This document shows, in pieces, positions 1 to 64,000 of a stretch of 64,000 bases of DNA. A program made the translations under genes and the position numbers. The DNA comes from an uncultured Bacteriovoracaceae bacterium (GTDB lineage: Bacteria > Bdellovibrionota > UBA2428), in the NCBI GenBank assembly GCA_964407615.1, contig CAYOWH010000002.1, positions 3,472-67,471 of the forward strand, given 5' to 3'. The notes beneath the pieces are model-generated. The model was not told the DNA's origin and did no database searches. It was given only the letters and a program-made list of their open reading frames with translations. Positions within the stretch are counted from its first letter, which is position 1, and the number at the start of each line of letters is the position of its first letter.

Positions 1-1552
1 CATTTTTATCTAATGATATTTTATTAAAATTATAATAGTTTAAATTTTCATCCCTCAAAGTGCAATCATATTTAGTCTGTTCTTTAAAATGTGATATAAA
101 ACCACTTCCTAATAAAAATAATTCATCGTAATTATGAGATTCGGATCCTAATAAAAATATATCTTTAATTTTTTGACTAAAATTATAGTCTCTATTGTAA
201 TTATAAGTATATCCATACTGACTATCTCCAAAAACTAAATCAGTATTACTAAATGTAAAATCTGCTGCTAAGTAAAACTTTTCTCTATTAAAAATAGCAA
301 AAGTTTCTTCTGGTTTTGAAAAAAACTTCTTAAATACGCAAGTTTCTGTCGTAAGATAAAATACATTTGAATCTTGCTCGGAAATACTAAATTTATTAAA
401 TCTTATATCGGAAAATTGATTTAATATATCATTAAATTTTATTTTTTTAATTAACTTATAATTTTTATCATAAATTAATAATCCAAAAGCTAATTGATTA
501 TTGTATGTAAATTCTGTCAACAAATACATGCAATTATCTAATTTTCTATGTCGTATATCTAATATTTTATATTCATTTATTTTTAATAATTTTTTATAAA
601 CAAAATTAGTGTCATATATTTTTATGCAAGAATTGCCCGAATCATATATCCATATTTCATCGCTTTTGAGGCCCATTATTGTGCATTTATTAAATTTACT
701 ATATCTATCAATACCGCCTAACCCACCAATAGGCTCCAAAAAATATTTATTATAATTAAATACAGACTCTCTAGTCGAGAAAGAATTTATATTATATTTA
801 AACACCTGTCCACCTTCGTTTATTTCAGAATCACTGATGTATAAATATTGTCCATCATAACAAATATCCTCAAGTTTTTTAAATTTTTCCAAATTGTTAT
901 TATCGTCTATAAGATCTGTATATAATACAAACGAAGCATCCTTTAATGCTAAATTATCACCATAATTCGACGTAAGTCCTATAATGTGTGTATCGCTTAT
1001 ACCTAAAATAGAAACTCCACTTCTATCATTAAAAGGTATTACTATAAATTTTTTAATATAATCAAATTGTGGATATATATTATAATCGGGATGATTGATT
1101 ATATCAGTTTTAAATCCCCCATATTCATTATACCATCCAAATTTATATTCTAAATTATTATCCAAATAATTTGCTAAAGTGCTTTCATATTCTACAGGAA
1201 CATTTGTATCTCCGGTAAACATACTTCCATACAAATACAATAAATTTTTATGTAAATAACTGAATTTAGTATTTAAATTTGATGAGTTTACTAATTCATT
1301 TGGTTGTATCAATATATTTTCCAATTTATAAGGCAATACTAAATCATCAAATACTAATCTATCTTTAAAATATTCTGTTTTTTTAAAATCATTAGAATAT
1401 GTTATACCAAAATCTTCTAATAATTTTGAATTTTCGTCCAAATATTTTCCCGAATAAACATTCCCACTATGGTCCACACTTATATAACCAACATAATTGA
1501 CTCCATTTAATTTAAATTCCCCTCCAGATGTATAGTTAAACTTCGTTTGCAT
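1..1552 (-). CDS. partial CDS: ATG at 1552-1550, 3' end beyond window start. N/Y/I-rich virion structural protein of the distal baseplate/fibre block.
   Basis: Reverse frame from 1552 reads MQTKFNYTSGGEFKLNGVNYVGYISVDHSGNVYSGKY... No in-frame TTA/CTA/TCA in the stretches I checked (1-60, 600-660, 1440-1552). No competing ORF in the track for 1-1553. Abuts the next minus-strand gene. Confidence 0.55.
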   Translation of the reverse strand, partial: MQTKFNYTSGGEFKLNGVNYVGYISVDHSGNVYSGKYLDENSKLLEDFGITYSNDFKKTEYFKDRLVFDDLVLPYKLENILIQPNELVNSSNLNTKFSYLHKNLLYLYGSMFTGDTNVPVEYESTLANYLDNNLEYKFGWYNEYGGFKTDIINHPDYNIYPQFDYIKKFIVIPFNDRSGVSILGISDTHIIGLTSNYGDNLALKDASFVLYTDLIDDNNNLEKFKKLEDICYDGQYLYISDSEINEGGQVFKYNINSFSTRESVFNYNKYFLEPIGGLGGIDRYSKFNKCTIMGLKSDEIWIYDSGNSCIKIYDTNFVYKKLLKINEYKILDIRHRKLDNCMYLLTEFTYNNQLAFGLLIYDKNYKLIKKIKFNDILNQFSDIRFNKFSISEQDSNVFYLTTETCVFKKFFSKPEETFAIFNREKFYLAADFTFSNTDLVFGDSQYGYTYNYNRDYNFSQKIKDIFLLGSESHNYDELFLLGSGFISHFKEQTKYDCTLRDENLNYYNFNKISLDKN

Positions 1553-1553
1553 A

Positions 1554-3020
1554 TTAATTTCTAAATTCTATGTTATATATCTCAGATGTAGCAGGAATAT
1601 ATTTGGATAATTTCTCCTTTAATATCTGAATCATTTGCTCTTTTAATAATGGATTAACTATACCACTATTTTTTATTATTAAATTAAATTTATTACTCTT
1701 ACTTCCCCCAACATCTAATTTAAATTGCCTTTCTATACAATCTAAAGCATTTCTTTGACCTGTAGGTAATGAAACTACTAAATCATCAACTTCTATTTTA
1801 TCTAAAATAAGAAAATTAATTTCATTATCCGTTAAAATTTTATTATAAATTTTAAATTGATCAACTTCAAAATTATTACAATAATAATATCCACTTTGTT
1901 TCAAATAATTGTCTAAAGTACTTCTATTTGAATAATAAGTATTTCCAATACTCATGCCTTCGTAAAAAACATTTTGAAATAAGTATTGACCCGGTTTTAT
2001 ATATTCCGTAGCTATAATTTTCCCATCAAGTAAAATTGTTATTATTCCATTAATACTATCCAATTTAAATGTAAAATGATGTTTTTCAGTTACAAATAAT
2101 TCTGTAGATATAGGAATAGATATATTGTAATAATCTTCGTTATTAAATTCATTTTTAAGTATTATTTTAAAGATCATTTCATTATTATTTGCATATCTGT
2201 TTTTCAAATATTCATAATTTGTTAAATTATAATTAACCCTGTTAGGATTATCATAATCTAAAAATTCTCCAGTTAAATTATTTCCATTTTGATCTTTTAA
2301 AAATACAGGAAGTGTTAATAAATAATTTTCAGCATTAGAACTTAATGCGGCAACTTCGTCCAGTTTCATTAATAACAATTCCTTAGATGTATCAACATTT
2401 GCTAAAACTATAGGATAATAATTTAATCCATTTGGTGTATATTCCCTAACAAAATCTATTTTTATCAATTCTATATTAGAATTTGTACTCACCCCAATAT
2501 CATAAAAATAATTTGTAGACGTATTTTTAATTTCTATTGTATAGATTGGTATTCTATCTTTCGTAAACTTTGATATTTTATTTTTATTATGGATAATATA
2601 ATAATTGTAACTATCATCTACAAAAAAATCTCTTATCTGTGTCTCACTTCGAATATGAGTGTATTTTACATCTCCATTAAATGATTCCTGAACTAATTTT
2701 GTTCCTTCTAATATATAAAATACCGTATTATCGACAAATTTAGTAGCTTGATATCCAGAAAATCCATATAATTTATCTTCGTGTCTTATTATACTATTAA
2801 TTTCAGAAGTATTTACAGGTATTGGGTCTATATAATTAAAATCTCTAGTTTTTATATCAAACTCCACGCAAACTCCCGATCTATCTATTAAAAAATAAAT
2901 TTTATTTTCATCATAAGTAATACATAAATTTTGCACATTAGGATTTCCTATACTATCATATAATATAGAATCAGATGTAAATCTGTTTATATTTGGAAAT
3001 GTGAAATTTATATTGCTCAT
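1554..3020 (-). CDS. hypothetical virion structural protein (488 aa), baseplate/fibre block
   Basis: Long ATG-initiated ORF, co-oriented and 3-nt overlapping the next gene. N/Y/I/K-rich composition like neighbouring structural genes. No recognisable motif. Confidence 0.6.
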   Translation of the reverse strand: MSNINFTFPNINRFTSDSILYDSIGNPNVQNLCITYDENKIYFLIDRSGVCVEFDIKTRDFNYIDPIPVNTSEINSIIRHEDKLYGFSGYQATKFVDNTVFYILEGTKLVQESFNGDVKYTHIRSETQIRDFFVDDSYNYYIIHNKNKISKFTKDRIPIYTIEIKNTSTNYFYDIGVSTNSNIELIKIDFVREYTPNGLNYYPIVLANVDTSKELLLMKLDEVAALSSNAENYLLTLPVFLKDQNGNNLTGEFLDYDNPNRVNYNLTNYEYLKNRYANNNEMIFKIILKNEFNNEDYYNISIPISTELFVTEKHHFTFKLDSINGIITILLDGKIIATEYIKPGQYLFQNVFYEGMSIGNTYYSNRSTLDNYLKQSGYYYCNNFEVDQFKIYNKILTDNEINFLILDKIEVDDLVVSLPTGQRNALDCIERQFKLDVGGSKSNKFNLIIKNSGIVNPLLKEQMIQILKEKLSKYIPATSEIYNIEFRN

Positions 3021-4990
3021 GATATTATATAAGGGTTAGTTATTCCCGAATAAAAGTTCAAATGATCAGTTCTATACAGATCTTTAATCACACTAGTTCC
3101 AGAAGTCTTTTCGTCAATTTTAGCAGAATCTAATATCGAAAAGTCTGTATTATATGTGTACACAGTATTTCCATTCTGAACTGTTATGAATGGCGTAATT
3201 TTAGCATCAGAAATTAATGAAATTCCTTTATCTATCAAATTTCCAAAAATTTGATACCCAAATTTCTTAGACCAATCATCAGATTTTATTGATATCGCTA
3301 TAGTAAATGAATGATCATTACTTTTGTTTATTTTATTATAATTATCTAAATATCCATAAACCGTTCCATCAAATTCATATATAGAATTTTCCGTATTTTG
3401 AATTGAACCAACAATATTTCTCAATACTATGCCATCTTCTACTAAATTAGAAGACATAGAATTTATTATATTAGATATAAATTTATTCCCAACTCTATGA
3501 TAGATATATTCACTATTAGGCTCTATAGTTAAATCACTAATTTTATCAAAAATAGGTATTCCATATAAAGCATCTTTTAATTTTTGAGGAGTGTGATTAA
3601 ACTCTTCGTCTATTGTATTGTAAATTATCGGAACATCATAATATTCACTTGGATTTAAATTTGTGTTTAATAATTTTGATATTTCGTCAGAATAATTAAT
3701 ATCAAAAACAGATTCTAATGCAGAACTATAATTGTTTTTTTCCGGATTATAATATCTGTCCAACCAAATTGATTCGCCATTTAACCCTTTATACAACCAA
3801 GTACATACATAACGTTTTCCAAAAGAAAATAAACCTTTACTGTGGAAAATTTTATCCGACATATAAGGGTTATCACCTGCTATTGATCCAAATTTATTCC
3901 AATTGAGATCGTTAATATTAATTTTTTTATAAGGATATAAAGAATTGGGAGTAATAATTGTATTATATGAATCAGATCTTATAATATAATCTGTATTATA
4001 ATATTCATAATTTAAGCTTATACCGTATGATCCCAATTCTTGATCATTTCCTGTAAACATTTTATTATATTTCCTAAATTGTACAGAAGGTATATTATAA
4101 TTTTTATTCTTGACCATGCAATCTCCCCTATAACTATAATTGTTATTGGAAATTTGATTTTTTAACAACAAAATATTGGCTTCTAATTTATTAGAAGTAA
4201 TATTACTATATTGCGTAGTTATTAGATAATTATTTTTCAATCCATATATACTTCTGTTATCAACTATCGTATAACTGTTTTTATGTTTAATTTCATATGA
4301 AACCCAAGAAGTATCTAATTTTGGATTCATATCTTTGTAAATATAATTAACATCAAATGCATTTTCTTTAAATGCACTTAATATTGGCGTAGAGCTTAAA
4401 ATTCCATTATTAAATGTTATTAAATTTTCAACACCATTTATATTTTTATATAAAATTATTTTTTTAACTTCGGAATCAAATATATATTTAAATTTTATAC
4501 TATCTTCAGTATAATTTTTAGAAAATTTAAATCCATTATTATAATTCAAATAATAATCAATTTTGGATATTCTGTGTGATATTTTGCAATAATCATTATC
4601 TATAAAATTTATATCAAATATCTTATCATATTCCGAAATCATTGTATTAAATATGGAACTAGAATATGAAGATAATGTGACATCATCAATTTTTCCGACA
4701 GTCAAAAAAGAATCTAAAGATAATTTAGATATACTAGTAGAAAATGATTGAGGTCTTATTCTATTTAAAACTGAGAGCTTTGCAATTTGACTAAAATTTA
4801 CTTCGTCACTTAAATATAAAGACGAATAATTATTAATTTTATTATCCAAACAATTTTTTAAATAAGCTTCGTCATATAAAGAAAATCCTTCTTCACTTAA
4901 AGATAAATTGCTAATAAATTTGAGATCGACATCGCTTATATATGATGTCGATAGCGGTGTTATTAAAGACTTTGAATTTCTAAATATCAC
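3017..4990 (-). CDS. hypothetical virion structural protein (657 aa), GTG start
   Basis: Long ORF. First in-frame start is GTG at 4990, with an in-frame TAA just upstream. Operon-like packing. Confidence 0.55.
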   Translation of the reverse strand: MIFRNSKSLITPLSTSYISDVDLKFISNLSLSEEGFSLYDEAYLKNCLDNKINNYSSLYLSDEVNFSQIAKLSVLNRIRPQSFSTSISKLSLDSFLTVGKIDDVTLSSYSSSIFNTMISEYDKIFDINFIDNDYCKISHRISKIDYYLNYNNGFKFSKNYTEDSIKFKYIFDSEVKKIILYKNINGVENLITFNNGILSSTPILSAFKENAFDVNYIYKDMNPKLDTSWVSYEIKHKNSYTIVDNRSIYGLKNNYLITTQYSNITSNKLEANILLLKNQISNNNYSYRGDCMVKNKNYNIPSVQFRKYNKMFTGNDQELGSYGISLNYEYYNTDYIIRSDSYNTIITPNSLYPYKKININDLNWNKFGSIAGDNPYMSDKIFHSKGLFSFGKRYVCTWLYKGLNGESIWLDRYYNPEKNNYSSALESVFDINYSDEISKLLNTNLNPSEYYDVPIIYNTIDEEFNHTPQKLKDALYGIPIFDKISDLTIEPNSEYIYHRVGNKFISNIINSMSSNLVEDGIVLRNIVGSIQNTENSIYEFDGTVYGYLDNYNKINKSNDHSFTIAISIKSDDWSKKFGYQIFGNLIDKGISLISDAKITPFITVQNGNTVYTYNTDFSILDSAKIDEKTSGTSVIKDLYRTDHLNFYSGITNPYIIS

Positions 4991-4994
4991 TTAA

Positions 4995-5486
4995 TTATTT
5001 AACTAGTATGTTAAATTTATCTCCATTCATATTTTTACACACCAAAAACATTGTATCATTAACATCATCAACAAATTGTGCCGAATTTATATCCAATCTT
5101 TTATGTTTACTATAAAAGGAGTCTTTATAAATTCTAATATCAAGAACATATGTGTAAGTTTTAAAATTTGAAAACGTTATTATTATTTCTGGTTTATATT
5201 TAATTTCGTATTTTGAAGTTTTAGAGGTATTATATATATGCGAAAAAACATTTGTAAAATTTGGACGTTCTTCTAAAAAAATATAATTTTCAAAAACATT
5301 ATCACTTTCATCAGAACTATCTTTAAAATTTAAATCTAATTTAATAATATTGTGATTGCCTATATTAGAATCTTTTAAATCGATATTTAATTTTAAAGGT
5401 CCCTTATTAATAATAATATTAGAAGTCAAATCGACTCCCTGAATTCCGTTAATTGAAGATGGTGGCGAAAAGGTATATTGTTTCAT
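4995..5486 (-). CDS. hypothetical protein (about 164 aa), start moved to ATG at 5486 (MKQYTF...)
   Basis: Track start 5507 is TTG. The first ATG at 5486 removes the overlap with the upstream gene. Confidence 0.5.
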   Translation of the reverse strand: MKQYTFSPPSSINGIQGVDLTSNIIINKGPLKLNIDLKDSNIGNHNIIKLDLNFKDSSDESDNVFENYIFLEERPNFTNVFSHIYNTSKTSKYEIKYKPEIIITFSNFKTYTYVLDIRIYKDSFYSKHKRLDINSAQFVDDVNDTMFLVCKNMNGDKFNILVK

Positions 5487-5488
5487 AA

Positions 5489-8400
5489 TTAATAAAAAAT
5501 TAAACAATTTTTGTCGTTATCTATGCGTAACATGGTATTATATCTACTACCATATATAATAGGGGACATATCTTTATAGTCAAAGATAGAACTTATAGTA
5601 TTTACATTTGTTAAATTATAAGTCTCAATACCCTCATATACATTATCATATAATCTTATTATATTATTATACATATCACTAACAATAGATTGTTTATAGT
5701 TAAATTTTAACTTATATATAAATGGGTATTGATTTTGGTCTTCTATAACACAAGCAATTCCGTATATATCATTTCTGCTATTATAAAAAATTTTAGGACT
5801 ATTTATAGTCTTAAATTTGACTATATTTTGATAACCTGTCATATGTATATAATCATCAGTTTTGCCTCTATAAATTTCTTCTAATATATATTTGTCAAAA
5901 TCTATTTTATATATTATAGGTATAATACCCTGATTTTTAACATATTCTAAGTTATGAACACTTAGTTGAGCTATAAAACAATAATTTCTATTTTCAAATA
6001 TAAAAGGATTCGAACATTGTTTTGAATTTTCTAAAAAATTTCCAAATGTTGCAGAATTTTGAAAATTTCCATCCACATAACTTATTTTATCAAAAATTAT
6101 ATAATTAATAGTTCGTATCCATATAAAATCATTGTATATATTAAAATCTATAACATTATTATACAATTCATTTCTCACTTTAGTGGGAAATTTAATAAAT
6201 TGATCCGAAAAACATTCTTCTAATGTCAAAATTTTATTATTCAAAACGTTTTTGATAAAAATTTTTCCATCTTTTTTAATGGTATTATTATCATTAACTG
6301 CGCTACTAACAGTATAAGAATTTGAGAATCTTTCTTTGACAATAAAATTAGTTTGATCTTCGAAATTAAATTTAGAATCACAAACATCTAAAATTAGACC
6401 ACCATCAAATTCTCTATATTTTACAGAAGATAATCTATAAGAAGATAATATATACGTGTTATTTTTTGTAAATTCCGGAATTAAATTTGTAGGAGTTTTA
6501 GAATCTCCATCTAATGTTTTTGATATCTCAGTCAATAATTGATTGTTAGGGTTTAAATTAAAATAATTTCCATCTATATTAAAATTTAATGGTGTGTTAA
6601 AATTGTTTATATCTTTATTAATGTTTGTATTAATTACAATTGCTGGATTATTTATAAAGTATTGACCATCATAAGTATCTATAGTTTTTCTTTCTTCGTC
6701 TACATTTAAATTTAAAGTAAAAAATTTAGAAGGATCTCTTACTATTCCAAGACCATCAACTATTAATCCGGAAAAAACGCCATGCCACATTATTCCCTTA
6801 GGCGTGCCAGCAAATGATCCATCAATATATATATTGTAATAATAATTTGAAGCCCATATATTTGGATACACCCATTTAGCATTTTGAGTAGAATATGGCT
6901 CAGGTAATTGTTCTCCGGAATTAAAAGTAAACATACCACCATCATATATGGAACATATATTAATATCAGATTGAACATCTTCTCCTATTGTTAATAATTG
7001 TTTTTTTATAGATTCTTTAATTAATCCATATTGATTTCCATATATATCCGAAGCCCACGAATCTATCAATCCAACATCAGAAAGTTTTGAGAATTCATAA
7101 TCTAACGATAAATGTCCACTATATTTAGTTTCAGTTTGATTTTTAGAATAATATGAATAAAAAGTTTGGGAATTGGGCTTTATTTTAATGTCCCCCTCAG
7201 CTTTATTATAACTTTGATTATATACAGTTTTAGAATAATCTTGAATATGTATTAAAGGATATTCCGAATAATAATTGTTAGTCAATCCAGATGTATTCCC
7301 ATACATATTAGGATCCGGAAAAATATAAAGTTTATTTGGCTCCAACTTTGATCTATCTACTTTATATTTGTTTTCCGCAACAGAAAAATACAATATACTA
7401 TTTTTATCAGGAGTGAAAAATAAACCTATCCGTCTACAAGAATGCAATTCACTTTCTTCTTCGACAGAACTAGTAGTAGGAAAATGTCTATTTAAAAGAT
7501 TGCCCGTAGGATTATCAGCTTTAAATAATAATTTTACAGTATAGCTATCATCCTCACCTTCAGTAGTCTCTACATAATAAAAATCACATCCTATATATTT
7601 TCTAATTAAAGAGTGTCTCAATTCTACTATCTTAGTAGCATAATCTTTAGATGATGTAACTAAATTATATAAAGGCTCGCCAACATTACAGTTGAGATTG
7701 ACAGTACTTAAATCATAATTTATACTAAAATTTTTTCTAAATTCATTTAGAAATATTCTTATGTTCTCAAAAATTTGAGATTTAATTGCTTCATCTATAT
7801 TAATAAAAATATTAGCATTAATTGCATTGATATTAGAAGAATATAATTTTTGTCTTAATTCGGTTTTAACATTATAATTAGTATAATCTAATAAAGGATC
7901 ATTATCTAAATAATTTGTGTATAAATCATATAATTCTTCAATTTCTATACTTAAATCTTTATACAAATCTTCAACATTTATATAAGATTGTTTAACCCCA
8001 ACCTCTAATACATCCGAAAATATAGTATCTGTTACTATTTCAAAAATAGCTCTATTTACACTATTTATAGAACCTTTAGTTTTGTTTTTTTCAGTTTTAT
8101 ATTTTATTAATTCTCTTTTTTTAGAAAAATATTCACATATTTCAATTATTTTTTTAGAATAAAATGGTACTACAATATCTAAATCAAATTCATCATTATA
8201 GTCTATATTAACTAAAAATCTTTTTTCTTCTGCTGTAGTATATTTTAATGTAAGATCTTTTAATAAATCTACATATCTATTTTTAATTTCATTATCTATA
8301 AATTCTTTATTATAATTTTTAACTAATGACCAAGTTTTTATATATTCTACATATAATTCATTAAAATTTACAGGAGATATATTAGAAGATATTTGTTTTA

Positions 8401-8497
8401 AATAATCAAAAAATGAAAATGGTGCATCATTATCCAATATTTTTATAGAATTTGGATTTGTTATAGAATTTGATATAAAATCAATCGTAGTTGACAC
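5489..8497 (-). CDS. large virion structural protein (1002 aa), position of T4 gp8/gp10-type baseplate proteins. GTG start.
   Basis: 3-kb ORF immediately downstream of the gp7-position gene. Only GTG is available as a start after the in-frame stop at 8507. Confidence 0.6.
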   Translation of the reverse strand: MSTTIDFISNSITNPNSIKILDNDAPFSFFDYLKQISSNISPVNFNELYVEYIKTWSLVKNYNKEFIDNEIKNRYVDLLKDLTLKYTTAEEKRFLVNIDYNDEFDLDIVVPFYSKKIIEICEYFSKKRELIKYKTEKNKTKGSINSVNRAIFEIVTDTIFSDVLEVGVKQSYINVEDLYKDLSIEIEELYDLYTNYLDNDPLLDYTNYNVKTELRQKLYSSNINAINANIFINIDEAIKSQIFENIRIFLNEFRKNFSINYDLSTVNLNCNVGEPLYNLVTSSKDYATKIVELRHSLIRKYIGCDFYYVETTEGEDDSYTVKLLFKADNPTGNLLNRHFPTTSSVEEESELHSCRRIGLFFTPDKNSILYFSVAENKYKVDRSKLEPNKLYIFPDPNMYGNTSGLTNNYYSEYPLIHIQDYSKTVYNQSYNKAEGDIKIKPNSQTFYSYYSKNQTETKYSGHLSLDYEFSKLSDVGLIDSWASDIYGNQYGLIKESIKKQLLTIGEDVQSDINICSIYDGGMFTFNSGEQLPEPYSTQNAKWVYPNIWASNYYYNIYIDGSFAGTPKGIMWHGVFSGLIVDGLGIVRDPSKFFTLNLNVDEERKTIDTYDGQYFINNPAIVINTNINKDINNFNTPLNFNIDGNYFNLNPNNQLLTEISKTLDGDSKTPTNLIPEFTKNNTYILSSYRLSSVKYREFDGGLILDVCDSKFNFEDQTNFIVKERFSNSYTVSSAVNDNNTIKKDGKIFIKNVLNNKILTLEECFSDQFIKFPTKVRNELYNNVIDFNIYNDFIWIRTINYIIFDKISYVDGNFQNSATFGNFLENSKQCSNPFIFENRNYCFIAQLSVHNLEYVKNQGIIPIIYKIDFDKYILEEIYRGKTDDYIHMTGYQNIVKFKTINSPKIFYNSRNDIYGIACVIEDQNQYPFIYKLKFNYKQSIVSDMYNNIIRLYDNVYEGIETYNLTNVNTISSIFDYKDMSPIIYGSRYNTMLRIDNDKNCLIFY

Positions 8498-8502
8498 AAT
8501 AA

Positions 8503-11500
8503 TTATTTAATTAACGAAAGCCCTTTTGTTAAGGTGTAACTTATTATATCTGTTTGAACTTCCCTCCAAGCGGACAATGATTTAATGTTCTCTGGTATTG
8601 TATTATATTGATCTTGCCAGTTTATAATACCATCGGTCTGTTCATTATTATATCCAGAAACATATGAATAAAATATATAATAATTTGGTATCATATACTG
8701 TGTATAATTTTCAGGAAGCACTAGCCCCCAACCCCATTTATCAGAATAATTACTTAAAGCATATGAAGAATTTGAATTATTTATATTATAAGATGATATA
8801 GGGCCTATTATATTTGTATCAATTAATTTAAAAGTTTCGCTAAATTTTTCAAACGCTACTATAGAAATTCCTGCTGTAATATATGATGTAAAAAAGTCTA
8901 GTTTATCACCCAAATTAATACCATAAATAGATTGAGCATTTCCGTATAGTCCCTTTTTATCAAAATTACATGCTTGTTTATTTCTACTACCACGTAATTT
9001 AGAAAATTTTATTGAAAATATATCTACTAATCTTTTCAAATTAGCAGGAAATGAATTTATTTTACCATTAAAATCGTAAAAATCTTCGTCCATCATTTGA
9101 TGCATGGATTTTAATGAATCTAAATTACATACATCAATATATGAATTATTATCGACAAAATTTGATATCTTTTCATATATCCTTTTTCCCAAAATATTAG
9201 CATCGGAAGATATTGTACCAACTGAAGTTGAAATAAATTGATCAAATAAAACAGGAGAATAATTTAAGTACTCTTGATGGACATAAGATTTTATCTGATT
9301 TCCTAAATCAAAATTTTCATTTACTTTTCTAATTTCATATTTTGGGTTATTCGTTTCAAATGTAGAAAAAACATTGCTATACCCATTTACAATTATTTCG
9401 GAAGGAAAAATATGTTGAAATTTAAATATATGTTTAAAACCATTCCAATCACCATAACCATTGAATAAATCTTGTATTCTACTTTCACTAAAATTATTAT
9501 CATCAAATGGCAATGAACTTATTGAAATATTATTAGTATCCGCTTTGAAATAGTGAAATTTTCTATTATAATCATCTATCACATAAACATTACCATCAGT
9601 GGATCCCGCAATTCCCATCAAATCGCTGACATAATTATATTCACTTTTAATAGAATTTGAAGGAGTATAAAAATATTTTCCAGATAAAGTTTTGTAATTT
9701 ATACAAAACAATTGATTTATATTAGCTGTTACCCAAATATTAGAGTTTTTATCTACAGTCAAATTCCAAGCAGATCCGCTAACAGGAAATGTTGATAAGC
9801 TCTGCGTGTTTTTATCAATTTTAAATATTTTATCTTTCCTAGAAGATAGGACTTCAGATAATGAAAAGTTATCCTTCATTATACCCCATATGTTTCCAGA
9901 TCTATCACTTACAATTTCTGTAAAATAATAACCACTTAAACAATCTATTGAAGCGTTAAAGCTGTAAGTTTTTAAATCCAAATCATATAAATATTTTTCT
10001 ATAAATGAACATAAAGGATTTGTGTATGATATATATAAATTATTATATCTGTCAGTCTCAACTGCTCCCGGTTGAATGTTACTCAACATATTAACGCTCA
10101 CAGTATTATCTAACACACATTTTGGTTTTATTACATCTGATATAATATTATTTGAATTTTTAATTTGAATAGTGCTAATACTATCATGTAATGTTATCCA
10201 AACATTTCCATCTTTATCGCTACAAATATTAGAAGGCGATAAATTAGAAGAATTTAATTCATATTTTAAATTTATAATTGCTTCTGGCTTTTTAAATTCA
10301 AATCTATCATTAGTTAAATTATATTTTACAACCAAATCACTATCAGAATCTGCGACCCATAATTTTTGATAAGGCTCTCCAAGACTAAAATCGGAAGTGA
10401 CGCATAAGGTATAAATTCCAGAAAGATTAGGAACAGATACCACAGTATCGTCAATTGTTTTAACATTAGGATCCACATTATCAGCAATAAATGTTATTTT
10501 ATGGACCTTTTGACTAGCTGGTTCTGGTACTACAGCCAAATTTGATTCCATCAAATATCTTTCTTTAATATTCGGAGATGCTTCTGCGTATAATTTAATA
10601 CCGCTAAGAGGTTTATTAATTGTTACATATCCTTTATAATATCCACCATATTTTTCAGAAGATAATTCTAAAAAGTTTGAATATATTTTATAATCCGAAT
10701 TATTAATTTCTGTATTATTCGAATCTAATAATTTTATTTGTATATAACCATATGGATATTCCTGAATATTCTCATTTGCTGATATTAAAGATGGTATTAT
10801 ATTGTATTTAGAAGCTATATTGTTAATATCCTTAAATCTAACAACAAAAGGGATTTTCTGATTTACAAATTTTTGCCCATATATATCAAAAGTATTAATT
10901 GGATTTCCTAAACCATCATCATCAATCCCATTCGATGTTATGGTCAATTTATAAGGATTTAATTGTTCTATAACTCTATTAAATAAATTAGTGTTTTGAA
11001 CAGTGTTTAAAACATTATAATTCAATATTTCGTAATTTTTATTTAAATTATCTTTATCTTTAAATTTTCTAGTATCAAATGTTAATAATATAGTTGAAGC
11101 TATAACTTGAGTAGCATCTTCATTTTCTATAGGTATATCATCTATAAAATAAAATATTTTTTTACCAGAAGTACCTACAAAACATGCTCCATTATCAGTA
11201 GAATTACAAATTTTTAAAGAACTTAAACTAGAATCATAATTTACATATATTTCATAATTATCAGTTTGAATTCTATCAACAATTTCAAAAACATTTTTCT
11301 TATTTATAGGATCATAAACTTCTGCTATAAATCTTGATGATGGTTTTAGATGTGCCCACTTGTCAGTGTTATACTTATTAGTATCAAATAATGGTGCAGT
11401 AGTTGATAAAGCATTTAAATTAATAAAATATCCCTCATTCTTAACTGCATCATATGTCTGCCAACTGTTAAATCTATATAAATTATAAGGACTCTGAAGC

Positions 11501-11859
11501 TTTCCGGCTTCTTTTTTGGAATTTGATCCAGATAATACTATAGAATCAGATATAAAATCTTTAACCAATACTAATTGCGAAAATGAACTTTTATAACCTA
11601 TTCCGGATTCGTCTAATACATAACATGTAACATTATACCATCCCGGTACAGTGTAGTAATGAGTAGCTGTTAAGGATTTAGAAGTATTTCCATCACCAAA
11701 ATCCCAAAATATATGTGAATTTGAATATCTTTTAGATGTTCCGTCATCTAATTTTGGAATAAATGTAAATGGCGTAATAGAAAGTGTATATGCTGTAGTT
11801 GTAGGAACTCCAGTATGATCATATGTATCAAAATATATATATTTGCTATTATCTTCCAT
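8503..11859 (-). CDS. large baseplate-associated protein (1118 aa) with N-terminal PKD domain and beta-propeller-like repeats. Occupies the T4 gp7 position.
   Basis: N-terminus has ...HIFWDFGDGNTSKSLTATHYYTVPGWYNVTCYVLDESG, the PKD signature. Later repeated DGNVWITLHD / SGNIWGIMKD / NSNIWVTANI / DGNVYVIDDY blocks. Start ATG overlaps the gp6-like stop (TAATG). Confidence 0.6.
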   Translation of the reverse strand: MEDNSKYIYFDTYDHTGVPTTTAYTLSITPFTFIPKLDDGTSKRYSNSHIFWDFGDGNTSKSLTATHYYTVPGWYNVTCYVLDESGIGYKSSFSQLVLVKDFISDSIVLSGSNSKKEAGKLQSPYNLYRFNSWQTYDAVKNEGYFINLNALSTTAPLFDTNKYNTDKWAHLKPSSRFIAEVYDPINKKNVFEIVDRIQTDNYEIYVNYDSSLSSLKICNSTDNGACFVGTSGKKIFYFIDDIPIENEDATQVIASTILLTFDTRKFKDKDNLNKNYEILNYNVLNTVQNTNLFNRVIEQLNPYKLTITSNGIDDDGLGNPINTFDIYGQKFVNQKIPFVVRFKDINNIASKYNIIPSLISANENIQEYPYGYIQIKLLDSNNTEINNSDYKIYSNFLELSSEKYGGYYKGYVTINKPLSGIKLYAEASPNIKERYLMESNLAVVPEPASQKVHKITFIADNVDPNVKTIDDTVVSVPNLSGIYTLCVTSDFSLGEPYQKLWVADSDSDLVVKYNLTNDRFEFKKPEAIINLKYELNSSNLSPSNICSDKDGNVWITLHDSISTIQIKNSNNIISDVIKPKCVLDNTVSVNMLSNIQPGAVETDRYNNLYISYTNPLCSFIEKYLYDLDLKTYSFNASIDCLSGYYFTEIVSDRSGNIWGIMKDNFSLSEVLSSRKDKIFKIDKNTQSLSTFPVSGSAWNLTVDKNSNIWVTANINQLFCINYKTLSGKYFYTPSNSIKSEYNYVSDLMGIAGSTDGNVYVIDDYNRKFHYFKADTNNISISSLPFDDNNFSESRIQDLFNGYGDWNGFKHIFKFQHIFPSEIIVNGYSNVFSTFETNNPKYEIRKVNENFDLGNQIKSYVHQEYLNYSPVLFDQFISTSVGTISSDANILGKRIYEKISNFVDNNSYIDVCNLDSLKSMHQMMDEDFYDFNGKINSFPANLKRLVDIFSIKFSKLRGSRNKQACNFDKKGLYGNAQSIYGINLGDKLDFFTSYITAGISIVAFEKFSETFKLIDTNIIGPISSYNINNSNSSYALSNYSDKWGWGLVLPENYTQYMIPNYYIFYSYVSGYNNEQTDGIINWQDQYNTIPENIKSLSAWREVQTDIISYTLTKGLSLIK

Positions 11860-13673
11860 TATATTACCTCAATATTATTGATTAAATTAGTTATTTCATA
11901 ATAGAATGGGAATTGGAAAAAATTTAATGTTAAATTTTGACTTATAGTGTTAATGTCAATGTCAGAATAATGAGGATTCCAATATATAAAATTTAATTTA
12001 TTAACGGAATACCCAGTATCGGTTCTATATGTTTCAATTTTTTTTACGCCATCAACGTTTAAAATATCAAAACTTAATTTATTAAAATCTAATGTTCCAC
12101 CCAATTCATTTTTTTCTTGAGAAAAGAAATTTTTAACAATATCAAATATGTTAGATTTGATTTGTTCTTTAGATATTACTATATCCGTTTTTCTGGTAAT
12201 TCTTAATTTTGTATCTCTTCTAATATCAACATTTAAAGTTTCATTAAAATCCGCCAATCCAATTGAAAATGCAATATATATTGGATCCGAAACTACAATA
12301 TTATTAGTAAGAACTTTTATAGATTCTAATTTATCAATTACAGATTGTTTTTGAGAAAAGAATAATTGATTTGGTGTTGTTTCATTTGAGATTGCACCGT
12401 ATCTTGGGACTGTAAAAATGTAAACATTATTAAAATCGCAAGCATCATTAAAAGATATTTGATTGAACAACAATCTTTGATCTAAATTTGGTCTTTCCAG
12501 ACCTAAATTATAAAAATAACTTAAGTAATCTTTTGTATATAATTTGTTGGAGACAACTTTAACATTTTGTATTATATTAGAAAAATGTTTATAAACAAAT
12601 GATTCGTAATCATTAACTGTAACTGCTCTATTTTGAGAAGAATATATTAATGGAGATAATTTTCTAATCTCCTCAACACTTTCAGATTCTTTATATGGTA
12701 TAGAATCATACTCATTATATAAATTAACCTGAAAAAGTTGCTCCGCATTTAAATATCCACTCGGATTTCCCACATTTGACAATATTTCAGTCATTTTAGT
12801 GGAATTATAATTATATAATTTTGCTTCCGATAATAATCCAGACCCTATAGAACCGAGTGCGCCATCACTTTCAAGATATATTATCTGAACCTCATCATTT
12901 TCTTTAAGAGATCTCCCGTTTATATTATTACCAAATTTAATTTCTATATTATTATTTGAATTCAATCTTTTTTCAAAAGCTCTAGAAGAATTATCCGCCA
13001 AATACAAATTTCCAATCTCATACCATTCAGACCATAATTGAGTATTTGCATCTTTTACGTAAACAAATATATTATTATAATCTACAAATTTATTTAAAAA
13101 TGTAGTAGAGTCAAATTTAACATTTACCGTAACTGTCTCAAACTCTTCCCCTATAGCAAAATAAGTAGGATACTCTCTAAAAACTCCTTGATGTAACAAA
13201 TTATCCAGTCCTATTGAATTTATACGTTGTGATCCTGTTATGGTTTTATTAAAAGGTACGTCTCTATTAAAAGAATATGATATTCCTCTAACGTTTATAA
13301 ACGAATATCTTTTAATTGTGAAATTACCAATTCCTAATTGATTGGTTGCTGTTGCATAAAAGTTTAAAGATGCTGTGGAGGGTCCATTTGGCTTATATGC
13401 TATTAAAGAAACTATTTTATTCATATTCTCAAGTAGTTCAGCTTGAGAAAATAATGAATCTGATGCAGTTTGATTTAGATAAAACAATAAAACATGGTAA
13501 CTATAAGCTAAAACATCAACTAAACCAGATATATTACTACTTTCAAATGAAATATCTGGAAATAAATTACTATCTCGCAATCTATTTGTTATTAATTGCT
13601 TCATGCTAGTGGCATCAAATGCCGCATAAGCATTTCTTTGTAAATTAAATTCTGTAAAATTTGATGTACTCAT
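11859..13673 (-). CDS. baseplate wedge protein, T4 gp6-like (Baseplate_J family)
   Basis: FPDISFESSNISGLVDVLAYSYHVLLFYLNQ...SLIAYKPNGPSTASLNFYA matches T4 gp6 FLDYDFEGSRLNVLCDLLAYNTLYIQQ...GYLPTSKSAAQTEIML. Directly follows the gp25-like gene, as in T4. Confidence 0.75.
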   Translation of the reverse strand: MSTSNFTEFNLQRNAYAAFDATSMKQLITNRLRDSNLFPDISFESSNISGLVDVLAYSYHVLLFYLNQTASDSLFSQAELLENMNKIVSLIAYKPNGPSTASLNFYATATNQLGIGNFTIKRYSFINVRGISYSFNRDVPFNKTITGSQRINSIGLDNLLHQGVFREYPTYFAIGEEFETVTVNVKFDSTTFLNKFVDYNNIFVYVKDANTQLWSEWYEIGNLYLADNSSRAFEKRLNSNNNIEIKFGNNINGRSLKENDEVQIIYLESDGALGSIGSGLLSEAKLYNYNSTKMTEILSNVGNPSGYLNAEQLFQVNLYNEYDSIPYKESESVEEIRKLSPLIYSSQNRAVTVNDYESFVYKHFSNIIQNVKVVSNKLYTKDYLSYFYNLGLERPNLDQRLLFNQISFNDACDFNNVYIFTVPRYGAISNETTPNQLFFSQKQSVIDKLESIKVLTNNIVVSDPIYIAFSIGLADFNETLNVDIRRDTKLRITRKTDIVISKEQIKSNIFDIVKNFFSQEKNELGGTLDFNKLSFDILNVDGVKKIETYRTDTGYSVNKLNFIYWNPHYSDIDINTISQNLTLNFFQFPFYYEITNLINNIEVI

Positions 13674-13675
13674 TA

Positions 13676-14158
13676 TTAAAATGTTCTAAGATAAAATCCA
13701 TTCTTATTCAATGCGCCAAAAATTGAAGCATTATTAATATTTAGGCTAGGCACATCAAAGTATATATCAATATCCATTTCACTTTCATCCTCATATATAA
13801 CAATCCTAACATCTTTTAAAGTAACTCTAGGCTCATACCTTCTTACTTGCTTATATATAGTTCCTCTAAGGTCAGCAGCCATCTCTCTTGTCAAGTTATC
13901 AAACAAATATTTCCTAAAATCTAACCCAAACTCAGGTTCTAATAGTTTTTCGCCGGGAGATGTTGTAAATAAATTTACTAATCCATTTCTTATAGCATCA
14001 AAGTCATAATCAACTTTTAAATCATTAATTTCACCATCATTATTAACTTGATCGTTAATATTGTATCTTTTAAGCAAATCCATATGAAGATCCGCATATA
14101 AATAATCTACGGTAATATCATTTTTCCTAGGAACACCATTTAATGATAACTTTGACAT
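13676..14158 (-). CDS. baseplate wedge protein, T4 gp25-like (GPW/gp25 lysozyme-like fold)
   Basis: GEKLLEPEFGLDFRKYLFDNLT...QVRRYEPRVTLKDVRIVIYED matches T4 gp25 GSRPFDPEFGCDLSDQLFENMT...AVRNYEPRIDKL. Confidence 0.8.
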   Translation of the reverse strand: MSKLSLNGVPRKNDITVDYLYADLHMDLLKRYNINDQVNNDGEINDLKVDYDFDAIRNGLVNLFTTSPGEKLLEPEFGLDFRKYLFDNLTREMAADLRGTIYKQVRRYEPRVTLKDVRIVIYEDESEMDIDIYFDVPSLNINNASIFGALNKNGFYLRTF

Positions 14159-14192
14159 AGAATTATTTACCCTTAAAAGCTAAATAGTAATT

Positions 14193-14663
14193 ATGCAGAA
14201 GAAATTTGTCAAATTATACGAAAATATTATATCCAGATTCACTAATGGCGGTTTATTAGTAGGAGATTATGTAAATTTTGTCAAAGGACATGATAAATTT
14301 GAAGAATTTCAAGGATTGGCTTCAAATGTAAAAGAATTAATAGTACAAATGTTGGAAACTGGTCTCCAAATTCGTGTAGTTGGTATCAAAGATATATATC
14401 CATTGTCCAGACCGGGCAATCCTGATACTAGAAATGGTAATAATATCTCCATAGATATAGCATTGGATAATGGGGGCGGAAGAATGACCCATTATGTTAC
14501 AGTACCAAGATGTTGCATCGAACCTATCCCATCAGATGGTATTAATTTACCAAAATTGCCAGATAAATTTAATTTCAGGGATGTAAAAGGTGAACCGGAA
14601 GAATATAAAGATATCAAATCTACGACAAAACCTAAAGGATTTAATTACGAGTTAGGAAAGTAA
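14193..14663 (+). CDS. hypothetical protein (156 aa), plus-strand island gene
   Basis: ATG-initiated ORF, divergent from gp25 and convergent with gp44 with a 2-nt gap. No recognisable motif, and no similarity to T4 gp62. Confidence 0.45.
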   Translation: MQKKFVKLYENIISRFTNGGLLVGDYVNFVKGHDKFEEFQGLASNVKELIVQMLETGLQIRVVGIKDIYPLSRPGNPDTRNGNNISIDIALDNGGGRMTHYVTVPRCCIEPIPSDGINLPKLPDKFNFRDVKGEPEEYKDIKSTTKPKGFNYELGK

Positions 14664-14665
14664 TA

Positions 14666-15595
14666 TCATTTAGATAGAATTTGTGATAATTGAATCATAC
14701 AAACAAAACAATTTATCTCTTTATCTAACACTGATACACCTCTATATAGGAATTCCCCAATAATTAATATCAATTCTTTCTTCTTTTGATCATTAATATT
14801 ACTTTTGTAGATAAATTCTAACAAATTTTTAAGCAACATGTTATAATCAGAGGCAAAACTCGATTCTTTTGTTATTAAAAACTTCCTAAGACCTAAAGAA
14901 TTGCCCTCATTAAGGTAATCAAACACTTCAGAAATAAAAATATCATCAGCAAATGATGAATTTATAGTCAAAGTGCCACTATAACTACATCTTTGTAATG
15001 AATTAATAGCCTTTCTAATATCAGGATATACGGAATTGATCAATTTAACCATCTTTTCCGCATTTTCTTTATCTATTATAACATTTTCCTTCTTTAAAAG
15101 GTTATAACATAACTTAAATACGTCTTTTTTCTCATATTTGAGATTAAATTGTTGTATTCGACTAATTAAAGGATCTATTAACTTATTTCGATAATTTGCC
15201 GTCAAAATGCATCTGGTATTTTCATGATAATACTCCATAGAACCACGTAAAGCACCTTGAGCATCTCTTGATAACCCGTCAACCTCATCTAAAATGATAA
15301 TTTTAAGACCACCATCAAACGATTTTGATTCGGAAAATGCTATAACTTTGTTTCTAATAGTATCAATTCCATTTTCATCAGATGCATTTATGTACAAATA
15401 GTCAGAATTTAATAATTCTTTAGCAATAATCTTAGCTGTAGTCGTCTTTCCAGTGCCGGGACCTGAAATAAACAGCATATGCGGTATTTCCTTTTGTTTT
15501 TTAAAGTGCAAAAGCGAACTTTTAGTACTTTCATCAATTAAAAGATCATTAATTGATGATGGACGATACTTTTCAACCCATAAATTATCAAACAT
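14666..15595 (-). CDS. clamp loader large subunit, T4 gp44-like (RFC-like AAA+ ATPase). Start moved to ATG at 15595.
   Basis: VEKYRPSSINDL (T4 EQKYRPSTIDE), Walker A GPGTGKTT, IIILDEVDGLS (T4 VIVIDEFDRSG). Track start 15601 is TTG. Confidence 0.75.
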   Translation of the reverse strand: MFDNLWVEKYRPSSINDLLIDESTKSSLLHFKKQKEIPHMLFISGPGTGKTTTAKIIAKELLNSDYLYINASDENGIDTIRNKVIAFSESKSFDGGLKIIILDEVDGLSRDAQGALRGSMEYYHENTRCILTANYRNKLIDPLISRIQQFNLKYEKKDVFKLCYNLLKKENVIIDKENAEKMVKLINSVYPDIRKAINSLQRCSYSGTLTINSSFADDIFISEVFDYLNEGNSLGLRKFLITKESSFASDYNMLLKNLLEFIYKSNINDQKKKELILIIGEFLYRGVSVLDKEINCFVCMIQLSQILSK

Positions 15596-15610
15596 AAGCA
15601 ATATTATACA

Positions 15611-16069
15611 CTATCTACCAGAAGAACCAAATCCTTTATCACCCCTAGACGTAATATCTTTAGTAGTAGACCAAGATATTGATGGTTCGAGCAATTTATA
15701 TAAAACTAATTGAGCAATTCTATCAAATTTAGAAACATGATAATCGGTATTAGTATTATTAATCAGCGCAACACCAAGTTTACCCCTGTAAGAACAATCT
15801 ATAACCCCCGCAAATGACGTGATTCCATATTTAAAAAACATACCAGATCTAGATTCAATTCTAATCCAATATCCCGGCTCTATGTACGCTATTTCAAGCC
15901 CTACAGGGACATTTGCAGTACTATTTGCCGGAACGATTACACTTTCTATCGCATAAATATCATATCCAGTGTCACCAACTGCCTGCTGTTTGTTGTTCCT
16001 TTCAGGCAAACGCGCATCTTCATGTGTTTTTAAAAATGAAACGCTGATAGTTTTTGTCAAATTGTCCAT
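15611..16069 (-). CDS. dut: dUTP diphosphatase (dUTPase)
   Basis: Canonical dUTPase motifs: TGYDIYA, RSG, GVIDCSYRGKLGV, C-terminal RGDKGFGSSG. AGGA 6 nt upstream of the ATG. Confidence 0.85.
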   Translation of the reverse strand: MDNLTKTISVSFLKTHEDARLPERNNKQQAVGDTGYDIYAIESVIVPANSTANVPVGLEIAYIEPGYWIRIESRSGMFFKYGITSFAGVIDCSYRGKLGVALINNTNTDYHVSKFDRIAQLVLYKLLEPSISWSTTKDITSRGDKGFGSSGR

Positions 16070-16149
16070 AATATTCCTTAATATAACTCAAATCTCACAC
16101 ACAATCAATCAAAAACTTAACTTTTTCAAATTTAATTGTAAATAATTAA

Positions 16150-16626
16150 ATGATTGATACGAAAACCAATCAACAAGATGTTGATAAAGTTGATGATATA
16201 ATAAGTCAATTAAAAAATGTTCCAGCTATAGTAAAAAAAGCAGAAGAAATGAATAATGTTTTAAATAAACAAGATGTTCAACAATTTGTAATTGAATATT
16301 CTTCAAAATTAATCAAATCCGCTATAGATTCTGTTGAATATGTTAAAGATATAGTCCAAGCTGCTCCAACACCAGATGATATTACCGCATTATCAGAATT
16401 AATAGGCTCAACTGCGTCGGCATTAGAGATATTAAACAAAATGGCTATCAATGATAATAAAATTGATAATAGTATAAAGATAAAACAAATGGAAATTGAA
16501 AGCAAACAAGCTCAATTAGAAACTAAAGTTGCCGCCACCACCGTCCTTTTGACAAGAGAAGAAGTAATGAAGAAGTTATTAGAAGATTCTAATAAAATTA
16601 AAAAGGCTAAAGTTATTGAAATTTAA
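16150..16626 (+). CDS. hypothetical coiled-coil protein (158 aa), plus-strand island gene
   Basis: ATG ORF, divergent from dUTPase, stop overlapping the end of the 645-aa gene. Heptad-like K/E/I/L-rich sequence. Confidence 0.45.
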   Translation: MIDTKTNQQDVDKVDDIISQLKNVPAIVKKAEEMNNVLNKQDVQQFVIEYSSKLIKSAIDSVEYVKDIVQAAPTPDDITALSELIGSTASALEILNKMAINDNKIDNSIKIKQMEIESKQAQLETKVAATTVLLTREEVMKKLLEDSNKIKKAKVIEI

Positions 16627-18560
16627 GTCGTATATGGTGGTGGTATCTTAGCCCACTTCTGCAACCATTGTTCATTAATAGGATCAGACTCACTCCATTT
16701 ACAAAACTTTCTATATTCGCTATCCATTTTCTTGTAATAACTGTGATAATCAGATCCCGGAACTGATGCTTTACGTTTAACTCGAATCCAGTCAGTTTTA
16801 CTTAAAAACATTGCAGCAAATTGAGAAGCTTCTTGCGGATTCCATTTTGGTAAAGGTTCTTTTGTATCAGAAATTGTAATTTTTAATTTTAAATTTTTAG
16901 CTTGATGCGCCAACCTACTCTTATATGTATTATCAGGAACAAATTCATCAATTAAAAATTTATAAGGTCTTCCATTTCCATCGGCAGTACCTTTTAACAA
17001 TAATCCTTCACCAGAAACATCGGCAACTTGTCTTCTTTCAGTAAATTTAGTTCCTGTTTTAGTTTCACATTCTATAATCAAAACATCTCCATATTTAACA
17101 GTCCCAGCCTTTATTGCCTCCGGATTTACTGCAATTGTTCTAAGTGGTACAATCATACCTCTAGTGCCTAATCCTATTTCCGATCCAGTGTCAGGAGTTT
17201 TATCACCACGTTCACCGTAAGATGTTAATTTAACTTCGCCAAAATCAAATATTAACGTTCTCCCAGTAGTAGGTATGCTCTGCAATCCCGCACCCGCTTC
17301 TCTCGGTGTCGAAGAAGCTTCCGATCCGGTAGCTTGAACGGTATTTACACCACCTGTTCCACCCGCAGTAATCACAGCAGCACCAGCACCAGAAGGACTA
17401 TTATATGAATCATATTTTTTTGCAACAACAGCATCAACATGTCTTCTATTTTCCTGTGAAGGTTGGGCATCCAATGCTTTAACATATGTGTTTTCGGTGG
17501 CATATTGACCCGGAGCAAGAGATCCATGTATATCTATAAGAGATGCAACATCAGAATTTTTAATTCCCATATATTTTCTCTTAGCAATTGCAGCATTCAT
17601 CTCATTATCATATGGATTATATCTTCTACTATGATCAAATTGCCTAAAACAATCTCCCAATTTTGCTTTAACCTTTGCCATCAATTCACTATGTACTTCG
17701 GAAACAGTTTGATATGTTTTTGTATCCCCAGTTAATGGCAAAGTTTCGCCCACTACATCGGGGGAAACTCCTTTATCTAATTGAGATTTAACTCTATCTT
17801 TGTCTTCTTTAGAGAAAAATGGAGCAATACCATTCTTTACTAATGAACTACCAGCAACTTTTAACTTATTGACCTCAGATCTAAATTGTGGGGCAATTTT
17901 ATTATAAATTGCTGTTGGCATATTGAGAGGTGCATGTAATATTTCTTTACCTACATCCAAAAATGAGTGCGCACTATCACTCATGGCCATTCCAAAATCA
18001 AATAATGTACCTACAGTATCTGATACTGGTTTAAAATAATTACAAGGAGCATTACACGAATTCAATAAACCTGCTAATTTTTGCAAAAATTTAGTATCTT
18101 GATTAAGAGGTTTACCATAAGATATATAAGTACTCTCTGGTGGTATGTATTGACCTGCTTCTTCTGCATCTGTGGAACCAAATATTTGATTTATAACCTC
18201 TTCTGACTTAAATATTTCGCTATTACTCATGCTCGTAGCAATATCAAATGAACTTGCTAGCTCAGTTTTCACCGTATTTGAATAATATTCCGGAAAATTG
18301 TTAACTTTTCTAACAAAAAAGTTAATAGTTTGAACATCTAAATTCCTTCCATACACAATAAATTTCTTACAAAAGTCTCTAAGCGACCTCATTGGCTCCG
18401 AAGATTTCCTTAAATTCTTCCATTCATACATTAAATCAACTTCATGTGGAAATGTGCTCACCATTTCGCAATAAGTGGTATTATTTTTAAGAAAATCCGG
18501 ATTCGGACCTATAGTAATAGCTTCTAAAAATTCTGGAAAGTTATTTTCATATATAACCAT
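16623..18560 (-). CDS. baseplate hub-region protein (645 aa) with C-terminal 3D/MltA-like domain. Candidate gp5-type virion peptidoglycan hydrolase.
   Basis: C-terminal GMIVPLRTIAVNPEAIKAGTVKYGDVLIIECE...RRQVADVSGEG resembles the 3D domain of MltA/YuiC-type enzymes. Position equals T4 gene 5 upstream of the gp25/gp6 block, though dUTPase and gp44 are inserted. Confidence 0.35.
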   Translation of the reverse strand: MVIYENNFPEFLEAITIGPNPDFLKNNTTYCEMVSTFPHEVDLMYEWKNLRKSSEPMRSLRDFCKKFIVYGRNLDVQTINFFVRKVNNFPEYYSNTVKTELASSFDIATSMSNSEIFKSEEVINQIFGSTDAEEAGQYIPPESTYISYGKPLNQDTKFLQKLAGLLNSCNAPCNYFKPVSDTVGTLFDFGMAMSDSAHSFLDVGKEILHAPLNMPTAIYNKIAPQFRSEVNKLKVAGSSLVKNGIAPFFSKEDKDRVKSQLDKGVSPDVVGETLPLTGDTKTYQTVSEVHSELMAKVKAKLGDCFRQFDHSRRYNPYDNEMNAAIAKRKYMGIKNSDVASLIDIHGSLAPGQYATENTYVKALDAQPSQENRRHVDAVVAKKYDSYNSPSGAGAAVITAGGTGGVNTVQATGSEASSTPREAGAGLQSIPTTGRTLIFDFGEVKLTSYGERGDKTPDTGSEIGLGTRGMIVPLRTIAVNPEAIKAGTVKYGDVLIIECETKTGTKFTERRQVADVSGEGLLLKGTADGNGRPYKFLIDEFVPDNTYKSRLAHQAKNLKLKITISDTKEPLPKWNPQEASQFAAMFLSKTDWIRVKRKASVPGSDYHSYYKKMDSEYRKFCKWSESDPINEQWLQKWAKIPPPYTT

Positions 18561-18578
18561 ATTATTAATTATCGAAAA

Positions 18579-20396
18579 TTATGGATTTATAACTAAATTA
18601 AATGGATACGTTCTTAAAACAGTATTATTTTTAAATTTTTCAAGATTTTGTTCTAATTCCGAATCTGTCATTGAAGGATTTCCAAGTAATTTTTTTAATT
18701 CATTTTTATTCTGTTCAACTTTTTGCTTATAAGTTTCACTGGATTGTGGATTTTTCTTTAAATTATTAAAATCATCTTCTATTCTTCTTCCAATATTAGC
18801 AAACGCAATCGTTTCAGCAGCCAAATTTTTAACTTGATTTGCTTTATCATTAAATTGCGAAGCAGCTTGTTTTAATTTAGCATCAACACTATCATTAGAT
18901 GATGATTTTGGCTTTGTTAAAAGCTCTGTTATAGTTTGAGTTGCGTCTGATTCGTCCTTAATTACATAAGGTTTTATAGTTTCTATTTCATTAGTGTAAG
19001 TATCCTGTGTAAAGATGTGCTTTACACTAGTAATTAAATGTCTTCCAACATTTTGAAGATCCCATTTTGTTGGCGACGGATCTTCTGGATTATCAGAATA
19101 TTTTACAACATCTATAAATGTCATCGATCTCCTATTTGTCAATCCTTCCAATTTAAATTGATATACACTTCCATTTAAATACAACAAAGTTGATAATTTT
19201 TGATTTAAATATTTTTTTTCTTCTAATATTGGAGGTAAATTGCCCTTATATGTATTATAATTATCAACAATATTTGGAGATATGTGGAAATTTACATCCA
19301 ATTTATATGAACTAAATGTGTTTTCAAAAGGCTTTACAAATAAATTATAATATTTTTCTGTAAAAGTATCACTATGCAATGCTTGTAAATCAAAAATCAT
19401 TGATTTTGTAGATTTACAATGGCTCATAATAGCTCCATTTGAAGAATAATTGATATTATATTTTGCAGCTGGCGATTCTATATAAATTTTATTAATCCTA
19501 GACTCAGCAAATGTGTATTTAGAGTAATTCCATTTAATTACCGAATCGCTACTATTAGATTTAGTTTGATTTGGTAAAATAATTGACTCCTGAACATATG
19601 AATCATGCTTTTCAAAAAGCCTTTTTAACGAAAACATTCCAAATTTTTTTTGATATCTGTCAAAATCCAATAAACAAGGTGATTCTTGATGTATGTGAAA
19701 TCCTAAAACATACGTTAATATTTCCATATACGACACTAACCCATATGGACTAACTGGTATTGGCTCATTTCCATCCATATCAAATATAGTTTCACCAGTT
19801 ATAGGATCTTTATAATAAATATCAGAACTTTTAAAAACTTCTTCTAATATTTTTTTTACAACTTCACCAGTAGGCATCGAATTTCCAGCATTTGTTTTCA
19901 TGTAATTGCCTATATTAGTTGCCGGATTCATGCCAAATATATTACATATATTCTCAGACAAAGCATATTGACCATATTCAATAAACTCTAACTGTCTACA
20001 AACTGCATTATTATAAAGAATTTGTTTACTATCAACAATTACAAATTTAAAATCAAATCCTAAAAATTCTTTTATCTTTTCATCTTTAGTTTCAGGTTCA
20101 AATTTGTTATTAGGAGTAGGAATTATTTTTAAAATCAATATATCTCTACCATTTCCCAAAAAGGTGTATGGATTTGGACCCTTTTCCAATAAACTATTGT
20201 CATCATTTAAAATCATAGTACCCACATGAAATGGATTAAATATACTATCTTCTATAATTAATGATAATAATTGACCTTTTTTCAAATATACAATATCACC
20301 CAAGCTATTCATTAAACAAAATTCAAAATAATATTCTTTATTTGAAAATTTTGCAGAAAAATTTCTTTGATCAAAGCTGGCGTTATCAATATTCAT
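18579..20396 (-). CDS. hypothetical baseplate hub-region protein (605 aa) with C-terminal coiled coil
   Basis: Long ORF between tube-fold/TMP genes and the gp5-position gene. No diagnostic motif. Start ATG overlaps the upstream stop (TAATG). Confidence 0.5.
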   Translation of the reverse strand: MNIDNASFDQRNFSAKFSNKEYYFEFCLMNSLGDIVYLKKGQLLSLIIEDSIFNPFHVGTMILNDDNSLLEKGPNPYTFLGNGRDILILKIIPTPNNKFEPETKDEKIKEFLGFDFKFVIVDSKQILYNNAVCRQLEFIEYGQYALSENICNIFGMNPATNIGNYMKTNAGNSMPTGEVVKKILEEVFKSSDIYYKDPITGETIFDMDGNEPIPVSPYGLVSYMEILTYVLGFHIHQESPCLLDFDRYQKKFGMFSLKRLFEKHDSYVQESIILPNQTKSNSSDSVIKWNYSKYTFAESRINKIYIESPAAKYNINYSSNGAIMSHCKSTKSMIFDLQALHSDTFTEKYYNLFVKPFENTFSSYKLDVNFHISPNIVDNYNTYKGNLPPILEEKKYLNQKLSTLLYLNGSVYQFKLEGLTNRRSMTFIDVVKYSDNPEDPSPTKWDLQNVGRHLITSVKHIFTQDTYTNEIETIKPYVIKDESDATQTITELLTKPKSSSNDSVDAKLKQAASQFNDKANQVKNLAAETIAFANIGRRIEDDFNNLKKNPQSSETYKQKVEQNKNELKKLLGNPSMTDSELEQNLEKFKNNTVLRTYPFNLVINP

Positions 20397-20746
20397 TATA
20401 ACTTCTCTTTAATTGATGTTAAAAATTCATTTAAATATTCGGGTTTAACTGTTTTTATAACAGATCCGCCTTCTATATTCAAAACCGGATTTTTAATATT
20501 ATTTACAAGCATTATAAGCCACCACAAATGTATATTTTTATATATATTATAACTTAAAGTTGTTAATGGAATAGGATATTCAACCAAATAGTAATCATAT
20601 ACACTATCATCAATATCATTAGGTAATATAGGTTTATTTAATATATTATAAAATATATAAGAATCCGAATTTTCGTTAATAACTTCATACATATTAAACA
20701 AATTTTCGTACATTTCAGCACTATGTCTTATATTAATTTTATTCAT
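20396..20746 (-). CDS. hypothetical protein (116 aa)
   Basis: ATG ORF translationally coupled to flanking genes. Confidence 0.45.
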   Translation of the reverse strand: MNKINIRHSAEMYENLFNMYEVINENSDSYIFYNILNKPILPNDIDDSVYDYYLVEYPIPLTTLSYNIYKNIHLWWLIMLVNNIKNPVLNIEGGSVIKTVKPEYLNEFLTSIKEKL

Positions 20747-20749
20747 ATA

Positions 20750-22105
20750 TTATCCGAATACAGGTTGGGGAACTCTTACTTGAGCAGATTTTGGAGCAGG
20801 TGATGGGGTCGATCTTTCCTGTAAAGTTTGTTCTATAGTAGAACCATTATTGGTACCCCTATTGCTTCTTGTGCTTTGAACTTGAGTCGTGTTTGCGTCA
20901 GGCTTATCTGCCGTTTTATCACCAGTTATAGCATTTCCTCTTTCATTAGCCAAATTAGACATTCCATCATAAAACTCAGGTATCATAAAATTATTAACTT
21001 CTTTTGTTAAAGATTTTAATGTTATATTAACCTCATATGCATCAGGAACTATAATTGATTTTCCACCATCAGATCCTAAAATTCTCTGTGTTCCTTTGTA
21101 ATTTACAGTTACATTTTGTATGTAAACATAAGGATAAAATCCTCTTCCCGGTATAGTGCATTCGTATATGCATGGTGGATCGACTAATAATCTATTATGT
21201 CTGTGTGGTGTATTCTGTATTATTAAAGTTTGCAAAAATATATTATTTTTAACAAACGCATCCTCGCTAATTGTGTTATATAAATAAAATTTAACATCAA
21301 ATTTAGGACCGTCCATGTCAAATCCGTAAAATTGAGTCCTTTGTACATAAGATCCCGGCTCAGTTAAACCTGTTATATTTAAATAATTTCCTATATTTTT
21401 CAAAACAGTAGCACCACCTTCTCCCATTAAATTTGCCATCGTATCATTTTTATCACTATCAGATGCAGTATCACTAAATTTATTTGATATATCATAATAC
21501 GTATTTGAATAATACGGAAATTTGTACCATCTATTTGTTTGTTTTCTTATGTAAAGGAATTTATACATTGAAGCTAAAGTTTGATCAGCCCATGCATCAG
21601 TAGTATTGTCTAATCCTGAAAAGAAATTCTCCATTGCTTTGTTTCCTTTTTCTATCCCTTTAGATATTTTATCACTTATGCCCCCAGCAGTTTTCTTCAA
21701 CCCCTCCATAAAGTTAGAAAACGCATTATCCTTCATGGTATCACTAGCTTTATTTGCCAATGCTGCCCCAAATTTTGCTAAAGATGATTTACTTGATTCT
21801 AATACATCAGGTATTAACATGGCATTAGTAATAAGCGATGCCATTTGGCTGTTAGCAGCTATTTTAAATTCTTGCAATAAAACATAAGGTATTTCATCTG
21901 CTATTTGAGATATATTAGAATTTGTCCAATCAAAACCTCTAATAATATCAAACATATGAAAATTACTACTATTATTAGTAGAAGATTTCAATCCATCGGC
22001 TTTCTGCAATCTCTGATTTATATTTTGAGTAGTCTCAATAATATCTTTATATTTATTATTTGAAGGAGGTTGCGGATCCTTTGGTGCTGGTTTTTTTAAT
22101 GCCAT
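20750..22105 (-). CDS. hypothetical baseplate protein (451 aa) with tail-tube-family-like C-terminus. Possible gp48/gp54-type tube initiator.
   Basis: C-terminal YPYVYIQNVTVNYKGTQRI...PDAYEVNITLKSL resembles the conserved end of T4 gp19/gp48/gp54. Immediately downstream of the tape-measure-like gene, as gp48/gp54 follow gp29 in T4. Confidence 0.35.
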   Translation of the reverse strand: MALKKPAPKDPQPPSNNKYKDIIETTQNINQRLQKADGLKSSTNNSSNFHMFDIIRGFDWTNSNISQIADEIPYVLLQEFKIAANSQMASLITNAMLIPDVLESSKSSLAKFGAALANKASDTMKDNAFSNFMEGLKKTAGGISDKISKGIEKGNKAMENFFSGLDNTTDAWADQTLASMYKFLYIRKQTNRWYKFPYYSNTYYDISNKFSDTASDSDKNDTMANLMGEGGATVLKNIGNYLNITGLTEPGSYVQRTQFYGFDMDGPKFDVKFYLYNTISEDAFVKNNIFLQTLIIQNTPHRHNRLLVDPPCIYECTIPGRGFYPYVYIQNVTVNYKGTQRILGSDGGKSIIVPDAYEVNITLKSLTKEVNNFMIPEFYDGMSNLANERGNAITGDKTADKPDANTTQVQSTRSNRGTNNGSTIEQTLQERSTPSPAPKSAQVRVPQPVFG

Positions 22106-22130
22106 TTAAATATTTATAATCAAAATATTA

Positions 22131-25100
22131 TTAAGACTCCGACATAGACGTTGCAGTAGAATTTATAGCATTTAACCAACCTTGTTTAGTCGAAAAAGTT
22201 GGTTTAGTAATTGTAGTACCCTGTGGATTAGGAGCCGAAGCTATAAGATTAGAACTATTATCTGATATTTTATTAGCTATAACTAATAACAATCTTCCGT
22301 TTTCTTGTAATTGCTCAAGCTGAGAACTTTGTATACTTATTTCTTGTTTTTGCAATTCTAATAATTTTTCTTGAATCCCAGTTTGGGTGTCAAATGAAAA
22401 TTTAATTTTTTCTTCTAAATTTATTTCTTTAGTTAACTTTCCAAAATCAGAATAAACTTTATTAAAATTGCCTAATCCAGAAGTTAAAGTAGCTAATGGT
22501 ATTATAACATTTTTAATTTGACCTATTAAGTTGGTGAAATTAATTTCATCAGAACTTAATGCTACTAATCCTTCTGAAAATATTGTTAAAGACAATCCTA
22601 ATTCCGCTATTTTAGCGGAATCTATCGTTTCAAATCCTTTTATAAATGTCATTAAAGTAAAATTCTTAATTACATCTAATATTGAAACAGATTTACTATA
22701 CATCGCTGAGAGTAAATCTCTAATTCCAAAACTTAAATCTGATAAAGAATATGCTACGCTACTAATTGTAGCATAATTTATTAAATTAAATTTTTGCACA
22801 CCTTGAATTAAATTATCTATCAATTTATTATCAAAGTTTTTTAAATCGGACACACCTTTAATATAAATCATCAAACCACTTCCCAAAGAAGTTAATCCTT
22901 TACCAACAAAAGACAAATTTGATGCATCTACTTTATTAAAAACTGATATTCCTTCAGCTAAAGTACCCATTAACTCTAACATTCTAGAAATCATCGGACC
23001 TGCCTTCATTAAAGCAAACATTTTTCCCAAAAATCCTTCACTTAAATTTGATATAAACTTCATGAAGTCATTCAAAGCTAAATTTACCTCTTCTATGTTT
23101 ATTCGTATATTCTCCCAATTAAATCCGACTGCAAATGTTTGCATACCATTTGCTAAAACATTTAATATATGCATCATTGTTGTAATTGGAATGACGCTAG
23201 CCAAAATAAAAGGTAGTGCCAATCCCAAAACCGTACCCAACTTTGTCAACATCCAACCAAAACTAAATATAGTGTCATAAGATTTTTTTAAATTTTCATT
23301 CACCAATTCCCAATCTATCGAATCCGCAAAACCTTTTATTCCAACAGATATTAAGTTCAATAAAACTAACAAAGGCATTATCAATACACCAGCAACTGCC
23401 ATTAATGGAGAAGCTATTGTAAATAAAAATGCAAATTTAGTTAACATCCATGCAAATGATGTTAACGTTCCCATAGATTTTTTTAAATTTTCATTTATTA
23501 AATCCCAATCATAATTTCCACTAAAAGCTTTCATCCCAACTGCCAATAATCCCATTATTATCAATAATGGAACCAATACGACACCTGCTATAGCAATAAA
23601 TGGCGAAGCCAATCCTAATATTCCACCAACAATTCCCATTAAAAATCCAAATTTCATAACCGCAAATGCGGATTGGACTATATTTGTTTGTATAACCTTC
23701 CAATCATAATCGCCAGACATAGATCTCATCGCCAACGACAACAAAATTAATATAAATGATATACCCATTATAACACTGCCACCAATCGCCAATAACACCG
23801 CCACAACAGGGTTTGCCACCAATGCGCCTATACCAGCCAATGCCAGCCCAAAAATCCCCACAGTGACCATAGACATGATTAATCCAACCATTATCTTACC
23901 CCACTGCATGTCAGCATATTGTTTAAGAGCAAAAGAAAGAGCAAAAAGCACTACGCTTATTAAACCGACAGTAATTGCTCCACCAATTAATTGGGCTTGT
24001 GGAATTTTAGATATTAAAAATATAACACCAACTACCGCACCTATAATAGAACCCATTTTTATAATAGATTCTAATATTTCAGCCCAAGGTGTTTCATAAA
24101 TAGATTTTAACATTGGAAGTAACACCATTCCCACTACTAATCCAAATGCCCCCAATCCTAAAGAACTTTTTATTACATCATTTGGTTTAATAGTGTTCAT
24201 CAAACGCATCAAACCATATATTGATAATATAATTGAACTTAATTTAAATAAACCTACTGTAAATGTTAACCAAGGCATTCTCGCCAATAAAATTAACATA
24301 GGTAATATAACAAAGGATATTACTAAAGAAAGTAATCCAAAAGAAATACTAGAATCTCTTAAATCGTTTGGTTTAACTTTTGACAATAAATGTACTACCA
24401 TTATTAATCCACTAAAAATAACTGCCATTTTAAGAATAGCATTCATGAATTGAACTATTGGCATTGCTGCAAAAGCGTATAATAATGGTAAAACTAAAAA
24501 TAATAATGTAGCTGAAAATAATGCAAATGATATTGATGCTGATTTTATATCAGATTGAATTTTAGCAAATTTTAAAAATGCAAATACAAATATTCCAACT
24601 GCTAAAGTGGCTTTTATCACGCCATCAACTTTAATATCAGAAGCTAATGACATTGCGGAAACAATAATATACACACCAGCAGCAAATGCTGCAAATCCTA
24701 CAAGATTTTTAAATAAATCCATCCCCCCACCACCACCAGAGCTTGATTTTGAAGTATTTAAAGCTATTTTATCCAATCTATCAATAGCTTCTAAACGTAT
24801 ATTTTTTAAAGTTTTTAAAATTTTCTCATTAACCTCTGTTAATGTATCGAAACCTAAAGCCAACCATCCTTCAATACTTTGAAGAGCATTATATTGTCTA
24901 CCAAGAGACATTATTTGCTGTTTATTATTAAGTCCTTTGTTTATAGAAGATAATATTTTTTCACTGACATCCGTCAAAGTTTCAAAACCTAATTGTAACC
25001 AAGTCTCTACATTTTCATAAAATTTATCACTTACACCTAAAACTTTTTTAAACTGTTCCCAGAAGAAATCAGCCTTCTTTCTTTCCAACTTTTCATCAAT

Positions 25101-25229
25101 TGAATTAACACCAGAAATAACATTAGGAAGATTTTTAGAAGTCTGACCTTTGTTTACCGAACCCCCAGATTTCTTAACTAAATCTTCTAATCCTTGTATT
25201 ATTTTGTTTAGTATTTCATTCTCTGACAC
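22131..25229 (-). CDS. tail tape-measure-like protein (1032 aa, T4 gp29 position), GTG start
   Basis: Very long protein with a Gly run, many hydrophobic helical segments and internal modules. NYDWDLINENLKKSMGTLTSFAWMLTKF and IDWELVNENLKKSYDTIFSFGWMLTKL are near-duplicates. Sits between tube and hub genes. Confidence 0.5.
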   Translation of the reverse strand: MSENEILNKIIQGLEDLVKKSGGSVNKGQTSKNLPNVISGVNSIDEKLERKKADFFWEQFKKVLGVSDKFYENVETWLQLGFETLTDVSEKILSSINKGLNNKQQIMSLGRQYNALQSIEGWLALGFDTLTEVNEKILKTLKNIRLEAIDRLDKIALNTSKSSSGGGGGMDLFKNLVGFAAFAAGVYIIVSAMSLASDIKVDGVIKATLAVGIFVFAFLKFAKIQSDIKSASISFALFSATLLFLVLPLLYAFAAMPIVQFMNAILKMAVIFSGLIMVVHLLSKVKPNDLRDSSISFGLLSLVISFVILPMLILLARMPWLTFTVGLFKLSSIILSIYGLMRLMNTIKPNDVIKSSLGLGAFGLVVGMVLLPMLKSIYETPWAEILESIIKMGSIIGAVVGVIFLISKIPQAQLIGGAITVGLISVVLFALSFALKQYADMQWGKIMVGLIMSMVTVGIFGLALAGIGALVANPVVAVLLAIGGSVIMGISFILILLSLAMRSMSGDYDWKVIQTNIVQSAFAVMKFGFLMGIVGGILGLASPFIAIAGVVLVPLLIIMGLLAVGMKAFSGNYDWDLINENLKKSMGTLTSFAWMLTKFAFLFTIASPLMAVAGVLIMPLLVLLNLISVGIKGFADSIDWELVNENLKKSYDTIFSFGWMLTKLGTVLGLALPFILASVIPITTMMHILNVLANGMQTFAVGFNWENIRINIEEVNLALNDFMKFISNLSEGFLGKMFALMKAGPMISRMLELMGTLAEGISVFNKVDASNLSFVGKGLTSLGSGLMIYIKGVSDLKNFDNKLIDNLIQGVQKFNLINYATISSVAYSLSDLSFGIRDLLSAMYSKSVSILDVIKNFTLMTFIKGFETIDSAKIAELGLSLTIFSEGLVALSSDEINFTNLIGQIKNVIIPLATLTSGLGNFNKVYSDFGKLTKEINLEEKIKFSFDTQTGIQEKLLELQKQEISIQSSQLEQLQENGRLLLVIANKISDNSSNLIASAPNPQGTTITKPTFSTKQGWLNAINSTATSMSES

Positions 25230-25254
25230 TAAAATATTTAATCATTTGATATTC

Positions 25255-26004
25255 TTATTCTTGATTAGCAAATAATCTAGCATCTATTGCAATAGTTACA
25301 CCATTAACTGTAGCATATTCCATCTCATCCTTTCTCAAAGATTCGATAAATTTTAAAATTTTATTATTAAATGTGACAGGAAAATTCTCGACAACAGAAA
25401 TTTTATCTTTTGGGGAAGTATTACTTAAATCCAATTCTAAATCACCAAGTATAACCTTTTTTAAAAACTTTGCAATTTCTCCAACATATACAATTCCTAC
25501 CGTATCAGATAATTCCACATCTTTTTTCCTTTTTAATTCAGAATATATGTATGAATTAAACTTATCATCATCCAATAATGATGGCACCTCAAGCTCTACA
25601 CTTAATTTATTCTCCTTATCTTCAATAGTTGCAGACATTTCAGATGAAAAGATTAATTTTCTACCCAAAATATCATTTAAATTTAAAGTATGCTCCTTAT
25701 CACCATCAGAAAAAGTAAATTTTTCTCCAAAAGATTGTTTTCTAAGTGATAAAATAATTGGAATTTTATCAGTAGCCAAAAAATCGTGTTTTTCTAAGCT
25801 ATTTTGAATAATAACATCTTTAATTATATTCGAAATAGATAATCCAGAAAGCTGTCCATCCAAACCAGTTTTCATCAAATCCTTTTGCTGCTTAACTGAT
25901 AACTGTTTAAATTGTAATTCCTTTTTGGCAGATGGAATATAAACAGATATCTTGGATGAATTGTTAATTTCTTGTAACTTGCTAATTAAACTTCCTGTAG
26001 ACAT
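25255..26004 (-). CDS. hypothetical protein (249 aa), tail assembly region
   Basis: ATG ORF between tube-fold genes and tape measure. Confidence 0.45.
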   Translation of the reverse strand: MSTGSLISKLQEINNSSKISVYIPSAKKELQFKQLSVKQQKDLMKTGLDGQLSGLSISNIIKDVIIQNSLEKHDFLATDKIPIILSLRKQSFGEKFTFSDGDKEHTLNLNDILGRKLIFSSEMSATIEDKENKLSVELEVPSLLDDDKFNSYIYSELKRKKDVELSDTVGIVYVGEIAKFLKKVILGDLELDLSNTSPKDKISVVENFPVTFNNKILKFIESLRKDEMEYATVNGVTIAIDARLFANQE

Positions 26005-26035
26005 ATACTATAATTTATCTGATTTACATCATTTA

Positions 26036-26968
26036 TCAATGAAATTTAGGTATGCTAGGCATAGAAGGCATGCTAGGCATTTTATAAGACTTATTAGCTT
26101 CTTCCTCACGTTTCATATCAGCATTATAAAAATTTATAAGATATCTACATTCTTCTGGAGTTATATTCATAAAGTTATTATAATCTAAATTTAATTTTTT
26201 AATCATACTATACATTAATTCATAATAACTTTTTAAATCTTCCGAAAATATATTTTTAATAAAATAAAATAATGTATTATCCAACAATCCCAAACCTATT
26301 CTTTTCATTCCATTATTTTTATTTTCAGATATAATAGCAATATCTTCAGATATACCAGAAATATATTTTATATAATTTAAAATATCTGTGGAAAATTTTG
26401 CAGGAATGTTTTCTATAAAATTATCTAGTTCTTCATTAGATAATTTTTTAATATCAAATTTTTCATCACCTATAGTAATTTCATCTATAACGTTTTTGTA
26501 AATATCATCAATATCTTCTAATAATAATTTTCTTGGTAAATTTAATTTAATTTTATAATTATCATCTTCTACATATTGTATAATATTATAATTTTTCATT
26601 TTATTAACAATATTATCTTTAGTATATGATAAAATTATACTAATAGAACCTTCTATTTCATCTGTAGTTGTTGTTATTTTATCACCTAAACTAATAATTC
26701 TAGCTTCTAATAAGATTAGAAATTTTTCATAATTATTAATTTCACTCAAAATACTATTATCTATTAATATTTCATTTAATAATAAATCAAAACATTCTAA
26801 TATTACTTTATTATTTTCTGTTTTTAAAAATTTTAAAATTTCAAAAAATAAAAGGTTTTTAATAGATTTAATTTTAACAGATTTTTTGGAATATGGCAAG
26901 CTTATTTCATTATAAAATTCCATTTTAGAAAATTTGATATGTGTATTTATTAAAATGCCACACAACAT
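26036..26968 (-). CDS. hypothetical protein (310 aa), tail assembly region
   Basis: ATG ORF. C-terminus MPSMPSMPSIPKFH. Overlaps the upstream gene by 44 nt. Confidence 0.45.
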   Translation of the reverse strand: MLCGILINTHIKFSKMEFYNEISLPYSKKSVKIKSIKNLLFFEILKFLKTENNKVILECFDLLLNEILIDNSILSEINNYEKFLILLEARIISLGDKITTTTDEIEGSISIILSYTKDNIVNKMKNYNIIQYVEDDNYKIKLNLPRKLLLEDIDDIYKNVIDEITIGDEKFDIKKLSNEELDNFIENIPAKFSTDILNYIKYISGISEDIAIISENKNNGMKRIGLGLLDNTLFYFIKNIFSEDLKSYYELMYSMIKKLNLDYNNFMNITPEECRYLINFYNADMKREEEANKSYKMPSMPSMPSIPKFH

Positions 26969-27587
26969 CTCTTACTATAGCCTTTTCACCATCATAATTT
27001 AAAGTATCAGCAGTCACTGATACCGGAACACATTTTTCGAAATTGTGTATCTTTCTAATTTGTCTGTTTTTAGTTATTTGAACAACTTGTATATCTCTTT
27101 TTATAGAAGGTTTACCTCCACCTTCCAATAATCCTCTATAAGATGCAGCAATAATCCAAGGACGTATTAAACCGTCTAGAAAATCTAAATTTGTCTCTAA
27201 AAATCCTATACTTATATTTCTTGTAGCATAAGATTTTCTGTTTTCGGCAAATAATCCGCCTAAAATACCATAAGAATTTTCATTTGAAGTCCCCACTTCA
27301 AAACTTTCATCAGGTAATTTAACAGTTTGTGCAAAAAATAATCCACCAGTATCATTTTCTACTGGTTGAACTTTTGAATTTGTTAAATTATTCAATATAC
27401 TATTAGATATGTAGAATTTATTTTTATCTACTTGAGTATATTTTTGAATTTCAGAAAATAATTGATCTTTGTTTTCGTCAAAAGAAATTCTCACTAACCA
27501 TTGCGTAGTAAGAGGGATATCGTAATCCCTCTTACTTAATAAATCTAAAAAATGATTTACTATTCCGCCTCTAACTTCGATTGCCAT
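26925..27587 (-). CDS. tail-tube-family protein (220 aa)
   Basis: C-terminal VSVTADTLNYDGEKAIVRDVVWHFNKYTYQIF resembles the T4 gp19 C-terminus. Adjacent to the other tube-fold gene. Confidence 0.4.
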   Translation of the reverse strand: MAIEVRGGIVNHFLDLLSKRDYDIPLTTQWLVRISFDENKDQLFSEIQKYTQVDKNKFYISNSILNNLTNSKVQPVENDTGGLFFAQTVKLPDESFEVGTSNENSYGILGGLFAENRKSYATRNISIGFLETNLDFLDGLIRPWIIAASYRGLLEGGGKPSIKRDIQVVQITKNRQIRKIHNFEKCVPVSVTADTLNYDGEKAIVRDVVWHFNKYTYQIF

Positions 27588-27590
27588 TCA

Positions 27591-28205
27591 TTATCTATTT
27601 ATTGGATTAGTAAATGCGTATACTTCCCCGCCTAATCTTCTTCTTTCGAAAAAGTGATATGCAATGGAAGCTGTGAAACTAACTACACTTCCACTACCTT
27701 CAGCAGTTTGATATGCTAAATCGCCAACATTGCGTATACTACATCCAACTAATTTATATTGATAAATAGGATCTAATTTTTTATTCAATTGATTTAATAG
27801 TATATAAGAATTTCTATTAGCAATTGTACCCAACCCATCAGATCCAGTCCCAGCAAGACCAAATTGATTTCCGAATGTTCTAGTAGATTCATTCATTAAT
27901 TTTTCTCTCAAGAATGAAGATTCTGAACAATAAAATTCAATTTCATATCCATCTGCACCGGGGAAAGTTACAGCAGCAGGCATATTAAAAGTTTGCCCAG
28001 CATATTTTACTTCGGTATTTCCAATTACTCTTCCGGGCAATTTTCCAGTTTTAGCGAATACTAAATCATCTCTACCCAAAACTAATCTATCATCACCAAC
28101 TCCATCAATGTTGATATTTATAATTCTGAATAAAAAATCCCTACTAAAATCTTGCTCAACGGCTTTTATTAAGAAGTTATTAATTGTATTAGTGCTTGAA
28201 TCCAT
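27591..28205 (-). CDS. tail tube protein, T4 gp19-like (204 aa)
   Basis: Immediately downstream of the sheath gene. N-terminal FSRDFLFRININIDG resembles T4 gp19 FARPNLFQVEISY. AGGAG Shine-Dalgarno about 15 nt upstream. Confidence 0.5.
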   Translation of the reverse strand: MDSSTNTINNFLIKAVEQDFSRDFLFRIININIDGVGDDRLVLGRDDLVFAKTGKLPGRVIGNTEVKYAGQTFNMPAAVTFPGADGYEIEFYCSESSFLREKLMNESTRTFGNQFGLAGTGSDGLGTIANRNSYILLNQLNKKLDPIYQYKLVGCSIRNVGDLAYQTAEGSGSVVSFTASIAYHFFERRRLGGEVYAFTNPINR

Positions 28206-28219
28206 ATATATTATTTAGT

Positions 28220-31195
28220 TTAGGCTCCTATTATTTCGTTGAAGTTAGTCCCTGTCGAAGTTGCGTAGAAGTTTACCAAAATAAACTCAGCAGTTCTTAC
28301 GGGTTTCAAATAGATATCAACAACCATTTCATTTTGATCTATGACAGATGGAGTATTGTTTCTAGTGTCACAGATGATTTGATAGTCATACAATCCTTGA
28401 GTATTCTTAGCTCTTTCAAAAATAGGTTCTAGTGTTGAAACTAATCTACTTCTAGTATAGACCGTGTTGGGTTCCATAATAAAATATTTCGTAGTTCTCT
28501 TTGTTGCTTTCTGTAAAAACAAGAATAATCTACGAACATTAATTCTATCAAAAGCACTAGGTTGTCTTAATAATGTTTTTTGTCCAAATATATTAAATCC
28601 ATCGTTAGGGAAGAATGTTACAGGATTTACTGAAATCTTATATAACATATCTCTTTCTTTTTGCTTTGGTGTAATCGCTAATGCTAATATATTTGTTATC
28701 TTCCCTCTAGTAAACCCAGCTGGTGCATACCAAGGTTCGAAATTTCTATCAACATTTGCAATATCTGCGGCAATATAACCTGACATTGGAATCCATGTTG
28801 GAACACCTGTGAAAAAGTCATTTAGCTTAACCCAATTTCCATATGTACAAGAATAACTTGAATTTGCTCCTGCAAATAAATGCTTTAACGGGTTATAAAT
28901 GTATTGCGAGAATGTTTTATTATGATCAGACAATGTTAATGTGTTTAAACCAGTAACAAATATATGTCTAAATGGATCCGCAATAAACATACAATCTCTA
29001 CGAAGTTGAGTAACAAAATTATCAAATACATTGAATACCGTATTATAATTTGCTACAATATCATATTTAGGCTCCGAAACAGTTGTTGGTTCATTTTTAG
29101 TAATTGAATTTAAACCTTGCAATAATCCTAATGTGTATTGAGTGTCATCATAATAATCGACCTCATTCGCACACACACTTGCGTGTATTGTACCCAATCC
29201 GCCTTCTAAAACTAAATCTAAATCAAAAATTTCATCATTTTCAATTTTTCTTAAAGTTCTATCAATTTTAAATGGAACGTTTCCTATTTCTTTTGCCGCA
29301 GCAGAATCTCCGGAATATGACCCATTACTAAATAATGCATCAGCAGTTTGGAAAAATGCTTTATAATAATTGGAAGATTTATTATTGACTACAGTATCAG
29401 AAACTCTTTGGAAATTTAAAGCATCTGCTAGTGTAATGGTGTTTCCATTCACTCCAAGAATTGTTGTAGTCATAGTTTTAGAATCATCAGAATTATGTTT
29501 GATTTCTAAAGTATCACCAACACTCCAACCTGTAGAAGATCTGACACTAATTGTAGTAGATCCGGAATTCGCTGTGGTAGAAATGGTAGTAGAATTTAAC
29601 TTCATTCCACTCCCACCAATCGTGTCAATTTGATTTTGAGCATTTAAAGATAAATCGTTTAAATGAAAACCTAATTGCGCATAATTATTTTCTTTAGAAT
29701 CAATTAAAGTTTTAATTTTAATATTAGATAATACTCTGAATTTCCTCTTAGGAACTCCATTCACATCTAAATTGCTATTAGCTCCATTCTTAAAGCTTAT
29801 ATTATCATTAACCATCACATTAACAACTGATGATTTGGATGTAGTTGACTCTAAAAAGAATGATTGAGCAGATCCTCCATTTTGATTATTCAAAACTCTG
29901 AATGAATCTACAGATCCTAAGAAACTTCCATCAGAAGCAAAGTCTAATTTTAATGCATCTGTAGTATAAGGACTTACTCTTAATTTGAATACGCCTAAAC
30001 ATAAAGTGTCGTCAAATTTATTAGTAGATATATCAGCAAATCCATAACCTATTCTCTCTAATCCTTCCGATATACTCTTGTTATTTCTTTGACCAACAGC
30101 ATCATTACTAGCTAATGGAAAATCCAACTTAGAAGTAGGTACTTTATAAGAAGGATTTAAAGAAGATCCTGTCATTAAAAAACCTTGAGAATTTACAGTA
30201 GTTCCTAAAGAATAAATTGATTGAACGCTTTCATGTGGACTATTTGGTTCAATATTAAAATTATCTGTTAATCCAATATAATGACCTTCGTATTTACTAT
30301 TGACAGTAGATTGTATTTTATTAACAACAATTAATCCCGCATATCCAAAATCAGCAATACTGTTAATTGCAGTTTCTGAAGAATTTAAAGGATTGCCATA
30401 AACATTTTTTCCTGTCATTGCCCATGTATAATTTGTATTAGTAAAGGCACTTTTGTCTAATACAGATCTATATTCATCCGAAGTTAATTCGAAAAATTTA
30501 GGAGCACCCAATAATAAAGTACCTTTAGTAGTGTTATAATTATACGTTACATTAGTATCATACCCTAAAACAATATCATCTACTGCGACTTTTAATTGAG
30601 CAGATAATGTAGGATTAGAGGATCCTACAGCTTGTCTATATGATTCGATAGCGGATTTTAATATTGTACCATCTGATTCTGAAAATTTATCATATACATT
30701 TAAACCATTTGCACTCAATGTCGCATATTTCGCCGATAATGAAGAAGAAGCATTTATAATTGTTAATTGTGTGGGTCCAAAATTAGAAAAATATGAACTT
30801 GGCATTTTAGCTACGTTTCTATACACAGAAACGTTTTCATTTTCCTCTACAGACATTACAGGATATACTAACGCACCATATTTAGATCCATACCCCTCAC
30901 CGACACCTTTACCATAAGGTAATCTGTTTACGAATAAATTTCCACTAGATCCATTTAATACTTGTCTAGCACTATAATAAAAATATCTTTCAGCAGGATT
31001 TGTTGGTATACCAAATACTTGTTCCAATTCTTCTACAGAAGTAATTTGAACGACTTCATCAGTTGGTCCTTTGTTGCAATATCCAGCTAAAAATATATTT
31101 GTTCCTGCTGGTATAACAGGTGATAACGTTAAATCGATTTCTCGTATTTCGACTCCGGGTGATTGTATAGTTCTTGCCATACTAATATTTAGCAT
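28220..31195 (-). CDS. tail sheath protein, T4 gp18-like (991 aa; start may be the internal ATG at 31180)
   Basis: N-terminal MARTIQSPGVEIREIDLT matches T4 gp18 MTLLSPGIELKETTV. Size and position between terminase and tube. Confidence 0.8.
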   Translation of the reverse strand: MLNISMARTIQSPGVEIREIDLTLSPVIPAGTNIFLAGYCNKGPTDEVVQITSVEELEQVFGIPTNPAERYFYYSARQVLNGSSGNLFVNRLPYGKGVGEGYGSKYGALVYPVMSVEENENVSVYRNVAKMPSSYFSNFGPTQLTIINASSSLSAKYATLSANGLNVYDKFSESDGTILKSAIESYRQAVGSSNPTLSAQLKVAVDDIVLGYDTNVTYNYNTTKGTLLLGAPKFFELTSDEYRSVLDKSAFTNTNYTWAMTGKNVYGNPLNSSETAINSIADFGYAGLIVVNKIQSTVNSKYEGHYIGLTDNFNIEPNSPHESVQSIYSLGTTVNSQGFLMTGSSLNPSYKVPTSKLDFPLASNDAVGQRNNKSISEGLERIGYGFADISTNKFDDTLCLGVFKLRVSPYTTDALKLDFASDGSFLGSVDSFRVLNNQNGGSAQSFFLESTTSKSSVVNVMVNDNISFKNGANSNLDVNGVPKRKFRVLSNIKIKTLIDSKENNYAQLGFHLNDLSLNAQNQIDTIGGSGMKLNSTTISTTANSGSTTISVRSSTGWSVGDTLEIKHNSDDSKTMTTTILGVNGNTITLADALNFQRVSDTVVNNKSSNYYKAFFQTADALFSNGSYSGDSAAAKEIGNVPFKIDRTLRKIENDEIFDLDLVLEGGLGTIHASVCANEVDYYDDTQYTLGLLQGLNSITKNEPTTVSEPKYDIVANYNTVFNVFDNFVTQLRRDCMFIADPFRHIFVTGLNTLTLSDHNKTFSQYIYNPLKHLFAGANSSYSCTYGNWVKLNDFFTGVPTWIPMSGYIAADIANVDRNFEPWYAPAGFTRGKITNILALAITPKQKERDMLYKISVNPVTFFPNDGFNIFGQKTLLRQPSAFDRINVRRLFLFLQKATKRTTKYFIMEPNTVYTRSRLVSTLEPIFERAKNTQGLYDYQIICDTRNNTPSVIDQNEMVVDIYLKPVRTAEFILVNFYATSTGTNFNEIIGA

Positions 31196-31211
31196 TTTTC
31201 AATACTAAATT

Positions 31212-31790
31212 TTAATATGATATTAAATTTGTTTCTATTCTACTAAAAACAAACTGAAAAGATGTGTCTAATTCTCTAGGTTCTCTATGCGAATAATTTA
31301 ATTCCGCCAAAGATATTGGAAATGCATTTTTGTAAACCCATTGTATAACAGGTTTTTCAAATTCGTCTAATGCTACTAATTTAAAATCAGAAGAATATCT
31401 TCCCAATCCAACATCATTCATCAACATATCACCCGAAAATATAGTAGATTTTTCATCCCTTAATATTTGAAGCCATTTATGTATGACCCAATAATTTTTA
31501 AATTCATTATCTATAGTAAAATTTATTGTAATTGGTTCATATGATGGTTTTGCATGAGAGGAAACATATATATTTGCTCCACCATATTTGACTTCAATTT
31601 GAGGTATCAATTCAGCAGGAACAACTGTTCCGTAAACTGAAAATTGCAAAGAATCGAACATTATTTTTTTTGAACTTTTATCATCTATTGTATTAATTCT
31701 TTTTAATTCAGTAGGTATACCCAATGTCAGAATAAATTTATCCGACCTAGATTTGTTTAGTAATGATTGTTTGAAAAAATTATCGCTCAT
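31212..31790 (-). CDS. tail-tube-family protein (192 aa) between terminase and sheath
   Basis: C-terminal AFPISLAELNYSHREPRELDTSFQFVFSRIE resembles T4 gp19 LWPTNVGELQLDWDSNNEIQTFEVTLALDYWE. Start overlaps the terminase stop region. Confidence 0.4.
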   Translation of the reverse strand: MSDNFFKQSLLNKSRSDKFILTLGIPTELKRINTIDDKSSKKIMFDSLQFSVYGTVVPAELIPQIEVKYGGANIYVSSHAKPSYEPITINFTIDNEFKNYWVIHKWLQILRDEKSTIFSGDMLMNDVGLGRYSSDFKLVALDEFEKPVIQWVYKNAFPISLAELNYSHREPRELDTSFQFVFSRIETNLISY

Positions 31791-33465
31791 ATGGTTCTAA
31801 CATTTTCCAACCAGAAATAATTAAATCATCCATATCTGGATCTTTATCCTTTTCCATACCAAAATATGTAGGTAAAGTATTCATATTATCATAGTCAGAC
31901 TTTACTAAGTATTTAACTCCTAAATCTAATTCATTAATAACCATTGGTTTTTTATATTCATCTCTTTCCAAAACTTCATAATATCTTTCTACAATTTCAT
32001 CATATAAAATCATTAATGCCCAAGCTAATGACATTACTCTGTCATCGTGACAATTAGCTTTCGCCCCCCAAATTCCGTTTTTATATCTTGTAAAATCTTT
32101 TAATTCTAAAACAGTATTCATATCATTAATGTGAACACTTTTAGTTTTTAACATCCAATGTCTTAAGTTTTCAATACATCTCCACTTTGTATTATGATGT
32201 GATATCATGCCTAATTGTTCGTTTTTTCTTGAAGCTTGTTTCAAACCCCAAGATACAATATTTTCATAATCATAATTTTTTCTTAAATTATCAACAACTT
32301 GTGCTCCACAGTTATTCCTTTCAATTAAAGCATACGGCCTCCCCCATTGATCTAATATATCAAACAATTTGGAAGAAAATTCAGAAGGGGATATTTTATT
32401 ATTATTATAACATGCTACTTGAATAATATTTCTTGGTTCCGTAATATCTAAAATTTGTATACAAGAAGAATCTCTCCCCAAACCTTCGGCAATATCAACC
32501 CCAGCTACATAGCTCCTTTCATCATTCGGAGTATTCCATATTTTATAACAACCATCTTCTAATAGATATATAGGATCTCTAGCAGAAGATTTCATATTTT
32601 CAAATGCATCCGCATCTAATGCAGATTCTCCAACTTCGTCGAATTCCACTTCATATTCTCTTCTCCATACGTTAGCGTCTCCAATTGAAGCCATTGTATC
32701 TTTTTTAAATTTTTCGTCACGCCCCGGAACTTCATCCCATTTTATTTTCAAAGATTTCCAATTATTGGTGCCTCTCACAGAGGCATCATACAATTTATAA
32801 AATAATCCAGAAGTATCTCTTGGGGTTGATGCCATTATTATTTTTGATTTTTTAGAAGAAGAAATAATTGGATACACAGAAGCCCAAAATTCGTCTAATA
32901 AATTAGCTTCAATCCAATCAGCCTCATCAATAAACAATAAATTGGCCGAAGATCCACGACCAGCAGTTCCAGTTGTAGTTGTAATGCCTATTCTAGATCC
33001 GTTTGCCAATTCCATAGATTCCATTCCATAATAAGTTACAGGCGATTTTAACCAATTTGGAAGATTCTCATAAGCCATTCTAATTCTTTTAAATATTTCT
33101 TTTGCGGTAGATTCTTTATTTGCGACCAACATAATTCGTTGATCTTGTTGGAAGATAGCAGTCCATAAACAAAAAATTGTAGAAATTGTCGATTTGCCCG
33201 TTTGCCTGCTGAACAATAATAGACTAAATCTATTATCTCTAATCATTCTTAATGCTCTTTTTTGATATAAATGTAATTTAATTTTCTGTTTACCTTCATC
33301 TAAATTAATTATATAAAAATGATTTTCCGCAAAATGTAAAACGTTTTCAGAGCATAGTTGCATTTCCGCCAACATGTCTGGAGTATATTCGAACTCAGCC
33401 CCTACTGTAGGAAGATTTGGATTATTTAAATAAATTGGTTTTTTATTTTTTTTATCTACAGCCAT
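31780..33465 (-). CDS. terminase large subunit, T4 gp17-like. Start set at ATG 33465 (MAVDKKNKK...).
   Basis: HLYQKRALRM...SRQTGKST (Walker A), LFIDEADWIE and the nuclease half match T4 gp17. The 44-codon extension up to 33597 is antisense to the plus-strand gene at 33536, so I treat it as spurious. Confidence 0.85.
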   Translation of the reverse strand: MAVDKKNKKPIYLNNPNLPTVGAEFEYTPDMLAEMQLCSENVLHFAENHFYIINLDEGKQKIKLHLYQKRALRMIRDNRFSLLLFSRQTGKSTISTIFCLWTAIFQQDQRIMLVANKESTAKEIFKRIRMAYENLPNWLKSPVTYYGMESMELANGSRIGITTTTGTAGRGSSANLLFIDEADWIEANLLDEFWASVYPIISSSKKSKIIMASTPRDTSGLFYKLYDASVRGTNNWKSLKIKWDEVPGRDEKFKKDTMASIGDANVWRREYEVEFDEVGESALDADAFENMKSSARDPIYLLEDGCYKIWNTPNDERSYVAGVDIAEGLGRDSSCIQILDITEPRNIIQVACYNNNKISPSEFSSKLFDILDQWGRPYALIERNNCGAQVVDNLRKNYDYENIVSWGLKQASRKNEQLGMISHHNTKWRCIENLRHWMLKTKSVHINDMNTVLELKDFTRYKNGIWGAKANCHDDRVMSLAWALMILYDEIVERYYEVLERDEYKKPMVINELDLGVKYLVKSDYDNMNTLPTYFGMEKDKDPDMDDLIISGWKMLEPYER

Positions 33466-33535
33466 AGCGATATTTACAAAAAAATTGTGAAGTTTTAATA
33501 AAAATCTAATTAAAATGACTAAATAGTTTGTAACT

Positions 33536-34117
33536 ATGAGCAATAAATCTCTATTTGACAAACTATTTAATGAAGTAATGGAAGCTGGTCCAGACATGGA
33601 AGCGCAAACCGATGAAGATGCTTTGGAATTACCTCAAGGCGATGAAGGTGGCGATGAAATGGGCAGCGATGAAAGTTTCGGCGATGAAGGTGGCGATATT
33701 ACGGTATCAATGAGTCGTTCCCAAGCAGAAGCATTAAGAGATCTTTTAGATGCCGCTTTAGGTGGTGGCGGAGAAGATGAAGATGAAGATTTTGGAGAAG
33801 AAGAAACTTTAGATATGGGCGGAGAAGGTGAAGAAGGATTGGGCGGTGGAGAATTGGGAGAATCACCAGCAGTTGAAACTCTAGAAGAACTTCCTACTCA
33901 AAAATATGTTGACGCTTTAACTGGTAAGAAAAATAAGGTAGAAGGCGCATTAGCTGCTAAAGATAATGCCGGTAGCGAAGGTTCTGGCGAAGTAACACAA
34001 GCTCATCCTTTAAAGAAAGCTTCATTGGCTTATAATGATGGGAAAGGCAAGAAACATCAAGTTGGTGGCAAATACACTCAACAGAATAAAACCACTTCAT
34101 CTTATCTCAATCAATAA
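33536..34117 (+). CDS. highly acidic Gly/Glu/Asp-rich low-complexity protein (193 aa)
   Basis: ATG ORF divergent from terminase. Has DEGGDEMGSDESFGDEGGD and GGGGEDEDEDFGEEETLDMGGEGEEGLGGGELGE tracts. Locally much higher GC than surroundings. Followed by a strong terminator. Confidence 0.6.
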   Translation: MSNKSLFDKLFNEVMEAGPDMEAQTDEDALELPQGDEGGDEMGSDESFGDEGGDITVSMSRSQAEALRDLLDAALGGGGEDEDEDFGEEETLDMGGEGEEGLGGGELGESPAVETLEELPTQKYVDALTGKKNKVEGALAAKDNAGSEGSGEVTQAHPLKKASLAYNDGKGKKHQVGGKYTQQNKTTSSYLNQ

Positions 34118-34141
34118 GTAAAAAGTAAAAATAGATAAACT

Positions 34142-34172
34142 AAAAAGGGGAGATAAATTCTCCCCTTTTTTA
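34142..34172 (+). terminator. rho-independent terminator
   Basis: aaaaaGGGGAGAtaaatTCTCCCCttttttatt: 7-bp GC-rich stem, 5-nt loop, A-tract before and T-tract after. Confidence 0.8.
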
Positions 34173-34184
34173 TTAAATATATAC

Positions 34185-34538
34185 ATGGAAAGTTTTAGTT
34201 CATTCTTTTTTAATACAAATAAAAATAAGGATTATAGCAAAACTAAAACTCCTCATCATCAAACTCTTAGAAGAATAACTAATAGAGGATTAGGATTTAG
34301 AAATAATAACGAAGAAGGTATTAATTTTAAAGCAAAAAAATATAATCAAAATGATCACAATTTTGATAAATATAAAAATTTCCAAGACGAAAAACTTACT
34401 AATTTAGAAGCTGCTAAAATATGTTCCGAATATAATATAGATATAAGACATCTACCTAAAAGATTGGGTAATAGTAAGTTTGAAATTACAGGAACTCCAA
34501 ACAATTATTATAAAAGAATCGTAAAAGACAATGTCTAA
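34185..34538 (+). CDS. hypothetical basic protein (117 aa)
   Basis: ATG ORF just after the terminator, overlapping the next gene start. Confidence 0.45.
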   Translation: MESFSSFFFNTNKNKDYSKTKTPHHQTLRRITNRGLGFRNNNEEGINFKAKKYNQNDHNFDKYKNFQDEKLTNLEAAKICSEYNIDIRHLPKRLGNSKFEITGTPNNYYKRIVKDNV

Positions 34539-35286
34539 TTTTTTTTCAGGAGCTGGTAACGGTAGTAATTGTTTTTCTTTGTACGACAAACAAAGATTGC
34601 AATGCGATATACAATTGATAAATGCATCAATTGATGAGATGATTAATTCAATGGGTCAACCCATTAATTATTGGATCAATACTACAACTTTAACTTCGGC
34701 AGATATGTTTTATGGGGAGGATACTACATCAGTGTATTCTGGCCCAACGCCAATTAAAATGCGTATTGAATTAAACGAAGCTTCATTAGCACTCAGTAAA
34801 TTTGGATTTAATGCGGATGATGAAGTTACTTTATATGTTACTTATAACAGTTTCAATAAAACTTTTTCTGCTAACAATTATTACACAACAAATAGCATTT
34901 CTGTGGAACCAAAATCTGGGGATGTATTTCAAATGGTTAGTTATGGTTCAGACAGAATTAACGGAAGAGGGCCGAATTTTTTTATTATAACAGAAAGAAG
35001 AGATCAGGATATTAGTGGTGATATGAATGCACTTGGAGCACATTATGGATGGAGATTAAAAGCAAAAAGATTAGAATACAGCTGGCAACCGGGATTGCCA
35101 CAAGAAAACGTAAACGAACAACTTACGGAAGATACTTTTTACGGTAAATTATCTAGTAATATTACCGGAGAGCTTTCTTCTGCTTCTAAAAATTATACAT
35201 ATTCTGCTGATAAATTCGGAAAAGATCATATATTAGATATGTCTGTAAACGATACATCAATATACGGAACATATGATCTAAATTAA
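34531..35286 (+). CDS. hypothetical protein (251 aa), possible virion or neck protein
   Basis: ATG ORF ending 1 nt before the end of the convergent giant fibre gene. Confidence 0.5.
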   Translation: MSNFFSGAGNGSNCFSLYDKQRLQCDIQLINASIDEMINSMGQPINYWINTTTLTSADMFYGEDTTSVYSGPTPIKMRIELNEASLALSKFGFNADDEVTLYVTYNSFNKTFSANNYYTTNSISVEPKSGDVFQMVSYGSDRINGRGPNFFIITERRDQDISGDMNALGAHYGWRLKAKRLEYSWQPGLPQENVNEQLTEDTFYGKLSSNITGELSSASKNYTYSADKFGKDHILDMSVNDTSIYGTYDLN

Positions 35287-35287
35287 A

Positions 35288-38200
35288 TTATAATACTTTT
35301 TGGGGACCAGTATTTGTTACTCTATATACAGTGCCATTTTCTCTATGAATGAGAGAATCTTCCCCAGCAATTTGAACAGATGATGTAACGTTTTTCATAT
35401 TAAATCTCTTAAAAAATGGCGTATTAACAGGAAAATCTGGTGGAAATACATCAGCCTTATAACCACCAAAATATACATAATTATCAGAATCTAAGTAACC
35501 AATCATAGTTTGATCTTTGACAGCATTATCGGAAACAAATATATCTATAGCATTATCAACCGTAGAAGATTTATCATAATTATAACATTGCGTAGGCGAT
35601 GTGATTGCAATATCTATAATAGAATTTACTAAACATTGACCTATGTCAACTCCATTATATCCCCAAGAAAATAATCTGCCATCCTTTAATAATGCAAAAA
35701 TTGTAGGGTTATCTTTTCCAGAAACTATTACCTTTTTAACATTTGACAATTCTTCTATTCTTTCAAAATTATTATATGTAACAGTAGAAGTAGAACCTTT
35801 TCCCATTTGACCAAAATTATCGTCACCACAAACCCATAAATAACCTTCTCGATCTATATAATAATTATTTAAATGTCCGCTATACAATCCATCAGATAAT
35901 AAATCTGCATCGTTGATTTCTGATGTTACTCCTCCAAAACTTTTTTTACATATTTCAAATTTAAAATGTGAATGATTGTGCGATGCTTCTGCCACAGGCG
36001 CAGCACCTCTTCCCAGTTGTCCTCTGGTATTAGTTCCAGCTGACCGAATCTTTCCATCTTTAGTAATTATAGTGAGCAAACTAGAAGTGCCATCAGAAGC
36101 AGTTATGGCATAATCTTTAATCTGCCCAGAAAATTGTTTTATTTTAGTTGGATTTATAGATACCATAGCAGCAGCAGTTGCTCCACTTTTACCATAACCT
36201 ATTCCAAATGCGCCATGTCTACTATACCCCCAAACCCATAAACTATCATCGATATCTAATGCGGCAAAAAATGGATAGTTTGTCCCAATTCTTTTAAAAG
36301 ATTTAAATTTAACTTCTTTTTCATTTTCTAAAATAATAGTTTTTATAAATCCAGCAGTAGATTTATTTGTCATGTTTCCTATTCCAAAAGCACCTCTAGA
36401 ATTATTATTATAAAATACGATATCTTTAGAAGAAGATCCTGTATTAATATAACCGACTCTATCGCCAAGAGTATCTGTAAAATATAAATAATTAGAATCT
36501 TGATCTAAATATAACGCCATTGGCTTCCAATTTATAACACTTTTTGTAGTATCTAAATTTCCTTTCACTGATCCTGAAAATAATGATACATTATTTGGAA
36601 AATCAGTATTTGATTTGACAATTACATGACTCGTTTGCGAAAGTATATATAAATTTTTTCCTATAGCCTCAATTGAGGCGGGGTTTGGGACACCAGCTAA
36701 CGATCCGACTCCATATTTTAAAGATTTTCTTGCAGGAGCACCAATAATAGTATCCACCTTTTTTGTTCCAGACAACTCTACAGTTCTAATAGAATTACTA
36801 TTATACTCAGCTATATACAACATATCACCAAGTAATTTTATACTCTTTCGAAGTTTTCCAAATTTAGCATTCAATCCGTTAGTAGCATTTTGATAGCCTT
36901 CAGACGATCCAGCAATAGTTGTAACTGGATGATTTGGTGTCGCAAAATCAACTTGTCTTATAGCAATGCTATCCGAAAAATACAGTTTTTTAGTGACTTT
37001 ATCGTATGCCATTCCTGTAGGATATCCTAAGTTAGCCTTTAATGCACTTAAGCTATCAGCAGTATTTATAACTCCCGTACCAGCAACTGTTGTCACAGGA
37101 TAATTGCCACTTAAAACTATTTTCCTAATACGTCCCGTATCTGAAACAAATAATGCAGAAACTCCATCATATTCAATTTGCACAGGTGCCAAAAATTTAG
37201 AGCCAGTTCCAATAGGACCATCCAAAAAACCGCTTGCCCCCGTACCAGCTATAATACTTAAACTAGGAGTAGTTGCCGTTAAATTAATCATCTTAATATT
37301 AAAATTACCAGTATCTACTATATATAATCTATTATCAATAAATCTTAATCCCCTAGGATCTTTGAAGCTAGCTTTAGACAAAATACCCGTAGCATTACCA
37401 GCAGCACCAGTTCCAGCAAATTTAAATGCGGATACTATTCCAGTAGTACTGTCGATAACAATTTTTTTAATATTAAAATTTGCAGTATCTGATACATAAA
37501 ATGTATTATCATTTTCCCCTCTGCAAATATCCGTAGGAGCATTAAAAGCAGCAGCAAGATAAACATCCCCAGCAACATATGTTGAAACGGCAGACGTGGA
37601 AGTGTTTAATGTTCTGATACATTTATTTTCAGTATCCGCAATATATAATGTAGATCCATCATTACTAATTGCTAATCCAGTCGGAGTATTAAATCTTGCA
37701 TTTGTTCCTATTGCATCTGTAACACCAGCAGCTCTGGAACTTCCAGCTATAGTATTTACATACCATTTATCTGTAGGTCTTTCTAATTCAGTCGTAGTTA
37801 ATTTTCTAATTCTGTGATTATCTGAAACATACATTATGTTTCTATTTGTGGGATCTATTACTATTTTTCTGGGGGAATGAAATCTTGCGGTATACCTTTC
37901 GCCATTAGCATCACCACTTAATGCTACAGTTCCCCTTTGAATACCAGATACACCAGCTATTATAACAGTATTTTTATCAGTATCGTTTTTAATTCTTCTG
38001 ATATTATGATTTAAATTATCACACACATAAATGTCCCCAGTACTTAAATCTTGTGCTATACCATTTGGAGTATTAAATCTGGAAGCACTTCCAGTTCCCG
38101 GAATTCCACCTTTTTGTCCATCTGTAGCATTGTTATTAGCTGTCGGGCTTCCTGCAATGTCTATAACATTACCCAAATAATCTATAAATTTTATTTGATG

Positions 38201-39553
38201 ATCACATGAAACTATATATTGTTCTTTTACACTAAGACCATTCACATTCGATGATGGAATACCACTCAACTCAACTTTATTAGATATAATATCTGATGGT
38301 AAAGGAATGGCAGATAATGGATTAATATATCTAAACTCAATTTCAGGAATTATTTTTCTAATTCCCCCATTTTTCGCCTCTGCTATCACTATATAATCCC
38401 TATCATTAGAAATAGTTATACCTCTAGGATCTATATATGCAGTAGACAACTCACCAACATTAGTTCCACAAACCCAAATATCACCCCCAGCTTCGATGTC
38501 TTCGTCTGGATATACTAAAGCTACGCCACTACTAACATTCCAAGATAATGCGCCTATAGAAGCTGTTTTATTTTCATCTAAATAATCGCCTCCATAAGGG
38601 GCATATTTTTTAGAATCTTTATATCCATCATATAATTTCCAAAAAGGAACTCTAACATTTAATGTAGGTATTACAGTAGTAATAACAGAACCTCCGAATT
38701 TTGATGGATGCAAATTACCCCAAGCAATAACTCTATTATCATTAGTCAAAGCTGCATATCCACTAGATGCCTGTGATAAATTAGCCAAATATTTAATATA
38801 GCCCTGTTCAACAATAATAGTCTTTTCGGGAGAATTAACTACCCAAGATTTTAAATTATTATTAAAACTAATATTTGCCATATCCGGATATGGCAAATTT
38901 TCAGGATCTACATTATTAAAATTCTCCGGTGAAATTCTTTTTCGCACCCATTTTTCATCCAAATAAATTATAGTACTTCCACTAATAGCGTCTACATTTG
39001 ATATAGATAAACCATTTGAATCAATATCCAATCCACCATTTGGTTTAATTATATTACCTAATTTATCAGTAGTAACTGCTTTATCTACTAACTTTACAGT
39101 AGATACAGAATTTGAAGAAAGTTTATCAATAGTAACTGAATTCGAAGCTAATTTTAAATCAGTGACAGAAAAATCATTCAATTTATCAGTAGTAACTGCT
39201 TTATCTACTAACTTTACAGTAGATACAGAATTTGAAGAAAGTTTATCAATAGTAACTGAATTCGAAGCTAATTTTAAATCAGTGACAGAAAAATCATTCA
39301 ATTTATCAGTAGTAACTGCTTTACTGTTAATTGAAGCGGTAGTGACTGTATTATTTGCTAAATTAATATTATAACTTTTACTAGGATCAAAATAAGCGGA
39401 TACTTTATTATTTAAGTTAATATTATTAACTATAAAATTTTCAATATTACTTAATCTTGTAGAATATGTAGATAACCCTTGATACAATGGGAAATAATCT
39501 CCTCCCGATAATTTTGCCACTTCATCTAATTGATTTATTCTTTTATTCGCCAT
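35288..39553 (-). CDS. giant tail-fibre/adhesin protein (about 1421 aa): tail-fibre repeats, then NHL-repeat beta-propeller, then RCC1-like beta-propeller
   Basis: N-terminal repeats AVTTDKLNDFSVTDLKLASNSVTIDKLSSNSVSTVKL. NHL-like YVSDNHRIRKL / YVCDNLNHNIRRI / YVSDTANFNIKKI / YIVDTGNFNIKMI. RCC1-like WVWGYSRHGAFGIG / GTNTRGQLGRG / CGDDNFGQMGKG / WGYNGVDIGQ. Track start 39574 is TTG, so I use ATG 39553. Confidence 0.7.
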   Translation of the reverse strand: MANKRINQLDEVAKLSGGDYFPLYQGLSTYSTRLSNIENFIVNNINLNNKVSAYFDPSKSYNINLANNTVTTASINSKAVTTDKLNDFSVTDLKLASNSVTIDKLSSNSVSTVKLVDKAVTTDKLNDFSVTDLKLASNSVTIDKLSSNSVSTVKLVDKAVTTDKLGNIIKPNGGLDIDSNGLSISNVDAISGSTIIYLDEKWVRKRISPENFNNVDPENLPYPDMANISFNNNLKSWVVNSPEKTIIVEQGYIKYLANLSQASSGYAALTNDNRVIAWGNLHPSKFGGSVITTVIPTLNVRVPFWKLYDGYKDSKKYAPYGGDYLDENKTASIGALSWNVSSGVALVYPDEDIEAGGDIWVCGTNVGELSTAYIDPRGITISNDRDYIVIAEAKNGGIRKIIPEIEFRYINPLSAIPLPSDIISNKVELSGIPSSNVNGLSVKEQYIVSCDHQIKFIDYLGNVIDIAGSPTANNNATDGQKGGIPGTGSASRFNTPNGIAQDLSTGDIYVCDNLNHNIRRIKNDTDKNTVIIAGVSGIQRGTVALSGDANGERYTARFHSPRKIVIDPTNRNIMYVSDNHRIRKLTTTELERPTDKWYVNTIAGSSRAAGVTDAIGTNARFNTPTGLAISNDGSTLYIADTENKCIRTLNTSTSAVSTYVAGDVYLAAAFNAPTDICRGENDNTFYVSDTANFNIKKIVIDSTTGIVSAFKFAGTGAAGNATGILSKASFKDPRGLRFIDNRLYIVDTGNFNIKMINLTATTPSLSIIAGTGASGFLDGPIGTGSKFLAPVQIEYDGVSALFVSDTGRIRKIVLSGNYPVTTVAGTGVINTADSLSALKANLGYPTGMAYDKVTKKLYFSDSIAIRQVDFATPNHPVTTIAGSSEGYQNATNGLNAKFGKLRKSIKLLGDMLYIAEYNSNSIRTVELSGTKKVDTIIGAPARKSLKYGVGSLAGVPNPASIEAIGKNLYILSQTSHVIVKSNTDFPNNVSLFSGSVKGNLDTTKSVINWKPMALYLDQDSNYLYFTDTLGDRVGYINTGSSSKDIVFYNNNSRGAFGIGNMTNKSTAGFIKTIILENEKEVKFKSFKRIGTNYPFFAALDIDDSLWVWGYSRHGAFGIGYGKSGATAAAMVSINPTKIKQFSGQIKDYAITASDGTSSLLTIITKDGKIRSAGTNTRGQLGRGAAPVAEASHNHSHFKFEICKKSFGGVTSEINDADLLSDGLYSGHLNNYYIDREGYLWVCGDDNFGQMGKGSTSTVTYNNFERIEELSNVKKVIVSGKDNPTIFALLKDGRLFSWGYNGVDIGQCLVNSIIDIAITSPTQCYNYDKSSTVDNAIDIFVSDNAVKDQTMIGYLDSDNYVYFGGYKADVFPPDFPVNTPFFKRFNMKNVTSSVQIAGEDSLIHRENGTVYRVTNTGPQKVL
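39061..39323. repeat. perfect 120-bp tandem duplication (2 copies plus about 23-bp partial third) inside the 1421-aa fibre gene
   Basis: 39061-39180 is identical to 39181-39300. Each unit holds two diverged about 60-bp subunits. Encodes duplicated KLNDFSVTDLKLASNSVTIDKLSSNSVSTVKLVDKAVTTD. Confidence 0.9.
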
Positions 39554-39561
39554 AACCTTAT

Positions 39562-42500
39562 TTATATCTTCCAATATACATTATTATCAAATACTATATA
39601 ATCATCATTTTCAATATTAACATATTCTGATGTAACATTTAACTTAGCCACGCTACTCCTCTGATCTGTCGAAACATCCATTATGACGACATAATACTCT
39701 CCAGTATCAAATAATTGCAAATCATTTTTATAATATATGGAATTAGTTTCCGAATCAATACTTCCGGTGTCAGTTCTCATCCATTGATACGTTAATGTAG
39801 ACGATGAAGTAGTTTTTATAGAAAACTGAATATTATCACCCACTTGTTTTTCAATAGGATATCCTAAATATTGCTTCCCATCAATATATAATGGATTTTT
39901 TAATCGTATTATTACATTATAATTTATTCCACCAGATAATGGAAGTTTATCCAGTCTAACCTTAGAATAATCTATAATTTCAATTATAGTTGTATCCAAA
40001 GGTAATATATCAGAAATTATTTCAGACCCCACAATTATACCTACAGTGCATCCTATATCCACAACATAACTGGTAGTGGATGTTTCAATTGAACTGTCAA
40101 TATAACTTACATTAACTAAAGAAGGATTTTTAACTTTAGTAGGACTTAAAGTAAAGTTATAGTTACTCCTATCTTTATATGTTTCATTTTGAAATGCTAA
40201 TAATCGTACATTTGATGGATCTAAATCTATGGGCGAAGTTATATTATAATCATTCGAATCCAATGATAGAGATTTTCTAAGTGGTGTAAAATTTGAAATG
40301 TAATACAACGCCTTTCCTTTAATAATTCTAAGATTAGATATATAACCATTATAATAACTCTCAGTCGGAGAGCATCCTATAAATAAATTATAATTAGTGT
40401 TATTAAAATTTTTATCAAAAAGACCACTATTCAACAATATTCCATCTACAAACAAATATACAATTCCAGATTTTCTAGTTACTGCTATATGATACCAAGT
40501 GTTCTTAATAAAATTAAATGAAGCACTAATATTGGGTTCTCCAACTATTACTTCATTAAATGAAAATCCAGTGTTTGCAATGTTTAAAGACCAAGTTCCA
40601 GAAGCTCCATCTCTTGTTTTCCTATTTGTCACAATTCTAGTCCCCCCACCATCTGGAAGATTATTCATAATATAAGCTTCAATAGTAAAGTCTTCGGTTC
40701 CAAATGCAAAAGCACTAAGATTTGTAGGTCTTTGAAATATTTCTATATATTGTGATTGAGATGAATCAAAATATCCTGCTGGTAAATAAAAATTTGATGT
40801 ATACAATACAGAACTTGGAACTATTTGCTTACTAATAGTAGGTGTTTCATATTCCAATTTACAAACTTCTCCGCCTCTATTTTCATAAAATTCAACTTGT
40901 ATATCATAAAATACGTTTGCGGTAAGGTTAATTGTGCCTGTAGTTGTTATAGGAGCAGTTATTATCCATTTATCTATAATTAGAACACCATTTACCCACA
41001 CCCTAACCCCATCGTCATGAGTAATATGAAATGTATAAAGTTCTGTTGTTGTTGGCTTTATATAACCTTTCCACCTCGCACTGAACGAATCTCTACCTCC
41101 ATTTACAAATGTACCAGTTCCCCAATTTGAATCACTATTAATATTTTCAATTACGGTAGATGATGGTGCTCCTGTTAATTCTTTATTATCCCAATATGCC
41201 GCAAATAAACCTGTTCCAGTAGTATTAGAAACCATACGCGGGCCACTAGGAGTACCACTTAATGTCAAATTATATTTATTGTCACTATTATCAAGAAACG
41301 TATCATCCTGTAGTGTTAACAATGAAGTCGAATAACCTGTTCCTTTTTCAGAAATTAATTTTGAATATAAAGAAGGTTTTGTAAATGTTGGAGAACCCTC
41401 ATAAAGAAGCTTGTCTGATATTCTAAAATTTGATATATATCCTTTAAAATTGGATTCCGTAATTGAACTAAATGGTGTAAAAGTTTCAATAGAAGGTGTT
41501 CCGACTATCGATAATGATTTTGCTGTTAAACTATTGTCTATGAATCTATTACTTTGCAACGTTAACAAAGAAACGTTTGACGGAATAGGGTTTACTACAT
41601 TTCCTGTTGCGTTTCCATTTGTTGATGTGGTAAGTGGAATAGTGCTTGGTTTAAATTCTCCTGTGTAAAGAGCTTGTCCTTTTGTTACTCGGAGGTCGGA
41701 AATATATCCACTTAGAGATACGTTTGCACTAGTATTATAATTACTACCAATCATAGGTCCGTATGTAATTCCGGGATTAATTGTCCCCCCAGCACTACTA
41801 TTAGTGTCAACTATAGTTCCATTTAAAAATGAATATAAGTTATTACCTGAGCGCACTAAAGCCACATGACACCAAGTGTTTAACGGAGGATTTGGTGATT
41901 TAACACTTTTATTTGTTGTTCCAATGTATATATCAGAACTTGTAGTGGTATCTGTAACATAAAGAACTACACTACTGGTTTGAGCAAGTTTACCATCAGT
42001 TTGACCACAATATATAATTGAGGTTCCTGCTTTCATTTTATACACCCATGCTTCAATAGTAAAATCTCCATCTCCAAAATGTAACGAATCTATATTTAAA
42101 TCTAATGTTAATTTCGAACTGCCATCAAAATACCCACTCCAACCATTTGTAGGAGTAGGCCCACCAAAAATATTTCCAATCGCTAAAGTATAAGGCGCAT
42201 CTGAAGTCGATGCTGTTCCAGATTTATTAAACGTTCCAGCAGATTGTCCATTTATATAATAATTTAAATTGCCTGATGCTAAAGAATCATCCCACATTAT
42301 AGCAACATGAGACCATGTATTGGCAGTTAACGAAACACTAGAACTGCTGTTAGATATTGGAGCTGAAGCTGTAATTTTACTTCCTATAATAAATTTCGAC
42401 CCATTAGATATCCAAAACCCTAATGTTCCATTGTTTTGAAGAATTATAGACATTCCCGGTTTACTAGAAGAATTATAATTTGTGTCTAATAATGTTTGAT

Positions 42501-44670
42501 CTGTTCCTATATCAGTAGGATATATCCAAAATTCAATAGTATATTTAGAATTTTTAGTATGTAAGAACTTCCAATCAGAATCTTTTCCAGCACTTAAATA
42601 TCCAGTACCATCAAAATACGAACTCCAACCTAAATTTGTTATAATTCTAGAAACTTTAGATGTATCTGGAACAGAGACTTCCGCATCAACATTAATTGTA
42701 TTTGCGATAGCAAGTTTATCAATTCTAAAAGAAGTAAGGTTTATAATTTCAGATATAATAGAATCATTAGGAATTCCGATAGATTTTATTTTAGCACAAA
42801 CTAATAATGAAGATGTGTTAAAAGTGGACAATATATTACTATTTGTCAATGTACTCACTAATAAAGAAGATATAATTGTATCTATTAATATCTCAACATC
42901 AATTTGAGTAGCAGTAGCATCATAAAATATTTCAAATTCAGTATCACTAATAATTTTAGTTATAAATGAACCATCTGGTATATTTGGACCACTAACTCTC
43001 ATTCCAACACTTATACCATCAGTACTTTGTACCACAATTACCTTACTATCTTTTGTGGTTTTCGCTAACATTCTCTTCTTGGAGGCAAATCTAACAGTTA
43101 CATTAAATCCATCATCAGAAGCAACATTACTAACAATTACAGTGTTGAAATCATCAATTCTAACCACCACTGTATTTTTAGGAAATAAACTTGTAACAAC
43201 ATCCATCCCTAAAAATATGCCAACTGTAGATGGGACTTTTATCGTATTACTATTTTTTAATACAGTACAATTATCAACATTTGAAGCAGGTATTATATCC
43301 GCTACAATATCATAAACCGCTCCACCCTCTACTGTGTTGTTATTAATCCTTATTGTTGTAGGACTAATTAATTCCGTTATTTTAGAATCTATGGGTATTT
43401 TAGGACCCGAAATTCTCATTCCGGGGACTAAATATGGAGTTTCCGTAATAGTTAAAACATCCGTATATTTAGTAACATCAACTCTATTTATTGTAACTGA
43501 TGTCGATAAATTAGCTATACTTTTGCCGGTAGACAATGCAAGTGTGTTTATCCCAAATGTACTTTCATCAGTAATTGAATTTATTAAACTTGACGATAAT
43601 ATGTAAGGAAGTTGTGTCGTATATGAATATATTGGACCCGTATCTGTCAATATTTGATTGATTTCAGGGTTATATATCCTCATTCCAGTACATAATTTTT
43701 TAGCAGTTTGCCCTAAATTAACCCATTTTTTATCTATAGTTACAGTACTATTATTTTGTATAGTATCAATATATGCAGTTGTTATAAAATTATCATCAAA
43801 TTTTATAGTACTATCCAATACAACTTTAGCAGTTTTACTTATAGAACTTACATTTGTGATATTAGTTATTACGCAATCGTAATCTCCTACAAAACTCCTG
43901 TTTACAATAGGTTCAAAATATACACATGTTAATACATTTACATCTGTCAATGTGGTTAATGTATCCGGTATTTCTACTTTATTTTTTCTCCAATAAAATG
44001 TAGCTGGATATGCTCCACTAATTTCACATTTTAATGTTAAAGTTCCATTAGGAATTATTTTAACATTTTCTGGATCTTTAGTTACTTTTATAGGATAAAT
44101 TAAATCTAAATTTACTTTATTTGATGTTATAGAAGTTTTTGCATTTGAAACTATGCAATAATATTGTCCTAATTTTAATTCAGTTACATCAAAAACAGTT
44201 AAACTTTTTGTAAAAGTTAACAAAGATTTATTTTCATAAAACCACTCTACTGTTGGACTCCCTCCACCTTCATAATCTATAAAAAATACAGCATTTTCAT
44301 TTCTTTTTACAAATAATGGACTTGGTTGTAATGTTATAGCCAAAGGAGCAAATACTTGTAAAGTAACGATATCACTCTTAACGCTACCTGCTAAATTTGT
44401 TATTAAGCAAAAATAAGATCCACTGTCATTCTGAGATGCATTTTGTAATTTTAAATTTGATGAAGTTGCTCCAACAATTGGAGAATTATCTTTAAACCAC
44501 TGATAAGTTATTGGCCTTGTACCTCTAGCAAAAACTTCGAAAGTGTAATTATCTGAATATTCTATCACCCCACCTACAGGTTGTTTGATTATTTTAACAT
44601 TTTTTACGGAGCCATATCTTATGTTAGATATCCCACTAAAATGCTTTAACCCTGTAAAATATCCTCCCAT
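39562..44670 (-). CDS. giant multidomain adhesin-like protein (1702 aa): 3 N-terminal Ig(I-set)-like domains, 3 LamG/ConA-like lectin domains, a PA14 domain, C-terminal Ig-like domain
   Basis: Ig-like: [13 protein letters not shown]...[26 protein letters not shown]...[24 protein letters not shown]...[12 protein letters not shown], C-terminal [11 protein letters not shown]...[12 protein letters not shown]. LamG-like: YTIEFWIYP...[19 protein letters not shown]...[28 protein letters not shown]...[19 protein letters not shown]. PA14: [14 protein letters not shown]...[24 protein letters not shown]. Confidence 0.65.
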   Translation of the reverse strand: [1702 protein letters not shown]

Positions 44671-44674
44671 ATTA

Positions 44675-46174
44675 TTATGCTACATTAATAACTATCCAAG
44701 AACTACCATCATAAACAAATTTAGAATAATTTGTCACATTTTGTAATAATACACCATAGTAATCATTTACTTGTACTACGTGCCCGCCACCCGGTAATCT
44801 ATAAGATACTTCATAAATTAATCCAATATTATTTGAATTAATAAGAGGTAAATTTAAATTTACAATACAATTATCAGCACTAACTGCCCAAAATTTCGGA
44901 GAATCGACATTTAAACTTAACGTCGTGTTTATGTTATAATAAACAGCTGTTAAATTTACGTATGTCGATTTAGGTCTTTGCCATTGTGATGAATTAGCAG
45001 TTAATGAAGTATAAGATTGATTCCAATTACCAGATGTATTTGTTAATGCTGTATAAGACTGGTTCCAATTCGAAGAAGTGGCAGTTAATGAAGTATACGA
45101 TTGATTCCAATTACCAGATGTAGTTGTTAATGCTGTATACGATTGATTCCAATTACCAGAAGTGGTCGTCAGTGCAGTATACGATTGATTCCAATTACCA
45201 GATGTATTTGTTAATGCTGTATAAGACTGGTTCCAATTACCAGAAGTGGTCGTCAGTGCAGTATACGATTGATTCCAATTTGAAGAAGTGGCAATTAATA
45301 CTGCATAAGATTGATTCCAGTTAGCGGAAGTATTTGTTAATATAGTATAAGATTGACTCCAATTAGAAGAATTGGCAGTTAATACTGTGTATGTTTGATC
45401 CCATTTAGCGGAATTTGAAGTTAATGTGGTATATGATTGATTCCAATTACCAGAAATTGACTGTAGATTATTTAAAATTGGGGAAACTATAGATCCCTGT
45501 ACTACAAGATCATCAACCGTAGTTATTCCACTAACAGATAAATTTTTACTTAATATAAAATTTTCGGATGCACTTAAATCTAATCCAAATTTTATATTAG
45601 TTTTATTAATTTCTAAACAATCATCTTTTAAATTAGAAGAAAATTTAGCAATAATATTATTCGTTGACGAATTCTGTTTTACAGATAATGTCGGACTAAT
45701 AGAACTATTATTATTTGAAATGTTTATATAATTATTTGATGAAATATAATTAGATACAGTTAAAATCCCAGTAACATTTAAAGCATCACTTATTTTAGTT
45801 TGAGGGGTATTTAAAAATACCCCATTTGCATATGATATTGTTAATGTGTTGTTCCCATTTCCCAAAACTACAGAATCTGATAAAATTGTTTCAGTGGAAG
45901 TTCCGGATAATTGAGTTATATACAATATATCTTCCACTGTCATCTCTCCAACAACTTTAGCATTCCCACCAACTTCAAATCCATCTTGTATTTTTGCGGA
46001 TAATAATTCTATCCCTGAACTTGCGCTTAATACCCCATTTACTACAAAATCTCCCTGAAAAGGTTCTTCTCTAGAAGCAATTGGATCCGTAGCACTATCC
46101 GGAAATCCTATTGTAGGAATCGAATGGTGATTTTTTCTATGTAATTTATCATGAAATCTTGCATTTCCGGCCAT
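44675..46174 (-). CDS. fibre protein (499 aa) with about 12 tandem 14-aa repeats (WNQSYTALTxTSGN)
   Basis: ATG start. The repeat block is encoded by 42-bp DNA repeats. Confidence 0.7.
   Translation of the reverse strand: MAGNARFHDKLHRKNHHSIPTIGFPDSATDPIASREEPFQGDFVVNGVLSASSGIELLSAKIQDGFEVGGNAKVVGEMTVEDILYITQLSGTSTETILSDSVVLGNGNNTLTISYANGVFLNTPQTKISDALNVTGILTVSNYISSNNYINISNNNSSISPTLSVKQNSSTNNIIAKFSSNLKDDCLEINKTNIKFGLDLSASENFILSKNLSVSGITTVDDLVVQGSIVSPILNNLQSISGNWNQSYTTLTSNSAKWDQTYTVLTANSSNWSQSYTILTNTSANWNQSYAVLIATSSNWNQSYTALTTTSGNWNQSYTALTNTSGNWNQSYTALTTTSGNWNQSYTALTTTSGNWNQSYTSLTATSSNWNQSYTALTNTSGNWNQSYTSLTANSSQWQRPKSTYVNLTAVYYNINTTLSLNVDSPKFWAVSADNCIVNLNLPLINSNNIGLIYEVSYRLPGGGHVVQVNDYYGVLLQNVTNYSKFVYDGSSWIVINVA
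44975..45465. repeat. about 12 imperfect 42-bp tandem repeats (coding)
   Basis: ttccaattaccaga recurs at 45021, 45063, 45105, 45147, 45189, 45231, 45273, 45315... Confidence 0.85.
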
Positions 46175-46179
46175 TCTAT

Positions 46180-46187
46180 TATTTATA
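46180..46187 (-). promoter_or_regulatory. T4-late-promoter-like TATAAATA box 5 nt upstream of the fibre ATG
   Basis: Minus strand reads TATAAATAatagaATG. Confidence 0.3.
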
Positions 46188-46330
46188 GAAATAAACCCAA
46201 TTTAATTAATAATGACATATTGATATTATTAATTTGATATAATTTATAAGTACTGATAAATAAAATATATTCCAGATTCATTTATATATCAATTGAACGA
46301 ATCTAGTTCTTGGGCATAATTAATTTTAAA

Positions 46331-46338
46331 TATAAATA
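46331..46338 (+). promoter_or_regulatory. T4-late-promoter-like TATAAATA box 5 nt upstream of the GTG of the lectin-like gene
   Basis: Plus strand reads TATAAATAttcttGTG. Mirror image of the box at 46180-46187. Confidence 0.3.
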
Positions 46339-46343
46339 TTCTT

Positions 46344-47123
46344 GTGTATAATAATATATCACATTTTTATGTTAAAGAGCTTTTTGATTCTAGTCATGAC
46401 GTAACATGGTCATTTCAGTACAGCTTATCGGGCAACAATAAAACTGACGGAGGATTTACTACATTTTTAAAATTATCTTCGCAAAATGCAGAATTAAATT
46501 CCGGTGGTGGTGGCGCATCTTTGGGTGTCGGATCAAAAGATGTGATTAATAAAATAGATAATATTTTATTTTGTGTGGCAATTGATAGTACGGGTTTATT
46601 TGGAACTAAGGCAACATTTCCTACTGGTTTAAATGCTCCTATAAAAAATAGCATGATTATAAGATTATTCAACGATTTAATTTATTTAACGGCTTTCCCA
46701 TTATCTTCGGTTGGACTTGATGGATTAAATTTGAATAACATATATAACACTATAAGAATAAATTACACAAATATAGGGGAAACTATTAATATAGCAAAAT
46801 TAAACAATATTACTAATGAATACGATACGTTTTTTTCATACACCACAAATTTTTCTAAAAAACTAAACGACCCAGTTCAAATAGGCTTTTCACACACATC
46901 GCCCATATTGCCTATAAATTTAAAATCAGTATTAACTTTAAAAGATATACATGCCCAAGGTCGATATGTATTTCCAAAATATGATAATTTATTTGAAAAA
47001 ATTTATGATAAAAATGGGAATTTTTTATATTATCTAAACCCTGATGGAGAAATATTATATAGTGATTCGGAATATAAAGAAAAATTAAAAGAACAAGTTG
47101 ATTTAATTGAAACTTCGGAATAA
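46344..47123 (+). CDS. L-type (legume-like) lectin / ConA-like fold protein (259 aa), GTG start
   Basis: NKTDGGFTTFLKL...NSGGGGASLGVG...FCVAIDSTGLFG parallels L-type lectin signatures ADGxAFFxAP...GGxLGL...VAVEFDT. No in-frame ATG for about 100 codons, and in-frame TAA at 46320. Confidence 0.5.
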   Translation: MYNNISHFYVKELFDSSHDVTWSFQYSLSGNNKTDGGFTTFLKLSSQNAELNSGGGGASLGVGSKDVINKIDNILFCVAIDSTGLFGTKATFPTGLNAPIKNSMIIRLFNDLIYLTAFPLSSVGLDGLNLNNIYNTIRINYTNIGETINIAKLNNITNEYDTFFSYTTNFSKKLNDPVQIGFSHTSPILPINLKSVLTLKDIHAQGRYVFPKYDNLFEKIYDKNGNFLYYLNPDGEILYSDSEYKEKLKEQVDLIETSE

Positions 47124-47202
47124 TATGATGAAATTGGTCTCCTTAAAATAAGGCCAATAGAACTACTTTCGCAGAAAGTGATGTTATAACTATAAAGAAA
47201 CT

Positions 47203-47445
47203 TTAATATAAGTGTTCTTCAACTTTTATATCATGCAGCATTCCATGATATCTGGCATCTAAATATTTTTGAAACTCTATAGGCTTAATCCATTTAAGAT
47301 TTCTATCTAAGTCTAATTTATGAGACAACTTATGGTTATTAATATAATGCATAGCTTCCAGAAGACAAAGCCATTTAGCATATGTAGATAATGACATATT
47401 AAACTTTTCACCATTGCTTAATTTTATATATAATTGTTTGTTCAT
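47203..47445 (-). CDS. hypothetical protein (80 aa)
   Basis: ATG ORF. ATGA overlap with the upstream gene stop. Confidence 0.4.
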   Translation of the reverse strand: MNKQLYIKLSNGEKFNMSLSTYAKWLCLLEAMHYINNHKLSHKLDLDRNLKWIKPIEFQKYLDARYHGMLHDIKVEEHLY

Positions 47446-47840
47446 ATTAAAAAGTTTTTACTAATATATGATAGCATAATTGTGTTTATAATATCCGAAG
47501 ATAAATCAACTTTATTGATAGCTAAAATAGATAAGCTTGATATAAGGTTATCAAAAACTTTTCTTATTGTCAAATTTTTTATATTATCCTCTTTATTTTC
47601 TGAGATAAATTCATCTCTAATAGTATTTAAAATACTAATTAAAACTTCTATTCCGGACATGGTCTTATTAGATTTCAACGAATGAAGCTCATACCAATCT
47701 AATAATTTTTTATCTTTCAATAAAAGAAATATTTTTATCTGCTTTTTCAATTCATCAGTCTCACTAGAATCGATATCTACATGTGTCAAGTTTGGCTTAA
47801 CGTGTTGCGCGTTTAATAATTCTTTAGATTGAAATTCCAT
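47442..47840 (-). CDS. hypothetical protein (about 132 aa; start moved to ATG 47840)
   Basis: Track start 47852 is GTG. In-frame ATG at 47840 lies just after the stop of the upstream gene. Confidence 0.4.
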   Translation of the reverse strand: MEFQSKELLNAQHVKPNLTHVDIDSSETDELKKQIKIFLLLKDKKLLDWYELHSLKSNKTMSGIEVLISILNTIRDEFISENKEDNIKNLTIRKVFDNLISSLSILAINKVDLSSDIINTIMLSYISKNFLI

Positions 47841-47841
47841 A

Positions 47842-48261
47842 TTATTCAGCACTTTGTTTTATTTTTTCAATAGCTTTAATAAGCTCCACATCTGCCGCAT
47901 CATTGTCTATAGGCTCCGTCGTTAAAAATGTCTTAACGTCGATATTAACAAATACATTTTTATTACATTCCAAACACTTATAATCATTATTTGAATTTAA
48001 TTTTATAGGAATAAAAACTTTATTTTCTTTATGGCAGGGACAAGTTACCTCCATTCCTTGTTTGGAAAACTCCTTTATCTTTTGAAGTTTAAGGTTTTCC
48101 ACGTAAAGATATACAATCTTTAAATAAATTTGATATAAAATTATTTGAATAACTGTAGATAATAAAAAATATTTAAAAAAACTATATATGTCATTATATA
48201 ATAATAAAGATACAGTTAAGCTTACAATAAATAACGCCGAAAGGCTTCTCAAAATATTCAT
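47842..48261 (-). CDS. small membrane protein with 2 predicted N-terminal transmembrane helices and C-terminal Cys-rich zinc-ribbon-like motif (139 aa)
   Basis: LSALFIVSLTVSLLLY and FLLSTVIQIILYQIYLKIV hydrophobic helices. TCPCHKEN...YKCLECNK. Confidence 0.45.
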   Translation of the reverse strand: MNILRSLSALFIVSLTVSLLLYNDIYSFFKYFLLSTVIQIILYQIYLKIVYLYVENLKLQKIKEFSKQGMEVTCPCHKENKVFIPIKLNSNNDYKCLECNKNVFVNIDVKTFLTTEPIDNDAADVELIKAIEKIKQSAE

Positions 48262-48291
48262 CTATTTAATATATCATAATTAATATATTTT

Positions 48292-48654
48292 TCAATCAAA
48301 CATTTGTAAATATCTAGGCAATTCTTTCAACAAAAAAGAATTTATAAGATGAAGAGAATCTATACTCTTTTTAAGAGCCATTTTCTGAGGTTTAGTTATG
48401 GAAGGATTTTCTAATGCCTTTTCAAAATCATTTCGCATCTTGATGGTTTTCTCCACCATATCTCCAGTATCACGTATAATATTATCTATCTCAAAAGGAA
48501 TCTGAGGTCTAGCATTTAAACTCCCAGATTTGGACATACTCTTGCTATTTCCGACCACGGTTGACATTTGACCATGATCCTCGGCAGCTTTCCCTATTCC
48601 CGTTATTTGTCTATCAGAATCTGCCATTATATACTCTAATAAATTTTTCTTCAT
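48292..48654 (-). CDS. hypothetical protein (120 aa)
   Basis: ATG ORF, first gene of the minus-strand small-gene cassette. Confidence 0.4.
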   Translation of the reverse strand: MKKNLLEYIMADSDRQITGIGKAAEDHGQMSTVVGNSKSMSKSGSLNARPQIPFEIDNIIRDTGDMVEKTIKMRNDFEKALENPSITKPQKMALKKSIDSLHLINSFLLKELPRYLQMFD

Positions 48655-48692
48655 TATAACTATTATTTATTAATTATACACTAAATAATTAC

Positions 48693-49145
48693 ATGATACA
48701 TCTATACGAAAAAACATTCAAAAAAGTTTTATCAGAAGCAGATGAAATGACAGATCTCGATGCGATGTCTAAAACTTTAGACACAAAAAAGTCTGGCGTA
48801 ACACCAGAAGATTTAGACGCGCAAACTCCAGATGATGGTATTCAATCTCAAGACAATGAATTAGTAGCTCACAATCAGCACATTAGTGCTATGCAGCAAA
48901 AAATGATTGGAGAATTGAAAGGATGGATTGATGAGTTGCAAAAATTTAGCAATTTCCTAAATGGAACTCACGAACAATCAATGCAAAGTAGATTAAAAAA
49001 TTGTGCTCCAGATTCCTTATTTGATAAAATTAGGATTGCCGAAACCAAGAAAATAGCCAGAGTATCTATGGAAGTAGTTTCCTTAAATGAAATGTTGAAA
49101 GGTTATTTAGCAAATTCCAAAGATCCCAAATTCTTGGGGGTCTAA
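48693..49145 (+). CDS. hypothetical protein (150 aa), plus-strand island gene
   Basis: ATG ORF. Stop overlaps the primase stop (convergent). Confidence 0.45.
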   Translation: MIHLYEKTFKKVLSEADEMTDLDAMSKTLDTKKSGVTPEDLDAQTPDDGIQSQDNELVAHNQHISAMQQKMIGELKGWIDELQKFSNFLNGTHEQSMQSRLKNCAPDSLFDKIRIAETKKIARVSMEVVSLNEMLKGYLANSKDPKFLGV

Positions 49146-50176
49146 AAATTTAAATTATATTTTTTTAATTTTAAAACACCTTCATCTCCGGTGAATGTGT
49201 TTTTTATTATCCATTCTGGAGTTATGTGCTGCATGTAACCCAACATTGCAATGTCATTAAAATCCTTACACAAATTTCCTATTTTTTTAGGCCAAATAAA
49301 TACATTGTACCCTTCTTGCAAAAGTTTTATGGATTTCACATAAGATGCTCTATCTTTATGTTGCGAATCTAATACCCATACAATATTATGAAATGGATAT
49401 AATCTCAACTGGTCATGTTGAATTCCTTTAAAAATTTTATTGCTATTTTCCTGAATACCTCCTATAGCTACTCCATTTTTAATAAAAGTGGAATCAAATG
49501 GACCTTCGAAAACAAAAATATTATCGTAATCGCTATCAATATTATTATAATTAAATAGGCAAGAATTTCCTCCAATTTTTGTAAGATACCTTATTCCAGT
49601 ATCAGTCAAATCCCTAGACTGATAGGTTAAAACCTTATCCCTCTCATCAAAAAAAGGTATAATTAATCTATTTTTATGATATTTGTCGTCTAAAGAAATA
49701 AAATATTTTTTTGGCCTATTAACAGCTACGTCCAACTTTCTTTTCTTTAAAAATTCCAAAGCTAGTTTGACATGTTTATTATTTCTATAATAATCCAATT
49801 GATTGTTATCAAACAAATTAATTTCATTCAAAGGTAAATCAGGAATTTCTATGGGCTTTTTTTCTTCAATAAAAACCGCATTTGAAGATGACACCGAATC
49901 TCCAGAACAAAATAATTTATAATCAGCTAGTAATTGTATGAAATTTATATTGGATACTCTCAAAATCCAATCAATTGGCGGCATCGTAACAGAACAATTT
50001 AGACAAGATATTCTGTTATATTCAGGAACATATGCACACCTTTTCTTTTTACCAAAAGAATTACCCTCCCTACATAATGGACAACATCCTACATATTTAT
50101 CATTATCTCTATTATAAGATGAATACGGAGATAACTGAAGAAACTTATATGATATATATTCTCTTGGAAACTTCAT
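49142..50176 (-). CDS. DNA primase, T4 gp61-like (zinc ribbon plus Toprim). Start moved to ATG 50176.
   Basis: CCPLCREGNSFGKKKRCAYVP...ISCLNCSVTM zinc ribbon. FVFEGPFDSTFIKNGVAIGG matches T4 gp61 VVLEGPIDSLFLPNAVAM. Track start is TTG. Confidence 0.7.
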   Translation of the reverse strand: MKFPREYISYKFLQLSPYSSYNRDNDKYVGCCPLCREGNSFGKKKRCAYVPEYNRISCLNCSVTMPPIDWILRVSNINFIQLLADYKLFCSGDSVSSSNAVFIEEKKPIEIPDLPLNEINLFDNNQLDYYRNNKHVKLALEFLKKRKLDVAVNRPKKYFISLDDKYHKNRLIIPFFDERDKVLTYQSRDLTDTGIRYLTKIGGNSCLFNYNNIDSDYDNIFVFEGPFDSTFIKNGVAIGGIQENSNKIFKGIQHDQLRLYPFHNIVWVLDSQHKDRASYVKSIKLLQEGYNVFIWPKKIGNLCKDFNDIAMLGYMQHITPEWIIKNTFTGDEGVLKLKKYNLNF

Positions 50177-50214
50177 CAAGAGATATCATGCCATAAATGG
50201 CTAAAAATTCAAGT

Positions 50215-50424
50215 TTAATGGAAGATTTCTTTACTGGTAACATCCTCATTAGTCTCAGCATCAAGGATTTTAATTAAACCTTTTCTTAAAAAGACTCCAG
50301 AAGATGGACAAGTCCAAGAAGCTTCCACATAAATTCTATTACCAATCCTTCTCTCTGTAATTACAGGTTTTGTAGGATTTCCACTAATAGGAGATTCGAT
50401 GATAATAGGTCTTACAATATTCAT
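50215..50424 (-). CDS. hypothetical protein (about 69 aa; start moved to ATG 50424)
   Basis: Track start TTG at 50439. Internal ATG gives MNIVRPIII... Confidence 0.35.
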   Translation of the reverse strand: MNIVRPIIIESPISGNPTKPVITERRIGNRIYVEASWTCPSSGVFLRKGLIKILDAETNEDVTSKEIFH

Positions 50425-50435
50425 ATATTTATTTA

Positions 50436-50798
50436 TCAAAAACCCTCACTCTTTCCACCAGTTAATACTAATTTTGTAACAGCTGATGATAAAGCATCCG
50501 CTTGTAACTGACTGTTTGCCTGAAATATACATACCGGAACTTCATTCATATCATACCCTATAATCATAAAACATTTTAAAAATTCTTGATTCATAGCGAC
50601 CAATGAAGACATTTCTATATCTTTCATGTTGCTATTTTCCCTTTCCAACATGTCTTGCATTATAACCCTAGACAATAATTTTTTAATTTCATCAGATTGA
50701 TTTTTTTCAGACGTTGGATTTAAATTGCCCTTTTTAAGAGGTTGTTTAGGCTTCCTCTTTTTAGGAATTTTTTGAGGTTTTTCTGATTCATTATCCAT
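50436..50798 (-). CDS. hypothetical protein (120 aa), Lys-rich N-terminus
   Basis: ATG ORF overlapping the upstream gene by 8 nt. Confidence 0.4.
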   Translation of the reverse strand: MDNESEKPQKIPKKRKPKQPLKKGNLNPTSEKNQSDEIKKLLSRVIMQDMLERENSNMKDIEMSSLVAMNQEFLKCFMIIGYDMNEVPVCIFQANSQLQADALSSAVTKLVLTGGKSEGF

Positions 50799-51147
50799 TT
50801 AATTTTTCTTTCTTTTTATAAAAAGGACTATTCTCTGAAATAGTCGGAATTCCCTTATCAATTAATGTTTGAACTATAACTTCAATAGACTCAGTATTAA
50901 TTGAAAAATTTTTAGGAAAATAATTCCCACCATCATTAAATTCAAACATTATATCATTATTAAAATCTTTATTATTATAACATGTTACAAAAATAGAGGT
51001 ATTTCCCGGATCAATTAATACAGTCCATCTTCTAAAATCTTGAATTCCATAATTTTGAAAAACTCTCAAAACTCCGAATTTATTATCTTTTAATCTTTTA
51101 ATAAAGTACCCCGGAGTTTTAATTTTATTCTGTTGCCTCTTATTCAT
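50791..51147 (-). CDS. hypothetical protein (118 aa)
   Basis: ATG ORF immediately after the sliding clamp gene. Confidence 0.4.
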   Translation of the reverse strand: MNKRQQNKIKTPGYFIKRLKDNKFGVLRVFQNYGIQDFRRWTVLIDPGNTSIFVTCYNNKDFNNDIMFEFNDGGNYFPKNFSINTESIEVIVQTLIDKGIPTISENSPFYKKKEKLNG

Positions 51148-51152
51148 AATAA

Positions 51153-51887
51153 TTAATTAACTAAAGCAGTAGATACGTATTTCACTATGTAGTTATCACG
51201 ACTAACATCAAATTCAATTATTTCATTTTTAGTATTTAATGAAACTAATACATCTTTCTTATCATAAGATGAAATGACTCTAAATGGCTCAAATGAAAAT
51301 GAAATCCAATCTTTAATCTCAGAACCATTAAATGAATCGGCTATTACAATCTTATAAGAATCTATATTTCTCTTACTTCTATCATTTAGTTCAGAAATAA
51401 TCTCTCCATTTTCCGTTTTAATATATATCTTATTACTATCAGAAAGAGTCAAACTGCATTGAATTAATGTTTTCAAAACATCTGATTTGATTACAAATTT
51501 ATTATCGTAAACACAATTTAATAATTTATCTTCTTTAAAAGAAGGTATTTTTATTTTCCGCTCTTCCGTAAGAATATGGATAAAAGATAATATATTTCTA
51601 TTATAACAAATGCTATTTTTCGTTATAGCCAATTCAAATGTTTGATCTGGAATTTGTTTCAGCTTTGATATTAAAATTCTAACATCTTTGATTCCTAATT
51701 TATTATCATCAAAATCCCCAACTACATCATTGGTGGAACAATAAATCATATTTTTAGATACATCACCATTTACAAAAGTGTGTACCTTATTATTACCTAA
51801 AAATAATACACAAATATTTGATATCTTTGTTATAGGTAATAAAAAATTCTGTATGAAATTATCACGATTCAGTATCTTCAGCTTCAT
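51153..51887 (-). CDS. sliding clamp, T4 gp45-like
   Basis: MKLKILNRDNFIQNFLLPITKISN matches T4 gp45 MKLSKDTTALLKNFATINSGIML. Size 244 aa (T4 228 aa). Inside the replication gene block. Confidence 0.6.
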   Translation of the reverse strand: MKLKILNRDNFIQNFLLPITKISNICVLFLGNNKVHTFVNGDVSKNMIYCSTNDVVGDFDDNKLGIKDVRILISKLKQIPDQTFELAITKNSICYNRNILSFIHILTEERKIKIPSFKEDKLLNCVYDNKFVIKSDVLKTLIQCSLTLSDSNKIYIKTENGEIISELNDRSKRNIDSYKIVIADSFNGSEIKDWISFSFEPFRVISSYDKKDVLVSLNTKNEIIEFDVSRDNYIVKYVSTALVN

Positions 51888-52302
51888 ATTGAATATACTC
51901 TAACAGCTGAGATAGTTTTTTGTCAATATTATTAATTTTACCACACAAATCATCTATTTTCTTTTCTAAATTTAAACTTATCTTACTGTTATTGAAATCA
52001 AATTCCATCTGATTTGGATCGTTTGGAGCAGGTGGCAGAGGGCTTATTCCACGGTCTATATAAGCCATTTGCTGCGGGGGTTGATGATATTGTAATGCAG
52101 GCTGCTGAACGGGTGATTGTTTTGGAATTGCTGGAGTTAAAACTGATTCAGCAATAGCCTTAAATTTTTCTTTTCTAGAATCTAAATGTTGATTAGTGGA
52201 TATTAAACTTTGATCGTATTTGCATATATCACTATAAGTTTGACCTACAAAAATTGTCAAAGCTTCCATAGTTTCTTTATCCATCATATTATCATGGCTC
52301 AT
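51862..52302 (-). CDS. hypothetical protein (146 aa), Pro/Gln-rich centre
   Basis: ATG ORF between the gp32 terminator and the clamp gene. Overlaps the clamp gene by 26 nt. Confidence 0.4.
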   Translation of the reverse strand: MSHDNMMDKETMEALTIFVGQTYSDICKYDQSLISTNQHLDSRKEKFKAIAESVLTPAIPKQSPVQQPALQYHQPPQQMAYIDRGISPLPPAPNDPNQMEFDFNNSKISLNLEKKIDDLCGKINNIDKKLSQLLEYIQYEAEDTES

Positions 52303-52310
52303 ACATTATA

Positions 52311-52344
52311 TACAAAAAACCCCTAACTTTTCAAGTTAGGGGTT
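52311..52344 (-). terminator. rho-independent terminator downstream of the gp32-like gene
   Basis: Minus strand: AACCCCTAACTTgaaAAGTTAGGGGTTTTTTTGTA. 10-12-bp stem, 3-nt loop, T-run. Confidence 0.75.
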
Positions 52345-52368
52345 AATTTGCTAAACTAAAAATTTAGT

Positions 52369-53253
52369 TTAATCTTCTTGCAGTAACCTTTCAATATCAT
52401 CATCATCCAAAACGTTTGAAATTTTAGATGCCACGGCAGCAGATGGCTTCCTTACAGTTTCCTTAACAGGCTTCGATTCCACAAAGTCATCAACTACAAC
52501 ATCATCTTCATCATCATTAAAATTAACCAAATCAGATCCACCTCTAACTTTTGTATTAGAGTCCACAATTTCTTGAATTTCCTCTTTGGATAAGATCTTA
52601 TTCAGAGTAGTCAAATCATAAATTGAATCATGAATAGTTTCAATCTCATCTTTAGACAATTTTAAATCAATAGGAGAAGTAAATCGAGATCCGTCAAATA
52701 CTTGATATGTGCCTTGCTTCTCAACTTTTAATTTAAAATTAACACCATTTGGACTGAGATCGAAAACTCTTGGACCATAATCTTCTTCATCTTCTCCACA
52801 AATTGCAGACTGAATTTGTTTAGCGAGCTTTCTTCCAAATTTGAAAATACGAACAGTTCCATTATTTTCAGGATTAGATGGATCATCTACAACATATACA
52901 TTAGCCAATGTATACTCATTCCATTTAATCATGTTGGCAAACTCTCCCTCCTCAGGAGTAAACTTTCCACCCTTTTTAACCCTATAACAAAGCGAACCGA
53001 TAGGATCCACTTCTTCAGAATTAATAGTCTTCCGAGATAGAACACATGTGAATTTTCCAGTTGCAGGATCATTCCAAGAATGCTGTTGATAAGTGTACAA
53101 TGAAACTCCTCCCTTAGTATTCGGAATGAATCTAAGAGTATAAGTCTTACCGACTTCGAACTTTAGAACTTTACTCCAAAGTCCTGAATCAGCACTTTTA
53201 CTGAGACTGCTTTTAATGGATTCGAATATAGTTTTGTTGTATGATGTAGTCAT
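52369..53253 (-). CDS. single-stranded DNA-binding protein, T4 gp32-like
   Basis: [21 protein letters not shown] matches T4 [56 protein letters not shown] matches T4 [34 protein letters not shown]. Acidic C-terminal tail. Confidence 0.85.
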   Translation of the reverse strand: [294 protein letters not shown]

Positions 53254-53271
53254 ATTATATGTAGTAGTTGT

Positions 53272-53901
53272 TTAGTTGTGTTGTTTTTTTATCCAAGCTT
53301 CCAATACTCTACGAGCATTTAAAGAAGCATTTACCTTTCGGTAAAGTTCATTAATATTGTCATATACATTACTGGAAAACAAGAAATTTTTTTCATCTGG
53401 GGAAATTTTTTCAAAAGATTCTCTAGCTTTTGGTAAAAAGAAAATTACGTACAAAGGATATATAAAATTTTTTAAATGTAAAATAAATGTCGGATACAAT
53501 CCTGTCATGTGATTAGAATAATCTAACACACTAATATTATTTTTCAAACAAAAATCTTCAATAAATTTTATACCATTTACTATTCTATCTAATATAGAAT
53601 CTGGATCGGACTCCATAATTTTCTTTATATATAAAGAATATATAGACATCGCCTTTTGACTGCAATAAAATTTTAAATCAAAAACTTCATTCTCCCCATA
53701 TATCTTATACGGTGCATCTAAAAAGTCTGTATATCTTATATAAGGATTAGATATAAATAAACTTTCAAGTTTTAATAAACACAGCTTTGCCGAATCACTT
53801 AAGTCGTTGAAGTTTTTTCTTATTTGATAAGGCTGCTTTTTTGCGAGCCTTAATCTCTTTAGCTGTTCGTTGTATATCTTCTTTTGGAACTCCGTACACA
53901 T
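53272..53901 (-). CDS. hypothetical protein (209 aa) at the T4 gene-59 position
   Basis: ATG ORF between helicase and gp32. Its first about 35 codons overlap the 129-aa ORF in another frame. Confidence 0.45.
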   Translation of the reverse strand: MCTEFQKKIYNEQLKRLRLAKKQPYQIRKNFNDLSDSAKLCLLKLESLFISNPYIRYTDFLDAPYKIYGENEVFDLKFYCSQKAMSIYSLYIKKIMESDPDSILDRIVNGIKFIEDFCLKNNISVLDYSNHMTGLYPTFILHLKNFIYPLYVIFFLPKARESFEKISPDEKNFLFSSNVYDNINELYRKVNASLNARRVLEAWIKKQHN

Positions 53902-54184
53902 TTAATTTTAATTTCAGTCCTTCTTTTGAGTTTAAAAATTTTGAAATGTATTTGCTTTTTGATAGCGAAGAATCAAATCTTAAAAAATATCTAAAAATTT
54001 GAAGATCTGTATCTACATCTAATGATAACTTTAAAAGATCTCTATAATTAGGATTTTTTAAAACCAACAAAAATATATTAGCAATATTAAGCTTCTTACC
54101 ATGCAAAATACAAATAAAACTACAGAATTTTAAAAAATTATCTTCTATTTTAAATTCATCAAATTCTGATCTATCTAAATTCAC
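53795..54184 (-). CDS. hypothetical protein (129 aa, GTG start), possibly N-terminal part of a gp59-like helicase loader
   Basis: Only GTG is available as a start. IANIFLLVLKNPNYRD...DVDTDLQIFRYFLRF loosely resembles T4 gp59 LALIFISNLVANQDAW...DADALVFYREYIGRL. Confidence 0.3.
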   Translation of the reverse strand: MNLDRSEFDEFKIEDNFLKFCSFICILHGKKLNIANIFLLVLKNPNYRDLLKLSLDVDTDLQIFRYFLRFDSSLSKSKYISKFLNSKEGLKLKLNVYGVPKEDIQRTAKEIKARKKAALSNKKKLQRLK

Positions 54185-54199
54185 AAATCTATTTATATA

Positions 54200-55531
54200 C
54201 TAATTATCATCATTCAATACCCTATCAGCATTTTCTATTTCCTGATTTACTTCATCATTCAAAGAATCGTCTTCATAGATACTCAAAGTAGCATAATCAA
54301 TTCCAAAAATATTTGTACCAGAATTAACGCCCCATCGATTCTTCATCAATCCAAAACGTAATCTATTATTCATATTATCACCTTCTTGTTGATATACACT
54401 CGAAATAAAATCAGCAGTTGCGGCTAGACCAATAGATTCCGAAATAGTAGTCAAATCTGGATCTTCAGTGTCAAATCCAGCTCTAGTTAATTGCGTAGCT
54501 GTAATGAACGGACACGAAAATGTATAAGTCAAAGCTCTAATTTGTTCCGTAATATATTTTATCTTTTCATACGAATTATTACCAACATTTGTGGTAAGCA
54601 AATTGATATAGTCCAATACTACAGCATCAAATGCAATCCCCCTATTTTGTAATGATTTAAGAAAACCTTCCAAAGATCTTGGAGTCATTGTACTTGGAGC
54701 AAATTCTTTAATAATAATTTTGGAATTAACGTTTTTACTAGCATATACATTAATTTTACTAACAACATCATCACTACTATCAGCCAAATTTCTAATTGGT
54801 ATTTTAGTCAGCGTAGAAGCCAATCTCCTAGCATAAATCATTTCAGACATCTCCAATGAAATTAAAACAATAGTCCTACCAGAGTTGGACATGTTAACAG
54901 CCAAATTTCCCAACACAATACTTTTACCCACATTAGTCTGTCCCGCAAAAATATACAATGCTTTACCTTCAGATCTAAATCCACCATCTATTTTATTGTC
55001 CAACCAATTCCATCCAGAAGGTATTACAGGATCATTCCGATTCAAATCCCTAGCAACTTTTCTAATGTCCGTAAAAAGATCTAGGCCGATATCTGTGATA
55101 AGATTAATTGTGCAATTCTTCTCAAACTTATCCAGAATTTCAGATGTATCCAATGTTTTGTCATCCTTAATATCATTCGCAATCGACATTAAAGTTCCAT
55201 GAAGTGCGCGTTCTTTTAAGAATCTTTCGGTGTTTTCAATTAGCTCCTTTCTATTGAAAGTAACATCTTTAAAAGATTTAAATTCTGTCAAAACATTCCT
55301 GAAATGATCAACTTCTTCGCTTGTATTTAAAAGATTTTTAATTTCAATCGGACTAGGAATAGAATTTCTCTTTTCATAAAAATTCTTAACTATATTAAAT
55401 ATAAAACTTCTACTCTTAGATTGAAAGAATTCTAATTTGGTAAATGGAATAACTAAAGAAAGATATTCCGAATCTGACATTGAATTATACAAAAAAGATT
55501 TTTCAAATTCATCCAAATTTAATTTTGACAT
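54200..55531 (-). CDS. replicative DNA helicase, T4 gp41-like (DnaB family)
   Basis: Walker A FAGQTNVGKS. DnaB-like C-terminal RecA fold (VVLDYINLLT, FITATQLTRAG). 443 aa. Confidence 0.75.
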   Translation of the reverse strand: MSKLNLDEFEKSFLYNSMSDSEYLSLVIPFTKLEFFQSKSRSFIFNIVKNFYEKRNSIPSPIEIKNLLNTSEEVDHFRNVLTEFKSFKDVTFNRKELIENTERFLKERALHGTLMSIANDIKDDKTLDTSEILDKFEKNCTINLITDIGLDLFTDIRKVARDLNRNDPVIPSGWNWLDNKIDGGFRSEGKALYIFAGQTNVGKSIVLGNLAVNMSNSGRTIVLISLEMSEMIYARRLASTLTKIPIRNLADSSDDVVSKINVYASKNVNSKIIIKEFAPSTMTPRSLEGFLKSLQNRGIAFDAVVLDYINLLTTNVGNNSYEKIKYITEQIRALTYTFSCPFITATQLTRAGFDTEDPDLTTISESIGLAATADFISSVYQQEGDNMNNRLRFGLMKNRWGVNSGTNIFGIDYATLSIYEDDSLNDEVNQEIENADRVLNDDN

Positions 55532-55545
55532 AAACTGAGCATATA

Positions 55546-56241
55546 CTACGAACCATATTCACGCAAGAATTTTTGATTGCTTTCCTTCCATGATTTATCA
55601 TCCAACGATCTCAATCCGGGAGACAAATGTATTATATGTATTGGATACACTCCTATTTTTAATTTTAATTTATTAGCATCCAAACAGCTAGCAATGTCAT
55701 AATGGTGGAATGAATAATTCTCATTAAATTTCCATCCAACTTCTATTATTTTTTTGAGATTAATTGCTAAAAATACTCCATCTGCTATAGCTACTCTAGA
55801 AGGTGTAGGACCAAATGCAGTATAATATATTTGTTTTTCATTAACTGGATGCTGTACTTGGCCTCTTTGGTCCTTCTTTTCAGTCATGATATGCCACAAT
55901 GATGGAAATTTTATTTTAGGATTCAGTCCTCCGGCCAAACCTATTATATCATAATTGCATTCATCTACAGCTTTTTGCAATTTTTCAACCAATTTTCTAT
56001 CATCTAAATATACATCATCATGAACAAAAACTAAAAAATCATAATTTTTATTTTTATAATATTCTATACATCTATTGTAAACTTTAGACAAAGATTCTTT
56101 ATTTTCCCATATAATATCCAAAACAACATTATTTGAAAAATTACAATCTTCGAATGATCTATATATCATTAAAGATTTGGCTTCCGATTGTTTCTTCTGT
56201 GTGCAGGATATAATTGCAACTTTAGAAGTAATTAAATTCAT
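55546..56241 (-). CDS. putative GT-A-type glycosyltransferase (231 aa, DxD-like motif)
   Basis: DFLVFVHDDVYLDD and IIGLAGG in a Rossmann-like alternation. No other diagnostic motif. Confidence 0.3.
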   Translation of the reverse strand: MNLITSKVAIISCTQKKQSEAKSLMIYRSFEDCNFSNNVVLDIIWENKESLSKVYNRCIEYYKNKNYDFLVFVHDDVYLDDRKLVEKLQKAVDECNYDIIGLAGGLNPKIKFPSLWHIMTEKKDQRGQVQHPVNEKQIYYTAFGPTPSRVAIADGVFLAINLKKIIEVGWKFNENYSFHHYDIASCLDANKLKLKIGVYPIHIIHLSPGLRSLDDKSWKESNQKFLREYGS

Positions 56242-56294
56242 TTATAAACTTAATTAAATAATCAAAAAAGTCAATCTGATTACTTTTAAGTGAA

Positions 56295-56834
56295 ATGATA
56301 AATATGTATATGAGTGATATTTTAAAACGTCCCGGATTTAATTATTGGTTGCAAGAAAAAGCTGGAAGAAAATATGGAAAAAAATTAAATTCAGCTATAA
56401 GCGAACTTGTAGATCGAAATTCTTTAGGATCAAATCCAGCACAAAAAATACAAAGAATAGCAAATTCTTTGTATAAACATTACGCAGATAAATCTTTCTC
56501 AAATTCTGAAATAATAGAATTTATAAAAACAAATATACCATCAGTAAAATTAAAATTAGATTCTCCCGACGCTTCAAATGAAATGGTATATACAGCAGAC
56601 AACAAATGGAATTCTGTTTACGTTGAACCAAATTCAGAAGAAATTCAACCACAAACTAACCATTATATCGACAATACAACTAATGTAGTTCCAGAAGAAG
56701 AGCATCAAGAACCGATAGCAATAAATCAAGAAAGCAAGAAATTATCGAAATCGGAACAAGATGCTCTTCTAAAGGAAGAATATTTAAAAAGAATGAGACA
56801 TTATTATAAAATGGAAGAATTATTCCGACGCTAA
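56295..56834 (+). CDS. hypothetical protein (179 aa), plus-strand island gene
   Basis: ATG ORF. 3' end overlaps the UvsX 3' end by 15 nt. Confidence 0.45.
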   Translation: MINMYMSDILKRPGFNYWLQEKAGRKYGKKLNSAISELVDRNSLGSNPAQKIQRIANSLYKHYADKSFSNSEIIEFIKTNIPSVKLKLDSPDASNEMVYTADNKWNSVYVEPNSEEIQPQTNHYIDNTTNVVPEEEHQEPIAINQESKKLSKSEQDALLKEEYLKRMRHYYKMEELFRR

Positions 56835-57920
56835 TTCTTCAATAGGATAATCATCCTCTTTATTTCCCATCTTCCATTCTACATCTATTTTAGCTTGAAT
56901 TAATGGAATTACTTTATCTTCCCAAAAAGCATAATCTTTGATAAAAGATTTTGCATAACCTAATTTTACATCTCCCATAGTATATGTGGGTCCGTTAACT
57001 TGAATAATACCCAAACCAACTGCCAAGTCCAACAAACCATAATATTTGTTAACGCCAGTATCAAATGATACATAAACCTCACCTTCCAAGTATTGTTTAA
57101 TGAAACGATTTTTAGCGGTTAATGCTCTCAAAATCAAACCCACATAATTTCTTTGGAGAGCAGCTAACTTCCCAGTCTCGCCCTTCAATGCGTCATCCTT
57201 AACTGGCTTTCTAGAAAGTTGAATGCCAACGCTAGGCAAATAAACGCAAGACTTACCACCGGGCATATTTTTAATAAGAGTGGGATGAAGTTCTCCCGGA
57301 TTATCATATAAATGATTAGTCGCAATAATTGCAGTCTTAGTTAATGCGCCTAACTGAACCGCATTCAATAAAAGTGTCCTGATTGCCCTAGCTCTAGTTC
57401 CCATGTCCATGCTATGAGAATCTTTTTCCAAACGAGACATTTCCATTTGAGATTGCAAGTTTCCAAGAGAATCAATCGCCACAATAAACTTCCCATACAA
57501 CTGCTTTTCATTCACAGCAGTAAGAAATTTAAACAAATCATTACGACATTGTTCCACACTAAACACAGGAACGTATTTAACTTTAGAAATATCCAAACCC
57601 AATCGAGCAGCCCCATCAGGATCAATAGCATTTTCAGTATCAAAAATAACAGGAGTGACACCCTGCTTCTGAGCATTCGCCAAAATCTTTTGGACAAATA
57701 AACTTTTTCCACACATAGATTCAGAATACAACATAGTAAGCCTCCCATTAGGGATTCCGCCATCTTTTATTTTACCACTAATAATGGCATTCAATACATA
57801 TGAACCTGTATCATACCATTTATCAACAGTTGATAAAGTAGATTCATTTAGAAAACATGCATGTGGATTGTTTTCACTTAAAATATCTAAGACTTTTGAG
57901 ATTTCTTTATTTTCGCTCAT
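56820..57920 (-). CDS. uvsX: recombinase, T4 UvsX-like (RecA family)
   Basis: Walker A YSESMCGKS. FIVAIDSLGNLQSQME matches T4 VVVFIDSLGNLASKKE. GTRARAIRTLLLNAV matches MTRAKTMKSLFRIV. IATNHLYD matches IAINHTYE. Confidence 0.85.
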   Translation of the reverse strand: MSENKEISKVLDILSENNPHACFLNESTLSTVDKWYDTGSYVLNAIISGKIKDGGIPNGRLTMLYSESMCGKSLFVQKILANAQKQGVTPVIFDTENAIDPDGAARLGLDISKVKYVPVFSVEQCRNDLFKFLTAVNEKQLYGKFIVAIDSLGNLQSQMEMSRLEKDSHSMDMGTRARAIRTLLLNAVQLGALTKTAIIATNHLYDNPGELHPTLIKNMPGGKSCVYLPSVGIQLSRKPVKDDALKGETGKLAALQRNYVGLILRALTAKNRFIKQYLEGEVYVSFDTGVNKYYGLLDLAVGLGIIQVNGPTYTMGDVKLGYAKSFIKDYAFWEDKVIPLIQAKIDVEWKMGNKEDDYPIEELASE

Positions 57921-57938
57921 ATGAAAACATTAACACAT

Positions 57939-57944
57939 ATTATA
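57939..57944 (-). promoter_or_regulatory. -10-like TATAAT 18 nt upstream of the uvsX ATG, just after the terminator T-run
   Basis: Minus strand: tttttttgtgttgactttgaTATAATatgtgttaatgttttcatATG. No Shine-Dalgarno. Confidence 0.3.
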
Positions 57945-57951
57945 TCAAAGT

Positions 57952-57989
57952 CAACACAAAAAAACAGAGGAGGGAATGCCTCCTCTGTT
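57952..57989 (-). terminator. rho-independent terminator between the 122-aa gene and uvsX
   Basis: AACAGAGGAGGcattcCCTCCTCTGTT (11-bp stem, 5-nt loop) followed on the minus strand by TTTTTTTGTG. Confidence 0.7.
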
Positions 57990-58017
57990 TTCACAATCAC
58001 CCAATGTCTAACAAAAT

Positions 58018-58386
58018 TTATTCGTCAAATAACTTAATTACTGATTCGGAATCACCCTTTGGTTGAGGTTCCTGCAAAGACACTCCACCAAAACTAGAAA
58101 CAATACGATTGTATTGATCAACTAATCTCGGATCTAATTCGAAATCATCCGGAAGTACTACAGTATTCAATGGATAGCTCCAAACAGTACCCTCAGTCCT
58201 AGAACTTCCTGCTAAAAATTCAGGCAAAAATAATGGAATAATTTGCACTTGCAATTGTCCATTATCAGCTTGAGCAATATTAATTACTGTAGGATTTTTA
58301 ATCTTTAAAACAGAATCGGTTTGTTCAACCAATTCGCCCAATACGTTTCTACCAATATTATCAATGAATGTTAGTTTTTTACTCAT
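58018..58386 (-). CDS. hypothetical protein (122 aa) at the position of T4 regA. No similarity to RegA seen.
   Basis: ATG ORF immediately downstream of the DNA polymerase and followed by a terminator. Confidence 0.45.
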   Translation of the reverse strand: MSKKLTFIDNIGRNVLGELVEQTDSVLKIKNPTVINIAQADNGQLQVQIIPLFLPEFLAGSSRTEGTVWSYPLNTVVLPDDFELDPRLVDQYNRIVSSFGGVSLQEPQPKGDSESVIKLFDE

Positions 58387-58425
58387 ACATCAGTAATTAT
58401 AAGATGTATGATATATATCAATAGA

Positions 58426-60993
58426 TTATGCGAAAAAATCTTCTAAATTATTTTTAAATTGTTCATTAGGATCTGAAAATTTCCAATCCATTGTAGAGTA
58501 AAACCTTTCAACAATAGGCTGAATTATCTTGCTAAACATTTTTTCATAATCAACTTCGAAATGATTTAAAAATTCTTTAGGGAATTTACCTTTATATCCT
58601 AAAACAGATATATCATAAAAATTAGGTTTTTTAATATAAACTATTTTTATTTTATCTCCACTTTTAATTGGCTCATATATATTTTGTATTTTAAATTCCT
58701 CCAAAAAGTAATTGTAATAATATGCAGCTTTAGCATTAATAGGCATTCCTTTACAAGTAGTTATACCATCACATCTTTGCGCATATTTATCTAAATCGGA
58801 AATTCCTTTCGTAATTGAAATATCAATTATATTCGCATTCTCAAAAGCCTCTTTAGTTTTATTAAACATATCATCTATCATTTTCATATCCTTATGAAGG
58901 ATTGTGTTATGAACAATATCTTTAATATGTTTCTTAATAAAATTAGAAATAGAAGCTTGCACAATTTCAACTCCGACATACTTCCATTTATCACAAGGAA
59001 TTCCTTCCTTATCAAGGATATGAACCACATATCTTTTCTTTTGAGTAAACACACCTACATCAGCAATAACCTCTCTCTTGAACTCCAATCTATTATCAAC
59101 AGATAATAATATTTCTTCAGACCATTTCTTCACATTATCATTTAAAAAGTTTTGAAATTCATCAACCAACTTATATCCATCTTCAGTGACCTTGTTATTT
59201 TCAAACATTTTAACACCCATATTTGCCATCGATACATATAAACTATCCGTATCCCCAGCAACCAAATGTTTATCTATAATATCAGGATCATTGATATTAG
59301 TTTTATGTGTAAAAAAATCTGAAAAGATATCTCTAGATTTTTTAATAACGGCTTGACCAGTCAATGTGATGGAACTTGCAATGTCATCATCACCAATCAA
59401 CGAATACTTACTTCCAAACGCACCATAAACTGAATTAATGAAAATCTTTATAGCCTGTTGTTGAGTATTTAATTGAGATATCTTCAACTCCAAATCAGAA
59501 GTATCTTTTAATTGCTTTTTTAATGCAGCGACAGTCCTTTCCAATTTAGACATTTCATTACGAATCTTAACTCTTCGCTTATACATCTTATCGACCAAAT
59601 CCGGATAAACACCTTTCTTTCTTTGTGTAAAAATAATACCAGATCTTGACAAAGCCCATTTTTGTTCTTTGCAAATACTTAAAAATTCAGTATTAGGCTT
59701 TCGATACGACTTCCCATTCATCAATTTAATTTCGACAAATCCATCTTTTGTATTAATATATTTCCCTATTTTAGTTTCGGGAGACATATTCAAAGTTATC
59801 ATTAAATTTGGATACAACGAGTTTGCATCAAAACTTACAATTCCATCATGATGTCCTATTTTAGGCTCATTCACAAATCCCCCCGGATTATTTTTAGGAT
59901 TTGTTCTTACTGTAGTATACAATTTTAATTTCTTCTTACGAGCAGATATTATAGATGCACCAAGTACTACTGCAATGGTACGCAAAGCTGGCTCAAATGT
60001 CGTACAACCCAAATATGCAAGAGATCTTATTTGGTTAAAATATTTTAATTTCTCATCAAGTTTAACTAAAAGTCTAACGTCCTGAATATTATAATCAACA
60101 AACTTATCCCAATTTTCATTCATGAATTGATATAATGATATATCACCATAATCAACTTTCGTTTCACCCAACTCATATTCGCCAATACTATTAAGTTTAT
60201 AAGACTCCCTTTCGCCCCCAGAAAATTTCTTATAAACTTTATAATAGTCGATACAAGATATTCCTTCCAAGTAATGAATATCATCAAGTTTACTTGGGTT
60301 CTTTTCGTTTTTGACTTGCAAGATATAATGTCTGTTTGTAGGAGATAACTCGTTAGCAACATTATCCCCAAGCATAGAATTTATTCTGTTTATAATATAA
60401 GGAATATCATAATTATCGCTATACCACCCAGACAATATATCTGGAGGATCCTTTTTCATAAAATCTATAAACTTATTAAGCAAAACTTCTTCCGAAGAAC
60501 AATAATAATATTCTACATCATCTTCTTTCGGCGTGTAACGTTTTAAACCCCAAACATGAAATTGTTTACTCAAACTATCATAAACTGTAATAACATTAAT
60601 CGGATCTTTAGGATCCGATGGTTCTGAGAATTTGTTTTCGGAAACTGCTTCAATATCGATGAAATATATTTTTAATGGGAATTTATCAAAGTCTTCATCT
60701 TCATTATGCTCCCAATACACATCCAACAAAAGTTGTTGCACTGGTGTAACATTCTCATAAAACTTTCTACCCTCATTAGAGGCTATATATTCTTTCCTTT
60801 CATAAGAAGTATTAAAGGTCTTCTTTTTTACAGGAGTTCCGAAAATACTAAACTCTTTTGAATTGGAAGAGTCTACATATAAGTATGGAGTATATGGATG
60901 AGAATATACACAACGTTTCCCATCGTCGTCCCAAGTATAAACATCTACAGTTCTATTTAAAGGATTAAATACAGCATTTCTATAACCAATCAT
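58426..60993 (-). CDS. DNA polymerase, family B, T4 gp43-like
   Basis: Exo I IYFIDIEAVSE. Motif A FDANSLYPNLMITLN. Motif C VAGDTDSLYVSM. N-terminal VDVYTWDDDGKRCVYSHPYTPYLY matches T4 VERYIDENGKERTREVEYLPTMF. 855 aa. Confidence 0.95.
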   Translation of the reverse strand: MIGYRNAVFNPLNRTVDVYTWDDDGKRCVYSHPYTPYLYVDSSNSKEFSIFGTPVKKKTFNTSYERKEYIASNEGRKFYENVTPVQQLLLDVYWEHNEDEDFDKFPLKIYFIDIEAVSENKFSEPSDPKDPINVITVYDSLSKQFHVWGLKRYTPKEDDVEYYYCSSEEVLLNKFIDFMKKDPPDILSGWYSDNYDIPYIINRINSMLGDNVANELSPTNRHYILQVKNEKNPSKLDDIHYLEGISCIDYYKVYKKFSGGERESYKLNSIGEYELGETKVDYGDISLYQFMNENWDKFVDYNIQDVRLLVKLDEKLKYFNQIRSLAYLGCTTFEPALRTIAVVLGASIISARKKKLKLYTTVRTNPKNNPGGFVNEPKIGHHDGIVSFDANSLYPNLMITLNMSPETKIGKYINTKDGFVEIKLMNGKSYRKPNTEFLSICKEQKWALSRSGIIFTQRKKGVYPDLVDKMYKRRVKIRNEMSKLERTVAALKKQLKDTSDLELKISQLNTQQQAIKIFINSVYGAFGSKYSLIGDDDIASSITLTGQAVIKKSRDIFSDFFTHKTNINDPDIIDKHLVAGDTDSLYVSMANMGVKMFENNKVTEDGYKLVDEFQNFLNDNVKKWSEEILLSVDNRLEFKREVIADVGVFTQKKRYVVHILDKEGIPCDKWKYVGVEIVQASISNFIKKHIKDIVHNTILHKDMKMIDDMFNKTKEAFENANIIDISITKGISDLDKYAQRCDGITTCKGMPINAKAAYYYNYFLEEFKIQNIYEPIKSGDKIKIVYIKKPNFYDISVLGYKGKFPKEFLNHFEVDYEKMFSKIIQPIVERFYSTMDWKFSDPNEQFKNNLEDFFA

Positions 60994-60997
60994 AAAC

Positions 60998-61036
60998 CGA
61001 TCATAGCAATCCTATGACTGCATGTCAATTGTCAAT
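60998..61036 (-). promoter_or_regulatory. sigma70-like promoter (TTGACA-N17-TATGAT, plus a second TTGACA 2 nt upstream), 6 nt from the polymerase ATG. Overlapping a 6-bp hairpin.
   Basis: Minus strand: TTGACAatTTGACAtgcagtcataggattgcTATGATcggtttATG. Hairpin TCATAGcaatcCTATGA at 61001-61017. Confidence 0.4.
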
Positions 61037-62239
61037 TTATTTGTTGTATCTAGATAGAATTTTTCTATCTTTTGATCCATATGGTGTGAAAAATAATTCT
61101 GTATAACTCATGAGATTATCATTGTTTTCTAAAAATCTCTCTTCGGCCACCTTACGTCTCTTGTAAGAAGAGTTTTTATAATGACCCGCTCTTCTCAATT
61201 CATTATCTATCTTATCCAACATTTGCTCTCCAGTTTTAAATTTAATCTCCGCATTTTCATACGTACACATGTCCTGACACGCAACAGGCAATCCAAAAGC
61301 GCAAGCTTCAATATATTTAATATCACTCTTAGATCTATTGAATGTATTGTCCTGAAGAGGAGCAACAGTCATCTGTACACCCAAATCATAAATCTTCTTG
61401 GGATAATCATAAAGTCTTTGCCAAGGATGGAATTCAATCTCCTTGTTGTGAATATATTTTGATAAACCCAAAGGATACGCACCTATAAACACCCATTGAT
61501 ATTTGTAACGACTATCTACGATAGCTTTGATAACATGTTCGAAATCGTCTTTTTGACCAGTTCGGTTCTCAACATCAAAGTGAGCACCACTACCAGTATA
61601 AAGGATACGAGGCTTTTTCTTATTTTTGTCATATAAATAATTTATTCTATCCGCATTAAAATAATCTCCTATCCACATTTTAGAAGGAAAGTTAGGAATT
61701 ACCGTTATTTCACTCTTGCCAGTCCGTTCCTTATATAACTGCTTCATGAATTCACATGTAACACTAACTTCATCACACATGTTAATAATTTCTGTTACAT
61801 TTTTTCTAACCTCATCACTAGTAAAAGCTGGTTTAAATTTATTATAATTAGGAATATCTTCCCGAAAAACTACATCGTCAATTTCATATATTATTTTAAA
61901 ATTGAATTGCTTTTGAACTTCTTTCAAAAATTTGACGAATTCTTTTTGATGTGTAGTAGCTTGCCTTTGAAGGCGAACAGCCTTCACATTAACATACCAC
62001 CTAGGATCCAATACCATGACATTAGTATCAGTTACCATAGCATAGCCTTGATAATTCAACAAATGTGAAACCCAACCAAGTCTATATAACCCACAACCAC
62101 TCAAATCAGCACCAAATTGAACAACTCTAGGCAATTGAGTTTCGGCAGGTGCTTGCGCAGAAGGATTGGAAAAACTTAAATTATTAGCCGTCTTGGAATT
62201 AATATTAAAAGGCAACCTAGGTTTATACGTAGTAATCAT
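61037..62239 (-). CDS. putative GT-B-fold glycosyltransferase (400 aa) where gp47 would be expected
   Basis: C-terminal KYIEACAFGLPVACQDMCTYENAEIKF resembles the GT-B nucleotide-sugar-binding motif, cf. T4 alpha-glucosyltransferase EYTHLELGACGTIPVF...GENLKF. No Mre11/SbcD phosphoesterase motifs. Confidence 0.4.
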   Translation of the reverse strand: MITTYKPRLPFNINSKTANNLSFSNPSAQAPAETQLPRVVQFGADLSGCGLYRLGWVSHLLNYQGYAMVTDTNVMVLDPRWYVNVKAVRLQRQATTHQKEFVKFLKEVQKQFNFKIIYEIDDVVFREDIPNYNKFKPAFTSDEVRKNVTEIINMCDEVSVTCEFMKQLYKERTGKSEITVIPNFPSKMWIGDYFNADRINYLYDKNKKKPRILYTGSGAHFDVENRTGQKDDFEHVIKAIVDSRYKYQWVFIGAYPLGLSKYIHNKEIEFHPWQRLYDYPKKIYDLGVQMTVAPLQDNTFNRSKSDIKYIEACAFGLPVACQDMCTYENAEIKFKTGEQMLDKIDNELRRAGHYKNSSYKRRKVAEERFLENNDNLMSYTELFFTPYGSKDRKILSRYNK

Positions 62240-62277
62240 TGCCAGTATTTAATAATGAAAAATTTATAGTCAATATT

Positions 62278-64000
62278 TTAAAAGGGATTATAGTCTAACA
62301 TTTTAGTAATGCCTTCACGTTTTTCTAAAAAATATACATTTCCAGTAGCAAATGAAATACTCTCTTTTCTATGCGAAATTATATAAACACATTCTCCATA
62401 CATAGAAACACGTTCTTTCAACAATTGAGAAATTAAATTAATAGCCTTCTCATCCAAACAAGAGTCAAATAATTCATCGTATATGCTAACATTATAAATA
62501 ACATTTCCGACAATTCTTCGCATATCCATAAAGGCAAATAAGCATGCAAAATCTATAGCCTTTCTTTCTGCTCCGGAAAAATTAAAATACGAACATATCT
62601 CACCTTTATCATTTTTTATAATTTCATCAAATGTCTCATTAAAATAACAAGTACAATTTGCATCTAATCTATTCAAATAGTAATCCAATCTTTCATTGAA
62701 AGTAGATAACAATCTATTCACAATAACTGTCTTAACACCCTCTTCAGAAAATATATGTTTAGCCAAATCATATATTCTCAAATTAAAATATAAATCGTCT
62801 AAACTTTTTTTGTTATTTTCAACTTGTATAGTTTGTTCCGGAATTAATTCATCTATATCAGTTTTTTCAGATTTTAATTCGGCTATATCAGAATTTAAAT
62901 TATTTAACCAAGATTCAATGTGATTGATTCTTTCGGAGAAATCTTTCTTTTGGGAATTTTCAACTTTAATTTTAGAAAGATCTGAGTTTAATGTTTTAAT
63001 TTTTTCGTTACCTCTTTTTCTTTGATCTTCTAATTTGGAAATATTATCTTGAACAATATTCAACTCTCCAATACTTAAATTAATGTTGTTTTGTAAATTA
63101 GATATTTCAGATTCTAATATATGTCTATCGTGATCCTCAATCTTACGTAAGCATGTAGGACATGATGAATCTTTAATTGACATCTTTTTTATAGATACTT
63201 TGTAACCATTTATCAAAGTTTCTAATTCAGTTTTTTTAGATAAATTACTTCTAAGTTTAGTATCAATAGAATTTAAAGCTTTCTCGCATTTAAGAATTAA
63301 ATGTTGCGTCTCATCCACAGATTTTTCTTCAAAAGATGAAAGTTTCTCAAACAAAACATTCAAAGTTCTTTCGTTTCCTTCTTTTCGAGTCAATAAATCA
63401 TCTATTTTACTTTTTCTAGAATCTAAAATAGAACTTCTCCTAGCATTTAAAGTATCTAGATTTCTAACAGATTCTTCGTATTTACTCTTCTCATTCTCTA
63501 TAATTCTTTTAGTATTATTATAATCCAACCTAGCATGATTCTGTATTTCGGAGAAAAATATAAGATTGAAAATACCTTCGATAAATTTTTTCTTGTCAAC
63601 TTTTCCTTTTGCCATAAAAGGAATGGTATCGTTCATGGTCATCACTACACAATTTTGAAAAACATTTGATGTAGCATTTAATAATAAATGAATATCCTCT
63701 TCGGTATTTTTTATAGAATCTCTAGTAATACATTCTCCATTCTTATAAAATGTAAGAGAACTATTTGGATTCTTTCGGATTAATTTATAATTATCAGTAG
63801 ATGATGTAGTGGCTATATCAAATTCCAATTCAACTACACATTCTTTTTTAGTGTACCTATTCTGAATTAAATCCTTTTTTAATTCACGCATGGTAGTCCC
63901 AAATACAGCAAAGTACAAGGCTTCCATCATAGAAGACTTTCCTATACCATTTTGTCTTCCATCTTTATCTCTATTAATTCCAGTAACTATATGCACCCCC
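62278..64000 (-). CDS. recombination endonuclease ATPase subunit, T4 gp46-like (SbcC/Rad50 family). N-terminus truncated by the window end.
   Basis: GRQNGIGKSSMMEALYFAVFG P-loop matches T4 GRNGGGKSTMLEAITFGLFG. Zinc hook SSCPTCLRKI matches T4 GLCPTCLSQL. Signature and D-loop ERKAIDFACLFAF...SIYDELFDSCLDEK. The frame is open to 64000. Confidence 0.8.
   Translation of the reverse strand, partial: GVHIVTGINRDKDGRQNGIGKSSMMEALYFAVFGTTMRELKKDLIQNRYTKKECVVELEFDIATTSSTDNYKLIRKNPNSSLTFYKNGECITRDSIKNTEEDIHLLLNATSNVFQNCVVMTMNDTIPFMAKGKVDKKKFIEGIFNLIFFSEIQNHARLDYNNTKRIIENEKSKYEESVRNLDTLNARRSSILDSRKSKIDDLLTRKEGNERTLNVLFEKLSSFEEKSVDETQHLILKCEKALNSIDTKLRSNLSKKTELETLINGYKVSIKKMSIKDSSCPTCLRKIEDHDRHILESEISNLQNNINLSIGELNIVQDNISKLEDQRKRGNEKIKTLNSDLSKIKVENSQKKDFSERINHIESWLNNLNSDIAELKSEKTDIDELIPEQTIQVENNKKSLDDLYFNLRIYDLAKHIFSEEGVKTVIVNRLLSTFNERLDYYLNRLDANCTCYFNETFDEIIKNDKGEICSYFNFSGAERKAIDFACLFAFMDMRRIVGNVIYNVSIYDELFDSCLDEKAINLISQLLKERVSMYGECVYIISHRKESISFATGNVYFLEKREGITKMLDYNPF

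Follow-up and report, generated by a model that had tools for sequence, protein, structure and literature searches.

A tail fibre of an uncultured T4-like phage with a predicted NHL propeller pair nested in an RCC1-like propeller

The range of bacteria open to a phage is decided by its receptor-binding proteins, most of which are unannotated in uncultured aquatic phages. Fibres tipped with beta-propellers are already known: Gp45 of Staphylococcus phage phi11 and the endosialidases of K1F and phi92 are receptor-binding trimers in which every chain has one propeller, and in Gp45 the ligand is proposed to bind on the propeller face (PMC4901313). An NHL domain has also been noted in a tail fibre for the Nitratiruptor phages NrS-2 and NrS-3 (PMC9723563). 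The nested version would be a variant of such fibres. In the window analysed here (the whole 64,000-nucleotide stretch of DNA), an uncultured T4-like phage has one gene for a tail fibre with predicted nested propellers, an unusual form of an ordinary host-recognition fibre.

The fibre gene and its neighbourhood

The fibre is encoded by a single minus-strand open reading frame (Table 1), and its product matches the recorded sequence P0001 exactly. In its longest form the frame runs from a TTG (35288-39574, minus strand). Since AAGG is found a few bases 5' of the ATG at 39553, the stop codon of the upstream gene lies 6 bases before it and the homologues also begin MANK, we take this ATG to be the real start.

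Table 1. Coordinates of the fibre gene and its parts in the window
Feature	Residues	Window position	Strand	Description
Complete fibre gene	1-1421	35288..39553	-	1421 codons plus stop; ATG start at 39553, AAGG before it
N-terminal adaptor	1-64	39362..39553	-	61-66% identical in the four closest homologues
Shaft	65-170	39044..39361	-	Nine to ten 10-residue repeats, (S/A)V(T/S)xxKLxxx, from a repeat census
Perfect tandem duplication		39060..39323	-	120 nt, 2.2 copies, 100% identity
Neck/linker	171-248	38810..39043	-	21-42% identity, poorly conserved; motif IIYLDEKWVRKRI
RCC1-like segment 1	249-366	38456..38809	-	Two repeat units; ends in half-hairpin WVCGTNV
NHL propeller A	367-714	37412..38455	-	Blades 1-6; Pfam NHL, TEN_NHL and SGL, AF2 DSSP, Foldseek
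NHL propeller B	715-1053	36395..37411	-	Blades 7-12; AF2 DSSP blades, Pfam
RCC1-like segment 2	1054-1421	35291..36394	-	Six repeat units; begins with half-hairpin GAFGIG

A preliminary description of the gene, made from the sequence, had placed phage tail-fibre repeats in its N-terminal part, in agreement with our results. The shaft repeats match the PHROG tail-fibre families 892 (E 2.5e-15) and 28766 (E 8e-14), and tblastn aligned aa 64-199 with annotated tail fibres of T7-like cyanophages (S-CBP4, S-TIP37 and others) at 35-49% identity; similarity of the protein to annotated tail fibres is limited to these repeats. The repeat quoted as SVTTDKL is present, although its letters were wrong and should read AVTTDKL, which occurs three times (aa 79, 119 and 159). 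Repeat number differs between homologues, and the 120-nt duplication equals four shaft repeats, copied recently. Judging from its position in the protein, the adaptor is likely a virion-attachment module; in P0006 and P0009 the N-terminus is shorter and mostly unaligned. Profile searches with the neck gave no match, and its motif has the family consensus VLxYDGxKWV.

The gene sits among the tail and baseplate genes of a distant T4-like myovirus. Gene order around it is syntenic across four phage loci, with the arrangement kept in L001, L002 and L003, and places it between Ig-domain or giant baseplate-type proteins on one side and a neck-like gene, terminase, tube, sheath and T4-type baseplate genes on the other. 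Relatives with an uninterrupted RCC1-like domain sit in T4-like structural gene clusters, with Gp23 and a prohead protease nearby in L011.

The same neighbourhood raises a different reading, that of a fibritin-like whisker at the neck or collar, or of an adhesin of general use that attaches to particles or non-host surfaces, instead of a baseplate fibre that triggers infection. The gene directly adjoins a PHROG 'head closure' gene, with the terminase close by, and a collar or whisker location therefore has to be considered. T4 wac occupies a similar place, adjoining genes 13 and 14, the neck motif presumably resembles the foldon motif of fibritin, and the Ig-rich neighbour genes suggest general adhesion functions. 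However, we find this reading unlikely. The upstream neighbour of the fibre gene matches PHROG baseplate-wedge families, and annotated tail fibres have the same kind of shaft repeat. The same head is moreover fused to the T4 Gp34 long-tail-fibre trimerisation domain in P0147, which has the same NHL-in-RCC1 module, or, with the RCC1-like domain uninterrupted, to a Phage Tail Collar domain in P0182; despite its name, the latter is a tail-fibre domain. The rapid evolution of one propeller (see below) also fits host-range pressure.

Architecture of the head

The preliminary description was only partly right about the rest of the protein. Its reading of the gene as a fibre with a shaft and two different propeller types, NHL and RCC1-like, is confirmed, with Pfam NHL, RCC1 and RCC1_2 all scoring above their cut-offs, whereas its domain order and blade count did not stand.

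The RCC1-like blades that it had assigned to the C-terminal part were recovered by Pfam RCC1_2 (PF13540, 46.3-47.4 bits against a cut-off of 22) and RCC1 (PF00415, 32.6-38.2 bits against 21.7), with repeat matches at E 3e-12 and 1e-7. The whole-domain model WD40_RLD (PF25390) reached 79 bits, below its cut-off of 150, and covers profile positions 53-278 of 363. Segment 2 is matched by all three models and, among solved structures, by the sequences of HERC2, UVR8 and RCC1. Segment 1 has a sub-threshold RCC1_2 match (E 0.005), and hhalign of this segment against the C-terminal blades gave a P of about 1e-3. The count of repeat units, by sequence and DSSP, suggests eight, two before the insert and six after it, and the propeller may have seven or eight blades; the uninterrupted relative P0127 (see below) has a target-normalised TM of 0.67 to the seven-bladed UVR8.

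Rather than following the NHL repeats in series, as first proposed, the RCC1-like domain starts at aa 249, stops at 366 and resumes at 1054. Homology to uninterrupted relatives points to an NHL pair inserted inside a discontinuous RCC1-like domain (aa 249-366 plus 1054-1421), and the break falls within one RCC1 signature hairpin, WVCGTNV-(687 aa)-GAFGIG. The same domain is found without interruption in metagenomic, uncharacterised relatives of 510-1020 aa (P0126-P0129, P0137, P0138 and P0182). A query from which the NHL block had been deleted matched P0126-P0129 (582-602 aa) over 96-98% of the query, in one local alignment across the junction, and MAFFT independently put inserts of 349-701 aa between the WVxGxNx and GxLGxG halves of the hairpin. 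On the window protein and nine split relatives, ten proteins altogether, the profile of the uninterrupted proteins mapped as two complementary, barely overlapping pieces, at about positions 46-198 and 187-587, with a break at 187-201 common to all ten; segments 1 and 2 of the window protein correspond to positions 67-193 and 190-576. Removal of the insert in silico restored a hairpin that scores as an RCC1 unit.

The RCC1-type fold was assessed on a model of the uninterrupted relative P0127. P0127 was modelled as one compact domain (pTM 0.79), and its top 40 or so fold matches in the PDB were all RCC1-family propellers (E about 1e-17, target-normalised TM 0.64-0.69), the best being UVR8, HERC2 and RCC1, with matches that span 450-540 alignment columns. 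The AF2 model of the window protein is poor at aa 222-372 (pLDDT block means of about 24-54), and the contact between the RCC1-like segments therefore rests on homology to the uninterrupted relatives.

This poorly placed region, together with the sub-threshold match of segment 1 and the six clear repeat units in segment 2 alone, would also suit a serial arrangement. In it, aa 249-366 would be a small domain in their own right, or a partial duplicate that has decayed, and the C-terminal segment would form a whole propeller unaided. We consider such an arrangement improbable: the two segments fit complementary parts of the uninterrupted profile in every split protein tested, the relatives align across the junction, P0127 is modelled as a single compact domain with RCC1-family fold matches, and segment 1 is the best conserved segment of the head (50-65% identical to homologues, or 48-65% with alternative boundaries).

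As for the insert itself, Pfam NHL (PF01436) scored 65.5-75.2 bits against a cut-off of 20 (E 2.6e-18 to 2.2e-21) in three to four separately significant stretches, and a blade profile derived from the window protein recovered nine blades. DSSP of the AF2 model showed 12 four-stranded blades (aa 379-1048, pLDDT block means mostly 60-91). Foldseek matched the NHL domain of SOQ1 (7djj) over 347 columns (target-normalised TM 0.70), other fold matches being NHLRC2 and, in LRP6 and LRP2, arrays of six-bladed propellers in tandem. By sequence, the NHL part matched the solved structures of NHLRC2 and SOQ1 (E 3e-20 to 2e-18), and its closest relatives are giant cellular surface proteins at ~30% identity. 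The block (aa 367-1053) is accordingly modelled as two tandem six-bladed propellers. At least five blades had been counted before; all five motifs then quoted are present (aa 509, 575, 686, 744 and 802), and the model predicts 12 blades in two propellers. In P0007 the insert is 355 aa long, half that of the window protein and the size of one propeller, and holds a single NHL propeller instead of two. Candidate plug-in modules in the family comprise one NHL propeller, two NHL propellers and, in P0155, unrelated inserts at other loops of the RCC1-like propeller.

Conservation and proposed function

In sequence comparisons, conservation within the head is highest in the RCC1-like scaffold, and NHL propeller B usually evolves fastest. 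Propeller B is 36-38% identical to the four closest homologues, against 50-65% for other head segments, and of the 73 differences between P0003 and P0004, the two most similar proteins, 31 fall in it; between the most distant pairs, NHL-A and NHL-B have diverged equally. Conserved polar residues make up 14% of the C-terminal segment versus 8% of the NHL block. Among eight homologues, the invariant residues of the NHL block are only G, P, F, I, L, Y, T and A, with no family-invariant acidic, amide or His residue, and most of the polar residues conserved there (6/7 level) occupy canonical blade-motif positions.

The reading that we favour, and hold to be somewhat better than even, is that of a shaft fibre with an RCC1-like platform and an inserted NHL pair as a variable surface for a host ligand. 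Mechanistically, the adaptor would fix the fibre to the virion, and the shaft, its length altered by tandem duplication, would probably be a trimeric rod, leading through a short neck to a large globular head at the end of each chain. The head would be an RCC1-like beta-propeller of about eight units, with the hairpin after unit 2 opened to hold the 687-aa NHL pair. The RCC1-like propeller, uninterrupted at the tips of other phage fibre proteins, would act as a conserved platform, and the NHL pair, above all propeller B, would touch a ligand of the host cell envelope. We infer from this a receptor-binding fibre whose host specificity is set by the NHL pair. Variation in most fibres is found at the C-terminal tip. 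The C-terminal segment of the window protein, by contrast, is conserved and rich in conserved polar residues, so that ligand binding could reside in the RCC1-like domain. The faster change in propeller B could come from relaxed constraint rather than host-driven diversification.

Either a receptor-binding or an enzymatic head had been suggested for this protein. The former is plausible; the latter is disfavoured and, in our judgement, has little chance of being correct. On that view at least one of the two NHL propellers would work as a lactonase or esterase, or would degrade polysaccharide, and so open a way through capsule or envelope, like the endosialidase tailspikes. Pfam Arylesterase (PF01731, E 1e-11) and SGL/gluconolactonase (PF08450, E 1e-6 to 9e-9) do score above their cut-offs, one homologue bears the JGI name 'sugar lactone lactonase YvrE', and phage tailspikes include known propeller-shaped depolymerases (PMC4901313). 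However, both Pfam matches are one blade long (Arylesterase 49-85 of 86, SGL 131-164 of 246) and stem from the blade motif that these families share, with no complete catalytic domain behind them. SOQ1 and NHLRC2, the best structural relatives, are non-hydrolase NHL scaffolds. The short list of invariant residues and the blade-motif positions of the conserved polar ones also argue against catalysis, and conservation in the head is lowest in the NHL block, where an active site would not usually be expected.

More tentatively, the RCC1-like propeller may serve a widespread group of uncultured T4-like phages as a conserved platform for display at the fibre tip, with different binding modules plugged into its blade loops. 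If true, these phages would have a modular propeller-in-propeller system with which to change host range; the literature searched contains no description of one for any virus. The family offers a recognisable fibre-tip domain (the RCC1-like propeller with its RVPF...DYLDEN signature), a precise and conserved insertion site within it, and a clear prediction, namely that NHL propeller B is the module that varies with host. The nested fibre does not answer a long-standing open question; if the architecture holds, it would be a compact natural case of one propeller bearing one or two others in a hairpin loop, of interest to protein engineers and to those who annotate the determinants of host range in phages from metagenomes.

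Comparison with known systems

Like the window fibre, phi11 Gp45 has an N-terminal stem and a distal platform, and each chain has its own beta-propeller (PMC4901313). It differs in that each chain has a single propeller of five blades with tower domains after it, in lacking NHL or RCC1 sequence repeats and nested domains, and in belonging to a siphovirus that infects a Gram-positive host; our searches detected no similarity in sequence between the two.

With the RCC1-like domains of RCC1, UVR8, HERC1/2 (RLDs) and RPGR, the window protein shares the repeat signature, a hydrophobic strand followed by WG and then the GxNxxGQLG hairpin, and, judging from P0127, the fold. Unlike them, it has about eight units rather than seven and a 687-aa insert, falls below the WD40_RLD cut-off, and carries in unit 2 a motif of the phage family's own, RVPFWxxYDGY...PYGGDYLDEN. 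Its context is that of an extracellular virion, and there is no reason to expect guanine-nucleotide exchange activity. Blade motif and fold of the NHL block are those of the NHL propellers of NHLRC2, lumenal SOQ1 and teneurin, but here two stand in tandem, predicted to lie within another propeller. The uninterrupted phage proteins have the same RCC1-like domain, including the RVPF...DYLDEN motif, without the NHL insert; most are also without the repeat shaft. P0137 has a 455-aa N-terminal extension and P0182 its tail-collar domain.

The T4 fibres (gp37/gp38 and gp12) are, as presumed for the window fibre, trimeric fibres of a T4-like contractile-tailed phage. Searches with Pfam, PHROG and tblastn gave no sequence or profile match to the tip domains of gp37, gp38 or gp12 in the window protein, in line with the earlier view of a head unlike the gp37/gp12 tips. 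The tips of T4 fibres are an interwoven beta-helical needle, whereas that of the window fibre is predicted to consist of globular propellers.

The fibre gene and its domains

The fibre is encoded by a single long open reading frame on the reverse strand (window 35288–39574), in which we place the true start at the ATG at 39553, because it is preceded at a few bases' distance by AAGG and at 6 bases by the stop codon of the preceding gene, and because the homologues begin with MANK. The resulting product has 1421 amino acids, and a database entry from a 118.7-kb NCBI contig is identical to it. Residues 63–171 match PHROG tail-fibre families (E 2.5e-15 and 8e-14) and, by tblastn, tail fibres annotated in T7-like cyanophages and in other phages (35–49% identity); tblastn with the whole fibre returned no matches beyond these shaft repeats, and an NCBIfam search gave no useful match. 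The shaft itself is built of nine to ten units of 10 residues. A preliminary description had recognised its repeat, which is indeed there in three copies, although it reads AVTTDKL and not SVTTDKL as quoted. The perfect 120-nt tandem duplication listed in the table reflects very recent copying of four units. A search for DGR-like template repeats or silent cassettes able to feed variation into the fibre gene found none, and the only repeats inside the gene are this duplication and one blade-to-blade repeat.

The domain types named in that description (tail-fibre repeats, NHL and RCC1) are borne out by the PHROG matches and by Pfam scores above the cut-offs: 65.5 bits for NHL in the whole protein and 75.2 bits in the isolated block (cut-off 20), 46–47 bits for RCC1_2 and 33–38 bits for RCC1 (cut-offs about 22). 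The whole-domain model WD40_RLD, with 79 bits versus the 150 required, stays below its cut-off. Against sequences of solved structures, the NHL block hits NHLRC2 and SOQ1, each in its NHL domain (E 3e-20 to 2e-18), and the C-terminal part hits HERC2, UVR8, RPGR and RCC1.

Position of the NHL block and spread of the RCC1-like module

The invariant columns of the fibre family are concentrated in aa 249–365 and aa 1057–1408, with few between. The segment aa 249–372 is the best conserved of the head (48–65% identity to seven homologues), holds the RCC1-like strands YAALTNDNRVIAWGN and DIWVCGTN, and gives a sub-threshold match to RCC1_2 (E 0.005) as well as a weak profile–profile match to the C-terminal blades (P about 1e-3). 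Together with the much shorter NHL block of the metagenomic homologue P0007, these features were the first hints of a nested architecture.

A query lacking aa 373–1040 retrieves the relatives P0126–P0129 (582–602 aa) at 96–98% coverage in a single local alignment, which for P0127 crosses the junction without a break. In a joint MAFFT alignment, the short uninterrupted proteins run continuously from WVAGSNQ into GDLGVG, and the fibre family inserts at exactly that hairpin point, by 655–701 aa in general and 349 aa in P0007; the window fibre reads WVCGTNV before and GAFGIG after its insert (aa 367–1053). By this junction, the insert interrupts the RCC1 signature hairpin at its tip, two repeat units into the domain. 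Moreover, when a profile of the uninterrupted proteins is mapped onto ten split proteins, it falls in every case into two complementary parts: the first stops at position 189–198 and the second restarts at 187–201, and the C-terminal segment is without exactly the two units present in the upstream one. An NHL block simply followed by RCC1 blades, the serial order first proposed, is contradicted by this complementary mapping, and the alignments likewise place the block within the RCC1-like domain.

The uninterrupted relative P0127, modelled using the family as its alignment, gave a single compact domain (pTM 0.79, mean pLDDT 73), whose top ~40 PDB fold matches are all RCC1-family propellers, including UVR8, the RCC1-like domains of HERC1/2, RCC1 and RPGR (E about 1e-17, target-normalised TM 0.64–0.69, 450–540 alignment columns). 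With the insert removed, the restored hairpin scores as an RCC1 unit (E 2e-4). For the window fibre, the AF2 model of aa 222–1421 is confident in the NHL block and poor in aa 222–372, so that nesting in this protein rests on homology. Repeat counts suggest about eight units in the RCC1-like domain, versus the canonical seven.

All the NHL motifs quoted earlier were found (aa 509, 575, 686, 744 and 802), but the count of about five blades was too low: DSSP assigns 12 four-stranded blades to aa 379–1048 of the AF2 model. Foldseek matches the SOQ1 NHL domain (target-normalised TM 0.70, 347 columns) and also tandem six-bladed arrays such as LRP6, LRP2 and teneurin, and the P0007 insert, 355 aa by the profile mapping, has the size of one such propeller. 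On these grounds, we read the insert as two six-bladed NHL propellers in most members, here called NHL-A (aa 367–714) and NHL-B (aa 715–1053), and as one in P0007. The 52-nt direct repeat within the block suggests that a blade was duplicated recently or that blades have been homogenised.

Outside the phage family, the insert is most closely related to giant cellular surface proteins (about 30% identity). The closest were P0008 (locus L004), whose gene is surrounded by ordinary metabolic genes, P0018, P0024, P0065, P0074, P0040 and P0087, the named ones belonging to Verrucomicrobiota; P0040, P0074 and P0087 also combine Ig, NHL and RCC1 domains. Such cellular relatives may be a clue to where the module came from or to the host lineage. 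A separate NHL-like gene near an uninterrupted RCC1-like gene (locus L010) was rejected as the source of the insert, as it shows generic blade similarity only (E 0.006).

An exhaustive search of 1.84 billion representative proteins returned 51 at E 1e-30 or better, in three groups: proteins with an uninterrupted domain (P0127, P0137, P0138, P0182, P0202, P0205, P0213, P0223, P0256 and P0281), proteins with the split at the shared position (the window cluster, P0007, P0147, P0163 and P0172) and generic multi-repeat RCC1 giants. In P0147 (2556 aa), the NHL-in-RCC1 head comes after a T4 Gp34 long-tail-fibre trimerisation domain, and in P0182 (883 aa) the uninterrupted RCC1-like domain comes after a Phage Tail Collar domain; by their predicted domain content, these two proteins connect the module with tail fibres without recourse to the shaft repeats. 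Upstream of the P0128 gene are genes for a T4-type prohead protease and the Gp23 capsid protein. In the metagenomic protein P0155 (1696 aa), the RCC1-like domain is broken elsewhere, at profile positions 177–233 and 403–500, by inserts of about 360–420 aa with no NHL signal, which suggests that other loops of the scaffold would also accept insertions.

Genomic setting, conservation and proposed function

The window belongs to a phage with a contractile tail and a T4-like core. Its structural and packaging genes include those for the sheath, the large terminase and two T4-type baseplate proteins, and its replication genes those for a family-B DNA polymerase, a DnaB-type helicase and gp32-like, RecA/UvsX-like and gp44-like proteins; G+C is about 29%, and no tRNA genes were found in the window. 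Megablast of 15 kb around the fibre gene against 50,697 phage records gave zero matches, and identity to isolated phages is at most 37% for the terminase and at most about 35% for the sheath; by sequence, the phage has no close isolated relative. Full-length fibre homologues from other metagenomes share 33–50% identity. In three homologue loci the gene occupies the same position, between an Ig-domain protein and a neck-like gene of 251–253 aa, after which come terminase, tube, sheath and baseplate genes.

Features of the window discussed in the text
Feature	Position	Strand	Description
1118-aa protein	8503–11859	−	PKD domain and weak Reg_prop propeller repeat
Longest terminase ORF	31780–33597	−	Opens 45 codons upstream of the likely start (MAVDKK...)
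Acidic 193-aa ORF	33536–34117	+	Overlaps the terminase ORF on the opposite strand
52-nt direct repeat	37286–37337 and 37460–37511		Copies 81% identical and one blade (174 nt) apart; connects NHL blades 6 and 7
Perfect 120-nt tandem duplication	39060–39323		Within the shaft; four units
1702-aa protein	39562–44670	−	Three Ig, three LamG-type and one PA14 domain; directly upstream of the fibre gene
499-aa fibre-like protein	44675–46174	−	About fourteen 14-residue repeats, NWNQSYTALTxTSG
42-nt tandem array	44916–45503		Encodes the 14-residue repeats of the 499-aa protein
Family-2-like glycosyltransferase gene	55546–56241	−	Among the replication genes, with the DnaB-type helicase on one side and the RecA/UvsX-like gene on the other

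Several of the listed genes deserve comment. For the 1702-aa protein, the PHROG families matched carry the annotations baseplate wedge subunit and Hoc-like decoration. The 499-aa protein has no match in Pfam, PHROG or NCBIfam; its C-terminus (...FVYDGSSWIVINVA) bears what we take to be a likeness to the foldon motif of T4 fibritin, and a YDGxxWV motif similar to this C-terminus occurs in the neck of the fibre family (aa about 195–206 in the window fibre). The 1118-aa protein may be a further propeller-bearing structural protein of the same phage. The N-terminal extension of the longest terminase ORF is probably untranslated. In a related phage (locus L003, 15919–18992), successive ORFs correspond to Terminase_6N, a TnsA-like endonuclease and Terminase_6C, so that the large terminase is apparently split, in what looks like a mobile endonuclease insertion.

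Gene order makes a collar or whisker location of the fibre possible, as its gene adjoins a PHROG head-closure gene; in T4, the corresponding region holds wac and gene 12.

Regarding conservation, pairwise identity within the head is highest, for most pairs, in the two RCC1-like segments (means 60% and 56%). The greatest divergence usually falls in NHL-B, without exception among pairs that share more than about 50% overall. The identity of NHL-B is 36% between the window fibre and P0002 (remaining head segments 52–61%), 64% between P0002 and P0003 (74–77%) and 91% between P0003 and P0004 (95–98%), the last pair having 31 of its 73 differences in NHL-B. In the most distant pairs, NHL-A equals NHL-B in divergence. 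The invariant residues of the NHL block are solely structural (G, P, F, I, L, Y, T and A), and most of its conserved polar residues occupy canonical blade-motif positions. Taken together, these observations favour a receptor-binding fibre, in which the RCC1-like propeller would act as a conserved platform and the NHL pair, NHL-B above all, as the host-specific surface. Alternatively, the RCC1-like domain, and not the NHL pair, could bind the ligand, being the richer in conserved polar residues (14% versus 8% in the NHL block). An enzymatic head is disfavoured, since the Arylesterase and SGL matches span one blade only and no conserved catalytic set is visible. The favoured receptor-binding fibre would be trimeric, judging from the type of shaft, from the relatives in which the module is fused to a Gp34 or collar domain, and from phi11 Gp45 and the endosialidases as precedents.

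Relation to known propeller proteins

The window fibre is a propeller-tipped phage tail fibre, and parts of its design have precedents. For the Nitratiruptor siphophages NrS-2 and NrS-3, tail-fibre proteins with an NHL domain have been reported (PMC9723563). Propellers are found in the receptor-binding proteins of phi11, PRD1 (P2) and phiKZ (gp131C) and in endosialidases, with phi11 Gp45 and the endosialidases combining a trimeric stem with one propeller per chain (PMC4901313). RCC1-like proteins of jumbo phages have been remarked on, with no function assigned (PMC7247149); the suggestion made there of DNA-organising phage RCC1-like proteins is ill-suited to a protein with a fibre shaft in the tail module. 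The 26 mentions of "RCC1" in an Ostreococcus-virus paper are culture-collection strain numbers and irrelevant here. In the literature searched, neither an RCC1-like fibre-tip family nor a propeller-in-propeller in a virus is described, which is not proof of novelty.

A viral structure library contains many propeller-bearing proteins of uncultured Caudovirales, some annotated RCC1, as well as annotated tail fibres of the Pseudomonas phages Littlefix and PollyC. These entries indicate that propeller-tipped fibres are already known as a class; the window fibre is distinguished by its nested architecture and by the small, coherent metagenomic family to which it belongs.

Follow-up and report, generated by a model that had tools for sequence, protein, structure and literature searches.

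Gene, operon and domain order

The gene under study lies at 39562..44670 (-) of the window, i.e. the whole stretch of 64,000 nucleotides that was analysed, and forms one uninterrupted frame with an ATG start that encodes a predicted modular virion-surface adhesin of 1702 aa. A full-length identical protein is on record in NCBI, on a contig of 118,691 bp; an exact-sequence look-up for the context of P0001 gave no record. The gene is the middle one of a tight three-gene fibre operon with neck, terminase and tail genes alongside. Its upstream partner (44675..46174, (-)) encodes a fibrous protein of 499 aa with ~11-13 tandem 14-aa repeats (SGNWNQSYTALTTT), without a family or PDB match, and its stop codon lies 4 nt from the ATG of the adhesin gene. 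The downstream partner (35288..39553, (-)), whose ATG follows the adhesin stop by 8 nt, encodes a ~1421-aa fibre with a fibre-type N-terminus (tail-fibre PHROG matches), repeats, an NHL propeller and an RCC1 propeller. The original prediction of a virion-module gene is supported by these fibre-like flanking genes together with the adjoining genes for head closure, terminase (TerL), tube and sheath. The T4 late-promoter-like motif TATAAATA (46180..46187, (-)) precedes the start of the operon's first gene by 6 nt; it is not enriched across the window and is suggestive of a late promoter by placement only. The source of the locus is an uncultured low-GC (~29%) T4-like myovirus. Megablast of 20 kb revealed no close cultured relative, the DNA polymerase is ~30-32% identical to its counterparts in cyanophages and phage C48C1, and a search for tRNAs as host clues found none.

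In a Pfam scan of the entire protein, Laminin_G_3 (4.2e-43, three stretches), Ig_3 (2.2e-27, four stretches, 95.8 bits against a cut-off of 30), PA14 (3.5e-22, aa 1153-1285) and I-set (2.3e-21, three stretches, 76.1 bits against 23.7) all scored well past their curated cut-offs. Three N-terminal Ig-like domains, three LamG units, a PA14 domain and a C-terminal Ig-like domain, as read from the letters alone in the original prediction, were thus recovered by profile (E 1e-21 to 1e-43), its proposed search with Ig, LamG and PA14 profiles having matched above cut-off in each case. Its DNA positions were correct to a few tens of bases (PA14 at 40816-41214 instead of 40800-41215), and several distinct carbohydrate-binding-type modules are indeed present. 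The assignment to I-set passes the cut-off, although Ig_3 gives the better score. That first description left out six ~69-aa beta-barrel repeats, which make up ~1/4 of the protein, a piece of a fourth LamG unit that stands by itself at aa 1077-1145, and the conserved peptides at both termini. The complete order is a 25-aa N-terminal peptide, three Ig-like domains, five barrels, a ~855-aa cassette (LamG, LamG, LamG relic, PA14, LamG), barrel 6, a fourth Ig-like domain and a 21-aa tail. Predicted models consist of separate globular beta-domains, and the protein has the appearance of many beta-domains strung together, each folding on its own.

The scaffold modules

The N-terminal peptide (aa 1-25, MGGYFTGLKHFSGISNIR.G; 44596..44670, (-)) has no family match and is largely unchanged in P0217, the single orthologue described below. 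The C-terminal tail (aa 1682-1702, ...DYIVFDNNVYWKI, with the stop codon 39562..39627, (-)) is nearly identical in P0217; searched as a degenerate DNA pattern, its motif had no exact match in viral, metagenome and genome collections. No anchoring domain was identified in the protein, and the two terminal peptides are the candidate docking elements.

The three tandem Ig-like domains (Ig_3/I-set; aa 26-285; 43816..44595, (-)), namely Ig1 (aa 26-106), Ig2 (~112-190) and Ig3 (~195-285), each exceed the Pfam threshold when scanned singly. The top database matches of the array are bacterial and metagenomic Ig proteins, and a first indexed protein search returned an excess of bacterial multi-Ig proteins. 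The C-terminal Ig-like domain (aa ~1600-1681; 39628..39873, (-)) is sub-threshold in Pfam on its own (Ig_3 0.011, V-set 0.001); it corresponds to the fourth Ig_3 stretch of the whole-protein scan, aligns to Ig1 at 8.4e-7 by self-BLAST and is kept in P0217.

Five tandem ~69-aa repeats, the first one degenerate, occupy aa 306-671 (42658..43755, (-)), and a sixth is found far downstream at aa 1527-1589 (39904..40092, (-)), where it matches repeats 3-5 at 2e-5 to 1e-4 (self-BLAST) and aligns to P0217 675-726. The repeats share the consensus 'T.GS..V.V.ST.GL.VGM.V.G.GIP.GT.I.SI...T...LS..AT' (alignment A1), and each is a small beta-barrel in the predicted model. The repeat belongs to no Pfam or PHROG family and a sequence search with the barrel region gave no solved-structure match, while a search of 1.84 billion representatives found the repeat in 72 proteins at E<=1e-3. 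Barrel arrays recur in cyanophage proteins whose annotation reads Fiber, Tail protein or Virion structural protein, and the unannotated repeat could receive a family definition of its own. Surface proteins of bacterial appearance that contain PATR, RTX or flagellin-N domains carry the repeat too, as might be expected if the adhesin were no virion part at all and were instead released at lysis or shown on the infected cell, for example masking receptors, aggregating cells or binding matrix. We regard such a role as highly improbable: the N-terminus, judged by eye, is unlike a signal peptide, the gene forms a tight unit with two fibre-like genes within the late structural region, and the homologous phage modules are all found on proteins annotated as virion proteins.

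The predicted lectin cassette and its absence from a syntenic orthologue

The cassette spans aa 672-1526 (40093..42657, (-)). LamG unit 1 (aa 681-842; 42145..42630, (-); Pfam ~705-848) has neither the terminal 'GYISNxR' strand nor the extension that follows in the other units. Unit 2 with its C-terminal extension covers aa 843-1075 (41446..42144, (-); Pfam ~860-1000) and has no solved-structure match by sequence search. Unit 3 with its extension (aa 1298-1515; 40126..40779, (-); Pfam ~1318-1450, 8.8e-16) matches unit 2 at 2.7e-9 by self-BLAST. Between unit 2 and the PA14 domain lies an orphan 'GYISNFR...LLTLQ' segment (aa 1077-1145; 41236..41442, (-)); self-BLAST pairs residues 986-1047 with 1075-1129 (4.8e-5) and 1071-1140 with 1436-1511, and by its motif positions the segment is the relic of a truncated, fourth LamG unit. 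The units combine above-threshold Laminin_G_3 matches with a LamG/ConA-like beta-sandwich fold. In a 37-sequence alignment (A4) only fold-core and extension residues are invariant (T21, E23, W83, H85, A87, L186, D195), with no recognisable sugar site among them. Among the structural neighbours are the sugar binders CBM40 and tailspike TSP2, along with accessory domains of enzymes and protein binders; besides sugars, the ligands of LamG-type domains can be proteins or others.

The PA14 domain (aa 1153-1285; 40816..41214, (-)) is of the RsgI type. As a segment it scores 6.3e-24 in Pfam (84.9 bits against a cut-off of 24) and also matches GLEYA (3e-6, 27.8 bits against 26.2). Its closest solved relatives are those of clostridial RsgI3/RsgI4 (PDB 6qe7/6qdi domain E, 5e-25), with ~50% identity over the domain and shared residues at both Ca2+ sites: D1180, D1194 and S1195 at the first, followed by D1219-D1220 (the DcisD pair) and Y1262-E1263 (mapping against PMC6852018). 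Of the elements of a DcisD-N calcium and sugar site (Asp-Asp on beta5, Asn/Gln in CBL2, a stabilising Tyr), the sequence has D1219-D1220 and Y1262, but E1263 at the Asn/Gln position, the cis-peptide and Ca2+ occupancy being matters beyond sequence. Binding of pectin or xylan by the RsgI3/RsgI4 modules of cellulolytic clostridia depends on Ca2+ (PMC6852018). In contrast to those modules, which form a dyad within an anti-sigma factor, the phage PA14 is a single module of a phage structural protein. Because its CBL2 carries Glu where characterised PA14 lectins have Asn/Gln, and its loop differs from that of RsgI, the PA14 ligand is not predictable. The domain is nevertheless near enough to solved Ca2+-dependent polysaccharide sensors for the design of site-directed tests.

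The sole relative found to carry an orthologue is contig L006 (ENA ERZ19569752, 167.5 kb), which encodes the 850-aa protein P0217 at the same position in the operon. Both proteins share the terminal peptides, three Ig-like domains, six barrels and the C-terminal Ig-like domain, whereas P0217 lacks the entire LamG-LamG-PA14-LamG cassette. BLASTP is collinear, aligning residues 1-680 to P0217 1-680 (51% identity) and 1485-1702 to P0217 634-850 (42%), and by repeat register barrels 5 and 6 are contiguous in P0217. The alignments show the cassette to be an in-frame insertion relative to P0217 located exactly at the barrel 5/barrel 6 boundary. We infer the direction of the event from L006, the one contig available for this purpose, and a deletion in the L006 lineage would give the identical pattern. 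Misassembly or recent duplication was rejected, since the sole repeats at the cassette borders are 23-29 nt long and coincide with conserved LamG motifs.

In the L006 phage, Ig, barrel and LamG modules are also borne by a separate, divergent gene of 1343 aa, whose N-terminal domain has a counterpart in the window encoded by its own gene of 259 aa; a solved-structure search with the 259-aa protein gave only chance-level GAPDH matches (E ~1). The lectin load is placed differently, on the scaffold gene in the window and, for the LamG modules of L006, on the 1343-aa protein. Searches of IMG/VR for more orthologues with the whole protein and a scaffold alignment returned just Ig-level or PA14-level matches, and searching metagenome or viral collections with the aligned downstream fibre gene gave nothing. 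A second indexed protein search was dominated by multi-LamG proteins and missed P0217. No literature was found on the L006 source sample. One speculative scenario, to which we give little credence at present, is that the Ig/barrel rod with its terminal peptides is a scaffold dedicated to display, that it tolerates insertions at one fixed site between barrels 5 and 6, that the glycan-binding cassettes which phages of this lineage place there are interchangeable, and that modules are traded between two neighbouring divergent genes. If true, this would be a natural cassette system that retargets virion adhesion while leaving the core tail machinery untouched.

Relation to known adhesins and proposed role

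Multi-LamG virion proteins are found in T4-like cyanophages and uncultured Caudoviricetes (Syn1_217, the S-IOM18 gp7-like giant, phrog_3545, 24074, 13163, P0099-P0216). What they have in common with the adhesin is the LamG unit with its 'GYISNLR.VKG.A.YT..F.P...PL...LLT.Q..F.D.S' extension, at 27-40% identity. They are likewise large and encoded near fibre genes; on contig L005, for instance, a multi-LamG giant adjoins a Peptidase_S74 fibre, a Phage_tail_APC protein and an RCC1 protein. Unlike the adhesin they are mostly LamG arrays, covering at most ~52% of the query; none of those retrieved aligns to its barrel region at aa 326-600, and only P0125 has PA14 alongside LamG. The cyanophage members are annotated virion structural or gp7-like, the virion-protein annotation having a proteomic basis (PMC3037559).

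Annotations of this kind raise the question of a primary receptor-binding fibre or a gp7-like baseplate-wedge component, i.e. an essential tail part whose lectin modules are specific receptor-binding sites. PHROG 'baseplate wedge subunit' families are matched (phrog_13163 2.6e-39, phrog_1469 1e-25), the S-IOM18 giant with its LamG units is annotated 'similar to gp7', barrel arrays occur in cyanophage 'Fiber' proteins, and the gene is part of a fibre operon. The PHROG alignments, however, comprise ~150 LamG residues only (profile 573-721 of 976; 562-707 of 2607), so that homology to gp7-like proteins does not extend beyond LamG, and the gene has no place beside gp6/gp8-type genes. A gp6-like wedge gene of the window (11859-13673) is 26 kb away and is followed by genes for 1118-aa and 1002-aa proteins, which are better gp7-type candidates. 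Pfam scans of the whole protein and its segments found no trimerisation element, coiled coil, beta-helix or Peptidase_S74 chaperone, and the hallmarks of classical trimeric tail fibres or tailspikes (N-terminal attachment domain, shaft, chaperone) had no Pfam or PHROG match. Furthermore, the L006 orthologue keeps the scaffold without the lectin block, and the lectins are therefore dispensable for the conserved role. An essential receptor-binding or wedge function is, on balance, distinctly unlikely.

A second comparison concerns Hoc-like capsid decoration, in which the protein would sit at the hexamer centre and project its modules from the head, serving adherence to mucus or environmental glycans (BAM-type model) rather than host adsorption. 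The adhesin shares tandem Ig_3/I-set-type domains with T4 Hoc, Bas63 Hex-Dec (9NCF) and Sf14 gp20 (9C2D). The latter two, both hexamer-centre proteins, are the top solved matches of the Ig array at aa 27-285 (9ncf_S, 1e-34; 9c2d_S, 1e-30), with titin and Robo behind; Hoc-like head decoration families are among the PHROG matches (4e-17 to 3e-7), and the beads-on-a-string chain of globular domains is nearer to Hoc than to classical trimeric fibres. Ig repeat number is known to vary among Hoc-like relatives (PMC11821841, PMC12609058). Yet the solved matches stay within the Ig repeats (chain residues ~210-304). The capsid-binding domain, be it the ~200-aa N-terminal CapBD of Hex-Dec/gp20 or the C-terminal domain 4 of T4 Hoc, has no Pfam, PHROG or PDB match in a protein with only 25 aa before Ig1 and 21 aa after Ig4. 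The gene also lies inside a fibre operon instead of standing alone, the protein has added beta-barrel, LamG and PA14 modules, and in the account of Fraser et al. 2006 given in PMC9853417 Ig domains are promiscuous, occurring on heads, tails and fibres. We consider capsid decoration unlikely. It counts against a tail-side location that the solved structures nearest to the Ig array come from capsid proteins and not from tail proteins. The analogy with Hoc drawn in the original prediction is weak because the Hoc-like capsid-binding domain is absent, and the adhesin is ~4-5 times longer than Hoc-like proteins. T4 Hoc has 376 aa, so the factor of ten first proposed for the difference in size becomes ~4.5.

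Giant bacterial repeat adhesins, such as RTX adhesins, combine a PA14 sugar-binding domain with an Ig-like/beta-sandwich extender. The phage protein resembles them as a beads-on-a-string extender with ligand-binding modules, and its barrel repeat is common to RTX/PATR proteins; in contrast to them, it has no secretion signal, RTX or anchor elements and stands in a viral context. The description of its parts as animal-type domains does not hold. The Ig-like domains have Hoc-like phage relatives, PA14 is closest to clostridial RsgI3 and the LamG units fall within a large phage family; as judged from these sequence relationships, the Ig, barrel, LamG and PA14 modules are all of phage/bacterial type. 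An animal or eukaryotic origin was rejected, with nearest neighbours being phage or bacterial and GC3 uniform, that of the lectin block being the same as in the rest of the gene. The Pfam names I-set, Laminin_G and PA14 imply no animal origin, and a recurring misreading is corrected here. The idea of an unusual binding strategy finds no support either, since phages with surface Ig-like domains, cyanophages with LamG units in their virion proteins and T4-like cyanophages with PA14 have all been documented (PMC9853417, PMC3037559). The cassette as an insertion is the one unusual feature of what is otherwise an ordinary kind of phage sugar-binding adhesin.

Given the virion-module context, several carbohydrate-binding-type modules and the PA14 Ca2+ residues, the best reading is therefore a multivalent protein that would target glycans, either as a fibre or as a decoration protein. 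We favour, with modest confidence, a virion-surface accessory adhesin that would bind polysaccharide reversibly, and its attachment is probably to fibre, neck, tail or baseplate rather than to capsid hexamers. The scaffold of termini, Ig-like domains and barrels may anchor the protein to the particle and double as a spacer. The PA14 domain, in a Ca2+-dependent manner, and the LamG units would then provide a weak multivalent grip on polysaccharide of the host envelope or the environment, by which the phage could stay at the cell surface until specific contact is established through the downstream beta-propeller fibre.

Ig-like and carbohydrate-binding surface proteins of phages are believed to control the initial, reversible encounter with a host or with glycan-rich surroundings, and very few have been characterised. 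The adhesin and P0217 form a natural pair, one scaffold with and without an 855-aa cassette, which makes the role of the lectin block in adsorption directly testable.

Domain content and genomic context

The ORF at 39562-44670 (-) is unbroken and encodes 1702 aa from its ATG; the protein is already present in NCBI, without a name. Searched as a whole against Pfam, it matched Laminin_G_3 (4.2e-43, three stretches), Ig_3 (2.2e-27, four stretches), PA14 (3.5e-22, aa 1153-1285) and I-set (2.3e-21, three stretches), which confirms the predicted Ig, LamG and PA14 content far above chance. Domain borders were set by a Pfam scan of overlapping segments and comprise Ig1 (aa 26-106), Ig2 (aa ~112-190), Ig3 (aa ~195-285), LamG1 (aa ~705-848), LamG2 (aa ~860-1000), PA14 (aa 1153-1285, also matched by GLEYA at 3e-6) and LamG3 (aa ~1318-1450). 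The C-terminal Ig-like domain was sub-threshold when scanned alone (Ig_3 0.011) and aligned to Ig1 by BLAST at 8e-7. The domain coordinates of the original prediction were correct, although Ig_3 is a better fit than the predicted I-set. About one quarter of the protein had been missed, and the size had been overstated: T4 Hoc has 376 aa, so the protein is ~4.5 times its size, not ten times.

The window originates from an uncultured T4-like myovirus of ~29% GC. No megablast match for 20 kb of its DNA was found among 50,697 phage records, and its DNA polymerase shares only ~30-32% identity with the cyanophage and phage C48C1 enzymes. According to PHROG and Pfam annotation, the gene order runs from a gp6-like wedge gene and a gp25/53-like gene through hub-like genes and tube paralogues, a 991-aa sheath with a further tube-like gene, TerL, head closure (opposite strand), a ~1421-aa fibre-like protein, the 1702-aa protein and a 499-aa protein to primase, helicase, DNA polymerase and an SbcC-like protein. 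Three tube-like paralogues (phrog_45) are located at 26925-28205 and 31212-31790 (-). The sheath (28220-31195 (-)) is unusually long; the main sheath profile match does not extend over its N-terminal ~500 aa, which suggests sheath decoration domains. Clamp-loader and dUTPase genes (14666-16069 (-)) sit inside the baseplate/tail structural block, flanked by the gp25/53-like gene on one side and large structural ORFs of no known family on the other, a mixing of modules atypical of T4-like genomes. Nine large ORFs (451-1118 aa) at 1554-11859 (-) and 16623-25229 (-) are without PHROG match; one (8503-11859) has PKD and Reg_prop Pfam matches, the other eight none. Presumably they encode highly divergent parts of the baseplate or fibres, following the gp6-like gene, together with head or baseplate proteins.

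The 499-aa gene, the 1702-aa gene and the ~1421-aa gene form a tight unit: 4 nt separate the stop of the first from the ATG of the second, and 8 nt the stop of the second from the conserved ATG (M8) of the third. The 499-aa protein (44675-46174 (-)) carries ~11-13 tandem 14-aa units "SGNWNQSYTALTTT" (42 nt x 10.9 copies, 45000-45455) between globular N- and C-terminal parts and has no match in Pfam, PHROG or PDB. As judged from sequence, its layout is that of a fibrous protein, probably a fibritin-, whisker- or fibre-like shaft. The ~1421-aa fibre (35288-39553 (-)) shows tail-fibre PHROG matches at its N-terminus, followed by fibre-type repeats, an NHL propeller and an RCC1 propeller. A 120-nt tandem repeat in its gene (39060-39323, 2.2 copies) matches at 100%, and this perfect identity suggests that the shaft region underwent duplication or slippage very recently.

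A T4 late-promoter-like TATAAATA motif lies 6 nt ahead of the 499-aa gene (46180-46187 (-)) and none ahead of the 1702-aa gene itself; the two are therefore probably co-transcribed, although the evidence is weak because the motif is not enriched across the window (21 observed, ~29 expected). Including this copy, five lie 5-6 nt upstream of ORF starts on the correct strand (the others at 46331-46338 (+), 39559-39566 (-), 22111-22118 (-) and 54190-54197 (-)), and both genes of the divergent pair 46174/46344 have one. So short a spacing is unusual for a -10 element and may point to late transcripts that are leaderless or nearly so.

A barrel scaffold with and without the lectin block

Residues 286-700 had no match in sequence searches of Pfam, PHROG or PDB. 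They contain a ~69-aa internal repeat (pairwise BLAST E 5.6e-7 to 2e-5), modelled as a small beta-barrel, with barrels 1-5 in tandem at aa ~306-671 and barrel 6 at aa 1527-1589. When 1.84 billion representative proteins were scanned exhaustively with HMMER, only 72 reached E<=1e-3. With the exception of one orthologue, the carriers are large repeat proteins, some with PATR, RTX or flagellin-N domains, and they share the consensus "T.GS..V.V.ST.GL.VGM.V.G.GIP.GT.I.SI...T...LS..AT". Several tailspike proteins also belong to the matches of the barrel. A search of predicted viral structures found barrel arrays in cyanophage proteins that bear the labels Fiber (Syn30, S-SM2), Tail protein (S-CAM1) and Virion structural protein (ACG-2014e, S-PM2). 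An indexed protein search with aa 286-680 gave zero matches, missing even the identical entry P0001, and an earlier one missed the 48%-identical orthologue P0217; index negatives are therefore unreliable for repeat-rich queries.

P0217 (850 aa), encoded on the 167.5-kb ENA contig L006, was the closest match in the exhaustive search. Its gene occupies the same position, ahead of a 1432-aa NHL/RCC1 protein and then head closure, TerL, tube and sheath. Identity between window and L006 is ~80-87% for sheath, tube, TerL and head closure, 60-65% for the 499-aa gene and 48% for the fibre. The L006 homologue of the 499-aa gene (8072-9992) is seen as fragmented HSPs only and is uncalled as a gene. The L006 TerL (18715-21420 (+), 901 aa) carries a LAGLIDADG/Hom_end insertion (intein or homing endonuclease); the window TerL (31780-33597 (-), 605 aa) has none, and the flanking segments are 80-87% identical.

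P0217 is collinear with aa 1-680 (51%, two gaps) and aa 1485-1702 (42%) and keeps both terminal peptides. Barrels 5 and 6 are contiguous in P0217 (605-660, 675-726) but apart in the window protein (605-671, 1527-1589), which makes the latter a P0217-type scaffold plus an in-frame block of ~855 aa placed exactly at a domain boundary. The block holds, in order, LamG1, LamG2, a LamG relic, PA14 and LamG3. No long DNA repeats flank it and there is hence no sign of misassembly. With one relative, insertion in the window phage and deletion in L006 look alike.

LamG1 has no terminal "GYISNxR" strand and extension, and an orphan copy of both (aa 1077-1145) directly precedes PA14 and is the remnant of a fourth, truncated LamG unit. 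Truncation and relic together show that the block has undergone rearrangement in the past. The neighbouring divergent operon of L006 encodes a 250-aa tail-fibre-like protein, a 430-aa Cadherin_5/Big_9 protein and proteins of 1343 and 439 aa. The 1343-aa protein (1851-5882 (-)) has many Ig domains, three barrels and one LamG; its N-terminal ~250 aa are 64% identical to a stand-alone 259-aa gene of the window (46344-47123 (+)), for whose domain neither a family nor a solved relative could be detected. It appears that either the 259-aa gene has lost an entire adhesion array or the L006 gene has acquired one; the two phages thus divide their adhesion modules differently over a pair of neighbouring genes, and the locus acts as a variable fibre/adhesin island.

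Candidate binding sites and origin of the domains

The PA14 domain shares ~50% identity with the PA14 modules of RsgI3 and RsgI4, two clostridial anti-sigma factors (6qe7, 6qdi; domain E 5e-25); PA14 has been recorded earlier in T4-like cyanophage genes (PMC3037559). Mapping on the RsgI structures places D1180, D1194 and S1195 at the first Ca2+ site (RsgI D29, D61, T62), D1219 and D1220 at the DcisD pair (D86, D87), Y1262 at the stabilising Tyr and E1263 at the CBL2 ligand (Q130/N131) (PMC6852018). Since RsgI binds neither Ca2+ nor pectin once the DcisD pair is lost, and owes its specificity to the CBL2 loop (PMC6852018), a Ca2+-dependent polysaccharide site is likely here, its ligand not being predictable.

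The model of LamG2 (pLDDT 85.4, pTM 0.86) matched PAPP-A (16.8), pentraxins (15.6-13.9), neurexin and laminin LG domains (13.3-12), sialic-acid-binding CBM40 (12.5-11.3) and phage CBA120 tailspike TSP2 (10.6), in full agreement with the predicted LamG fold. Invariant residues among the aligned LamG units are fold-core and extension positions, so a sugar site on these units is only a plausible candidate. The units belong to a large multi-LamG protein family on phage-like contigs, one member being named "uncultured Caudovirales phage"; carriers in cultured cyanophages are Syn1_217 ("virion structural protein") and the S-IOM18 giant ("similar to gp7"). The "virion structural" labels go back to S-SM1 virion proteomics and orthology (PMC3037559). 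A primary fibre or gp7-like wedge component would fit the PHROG labels of the 1702-aa protein and the fibre operon; yet the PHROG matches are confined to the LamG units, L006 does without the lectin block, which is thus dispensable there, and a search for trimerisation elements found none, which leaves this role decidedly unlikely.

The domains had been taken as animal-type, which our data refute: the nearest relatives of the Ig array, PA14 and LamG are phage or bacterial. In a search of 5.8 billion proteins, the Ig array matched bacterial/metagenomic multi-Ig proteins best (e.g. Verrucomicrobiota, Sulfidibacter, Flavobacterium). GC3 of the lectin block (0.165) is in line with the remaining gene (0.13-0.19) and other window genes (0.125-0.235), and an animal origin of the domains was rejected. 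The best solved matches of the array are hexamer-centre capsid decoration proteins, Bas63 Hex-Dec (9ncf_S, 1e-34) and Sf14 gp20 (9c2d_S, 1e-30), identified as such via PMC12609058 and PMC11821841; titin (5e-24), Robo and others rank below.

A putative glycan-binding adhesin

That capsid proteins are the best matches of both Ig array and barrel would suit a Hoc-like capsid decoration protein. However, Hoc-like proteins have a capsid-binding domain, which is missing here, and the gene stands in a fibre operon; we regard this role as unlikely. A protein outside the virion altogether is very improbable. On balance we favour a virion-surface, glycan-binding accessory adhesin; directly established are the architecture, the operon, the cassette relationship and the conservation of PA14 site residues. 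For such an adhesin, attachment to fibre, neck or baseplate is favoured over the capsid because the Hoc-like capsid-binding domain is absent and operon partners and barrel-array relatives are fibres.

None of the module types is new to phage particles: a review by Fraser et al. 2006 (as cited in PMC9853417) covers phage Ig-like domains, and LamG and PA14 are on record in cyanophages (PMC3037559). New are the specific architecture (among the homologues retrieved, none spans more than ~52% of the query or aligns to the barrel region), the beta-barrel repeat, which had no prior annotation, and the clean scaffold pair with and without cassette. More tentative, and rather doubtful, is the reading that the scaffold is dedicated to display and has one fixed site at which exchangeable glycan-binding cassettes are inserted. 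In the adhesin reading, the conserved scaffold would anchor the protein to the particle and serve as spacer, and the cassette would provide weak, multivalent binding to host-envelope or environmental polysaccharide before specific binding by the propeller fibre.

Follow-up and report, generated by a model that had tools for sequence, protein, structure and literature searches.

A phage gene at the edge of a tail-fibre cassette encodes a highly divergent protein with an L-type lectin fold

The closest described counterparts of the protein reported here are the legume lectins (PF00139; for example, peanut lectin, 2PEL, and Maackia amurensis leukoagglutinin, 1DBN), which have the same β-sandwich fold and a collinear series of motifs: an SFxY strand, a GGF..FL strand, a GGxxLG loop, a V.(E/A)FD strand and an (I/F)G(F)S strand. 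The protein differs from them in being phage-encoded, in sharing 13–16% identity with them, in adding a 50-aa C-terminal tail and in having a 21-residue loop (conserved T83, G84, F86, G95 and N102) in place of their 13-residue metal-binding loop. Equally good fold matches, with TM scores of up to 0.59, are Emp46p/Emp47p and VIP36 (PF03388, Lectin_leg-like) and the M. jannaschii domain (7ELV), cargo-receptor and archaeal lectins that show that the fold exists outside plants; none of them gave a significant sequence match to the phage protein. Some of these L-type lectins have a reduced or altered metal dependence, and they keep the Asp/Asn sugar ligands; unlike them, the phage family has no Asp at the aligned position. 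Arcelin and α-amylase inhibitor combine the L-type fold with degenerate metal and sugar loops and are a precedent for its use in roles other than sugar binding. Arcelin-1 (1AVB) ranks within the top 25 fold matches, but these are plant defence proteins with no virion link and no direct sequence match to the phage protein.

For an adaptor role, the functional analogues are the constant N-terminal anchor domains of tail fibres and the T4 adaptors gp9, gp35 and gp36. The likeness lies in a conserved N-terminal module with swappable distal domains and in a small conserved gene within the fibre operon, but there is no sequence or fold relationship, and the fibres of the phage clade concerned have an N-terminal motif of their own (MxDSFIxxLxES..DYTVFD..TKK), which is absent from the lectin-fold protein. 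The ConA-like/Laminin_G_3 (PF13385) domains of phage fibres belong to the same broad superfamily and occur in the same genomic context; three Laminin_G_3 domains are found in a neighbouring 1702-aa protein, and among the BFVD structure matches of the lectin-fold protein are distal and minor tail proteins as well as tail fibres. Viral ConA-like domains nevertheless match worse (E 1e-5 to 1e-3, TM 0.3–0.45) than legume lectins do. Host-recognition clusters beside gp14 are known for T4-like marine phages, and those of pelagimyophages and cyanomyophages carry concanavalin-A-type domains (PMC7029224).

The gene lies in a 64,000-nucleotide stretch of DNA (hereafter the window), and its source is an uncultured aquatic T4-like phage (a myovirus). 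It starts as follows:

46344..47123, + strand: coding sequence of the lectin-fold protein, 259 aa, GTG start, TAA stop (ORF list; homologue N-termini in register; orthologue in the related locus L004)
46331..46338, + strand: TATAAATA box, matching the T4 late-promoter consensus, 5 nt 5′ of the GTG and conserved in L004

The reading frame opens after a TAA at 46317–46319 and contains no ATG, GTG or TTG upstream of the GTG at 46344, whereas the next in-frame start-type codon, a TTG at codon 60, would cost the protein invariant residues. The GTG is therefore the only usable start, as the sequence-only reading had it, and the box that this reading placed directly before the start is indeed there. 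The N-termini of 20 homologues (28–67% identity) align in register with this GTG, which is also the start codon in L004, the closest syntenic relative, again 5 nt after TATAAATA. Conservation in orthologues had been named beforehand as a test, and beyond the aligned homologues a profile search recovered 348 representative protein clusters (50% identity) at E<=1e-3. The ORF is a real gene: so large a conserved family rules out a chance ORF in AT-rich DNA. An antisense ORF of 85 aa (46415–46672, − strand) was likewise rejected as the true gene because conservation follows the + frame. The window holds no paralogue of the domain, and the gene is followed by no intrinsic terminator, its 3′ region showing no significant folding. 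Searches by tblastn with three divergent members as queries found no family member in cultured phages (50,697 phage records), PHROGs and NCBIfam returned no match, and literature queries combining L-type or legume lectin with phage yielded nothing. The family is separate and unnamed, with no Pfam, PHROG or NCBIfam model.

Two parts of the protein can be told apart in the predicted structures:

46344..46964, + strand: L-type-lectin-fold β-sandwich domain, residues 1–207 (AlphaFold, Foldseek PDB top 50, family-profile coverage)
46965..47120, + strand: C-terminal tail, residues 208–259, with three short strands and a helix at 241–258 (AlphaFold, pLDDT 59–82)

Two AlphaFold models (pLDDT 84 and 91.5) were compared with the PDB using Foldseek, and for both the top 50 matches were all L-type lectin-fold proteins, with a probability of 1.00. 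Peanut lectin was matched with E values of 1.7e-7 and 5.4e-8 and TM scores of 0.53–0.60 over about 215 aligned columns; Emp46p/Emp47p and the M. jannaschii lectin domain appeared in both runs, VIP36 in the first and arcelin in the second. At the sequence level, a profile of 94 family members (A3) searched against 177,635 PDB sequences gave nine matches, all of them legume lectins (best E 3.5e-4). Only this profile reached lectins in the PDB sequence search; the single sequence and a 20-sequence profile retrieved no lectin, just noise (GAPDH, OCP). Similarly, hhalign aligned the family to legume lectins with E 1.8e-4 and a probability of 48%, and a shallow alignment weakly (E 0.047). The sequence-only reading had called the protein legume (L-type) lectin-like and proposed a comparison with Lectin_legB or the ConA-like superfamily. 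Both the fold and the remote homology hold up, and PF00139 is the top Pfam match of the protein as well as the only recurrent one in the family (5 of 94 members at E<=1, best 8e-5), but at 14.7 bits (E 0.022) the match stays below the gathering threshold of 26.3 bits. The sequence-profile link to lectins appears modest but specific. Because the Foldseek top 50 and the family-profile matches are all L-type-fold proteins or legume lectins, the evidence supports residues 1–207 being a very divergent homologue of the L-type (legume-type) lectins. The tail, LYYLNPDGEILYSD, resembles the YILQSP..HILLSD tail of relatives, as judged by eye on the C-termini of the family.

Three motifs had suggested the lectin link in the first place, and all three are present:

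46443..46475, + strand: TDGGFTTFLKL, residues 34–44, aligned with lectin P-A-D-G-I-I-F-F-I (hhalign, HMMER)
46503..46529, + strand: Gly-rich loop GGGGASLGV, residues 54–62, aligned with lectin GGGTLGV (loop B)
46569..46595, + strand: strand FCVAIDSTG, residues 76–84, aligned with lectin VGVEFDTY

The second and third align with the lectin GGxLGL and VAVEFDT motifs in the register originally proposed. The first does not: every profile alignment shifts the ADG motif by one residue, and therefore the sugar-binding Asp of lectins (Asp83; peanut lectin numbering, with equivalences taken from sequence alignments rather than superposition) falls on Gly36 and not on D35. Counted over 147 domains of the family, position 36 is G/A/H/Y, position 35 is Q/E/D/S (Q/E/D in 71% of members) and G37 is kept in 86%; in the Gly-rich loop, G54, G57, L60 and G61 are kept in 70–83%. 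Among the metal ligands, D81 matches the Ca/Mn-ligand Asp123 and is kept in 141 of 147 domains (96%), the Mn-ligand Glu121 aligns with A79 (G/A across the family) and the profile alignments offer no conserved counterpart of the Ca/Mn ligands Asp132 and His137. The counterpart of Asn127 is ambiguous, being N102 in one alignment that the HMMER alignments do not reproduce. Judged by these alignments, the canonical Ca/Mn-dependent legume-lectin ligand set (Glu121, Asp123, Asn127, Asp132 and His137) is probably not complete in this protein. Of the metal and sugar residues whose conservation had been put forward for checking, D81, the Gly-rich loop and possibly N102 are retained, whereas Asp83, Glu121, Asp132 and His137 appear, on the alignments, to be lost; as D81 and possibly N102 alone survive among the canonical ligands, the carbohydrate binding proposed earlier finds no support in the residues. 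The most conserved non-core residues nonetheless cluster in the ligand-site loops B and C, the equivalents of the lectin specificity loops are variable, and the near-invariant residues of the family are all present in the domain from the window.

The surroundings of the gene are those of a fibre cluster and include a gene running the other way:

44675..46174, − strand: divergent fibre-like gene, 499 aa, syntenic with the lectin-fold gene in at least 20 loci (tblastn)
46180..46187, − strand: TATAAATA box of this fibre gene, 5 nt 5′ of its ATG

A 42-bp tandem repeat of 10.9 copies lies inside the 499-aa gene (45000–45455). The order terminase, gp14-like neck gene, fibre genes (− strand), lectin-fold gene (+ strand), zero to two large + strand fibre genes, conserved small genes and primase is kept in about 35 related loci, and a homologue occupies the equivalent place on more than 35 phage contigs. 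The fibre cluster adjoins the gp14-like neck gene, and the lectin-fold gene sits between fibre genes and the conserved s80-primase block, always divergent from a fibre gene and usually leading one or two large ones. The association with fibre genes noted from the sequence is thereby extended to the whole clade, and the gene is a constant element at the edge of a variable tail-fibre cassette. It also diverges at the rate of a core gene, with 64% identity to the L004 orthologue versus 49–50% for the big fibres.

Relatives of the domain occur in several architectures. Among 153 full domains, 98 are stand-alone, many without any C-terminal extension, 48 are N-terminal to long extensions, six are internal and one is C-terminal. 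The extensions carry Ig, Laminin_G_3, RCC1 and Calx-beta domains, the same repertoire as that of the 1702-aa and 1421-aa fibre proteins of the window, and one protein of 7,882 aa, with a hydrophobic anchor at its C-terminus, contains the domain repeatedly. A Rosetta-stone test detected no BLAST similarity between the C-terminal portions of fused members and the fibres downstream of stand-alone copies; because these portions are not homologous to those fibres, the fusions fail as proof of a direct interaction with the downstream fibres.

The context points to a protein of the virion surface or fibre module, and we tentatively favour, with somewhat less than even confidence, a constant adaptor or anchor module over a glycan-binding adhesin or a chaperone. 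The protein would be a surface component of the fibre apparatus of the virion, with the conserved loop face of its lectin-type sandwich attaching to a conserved partner in the virion or fibre. In this role it would not work as a sugar-binding lectin of the canonical Ca/Mn-dependent kind. Relatives combine this module with variable distal domains (Ig, LamG, RCC1 or Calx-beta), and the window holds its minimal, stand-alone version. Virion association and the adaptor role are both drawn from this context, and two observations sit uneasily with them. A stand-alone anchor without attachments works only on the further assumption that it is a docking site for other fibres, and the repeats in the anchored 7,882-aa protein look like a generic extracellular binding module, which counts against an adaptor. 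Furthermore, the conservation of loops B and C beside variable specificity loops would be equally expected of a glycan-binding domain whose site has been remodelled.

Such a domain is what a genuine carbohydrate-binding accessory adhesin would have, acting on the virion alone or at the tip of Ig/LamG stalks. We consider this possible but rather unlikely. It would bind a polysaccharide of the host envelope or the environment through a site that has been remodelled and may use Ca alone or no metal, and in which D81, N102 and the Gly-rich loop might stand in for the canonical triad. The homology is to sugar-binding lectins specifically and not to generic ConA-like domains; D81, N102/S103 and the GGxxLG loop are conserved within lectin-site loops flanked by variable ones, one alignment sets N102 on the sugar- and Ca-binding Asn127, and the mostly Q/E/D position 35 lies beside the one aligned with Asp83. 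Sugar binding by L-type lectins can depend less on metal, and the fold matches include metal-free and K+-bound forms of Emp46p, plus Emp47p. The presence of the domain in giant surface proteins and of the gene within a host-recognition cluster would also suit an adhesin. Against this stand the replacement of the canonical sugar Asp by Gly, Ala, His or Tyr, the absence of the Mn ligands Glu and His and of a conserved counterpart of the Ca ligand Asp132, and an N102–Asn127 pairing that HMMER does not reproduce. The protein evolves as a core gene, unlike a host-range determinant, and in fusions the domain is predominantly N-terminal, and in tail fibres the N-terminus is the end closer to the virion. 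The fold matches also include arcelin, which is not known to bind sugar.

The window holds the shortest cassette among the loci examined, the syntenic orthologue in L004 being an 880-aa protein with Ig domains, and a short identity to that locus lies just upstream of the gene:

46310..46319, + strand: TTGGGCATAA, identical in all 10 nt to the 3′ end of the gene that precedes the L004 orthologue, and interpretable as the relic of a deleted gene or as a conserved signal

Taken as a relic, this 10-nt stretch suggests local deletions and, with the short cassette, would suit a non-structural protein with another role (for example, on the host envelope) or a degenerate fibre gene, once longer and now without its distal domains. 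That reading seems improbable given that most family members are stand-alone, that the domain is intact, that promoter box and start are conserved and that the 50-aa tail is similar to the tails of other stand-alone members. Very unlikely is the chaperone suggested by the sequence-only reading, a tail-fibre assembly chaperone or accessory factor for the neighbouring fibres that is not retained in the virion: a small conserved gene adjoining fibre genes and co-regulated with them through a common late-type promoter box would suit it, but the gene lies upstream of the fibre genes or runs divergently from them, whereas known fibre chaperones are, to our knowledge, encoded downstream of their fibre, no chaperone family in Pfam, PHROGs or NCBIfam is matched, and the N-terminal fusions to Ig/LamG/RCC1 arrays in 48 of 153 domains, together with the repeats in the giant surface protein, fit a structural surface module and not a released chaperone.

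The lectin-fold protein would be expressed late, with transcription from the T4-type TATAAATA promoter that abuts the GTG, and the resulting mRNA would be leaderless or nearly so. We infer this timing and transcription start from the spacing of the boxes. The exact arrangement TATAAATA-N5-start occurs at five long ORFs in the window, both divergent genes included, and with one mismatch allowed a spacer of 5 gives 16 matches in the window and any other spacer 0–4. Clade-wide, spacers of 5 and 6 give 63 and 28 matches, respectively, and other spacers at most nine; related TAAATA boxes stand 5–8 nt from the start in nearly all related loci examined, with L003 as a clear exception. TAAATA boxes 5–6 nt from start codons are a feature seen across the clade, and this position suggests that its late mRNAs are leaderless. 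The ten small window ORFs scanned include no gp55-like late sigma factor, and literature queries on leaderless and T4-like late promoters found nothing relevant.

We also put forward a broader proposal, which is doubtful when taken as a whole. In it, an unnamed, phage-borne branch of the L-type lectins would have been repurposed across a large clade of uncultured aquatic T4-like myoviruses, where it would supply the universal constant module of swappable host-recognition cassettes. Each late or fibre gene of this clade would be driven by a T4-type TAAATA box exactly 5–6 nt from the start codon, and the late mRNAs, GTG-initiated ones included, would be leaderless. The spacing between box and start suggests that a T4-like lineage translates its late mRNAs without leaders. 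Late promoters have been hard to find in related marine phages (PMC7029224), and the fixed spacing offers a testable explanation for their elusiveness.

For the family itself, which is widespread in aquatic phage metagenomes (the 348 clusters) and had no existing model, the analysis provides a fold and a probable location within the virion. The gene is, in addition, a conserved landmark for the edge of a hypervariable host-recognition cluster, and could help to delimit and compare fibre cassettes in metagenomes. Glycan binding by the domain would bring the legume-type lectins into phage host recognition; an anchor role would add another case of the lectin fold being reused for protein docking.

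The open reading frame behind the legume-lectin-like motifs is a genuine gene and belongs to a large family.

46344-47123, + strand: lectin-fold gene, 259 aa, GTG start
46331-46338, + strand: TATAAATA box of the lectin-fold gene, 5 nt before the GTG
Residues 34-44, 54-62 and 76-84 of the protein: the three motifs of the sequence-only reading

The frame opens past a TAA at 46317-46319, the 8 codons preceding GTG 46344 in frame hold no ATG, GTG or TTG, and the next in-frame start-type codon is a TTG at codon 60, a start at which removes family-invariant residues. The N-termini of homologues are in register with the GTG-initiated one (MYNNISHF versus MANNVSNF and MNTNISNF), which, together with the position of the box, supports the GTG start proposed earlier. 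A word-indexed search returned 20 homologues at 28-67% identity, all unnamed and none with a precomputed Pfam domain, and a profile search of 1.84 billion representatives retrieved 348 clusters at E≤1e-3 (57 at E≤1e-30); 38 loci with the family came from IMG/VR viral contigs. PHROG and NCBIfam have no model for it, tblastn with three divergent members against 50,697 GenBank phage records found no relative, and in BFVD the family's best match, at E 4.6e-13, is to an uncharacterised protein from a Caudovirales phage that is itself uncultured. The window holds no second copy. An 85-aa antisense ORF inside the gene (46415-46672, - strand) is almost certainly spurious, as conservation tracks the + frame.

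The encoded protein belongs, as a very divergent member, to the L-type lectin fold superfamily. Its top Pfam match, Lectin_legB, is sub-threshold (14.7 bits where 26.3 are required; E 0.022); the same family is matched by 5 of 94 members (best E 8e-5) and is the only Pfam family matched by more than two of them. AlphaFold2 models built with a 20-sequence alignment (pLDDT 84.3) and a 94-sequence alignment (pLDDT 91.5, pTM 0.81) have identical secondary structure, and for both the top 50 Foldseek matches in the PDB are exclusively L-type lectin-fold proteins. Peanut lectin 2PEL leads the legume lectins (E 1.7e-7 and 5.4e-8, TM 0.53-0.60), and Emp46p, Emp47p, VIP36, the M. jannaschii legume-lectin domain and arcelin also appear, whereas generic viral ConA-like domains are poorer matches (E 1e-5 or worse, TM 0.3-0.45). 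Among PDB sequences, the shallow 20-sequence profile had no match and the 94-sequence profile had nine at E≤10, all nine of them legume lectins (best 1DBN, E 3.5e-4). Profile-profile comparison, with peanut lectin (its sequence checked against the PDB) and three other legume lectins as reference, gave E 0.047 for the shallow alignment, and E 1.8e-4 with a probability of 48% for the deep one. Together, the structural matches, the deep profile and the profile-profile comparison bear out the L-type lectin fold first suggested from the motifs.

The binding site is another matter, as set out below in the register on which all profile alignments of the window protein with lectins agree; these equivalences derive from sequence alignment, not structural superposition.

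Lectin-site residues (peanut lectin numbering) and their counterparts in the window protein
P81-A82-D83-G84 (Asp83 binds sugar in lectins): T34-D35-G36-G37, with Asp83 opposite G36
GGGTLGV (loop B; main-chain sugar contact): GGASLGV, Gly-rich loop kept in the family
Glu121 (Mn ligand): A79, G/A in the family
Asp123 (Ca/Mn ligand): D81, an Asp shared by 141 of 147 domains
Asn127 (Ca ligand, sugar contact): N102 according to one alignment, unmatched in others; N102 in 87%
Asp132 and His137 (Ca/Mn ligands): no window residue, conserved counterpart absent

Because Asp83 falls opposite G36, the earlier placement of TDG on the lectin ADG motif was one residue off; the family has G/A/H/Y at position 36 and Q/E/D/S at position 35. 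In place of the 13-residue metal-binding loop of lectins, the family has a 21-residue loop with conserved residues of its own (T83, G84, F86, G95 and N102). The lectin active site thus appears largely not conserved, and these alignments do not allow the protein to be classed as a canonical Ca/Mn-dependent lectin; it may have a remodelled binding site.

The surrounding DNA belongs to a T4-like myovirus, with a T4-type large terminase, tail sheath, tail tube and gp14-like neck protein, a GC content of 24-32%, and a terminase whose best GenBank phage matches are only about 37% identical.

35288-39553, - strand: 1421-aa giant fibre/adhesin-like protein with NHL and RCC1-like repeats
39562-44670, - strand: 1702-aa giant fibre/adhesin-like protein with three Ig, three Laminin_G_3 and a PA14 domain
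44675-46174, - strand: fibre-like gene, 499 aa, upstream of and divergent from the lectin-fold gene
47203-50179: four small genes of 80, 136, 139 and 120 aa (-), a 150-aa gene (+) and primase (-)

When window proteins were compared by tblastn with 45 fetched loci, the gene order proved fixed in about 35: terminase (-), gp14-like neck gene (+), fibre genes (-) of which the last is homologous to the 499-aa gene, the lectin-fold gene (+), a variable stretch, the four small genes (-), the 150-aa gene (+) and primase (-). The 47203-50179 block is strictly syntenic in these loci, and its five small proteins are without a PHROG match or known function. Most loci have a lectin-fold gene of 230-310 aa followed by two large same-strand genes (320-1200 aa), the first with the typical fibre N-terminus MxDSFIxxLxES..DYTVFD..TKK. 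No locus seen has a shorter cassette than the window, where the lectin-fold gene stands alone and the next conserved gene is 79 bp away. In the closest relative, L004, the genes neighbouring the lectin-fold gene are 60-84% identical, and the syntenic gene encodes 880 aa that combine the lectin-fold domain with Ig domains. The region corresponds to the hypervariable host-recognition cluster adjoining gp14 described for T4-like marine phages (PMC7029224), and the eukaryote-like adhesion domains of the 1702- and 1421-aa proteins lie within it.

Two further observations concern this neighbourhood. The 499-aa gene, which has tblastn homologues in many related loci and an N-terminus (MAGNARFHDKLHRKNHHS..DPIASREEPFQGDF) conserved in L004, contains a 42-bp tandem repeat (45000-45455, - strand; 10.9 copies, 74-83% matches) coding for roughly eleven 14-aa units, SGNWNQSYTALTxT. 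Furthermore, the lectin-fold orthologue in L004 is preceded by a 430-aa Cadherin_5/Big_9 gene whose final 10 nt (..W A stop) are identical to TTGGGCATAA at window positions 46310-46319 (+); as these positions are intergenic in the window, TTGGGCATAA is either the relic of a deletion or a signal that has been conserved.

The box before the GTG recurs at a fixed distance from other starts. TATAAATA is not enriched overall in the window (21 copies where 29 are expected), but 5 of these copies are followed, after exactly 5 nt, by the start codon of a long ORF.

46331-46346, + strand: lectin-fold gene, start 46344
46187-46172, - strand: divergent fibre gene, start 46174
39566-39551, - strand: 1421-aa fibre, start 39553
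22118-22103, - strand: long ORF, start 22105
54197-54182, - strand: long ORF, start 54184

With one mismatch allowed, there are 16 cases at spacer 5, including those at 16150 (+), 33465 (-), 56310 (+) and 50424 (-), against 0-4 at each other spacer from 0 to 12. Across 16 related loci (252 kb), NNTAAATA precedes starts of ORFs of at least 80 aa at spacer 5 in 63 cases, at spacer 6 in 28 and elsewhere in at most 9, among them lectin-fold orthologues and downstream fibre genes; TATAAATA-N5-GTG is kept base for base in L004. The mechanical ORF at 35288-39574 (-) begins at TTG 39574, and the box indicates ATG 39553 as the real start of the 1421-aa protein, whose N-terminus (MANKRINQLDEVAKLSGGDYFPLYQ) loosely resembles the fibre motif that related loci encode downstream of their lectin-fold genes.

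TATAAATA is the consensus of T4 late promoters, located at about -13 to -6. A 5-nt spacer would then place the transcript start on the first base of the start codon, which suggests that the late mRNAs are leaderless. The box could instead be an AU-rich translation signal replacing the Shine-Dalgarno sequence, whose expected place it occupies. No gp55 homologue was found among 10 window ORFs scanned, and our literature search found no description of such an arrangement of late-promoter box and start. Whether promoter or translation signal, the box is evidence for the GTG start and for regulation shared with the fibre genes.

Across the family, 153 full-length domain matches comprise 98 stand-alone domains, 48 N-terminal to extensions, 6 internal and 1 C-terminal, and five stretches are matched in a 7,882-aa protein whose C-terminus is hydrophobic. 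Extensions carry Ig, Laminin_G_3, RCC1-like and Calx-beta domains, the same repertoire as that of the 1702- and 1421-aa proteins. C-termini are very heterogeneous, and many stand-alone members stop straight after the last strand. The window protein ends in LYYLNPDGEILYSD and then a helix, by eye like the YILQSP..HILLSD tail of nearer relatives. Also by eye only, the tails of the window protein (46965-47120, + strand) and of members P0004-P0010, P0023, P0088 and P0114 have in common a hairpin-like motif, (F/Y)(Y/I)L(Q/N)(S)P..(H/E)IL(L/Y)(S/A)D, and other subfamilies end in ..QDEHIILT or ..FTTISGISA; the short tails of stand-alone members may be docking peptides. In members P0013-P0020, some 40 aa are inserted in the region of the Gly-rich loop, and a 594-aa member in related locus L028 (6801-8585) has a much larger one after the WSFQY strand, so the loops tolerate, or serve for, inserted modules.

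The lectin-fold protein is probably made late and exposed on the surface as part of the fibre apparatus. Within that role, we tentatively favour a constant adaptor or anchor module over a glycan-binding adhesin. Of 55 multi-domain members, 48 have the domain at the N-terminus, which in fibres is the virion-proximal end; the protein evolves at the rate of a core gene while the fibres diverge faster (64% versus 49-50% identity to L004); the gene stays constant as everything downstream is swapped; and the canonical sugar and metal residues are gone. An attempt to strengthen the adaptor model failed, since the fused C-terminal parts of family members have no homology to downstream fibre genes. A glycan-binding adhesin, though rather unlikely, is a serious rival to the adaptor: conserved residues map to the loops from which lectins build their site, variability in the flanking loops follows the lectin pattern, and a giant surface protein carries the domain repeatedly. 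The chaperone role raised in the sequence-only reading agrees with neither gene order nor domain fusions, and is very improbable.

ConA-like domains are well known in phage host-recognition proteins, and the fold assignment is in itself ordinary. What is new, besides the side finding that late-type promoter boxes abut start codons clade-wide, is a widespread, unnamed phage family that has a specific relationship to legume-type lectins and a degenerate active site, and that forms a constant landmark of a variable fibre cassette.

Follow-up and report, generated by a model that had tools for sequence, protein, structure and literature searches.

What do two glycosyltransferases encoded among the replication genes of a phage glycosylate? 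The genes, termed GT-A and GT-B here, are embedded in the replication gene block of an uncultured AT-rich marine/aquatic T4-like phage (a myovirus, 29% GC). The window, meaning the whole 64-kb stretch of DNA that was analysed, is part of a source contig of 118,691 bp. The original prediction recognised a 231-aa DxD protein between uvsX and the helicase and a 400-aa protein between gp46 and the DNA polymerase as putative glycosyltransferases, and both ORFs and their neighbours were found as it described:

54200..55531, minus strand: DnaB/gp41-type replicative helicase, directly downstream of GT-A
55546..56241, minus strand: predicted GT-A glycosyltransferase, 231 aa (PF13712, DxD, predicted fold)
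56295..56834, plus strand (opposite): uncharacterised 179-aa ORF in the uvsX-GT-A interval
56820..57920, minus strand: UvsX/RecA-like recombinase
57960..57992, minus strand: strong intrinsic-terminator-like hairpin (14-bp stem and T run) between the 122-aa ORF and uvsX
58018..58386, minus strand: uncharacterised conserved 122-aa ORF between pol and uvsX
58426..60993, minus strand: family-B DNA polymerase (pol, gp43-like), downstream of GT-B
61000..61028, minus strand: near-consensus sigma-70-type promoter (TTGACA-17-TG-TATGAT, 11/12; consensus match only)
61037..62239, minus strand: predicted GT-B glycosyltransferase, 400 aa, divergent GT4-like (phrog_7162 match, predicted fold)
62278..63996, minus strand: gp46/SbcC-like recombination nuclease subunit, N-terminus past the window end

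The gp46 gene lies directly upstream of GT-B with a gap of 38 nt, and the gene order gp47-gp46-GT-B was seen in relatives. GT-B and pol are 43 nt apart, and the sigma-70-type promoter in this gap suggests that pol has its own promoter and that GT-B is the end of the gp47-gp46 transcription unit. Only 14 nt separate the end of the GT-A gene from the start codon of the helicase, and no late-promoter motif was found directly upstream of either GT-A or GT-B. The uvsX-GT-A interval is variable; sister subclades carry a 7-deazaguanine-type island there and the window a 179-aa ORF.

Families and predicted folds of the two proteins

The 231-aa protein matched Pfam PF13712 (Glyco_tranf_2_5) at 51.8 bits (cut-off 27), over residues 9-229 and profile positions 1-210 of 210, and this family was present in all 120 GT-A homologs among the matches listed. 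Its model showed a GT-A fold with a pLDDT of 94.6. In Foldseek searches the best solved structural match was majastridin (2qgi/2nxv, E 1e-12), the majastridin-UDP complex 2qgi (E 9e-13) being followed by many GT-A enzymes; mimivirus R699 and STIV A197 were also among the structural matches. The DxD motif is H74-D75-D76 and was invariant in 41 homologs. On sequence and model, the protein is assigned to the PF13712 family of glycosyltransferases.

The 400-aa protein matched phrog_7162 ("glycosyltransferase") with an E value of 5.5e-21. Its scores against the Pfam GT1 families were below threshold (Glyco_trans_1_4, 16.2 bits with a cut-off of 27; Glycos_transf_1, 12.4 bits with a cut-off of 26.4), there was no NCBIfam match, and no precomputed Pfam assignment was present for any GT-B homolog among the matches listed. 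The AlphaFold model, in which the N-terminal ~30 residues are disordered, showed a two-Rossmann GT-B fold (pLDDT 89.5). The best solved matches in Foldseek were the GT4 enzymes BshA, MshA and PimB' (E 1e-10 to 1e-8), with the GT4 protein BA1558 also among the top matches, although the similarity to BshA, MshA and PimB' is generic (TM about 0.6, 10-13% identity). The C-terminal donor-site motif reads K304..E311-A-x-x-x-G316-x-P318, and K304, K308, E311, G316 and P318 were invariant in the GT-B alignment. The EX7E motif lacks a conserved first Glu, S303 standing in its place. GT-B modules were also found C-terminally in glycan-building multidomain proteins of 1271-1955 aa that bear a methyltransferase as well, or carry GT2 enzyme names. 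The 400-aa protein is accordingly named here, from its sequence and model, as a divergent GT4-like GT-B glycosyltransferase. No TM-like segments were found in GT-A or GT-B, and both are predicted to be soluble, nucleotide-sugar-dependent (Leloir) enzymes.

Conservation of both genes in related phages

About 90 related contigs showed the fixed arrangements gp46|GT-B|pol and uvsX...GT-A|helicase. Every locus that spans the gp46-pol junction has GT-B there, and GT-A immediately precedes the helicase or, where no helicase gene follows, the next conserved ORF. Hundreds of homologs of the two proteins were found, at 44-100% identity; these and the positions kept in relatives exclude chance ORFs in both cases. 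The mean identity to the window proteins was 55.9% for GT-B and 54.4% for GT-A, compared to 45.3% for pol and 43.6% for gp46, so that the two glycosyltransferases are at least as conserved as the replisome. Both belong to the core gene set of a large, uncultured lineage of T4-like myoviruses that are aquatic and AT-rich. Neither gene is present in pelagimyophage HTVC008M.

Search for T-even-type DNA modification genes

T-even-like glucosylation of hydroxymethylated DNA had been proposed for this pair. The genes of such a pathway were sought in the window and in relatives' DNA totalling about 4.3 Mb, in which the loci cover 27-107 kb of one 185-kb relative plus the NrdAB region, about 60% of the lineage genome. 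Six-frame translations amounting to 4.0 Mb, and the later loci, gave no ThyA-family HMM match at E<=1, and tblastn with T4 gp42, td, gp56 (dCTPase), cd (dCMP deaminase), alc and denA, or with RB69 p045-p048 (including the RB69-type nucleotide kinase), found nothing in the window or the 4.3 Mb. Controls in these searches scored 1e-27 to 1e-114. The NrdA/NrdB loci of 10 relatives contained no thymidylate-synthase-like gene, and the window encodes an ordinary trimeric dUTPase.

The enzymes themselves gave the same result. The hhalign probability of the 41-sequence GT-B alignment against T4 alpha-glucosyltransferase (a-gt) was 0.5% over 20 columns, and tblastn with T4 a-gt found no match in the window and 1.8 Mb of relatives' loci. 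Against T4 b-gt the probability was 0.3-0.4% for the GT-B and GT-A alignments alike. Against the arabinosyltransferase gp3 of RB69 (p003) it was 1.1%, with the E-A-x-x-x-G-x-P-V motif alone aligned, and RB69 p003, p046 and p047 gave no tblastn match. The annotated "DNA alpha-GT" of cyanophage S-TIM5 ranked 16 in BFVD for GT-B, no better than generic GT-B proteins. The length of 400 aa that GT-B was noted to have in common with T4 a-gt is correct, but from these alignments it is judged a coincidence.

Bacterial relatives of GT-A and the most probable acceptor

The evidence points to a protein or glycan acceptor rather than phage DNA as in T4, and the host or virion glycans that had been named as the alternative fit better, given the GT-A homologs in flagellin loci and the hypervariable sugar clusters of related phages. 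A bacterial sister branch of GT-A, 47-53% identical, was recovered by tblastn with an E value of about 1e-82. In all three contexts examined, with homologs of 47-51% identity, the gene order was flagellin, a ~140-aa TPR protein and GT-A, followed in one of the three by PseB/DegT/NeuB-type genes. Caulobacter FlmG is a flagellin O-glycosyltransferase with a TPR substrate-binding module (PMC7591256). The bacterial relatives of GT-A are predicted from this setting to be protein O-glycosyltransferases; adjacency to flagellin is an association and not biochemistry.

Hypervariable glycan clusters were present in relatives, including the subclade of the window. They contain GT1, GT2, GT6, GT11, GT17, Fringe-like, GLF, DegT, epimerase, methyl-/formyltransferase and radical SAM genes. 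No protein with at least three TM-like segments was found in six of these clusters, so the glycans appear to be assembled on an acceptor in the cytoplasm. The Pfam-annotated loci contained no Wzx, Wzy or Bac_transf families.

Most likely, with a probability of about 0.4, the pair works in a cytoplasmic pathway that glycosylates a protein or glycan, a virion protein being favoured as the acceptor. GT-A and GT-B would perform the conserved first steps of this pathway on a protein and not on DNA. The role of GT-A would be protein O-glycosylation, as is predicted for its flagellin-locus relatives, GT-B would add or extend a sugar, and the hypervariable cluster elsewhere in the genomes would supply unusual donors and complete the glycan. 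The strong conservation of both enzymes implies that the acceptor itself should be conserved and phage-encoded, which favours a virion structural protein. On these grounds we infer that the acceptor is a protein, that it is part of the virion, that GT-A and GT-B share the work as described and that the variable cluster belongs to the pathway. Virus-encoded soluble glycosyltransferases and sugar-nucleotide enzymes work in the cytoplasm without export machinery on the capsid and fibril glycans of chloroviruses and mimivirus, and capsids and tails are glycosylated in mycobacteriophages; the likeness of these systems to the window enzymes is by analogy only. We know of no glycosylated virion protein in any T4-like phage.

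Several observations stand against this reading. The phages have no homolog of flagellin or of the TPR partner known from bacteria in their loci. Both genes lie among replication genes and not among late structural genes, and the lack of a late-promoter motif directly upstream likewise argues against a virion target; the capsid genes are outside the window. GT-A also abuts a DNA-base-modification island in many relatives.

Other possible acceptors

Remodelling of the host envelope is an unlikely explanation, though one with several observations in its favour. O-antigen, capsule or LPS precursors would be modified on the cytoplasmic face and exported by the host, blocking superinfection or re-adsorption. 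Early host takeover would be in keeping with genes that lie in the replication block and have no late-promoter motif upstream, the variable clusters look like O-antigen loci, and the GT4 structural neighbours PimB', TarM and TagF act on lipids or polymers. However, the clusters contain no initiating phosphoglycosyltransferase, flippase or polymerase, and a variable host glycan as acceptor leaves two glycosyltransferases more conserved than the polymerase unexplained. Abundant glycosyltransferases of pelagimyophages have been ascribed to O-chain modification (PMC7029224), but those are mostly GT8 enzymes of the tail-fibre region, a different setting (PMC7029224), and HTVC008M lacks both genes.

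If phage DNA were glycosylated on an unconventional acceptor, GT-A and GT-B would represent a novel type of DNA glycosyltransferase; their target might be an exocyclic amine, a 7-deazaguanine derivative or a base that some unrecognised enzyme had oxidised. The interval between uvsX and GT-A encodes, in about 20 relatives, QueC together with a glutamine amidotransferase, a formyl-/acetyltransferase and a MazZ-type dGTP diphosphohydrolase domain, and this island directly abuts GT-A; FolE, QueD and QueE are encoded elsewhere in the same genomes. Moreover, core conservation suits an invariant acceptor such as DNA, and glycan clusters without export genes are in keeping with a cytoplasmic one. Yet the window and its closest relatives keep both glycosyltransferases with no deazaguanine (Que) genes in the regions examined. 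No TET/JBP, 2OG-oxygenase or DNA methyltransferase was found in the Pfam-annotated loci or the Pfam-scanned replication-side ORFs of the window, and the cellular relatives of GT-A, 50% identical, stand in protein-glycosylation loci. This chemistry is to our knowledge without precedent, which also counts against it, and the explanation is decidedly unlikely. It is similarly improbable that the core enzymes glycosylate phage DNA without a thymidylate-synthase-family enzyme, for instance on a 7-deazaguanine derivative or on a base that an unrecognised enzyme has hydroxylated, and that the hypervariable cytoplasmic sugar clusters make this DNA "glycodiverse"; if true, such DNA would belong to an uncultured myovirus lineage that is among those abundant in the ocean.

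Glycosylation of a host protein would also fit the flagellin loci that hold GT-A's closest cellular relatives: GT-A (with GT-B) would modify a protein such as flagellin or pilin during infection and alter motility or receptor availability, and a place among replication genes would suit early expression. This is improbable as well. The organisms carrying the bacterial homologs have 54-59% GC and are implausible hosts for a phage of 29% GC, the phages have no TPR adaptor, and the bins containing these contigs are uninformative as to the host. Related phages also have curli and polyamine genes in common with phages of non-flagellated SAR11, which speaks against a flagellin target.

A small-molecule or RNA acceptor, such as a BshA/MshA-like metabolite or a queuosine-type tRNA base, is very unlikely. 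BshA and MshA, the top solved matches of GT-B, act on small molecules, and queuosine-precursor genes are many in relatives; but the fold similarity is of the generic kind given above, the window gene context gives no support, and the closest relatives have no Que genes in the regions examined.

The weakest explanation is that of T-even type, in which a hydroxymethylase or 5-hydroxy-dCMP synthase would make hm/ho-pyrimidine DNA for GT-A and GT-B to glycosylate after replication: it draws on a position like that of the T4 and RB69 DNA-modification genes (between uvsX and pol, and beside gene 47), on the basic GT-B family (median pI 8.5) and on the GT4-like GT-B fold of bona fide DNA arabinosyltransferases (PMC13326640), but is highly improbable and, within the sampled regions, largely refuted by the searches above.

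Comparison with known systems

GT-A belongs to the majastridin/PF13712 family: it matches over the full length above the gathering threshold, carries the DxD motif and has majastridin as its closest solved structure. It shares 17-18% identity with majastridin and falls into a tight subfamily that includes flagellin-linked members from bacteria. GT-B has two Rossmann domains and the K...E-A-x-x-x-G-x-P-V motif in common with the retaining GT4 enzymes BshA, MshA and PimB', and differs from them in its low identity, its sub-threshold Pfam scores and the missing first Glu of EX7E. The only homologs of GT-B in cultured phages are a pair of neighbouring paralogs (E 1e-15 and 1e-13) from the glycosyltransferase cluster of phi92-like phages (Justusliebigvirus), just upstream of the primase/helicase and DNA polymerase. 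They are about 27% identical to GT-B, over the central 220 residues only, and these phages have no GT-A homolog.

The bacterial relatives of GT-A follow a genetic logic parallel to that of FlmG, with flagellin, a TPR protein, a cytoplasmic glycosyltransferase and nonulosonic-acid genes. The catalytic domain of FlmG is GT-B and fused to its TPR module, whereas the GT-A subfamily is a separate GT-A protein and, in phage loci, has no such module. Gtr-type or Wzx/Wzy-dependent O-antigen systems have membrane flippase, polymerase or membrane glycosyltransferase parts, none of which was found here.

The GT4-like arabinosyltransferases of RB69 (gp3, gp46:47) and DLP3 (gp76/77/79) act on 5-hydroxycytosine (PMC13326640). 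The GT-B fold does not exclude a DNA acceptor, since models of these proven phage DNA glycosyltransferases also match BshA (3mbo) and MshA (3c4q) first (PMC13326640), as GT-B does. The RB69 genes lie between uvsX and pol, and in RB69 and DLP3 the genes on either side include a ThyA homolog, a nucleotide kinase and UDP-arabinose genes; none of these was found here. Next to the window enzymes lie gp46 and pol (GT-B) or uvsX and the helicase (GT-A), with a p048/p045 homolog in no locus, and GT-B has no sequence similarity to the RB69 enzymes (hhalign ~1%, tblastn nothing).

The T4 alpha- and beta-glucosyltransferases (CAZy GT72 and GT63) are likewise phage-encoded in the replication region, near genes 46/47 and uvsX, and like GT-B are soluble enzymes of GT-B fold. 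Hhalign detected no sequence relationship between them and the window enzymes (probability 0.3-0.5%). The T4 system has gp42, gp56 and Alc as partners, and none was found for the window pair. Both T4 enzymes are GT-B, whereas the second enzyme of the window is GT-A, and the T4 enzymes vary among T-even phages, whereas those of the window are core genes.

Two glycosyltransferase genes within a T4-type replication block

The window is AT-rich (GC approximately 29% on average), and its T4-type replication block lies on the minus strand at approximately 47-64 kb. Two ORFs of 231 and 400 aa, here called GT-A and GT-B, were found within this block as the original prediction had described, and their neighbors encode a DnaB/gp41-type helicase, UvsX, a family-B DNA polymerase (pol) and a gp46/SbcC-like protein. 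The gene order is gp46, GT-B, pol, a 122-aa ORF, uvsX, a 179-aa ORF on the opposite strand, GT-A and helicase, with intergenic gaps of 38 nt (gp46/GT-B), 43 nt (GT-B/pol) and 14 nt (GT-A/helicase). The features concerned are as follows.

55546-56241, minus strand: GT-A, 231 aa
56295-56834, opposite strand: 179-aa ORF, sole occupant of the uvsX-GT-A interval
57960-57992, minus strand: strong terminator with a 14-bp stem, between the conserved 122-aa ORF and uvsX (consensus match only)
61000-61028, minus strand: near-perfect (near-consensus) extended -10 sigma-70 promoter between GT-B and pol, directly upstream of pol (consensus match only)
61037-62239, minus strand: GT-B, 400 aa
14666-16069, minus strand: clamp loader gp44 (AAA+/Gp44_lid) and trimeric dUTPase, amid the baseplate/structural module

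The local promoter and terminator matches suggest that GT-B may be the end of a gp47-gp46 transcription unit. The T4 late-promoter motif TATAAATA was not enriched (21 found compared to 29 expected) and did not occur upstream of either glycosyltransferase (GT) gene.

The gp44 and dUTPase genes are far away from the other replisome genes of the window; the dUTPase (15611-16069; PF00692, E 5e-24) is of the ordinary type. The window encodes pol as one 855-aa ORF, which is split into two ORFs (501 and 370 aa) in some relatives (loci L003:11216-13833 and L029), as in some other T4-like phages. In one JGI relative, a 595-aa RCC1/WD40-repeat protein (L004:8141-9928, minus strand) was found between gp46 and GT-B; it shares homology with a portion of the window's 1428-aa tail-fiber-like protein (35288-39574, minus strand), which also matches an RCC1-type PHROG.

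Fold and family of GT-A and GT-B

GT-A was found to be a full-length member of Pfam PF13712 (Glyco_tranf_2_5; 51.8 bits against a cut-off of 27). Its structure, modeled with 40 homologs as input, has a GT-A fold (pLDDT 94.6), and the best solved match was the majastridin-UDP complex (E 9e-13), followed by many GT-A transferases; the DxD motif, H74-D75-D76, is invariant. GT-B was below all Pfam and NCBIfam thresholds and matched phrog_7162 'glycosyltransferase' in PHROGs (E 5.5e-21). Its model is a two-Rossmann GT-B fold (pLDDT 89.5) for which the nearest Foldseek matches were the retaining GT4 enzymes BshA, MshA, BA1558 and PimB' (E 1e-10 to 1e-8, TM approximately 0.6), and its invariant residues include the C-terminal donor-site motif K304, K308, E311-A-x-x-x-G316-x-P318. 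Both folds are thus those guessed originally from the sequence. NCBIfam gave no match for GT-A or the neighboring ORFs of unknown function, the PDB sequence search with the GT-A and GT-B profiles returned nothing meaningful, and neither protein contains a hydrophobic segment.

Conservation of the two genes in an uncultured lineage

No match was obtained in the DNA search against GenBank phages or in the tblastn search of cultured phages with GT-A, and pol is only approximately 30% identical to those of cyanomyoviruses, HTVC008M and Melnitz. This phage has no close cultured relative. Homologs of both GTs were plentiful in marine and freshwater metagenomes, on contigs of equal lengths. Among ENA, JGI, Logan and IMG/VR contigs, GT-B occupied the gp46-pol junction in all loci that span it, and GT-A directly preceded either the helicase or the next conserved ORF. 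Mean identity to the window proteins was 55.9% for GT-B and 54.4% for GT-A, compared to 59.8% for UvsX, 55.8% for the helicase, 45.3% for pol and 43.6% for gp46; in one subclade, GT-B was 77% and pol 47% identical.

These identities and positions indicate that GT-A and GT-B are core genes under stronger constraint than pol, unlike typical accessory phage GTs. They are further members of known enzyme kinds, but with an unusual core-gene status.

HTVC008M was considered as close kin on account of shared curli and polyamine genes and was rejected at that level of pol identity; it carries neither GT, and its uvsX abuts gp41. The cargo in question is that of a 185-kb relative (L148:10717-19872), in which ORF translations and comparison with the HTVC008M annotation appear to show SAM-decarboxylase-like genes, a spermidine synthase and a curli-type CsgF/CsgG/curlin operon, then a 682-aa protein. 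It is the same unusual set as in pelagimyophages and HTVC008M, while the replication proteins are only approximately 30% identical to those of HTVC008M. The metagenome scan with the first ORF of the window gave no relatives because this is a variable tail-fiber-like gene, the IMG/VR walk from PhoH gave only three short loci, and the binned genomes used to infer a host yielded just five matches, all mis-binned and of low complexity (Flavobacterium, Chlamydiia, Melainabacteria).

Bacterial and phage relatives

The positive evidence that says most about function came from cellular relatives. A bacterial sister branch of GT-A comprised eight sequences with 47-53% identity (tblastn E approximately 1e-82) on chromosomes of 54-59% GC, with PBP2, FolB, PGM and a class II aminoacyl-tRNA synthetase as neighbors. 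In all three bacterial contexts (L327:6431-8726; L329:6405-8753; a 15,831-bp contig of JGI 3300059473), flagellin on the opposite strand was followed by an approximately 140-aa protein, with TPR repeats found by Pfam in two of the three, and by the PF13712 GT. One context continues past the GT with a PseB-like dehydratase, DegT, NeuB, WbqC and a methyltransferase. This arrangement is a flagellin-glycosylation island, and the PF13712 subfamily is a candidate for a new, uncharacterized bipartite flagellin glycosyltransferase in bacteria. Caulobacter FlmG, which O-glycosylates flagellin in the cytoplasm, combines a TPR flagellin-binding domain with a GT domain (PMC7591256). The modular logic is the same, and since the GT domain of FlmG is GT-B, the likeness is one of logic and not of family membership. 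Identity of approximately 50% between a phage protein of 29% GC and bacterial proteins of 58% GC argues for the same chemistry, so GT-A is most likely a protein O-glycosyltransferase, as predicted from these relatives. No TPR partner or flagellin homolog was found in the phage loci.

The exhaustive search with GT-B yielded 2,772 clusters at E <= 1e-3. Among the homologs were multidomain proteins of 1,271-1,955 aa with a C-terminal GT-B module, one with a methyltransferase domain and another named GT2/cell-wall glycosyltransferase by its source, which is a glycan-assembly setting. In cultured phages, the only homologs were a pair of neighboring paralogs within the GT cluster of phi92-like coliphages (L006:5335-8754; Escherichia phage ALITA, PP359570.1), immediately upstream of primase/helicase and DNA polymerase. 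The BASEL paper does not mention this cluster, a run of annotated glycosyltransferases.

Glycan clusters and the likely acceptor

Upstream of gp47, relatives carried a sigma-like gene (possibly gp55), UvsW, UvsY and a SegE-like gene, followed by variable regions. In the window's own subclade, PhoH-NUDIX-AAA_28 was followed by a glycan cluster that differed in each genome examined; the source genome also has a PhoH-NUDIX region, as shown by a NUDIX homolog on its 118,691-bp NCBI contig. Three subclade clusters were composed as follows.

Cluster 1: Methyltransf_24, GT17, GT1, DegT
Cluster 2: GT2, two GT11, GT6, epimerase
Cluster 3: DUF5672, Fringe-like, UDP-galactopyranose mutase and TylF-like genes

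Glycan clusters were located at L305:11900-20432, L306:11800-19200, L103:13700-21149, L138:10000-15400, L225:15600-22046 and L308:10700-15700, and in one Pfam-annotated locus without DNA. Their combined contents were GT1, GT2, GT6, GT11, GT17, Fringe-like, UDP-galactopyranose mutase, DegT, epimerases, methyl- and formyltransferases and radical SAM enzymes. The 185-kb relative has two clusters with radical-SAM enzymes, GT2 and a formyltransferase, in addition to LmbE-like and epimerase-like ORFs as judged by N-terminal sequence. The six clusters contained no protein with at least three TM-like segments, and the Pfam-annotated loci lacked flippase, polymerase and initiating transferase families, which suggests that the glycan is assembled on a cytoplasmic acceptor.

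We propose that GT-A and GT-B could act as the conserved core enzymes of a cytoplasmic glycosylation pathway encoded by the phage, in which GT-A would place the first sugar on Ser/Thr of a protein, GT-B would add or extend a sugar, and the hypervariable cluster would provide the finishing transferases along with unusual nucleotide-sugars. Since the core GTs are more conserved than pol while the clusters vary, a conserved acceptor encoded by the phage is expected. A virion structural protein is tentatively favored (probability about 0.4). Remodeling of the host envelope, as proposed for pelagimyophages (PMC7029224), is unlikely; it could operate if host export were used, but fits poorly with the extreme conservation of the GTs and with the absence of membrane components. 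A host protein, for example flagellin, has a smaller chance still of being the acceptor, although the flagellin-locus context of the bacterial GT-A relatives speaks for it.

DNA as a less likely acceptor

In approximately 20 sister-subclade contigs, a purine-modification island was found in the uvsX-GT-A interval, directly against GT-A. It contains QueC, a glutamine amidotransferase, a formyl- or acetyltransferase, a MazZ-type dATP/dGTP diphosphohydrolase domain and an opposite-strand 380-545-aa ORF of unknown function.

L003:15495-18811 and L033:~15500-19100: span of the island
L062:17054-17800: QueC
L033:17578-18249: GATase_6
L022:15090-15623: formyltransferase
L060:19562-20038: GNAT
L032:18715-19053: dGTP_diPhyd_N

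FolE, QueD and QueE were encoded elsewhere in those genomes, which suggests a 7-deazaguanine-type replacement of dG in the island phages. Glycosylation of DNA on an unconventional acceptor draws on this neighborhood and is nevertheless improbable, as the window and its nearest relatives lack deazaguanine genes in the regions examined, yet keep both GTs.

For the T-even pathway, most larger ORFs of the window were scanned with Pfam or PHROGs, yielding replication and structural proteins plus the dUTPase. The relatives sampled were the GT-B flanks (±10 kb) of 58 viral contigs, a stepwise walk over 27-107 kb of a 185-kb viral contig carrying both GTs, and Pfam-annotated loci from the window's own subclade; by synteny, this covers roughly three quarters of a genome-equivalent, and the remainder must include capsid, portal and related genes, which are absent from the window. 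E. coli ThyA, T4 gp42, T4 td and the RB69 5hoC synthase were combined into a ThyA-family profile, which gave no match at E <= 1 when 4.0 Mb and the later loci were searched in six-frame translation (controls, 1e-27 to 1e-114). Nothing was found in the sampled loci by tblastn with T4 gp42, td, gp56, cd, frd, alc, denA and dam or with RB69 p045-p048 and p055, and matches in ThyX and dCMP-deaminase motif scans were spurious or outside the clade only. Ten relatives had NrdA (adjoined by NrdB in the walked contig), and all ten loci lacked a deaminase, a dCTPase and any gene of the thymidylate-synthase family. Neither type of thymidylate synthase was found in any of the clade DNA sampled, suggesting reliance on host dTMP synthesis. 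In the sister subclade (L316:11110-14688; L317-L325), the order was NrdA, a small ferredoxin-like ORF, NrdB and Hsp20.

Neither a hydroxymethylase nor a dCTPase was thus found in the scanned ORFs of the window or in the sampled relatives, and these null searches make glucosylation of hydroxymethylated DNA by the two GTs very unlikely in this lineage.

Comparison with known systems

The T4 gene order is 41-40-uvsX-segA-b-gt-42-imm-43-...-46-47-a-gt (a-gt and b-gt, alpha- and beta-glucosyltransferase), and the positions and the 400-aa length of a-gt were given correctly in the original prediction. The length shared with GT-B is a coincidence: in profile comparisons, GT-B aligned with a-gt and b-gt at probabilities of 0.5% and 0.3%, and GT-A with b-gt at 0.4%. 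GT-B likewise has no sequence similarity to RB69 gp3 (1.1%) or to p046/p047. In the viral structure library, the annotated DNA alpha-GT of S-TIM5 (rank 16) and the SP-15 glycosyl transferase (rank 22) ranked no better than generic GT-B proteins. Isoelectric points (T4 a-gt 6.1, T4 b-gt 9.05, GT-B 9.08, GT-A 8.63) were rejected as a criterion because they do not discriminate. The DNA arabinosyltransferases of RB69 and DLP3 are GT4-like (DLP3 gp76/77 experimentally confirmed), with BshA (3mbo) and MshA (3c4q/3c4v) as top Foldseek matches (PMC13326640, 2026). These are also the top matches of GT-B, so a GT4-like fold cannot separate DNA from other acceptors.

The finding reveals no hypermodified DNA. 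Without kinship of the GTs to the T4 or RB69 enzymes, or acceptor-making genes in the sampled DNA, the reading of T-even-like glycosylated DNA is unsupported; the underlying observation stands, and the alternative offered with it, host or virion glycans, is now favored. What has been defined is a glycosylation module that is conserved, can be tested and belongs to a phage lineage both abundant and uncultured. Sugar coats are known in giant viruses and mycobacteriophages; to our knowledge, none is known from T4-like phages. If virion or other proteins are glycosylated, a widespread marine and freshwater T4-like lineage would have an essential conserved glycosylation core and a fast-diversifying glycan toolkit, and sugar coats would influence adsorption, grazing and recognition in the sea.

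A glycosyltransferase next to gp46 or uvsX does not equate to T4-style hmC glucosylation, and a tempting mis-annotation is removed. Predictions of DNA modification are better based on acceptor-making enzymes. The RB69 and DLP3 arabinosyltransferases adjoin sugar-nucleotide genes, a nucleotide kinase and a 5-hydroxy-dCMP synthase homologous to ThyA, and in RB69 all of these lie between uvsX and pol.
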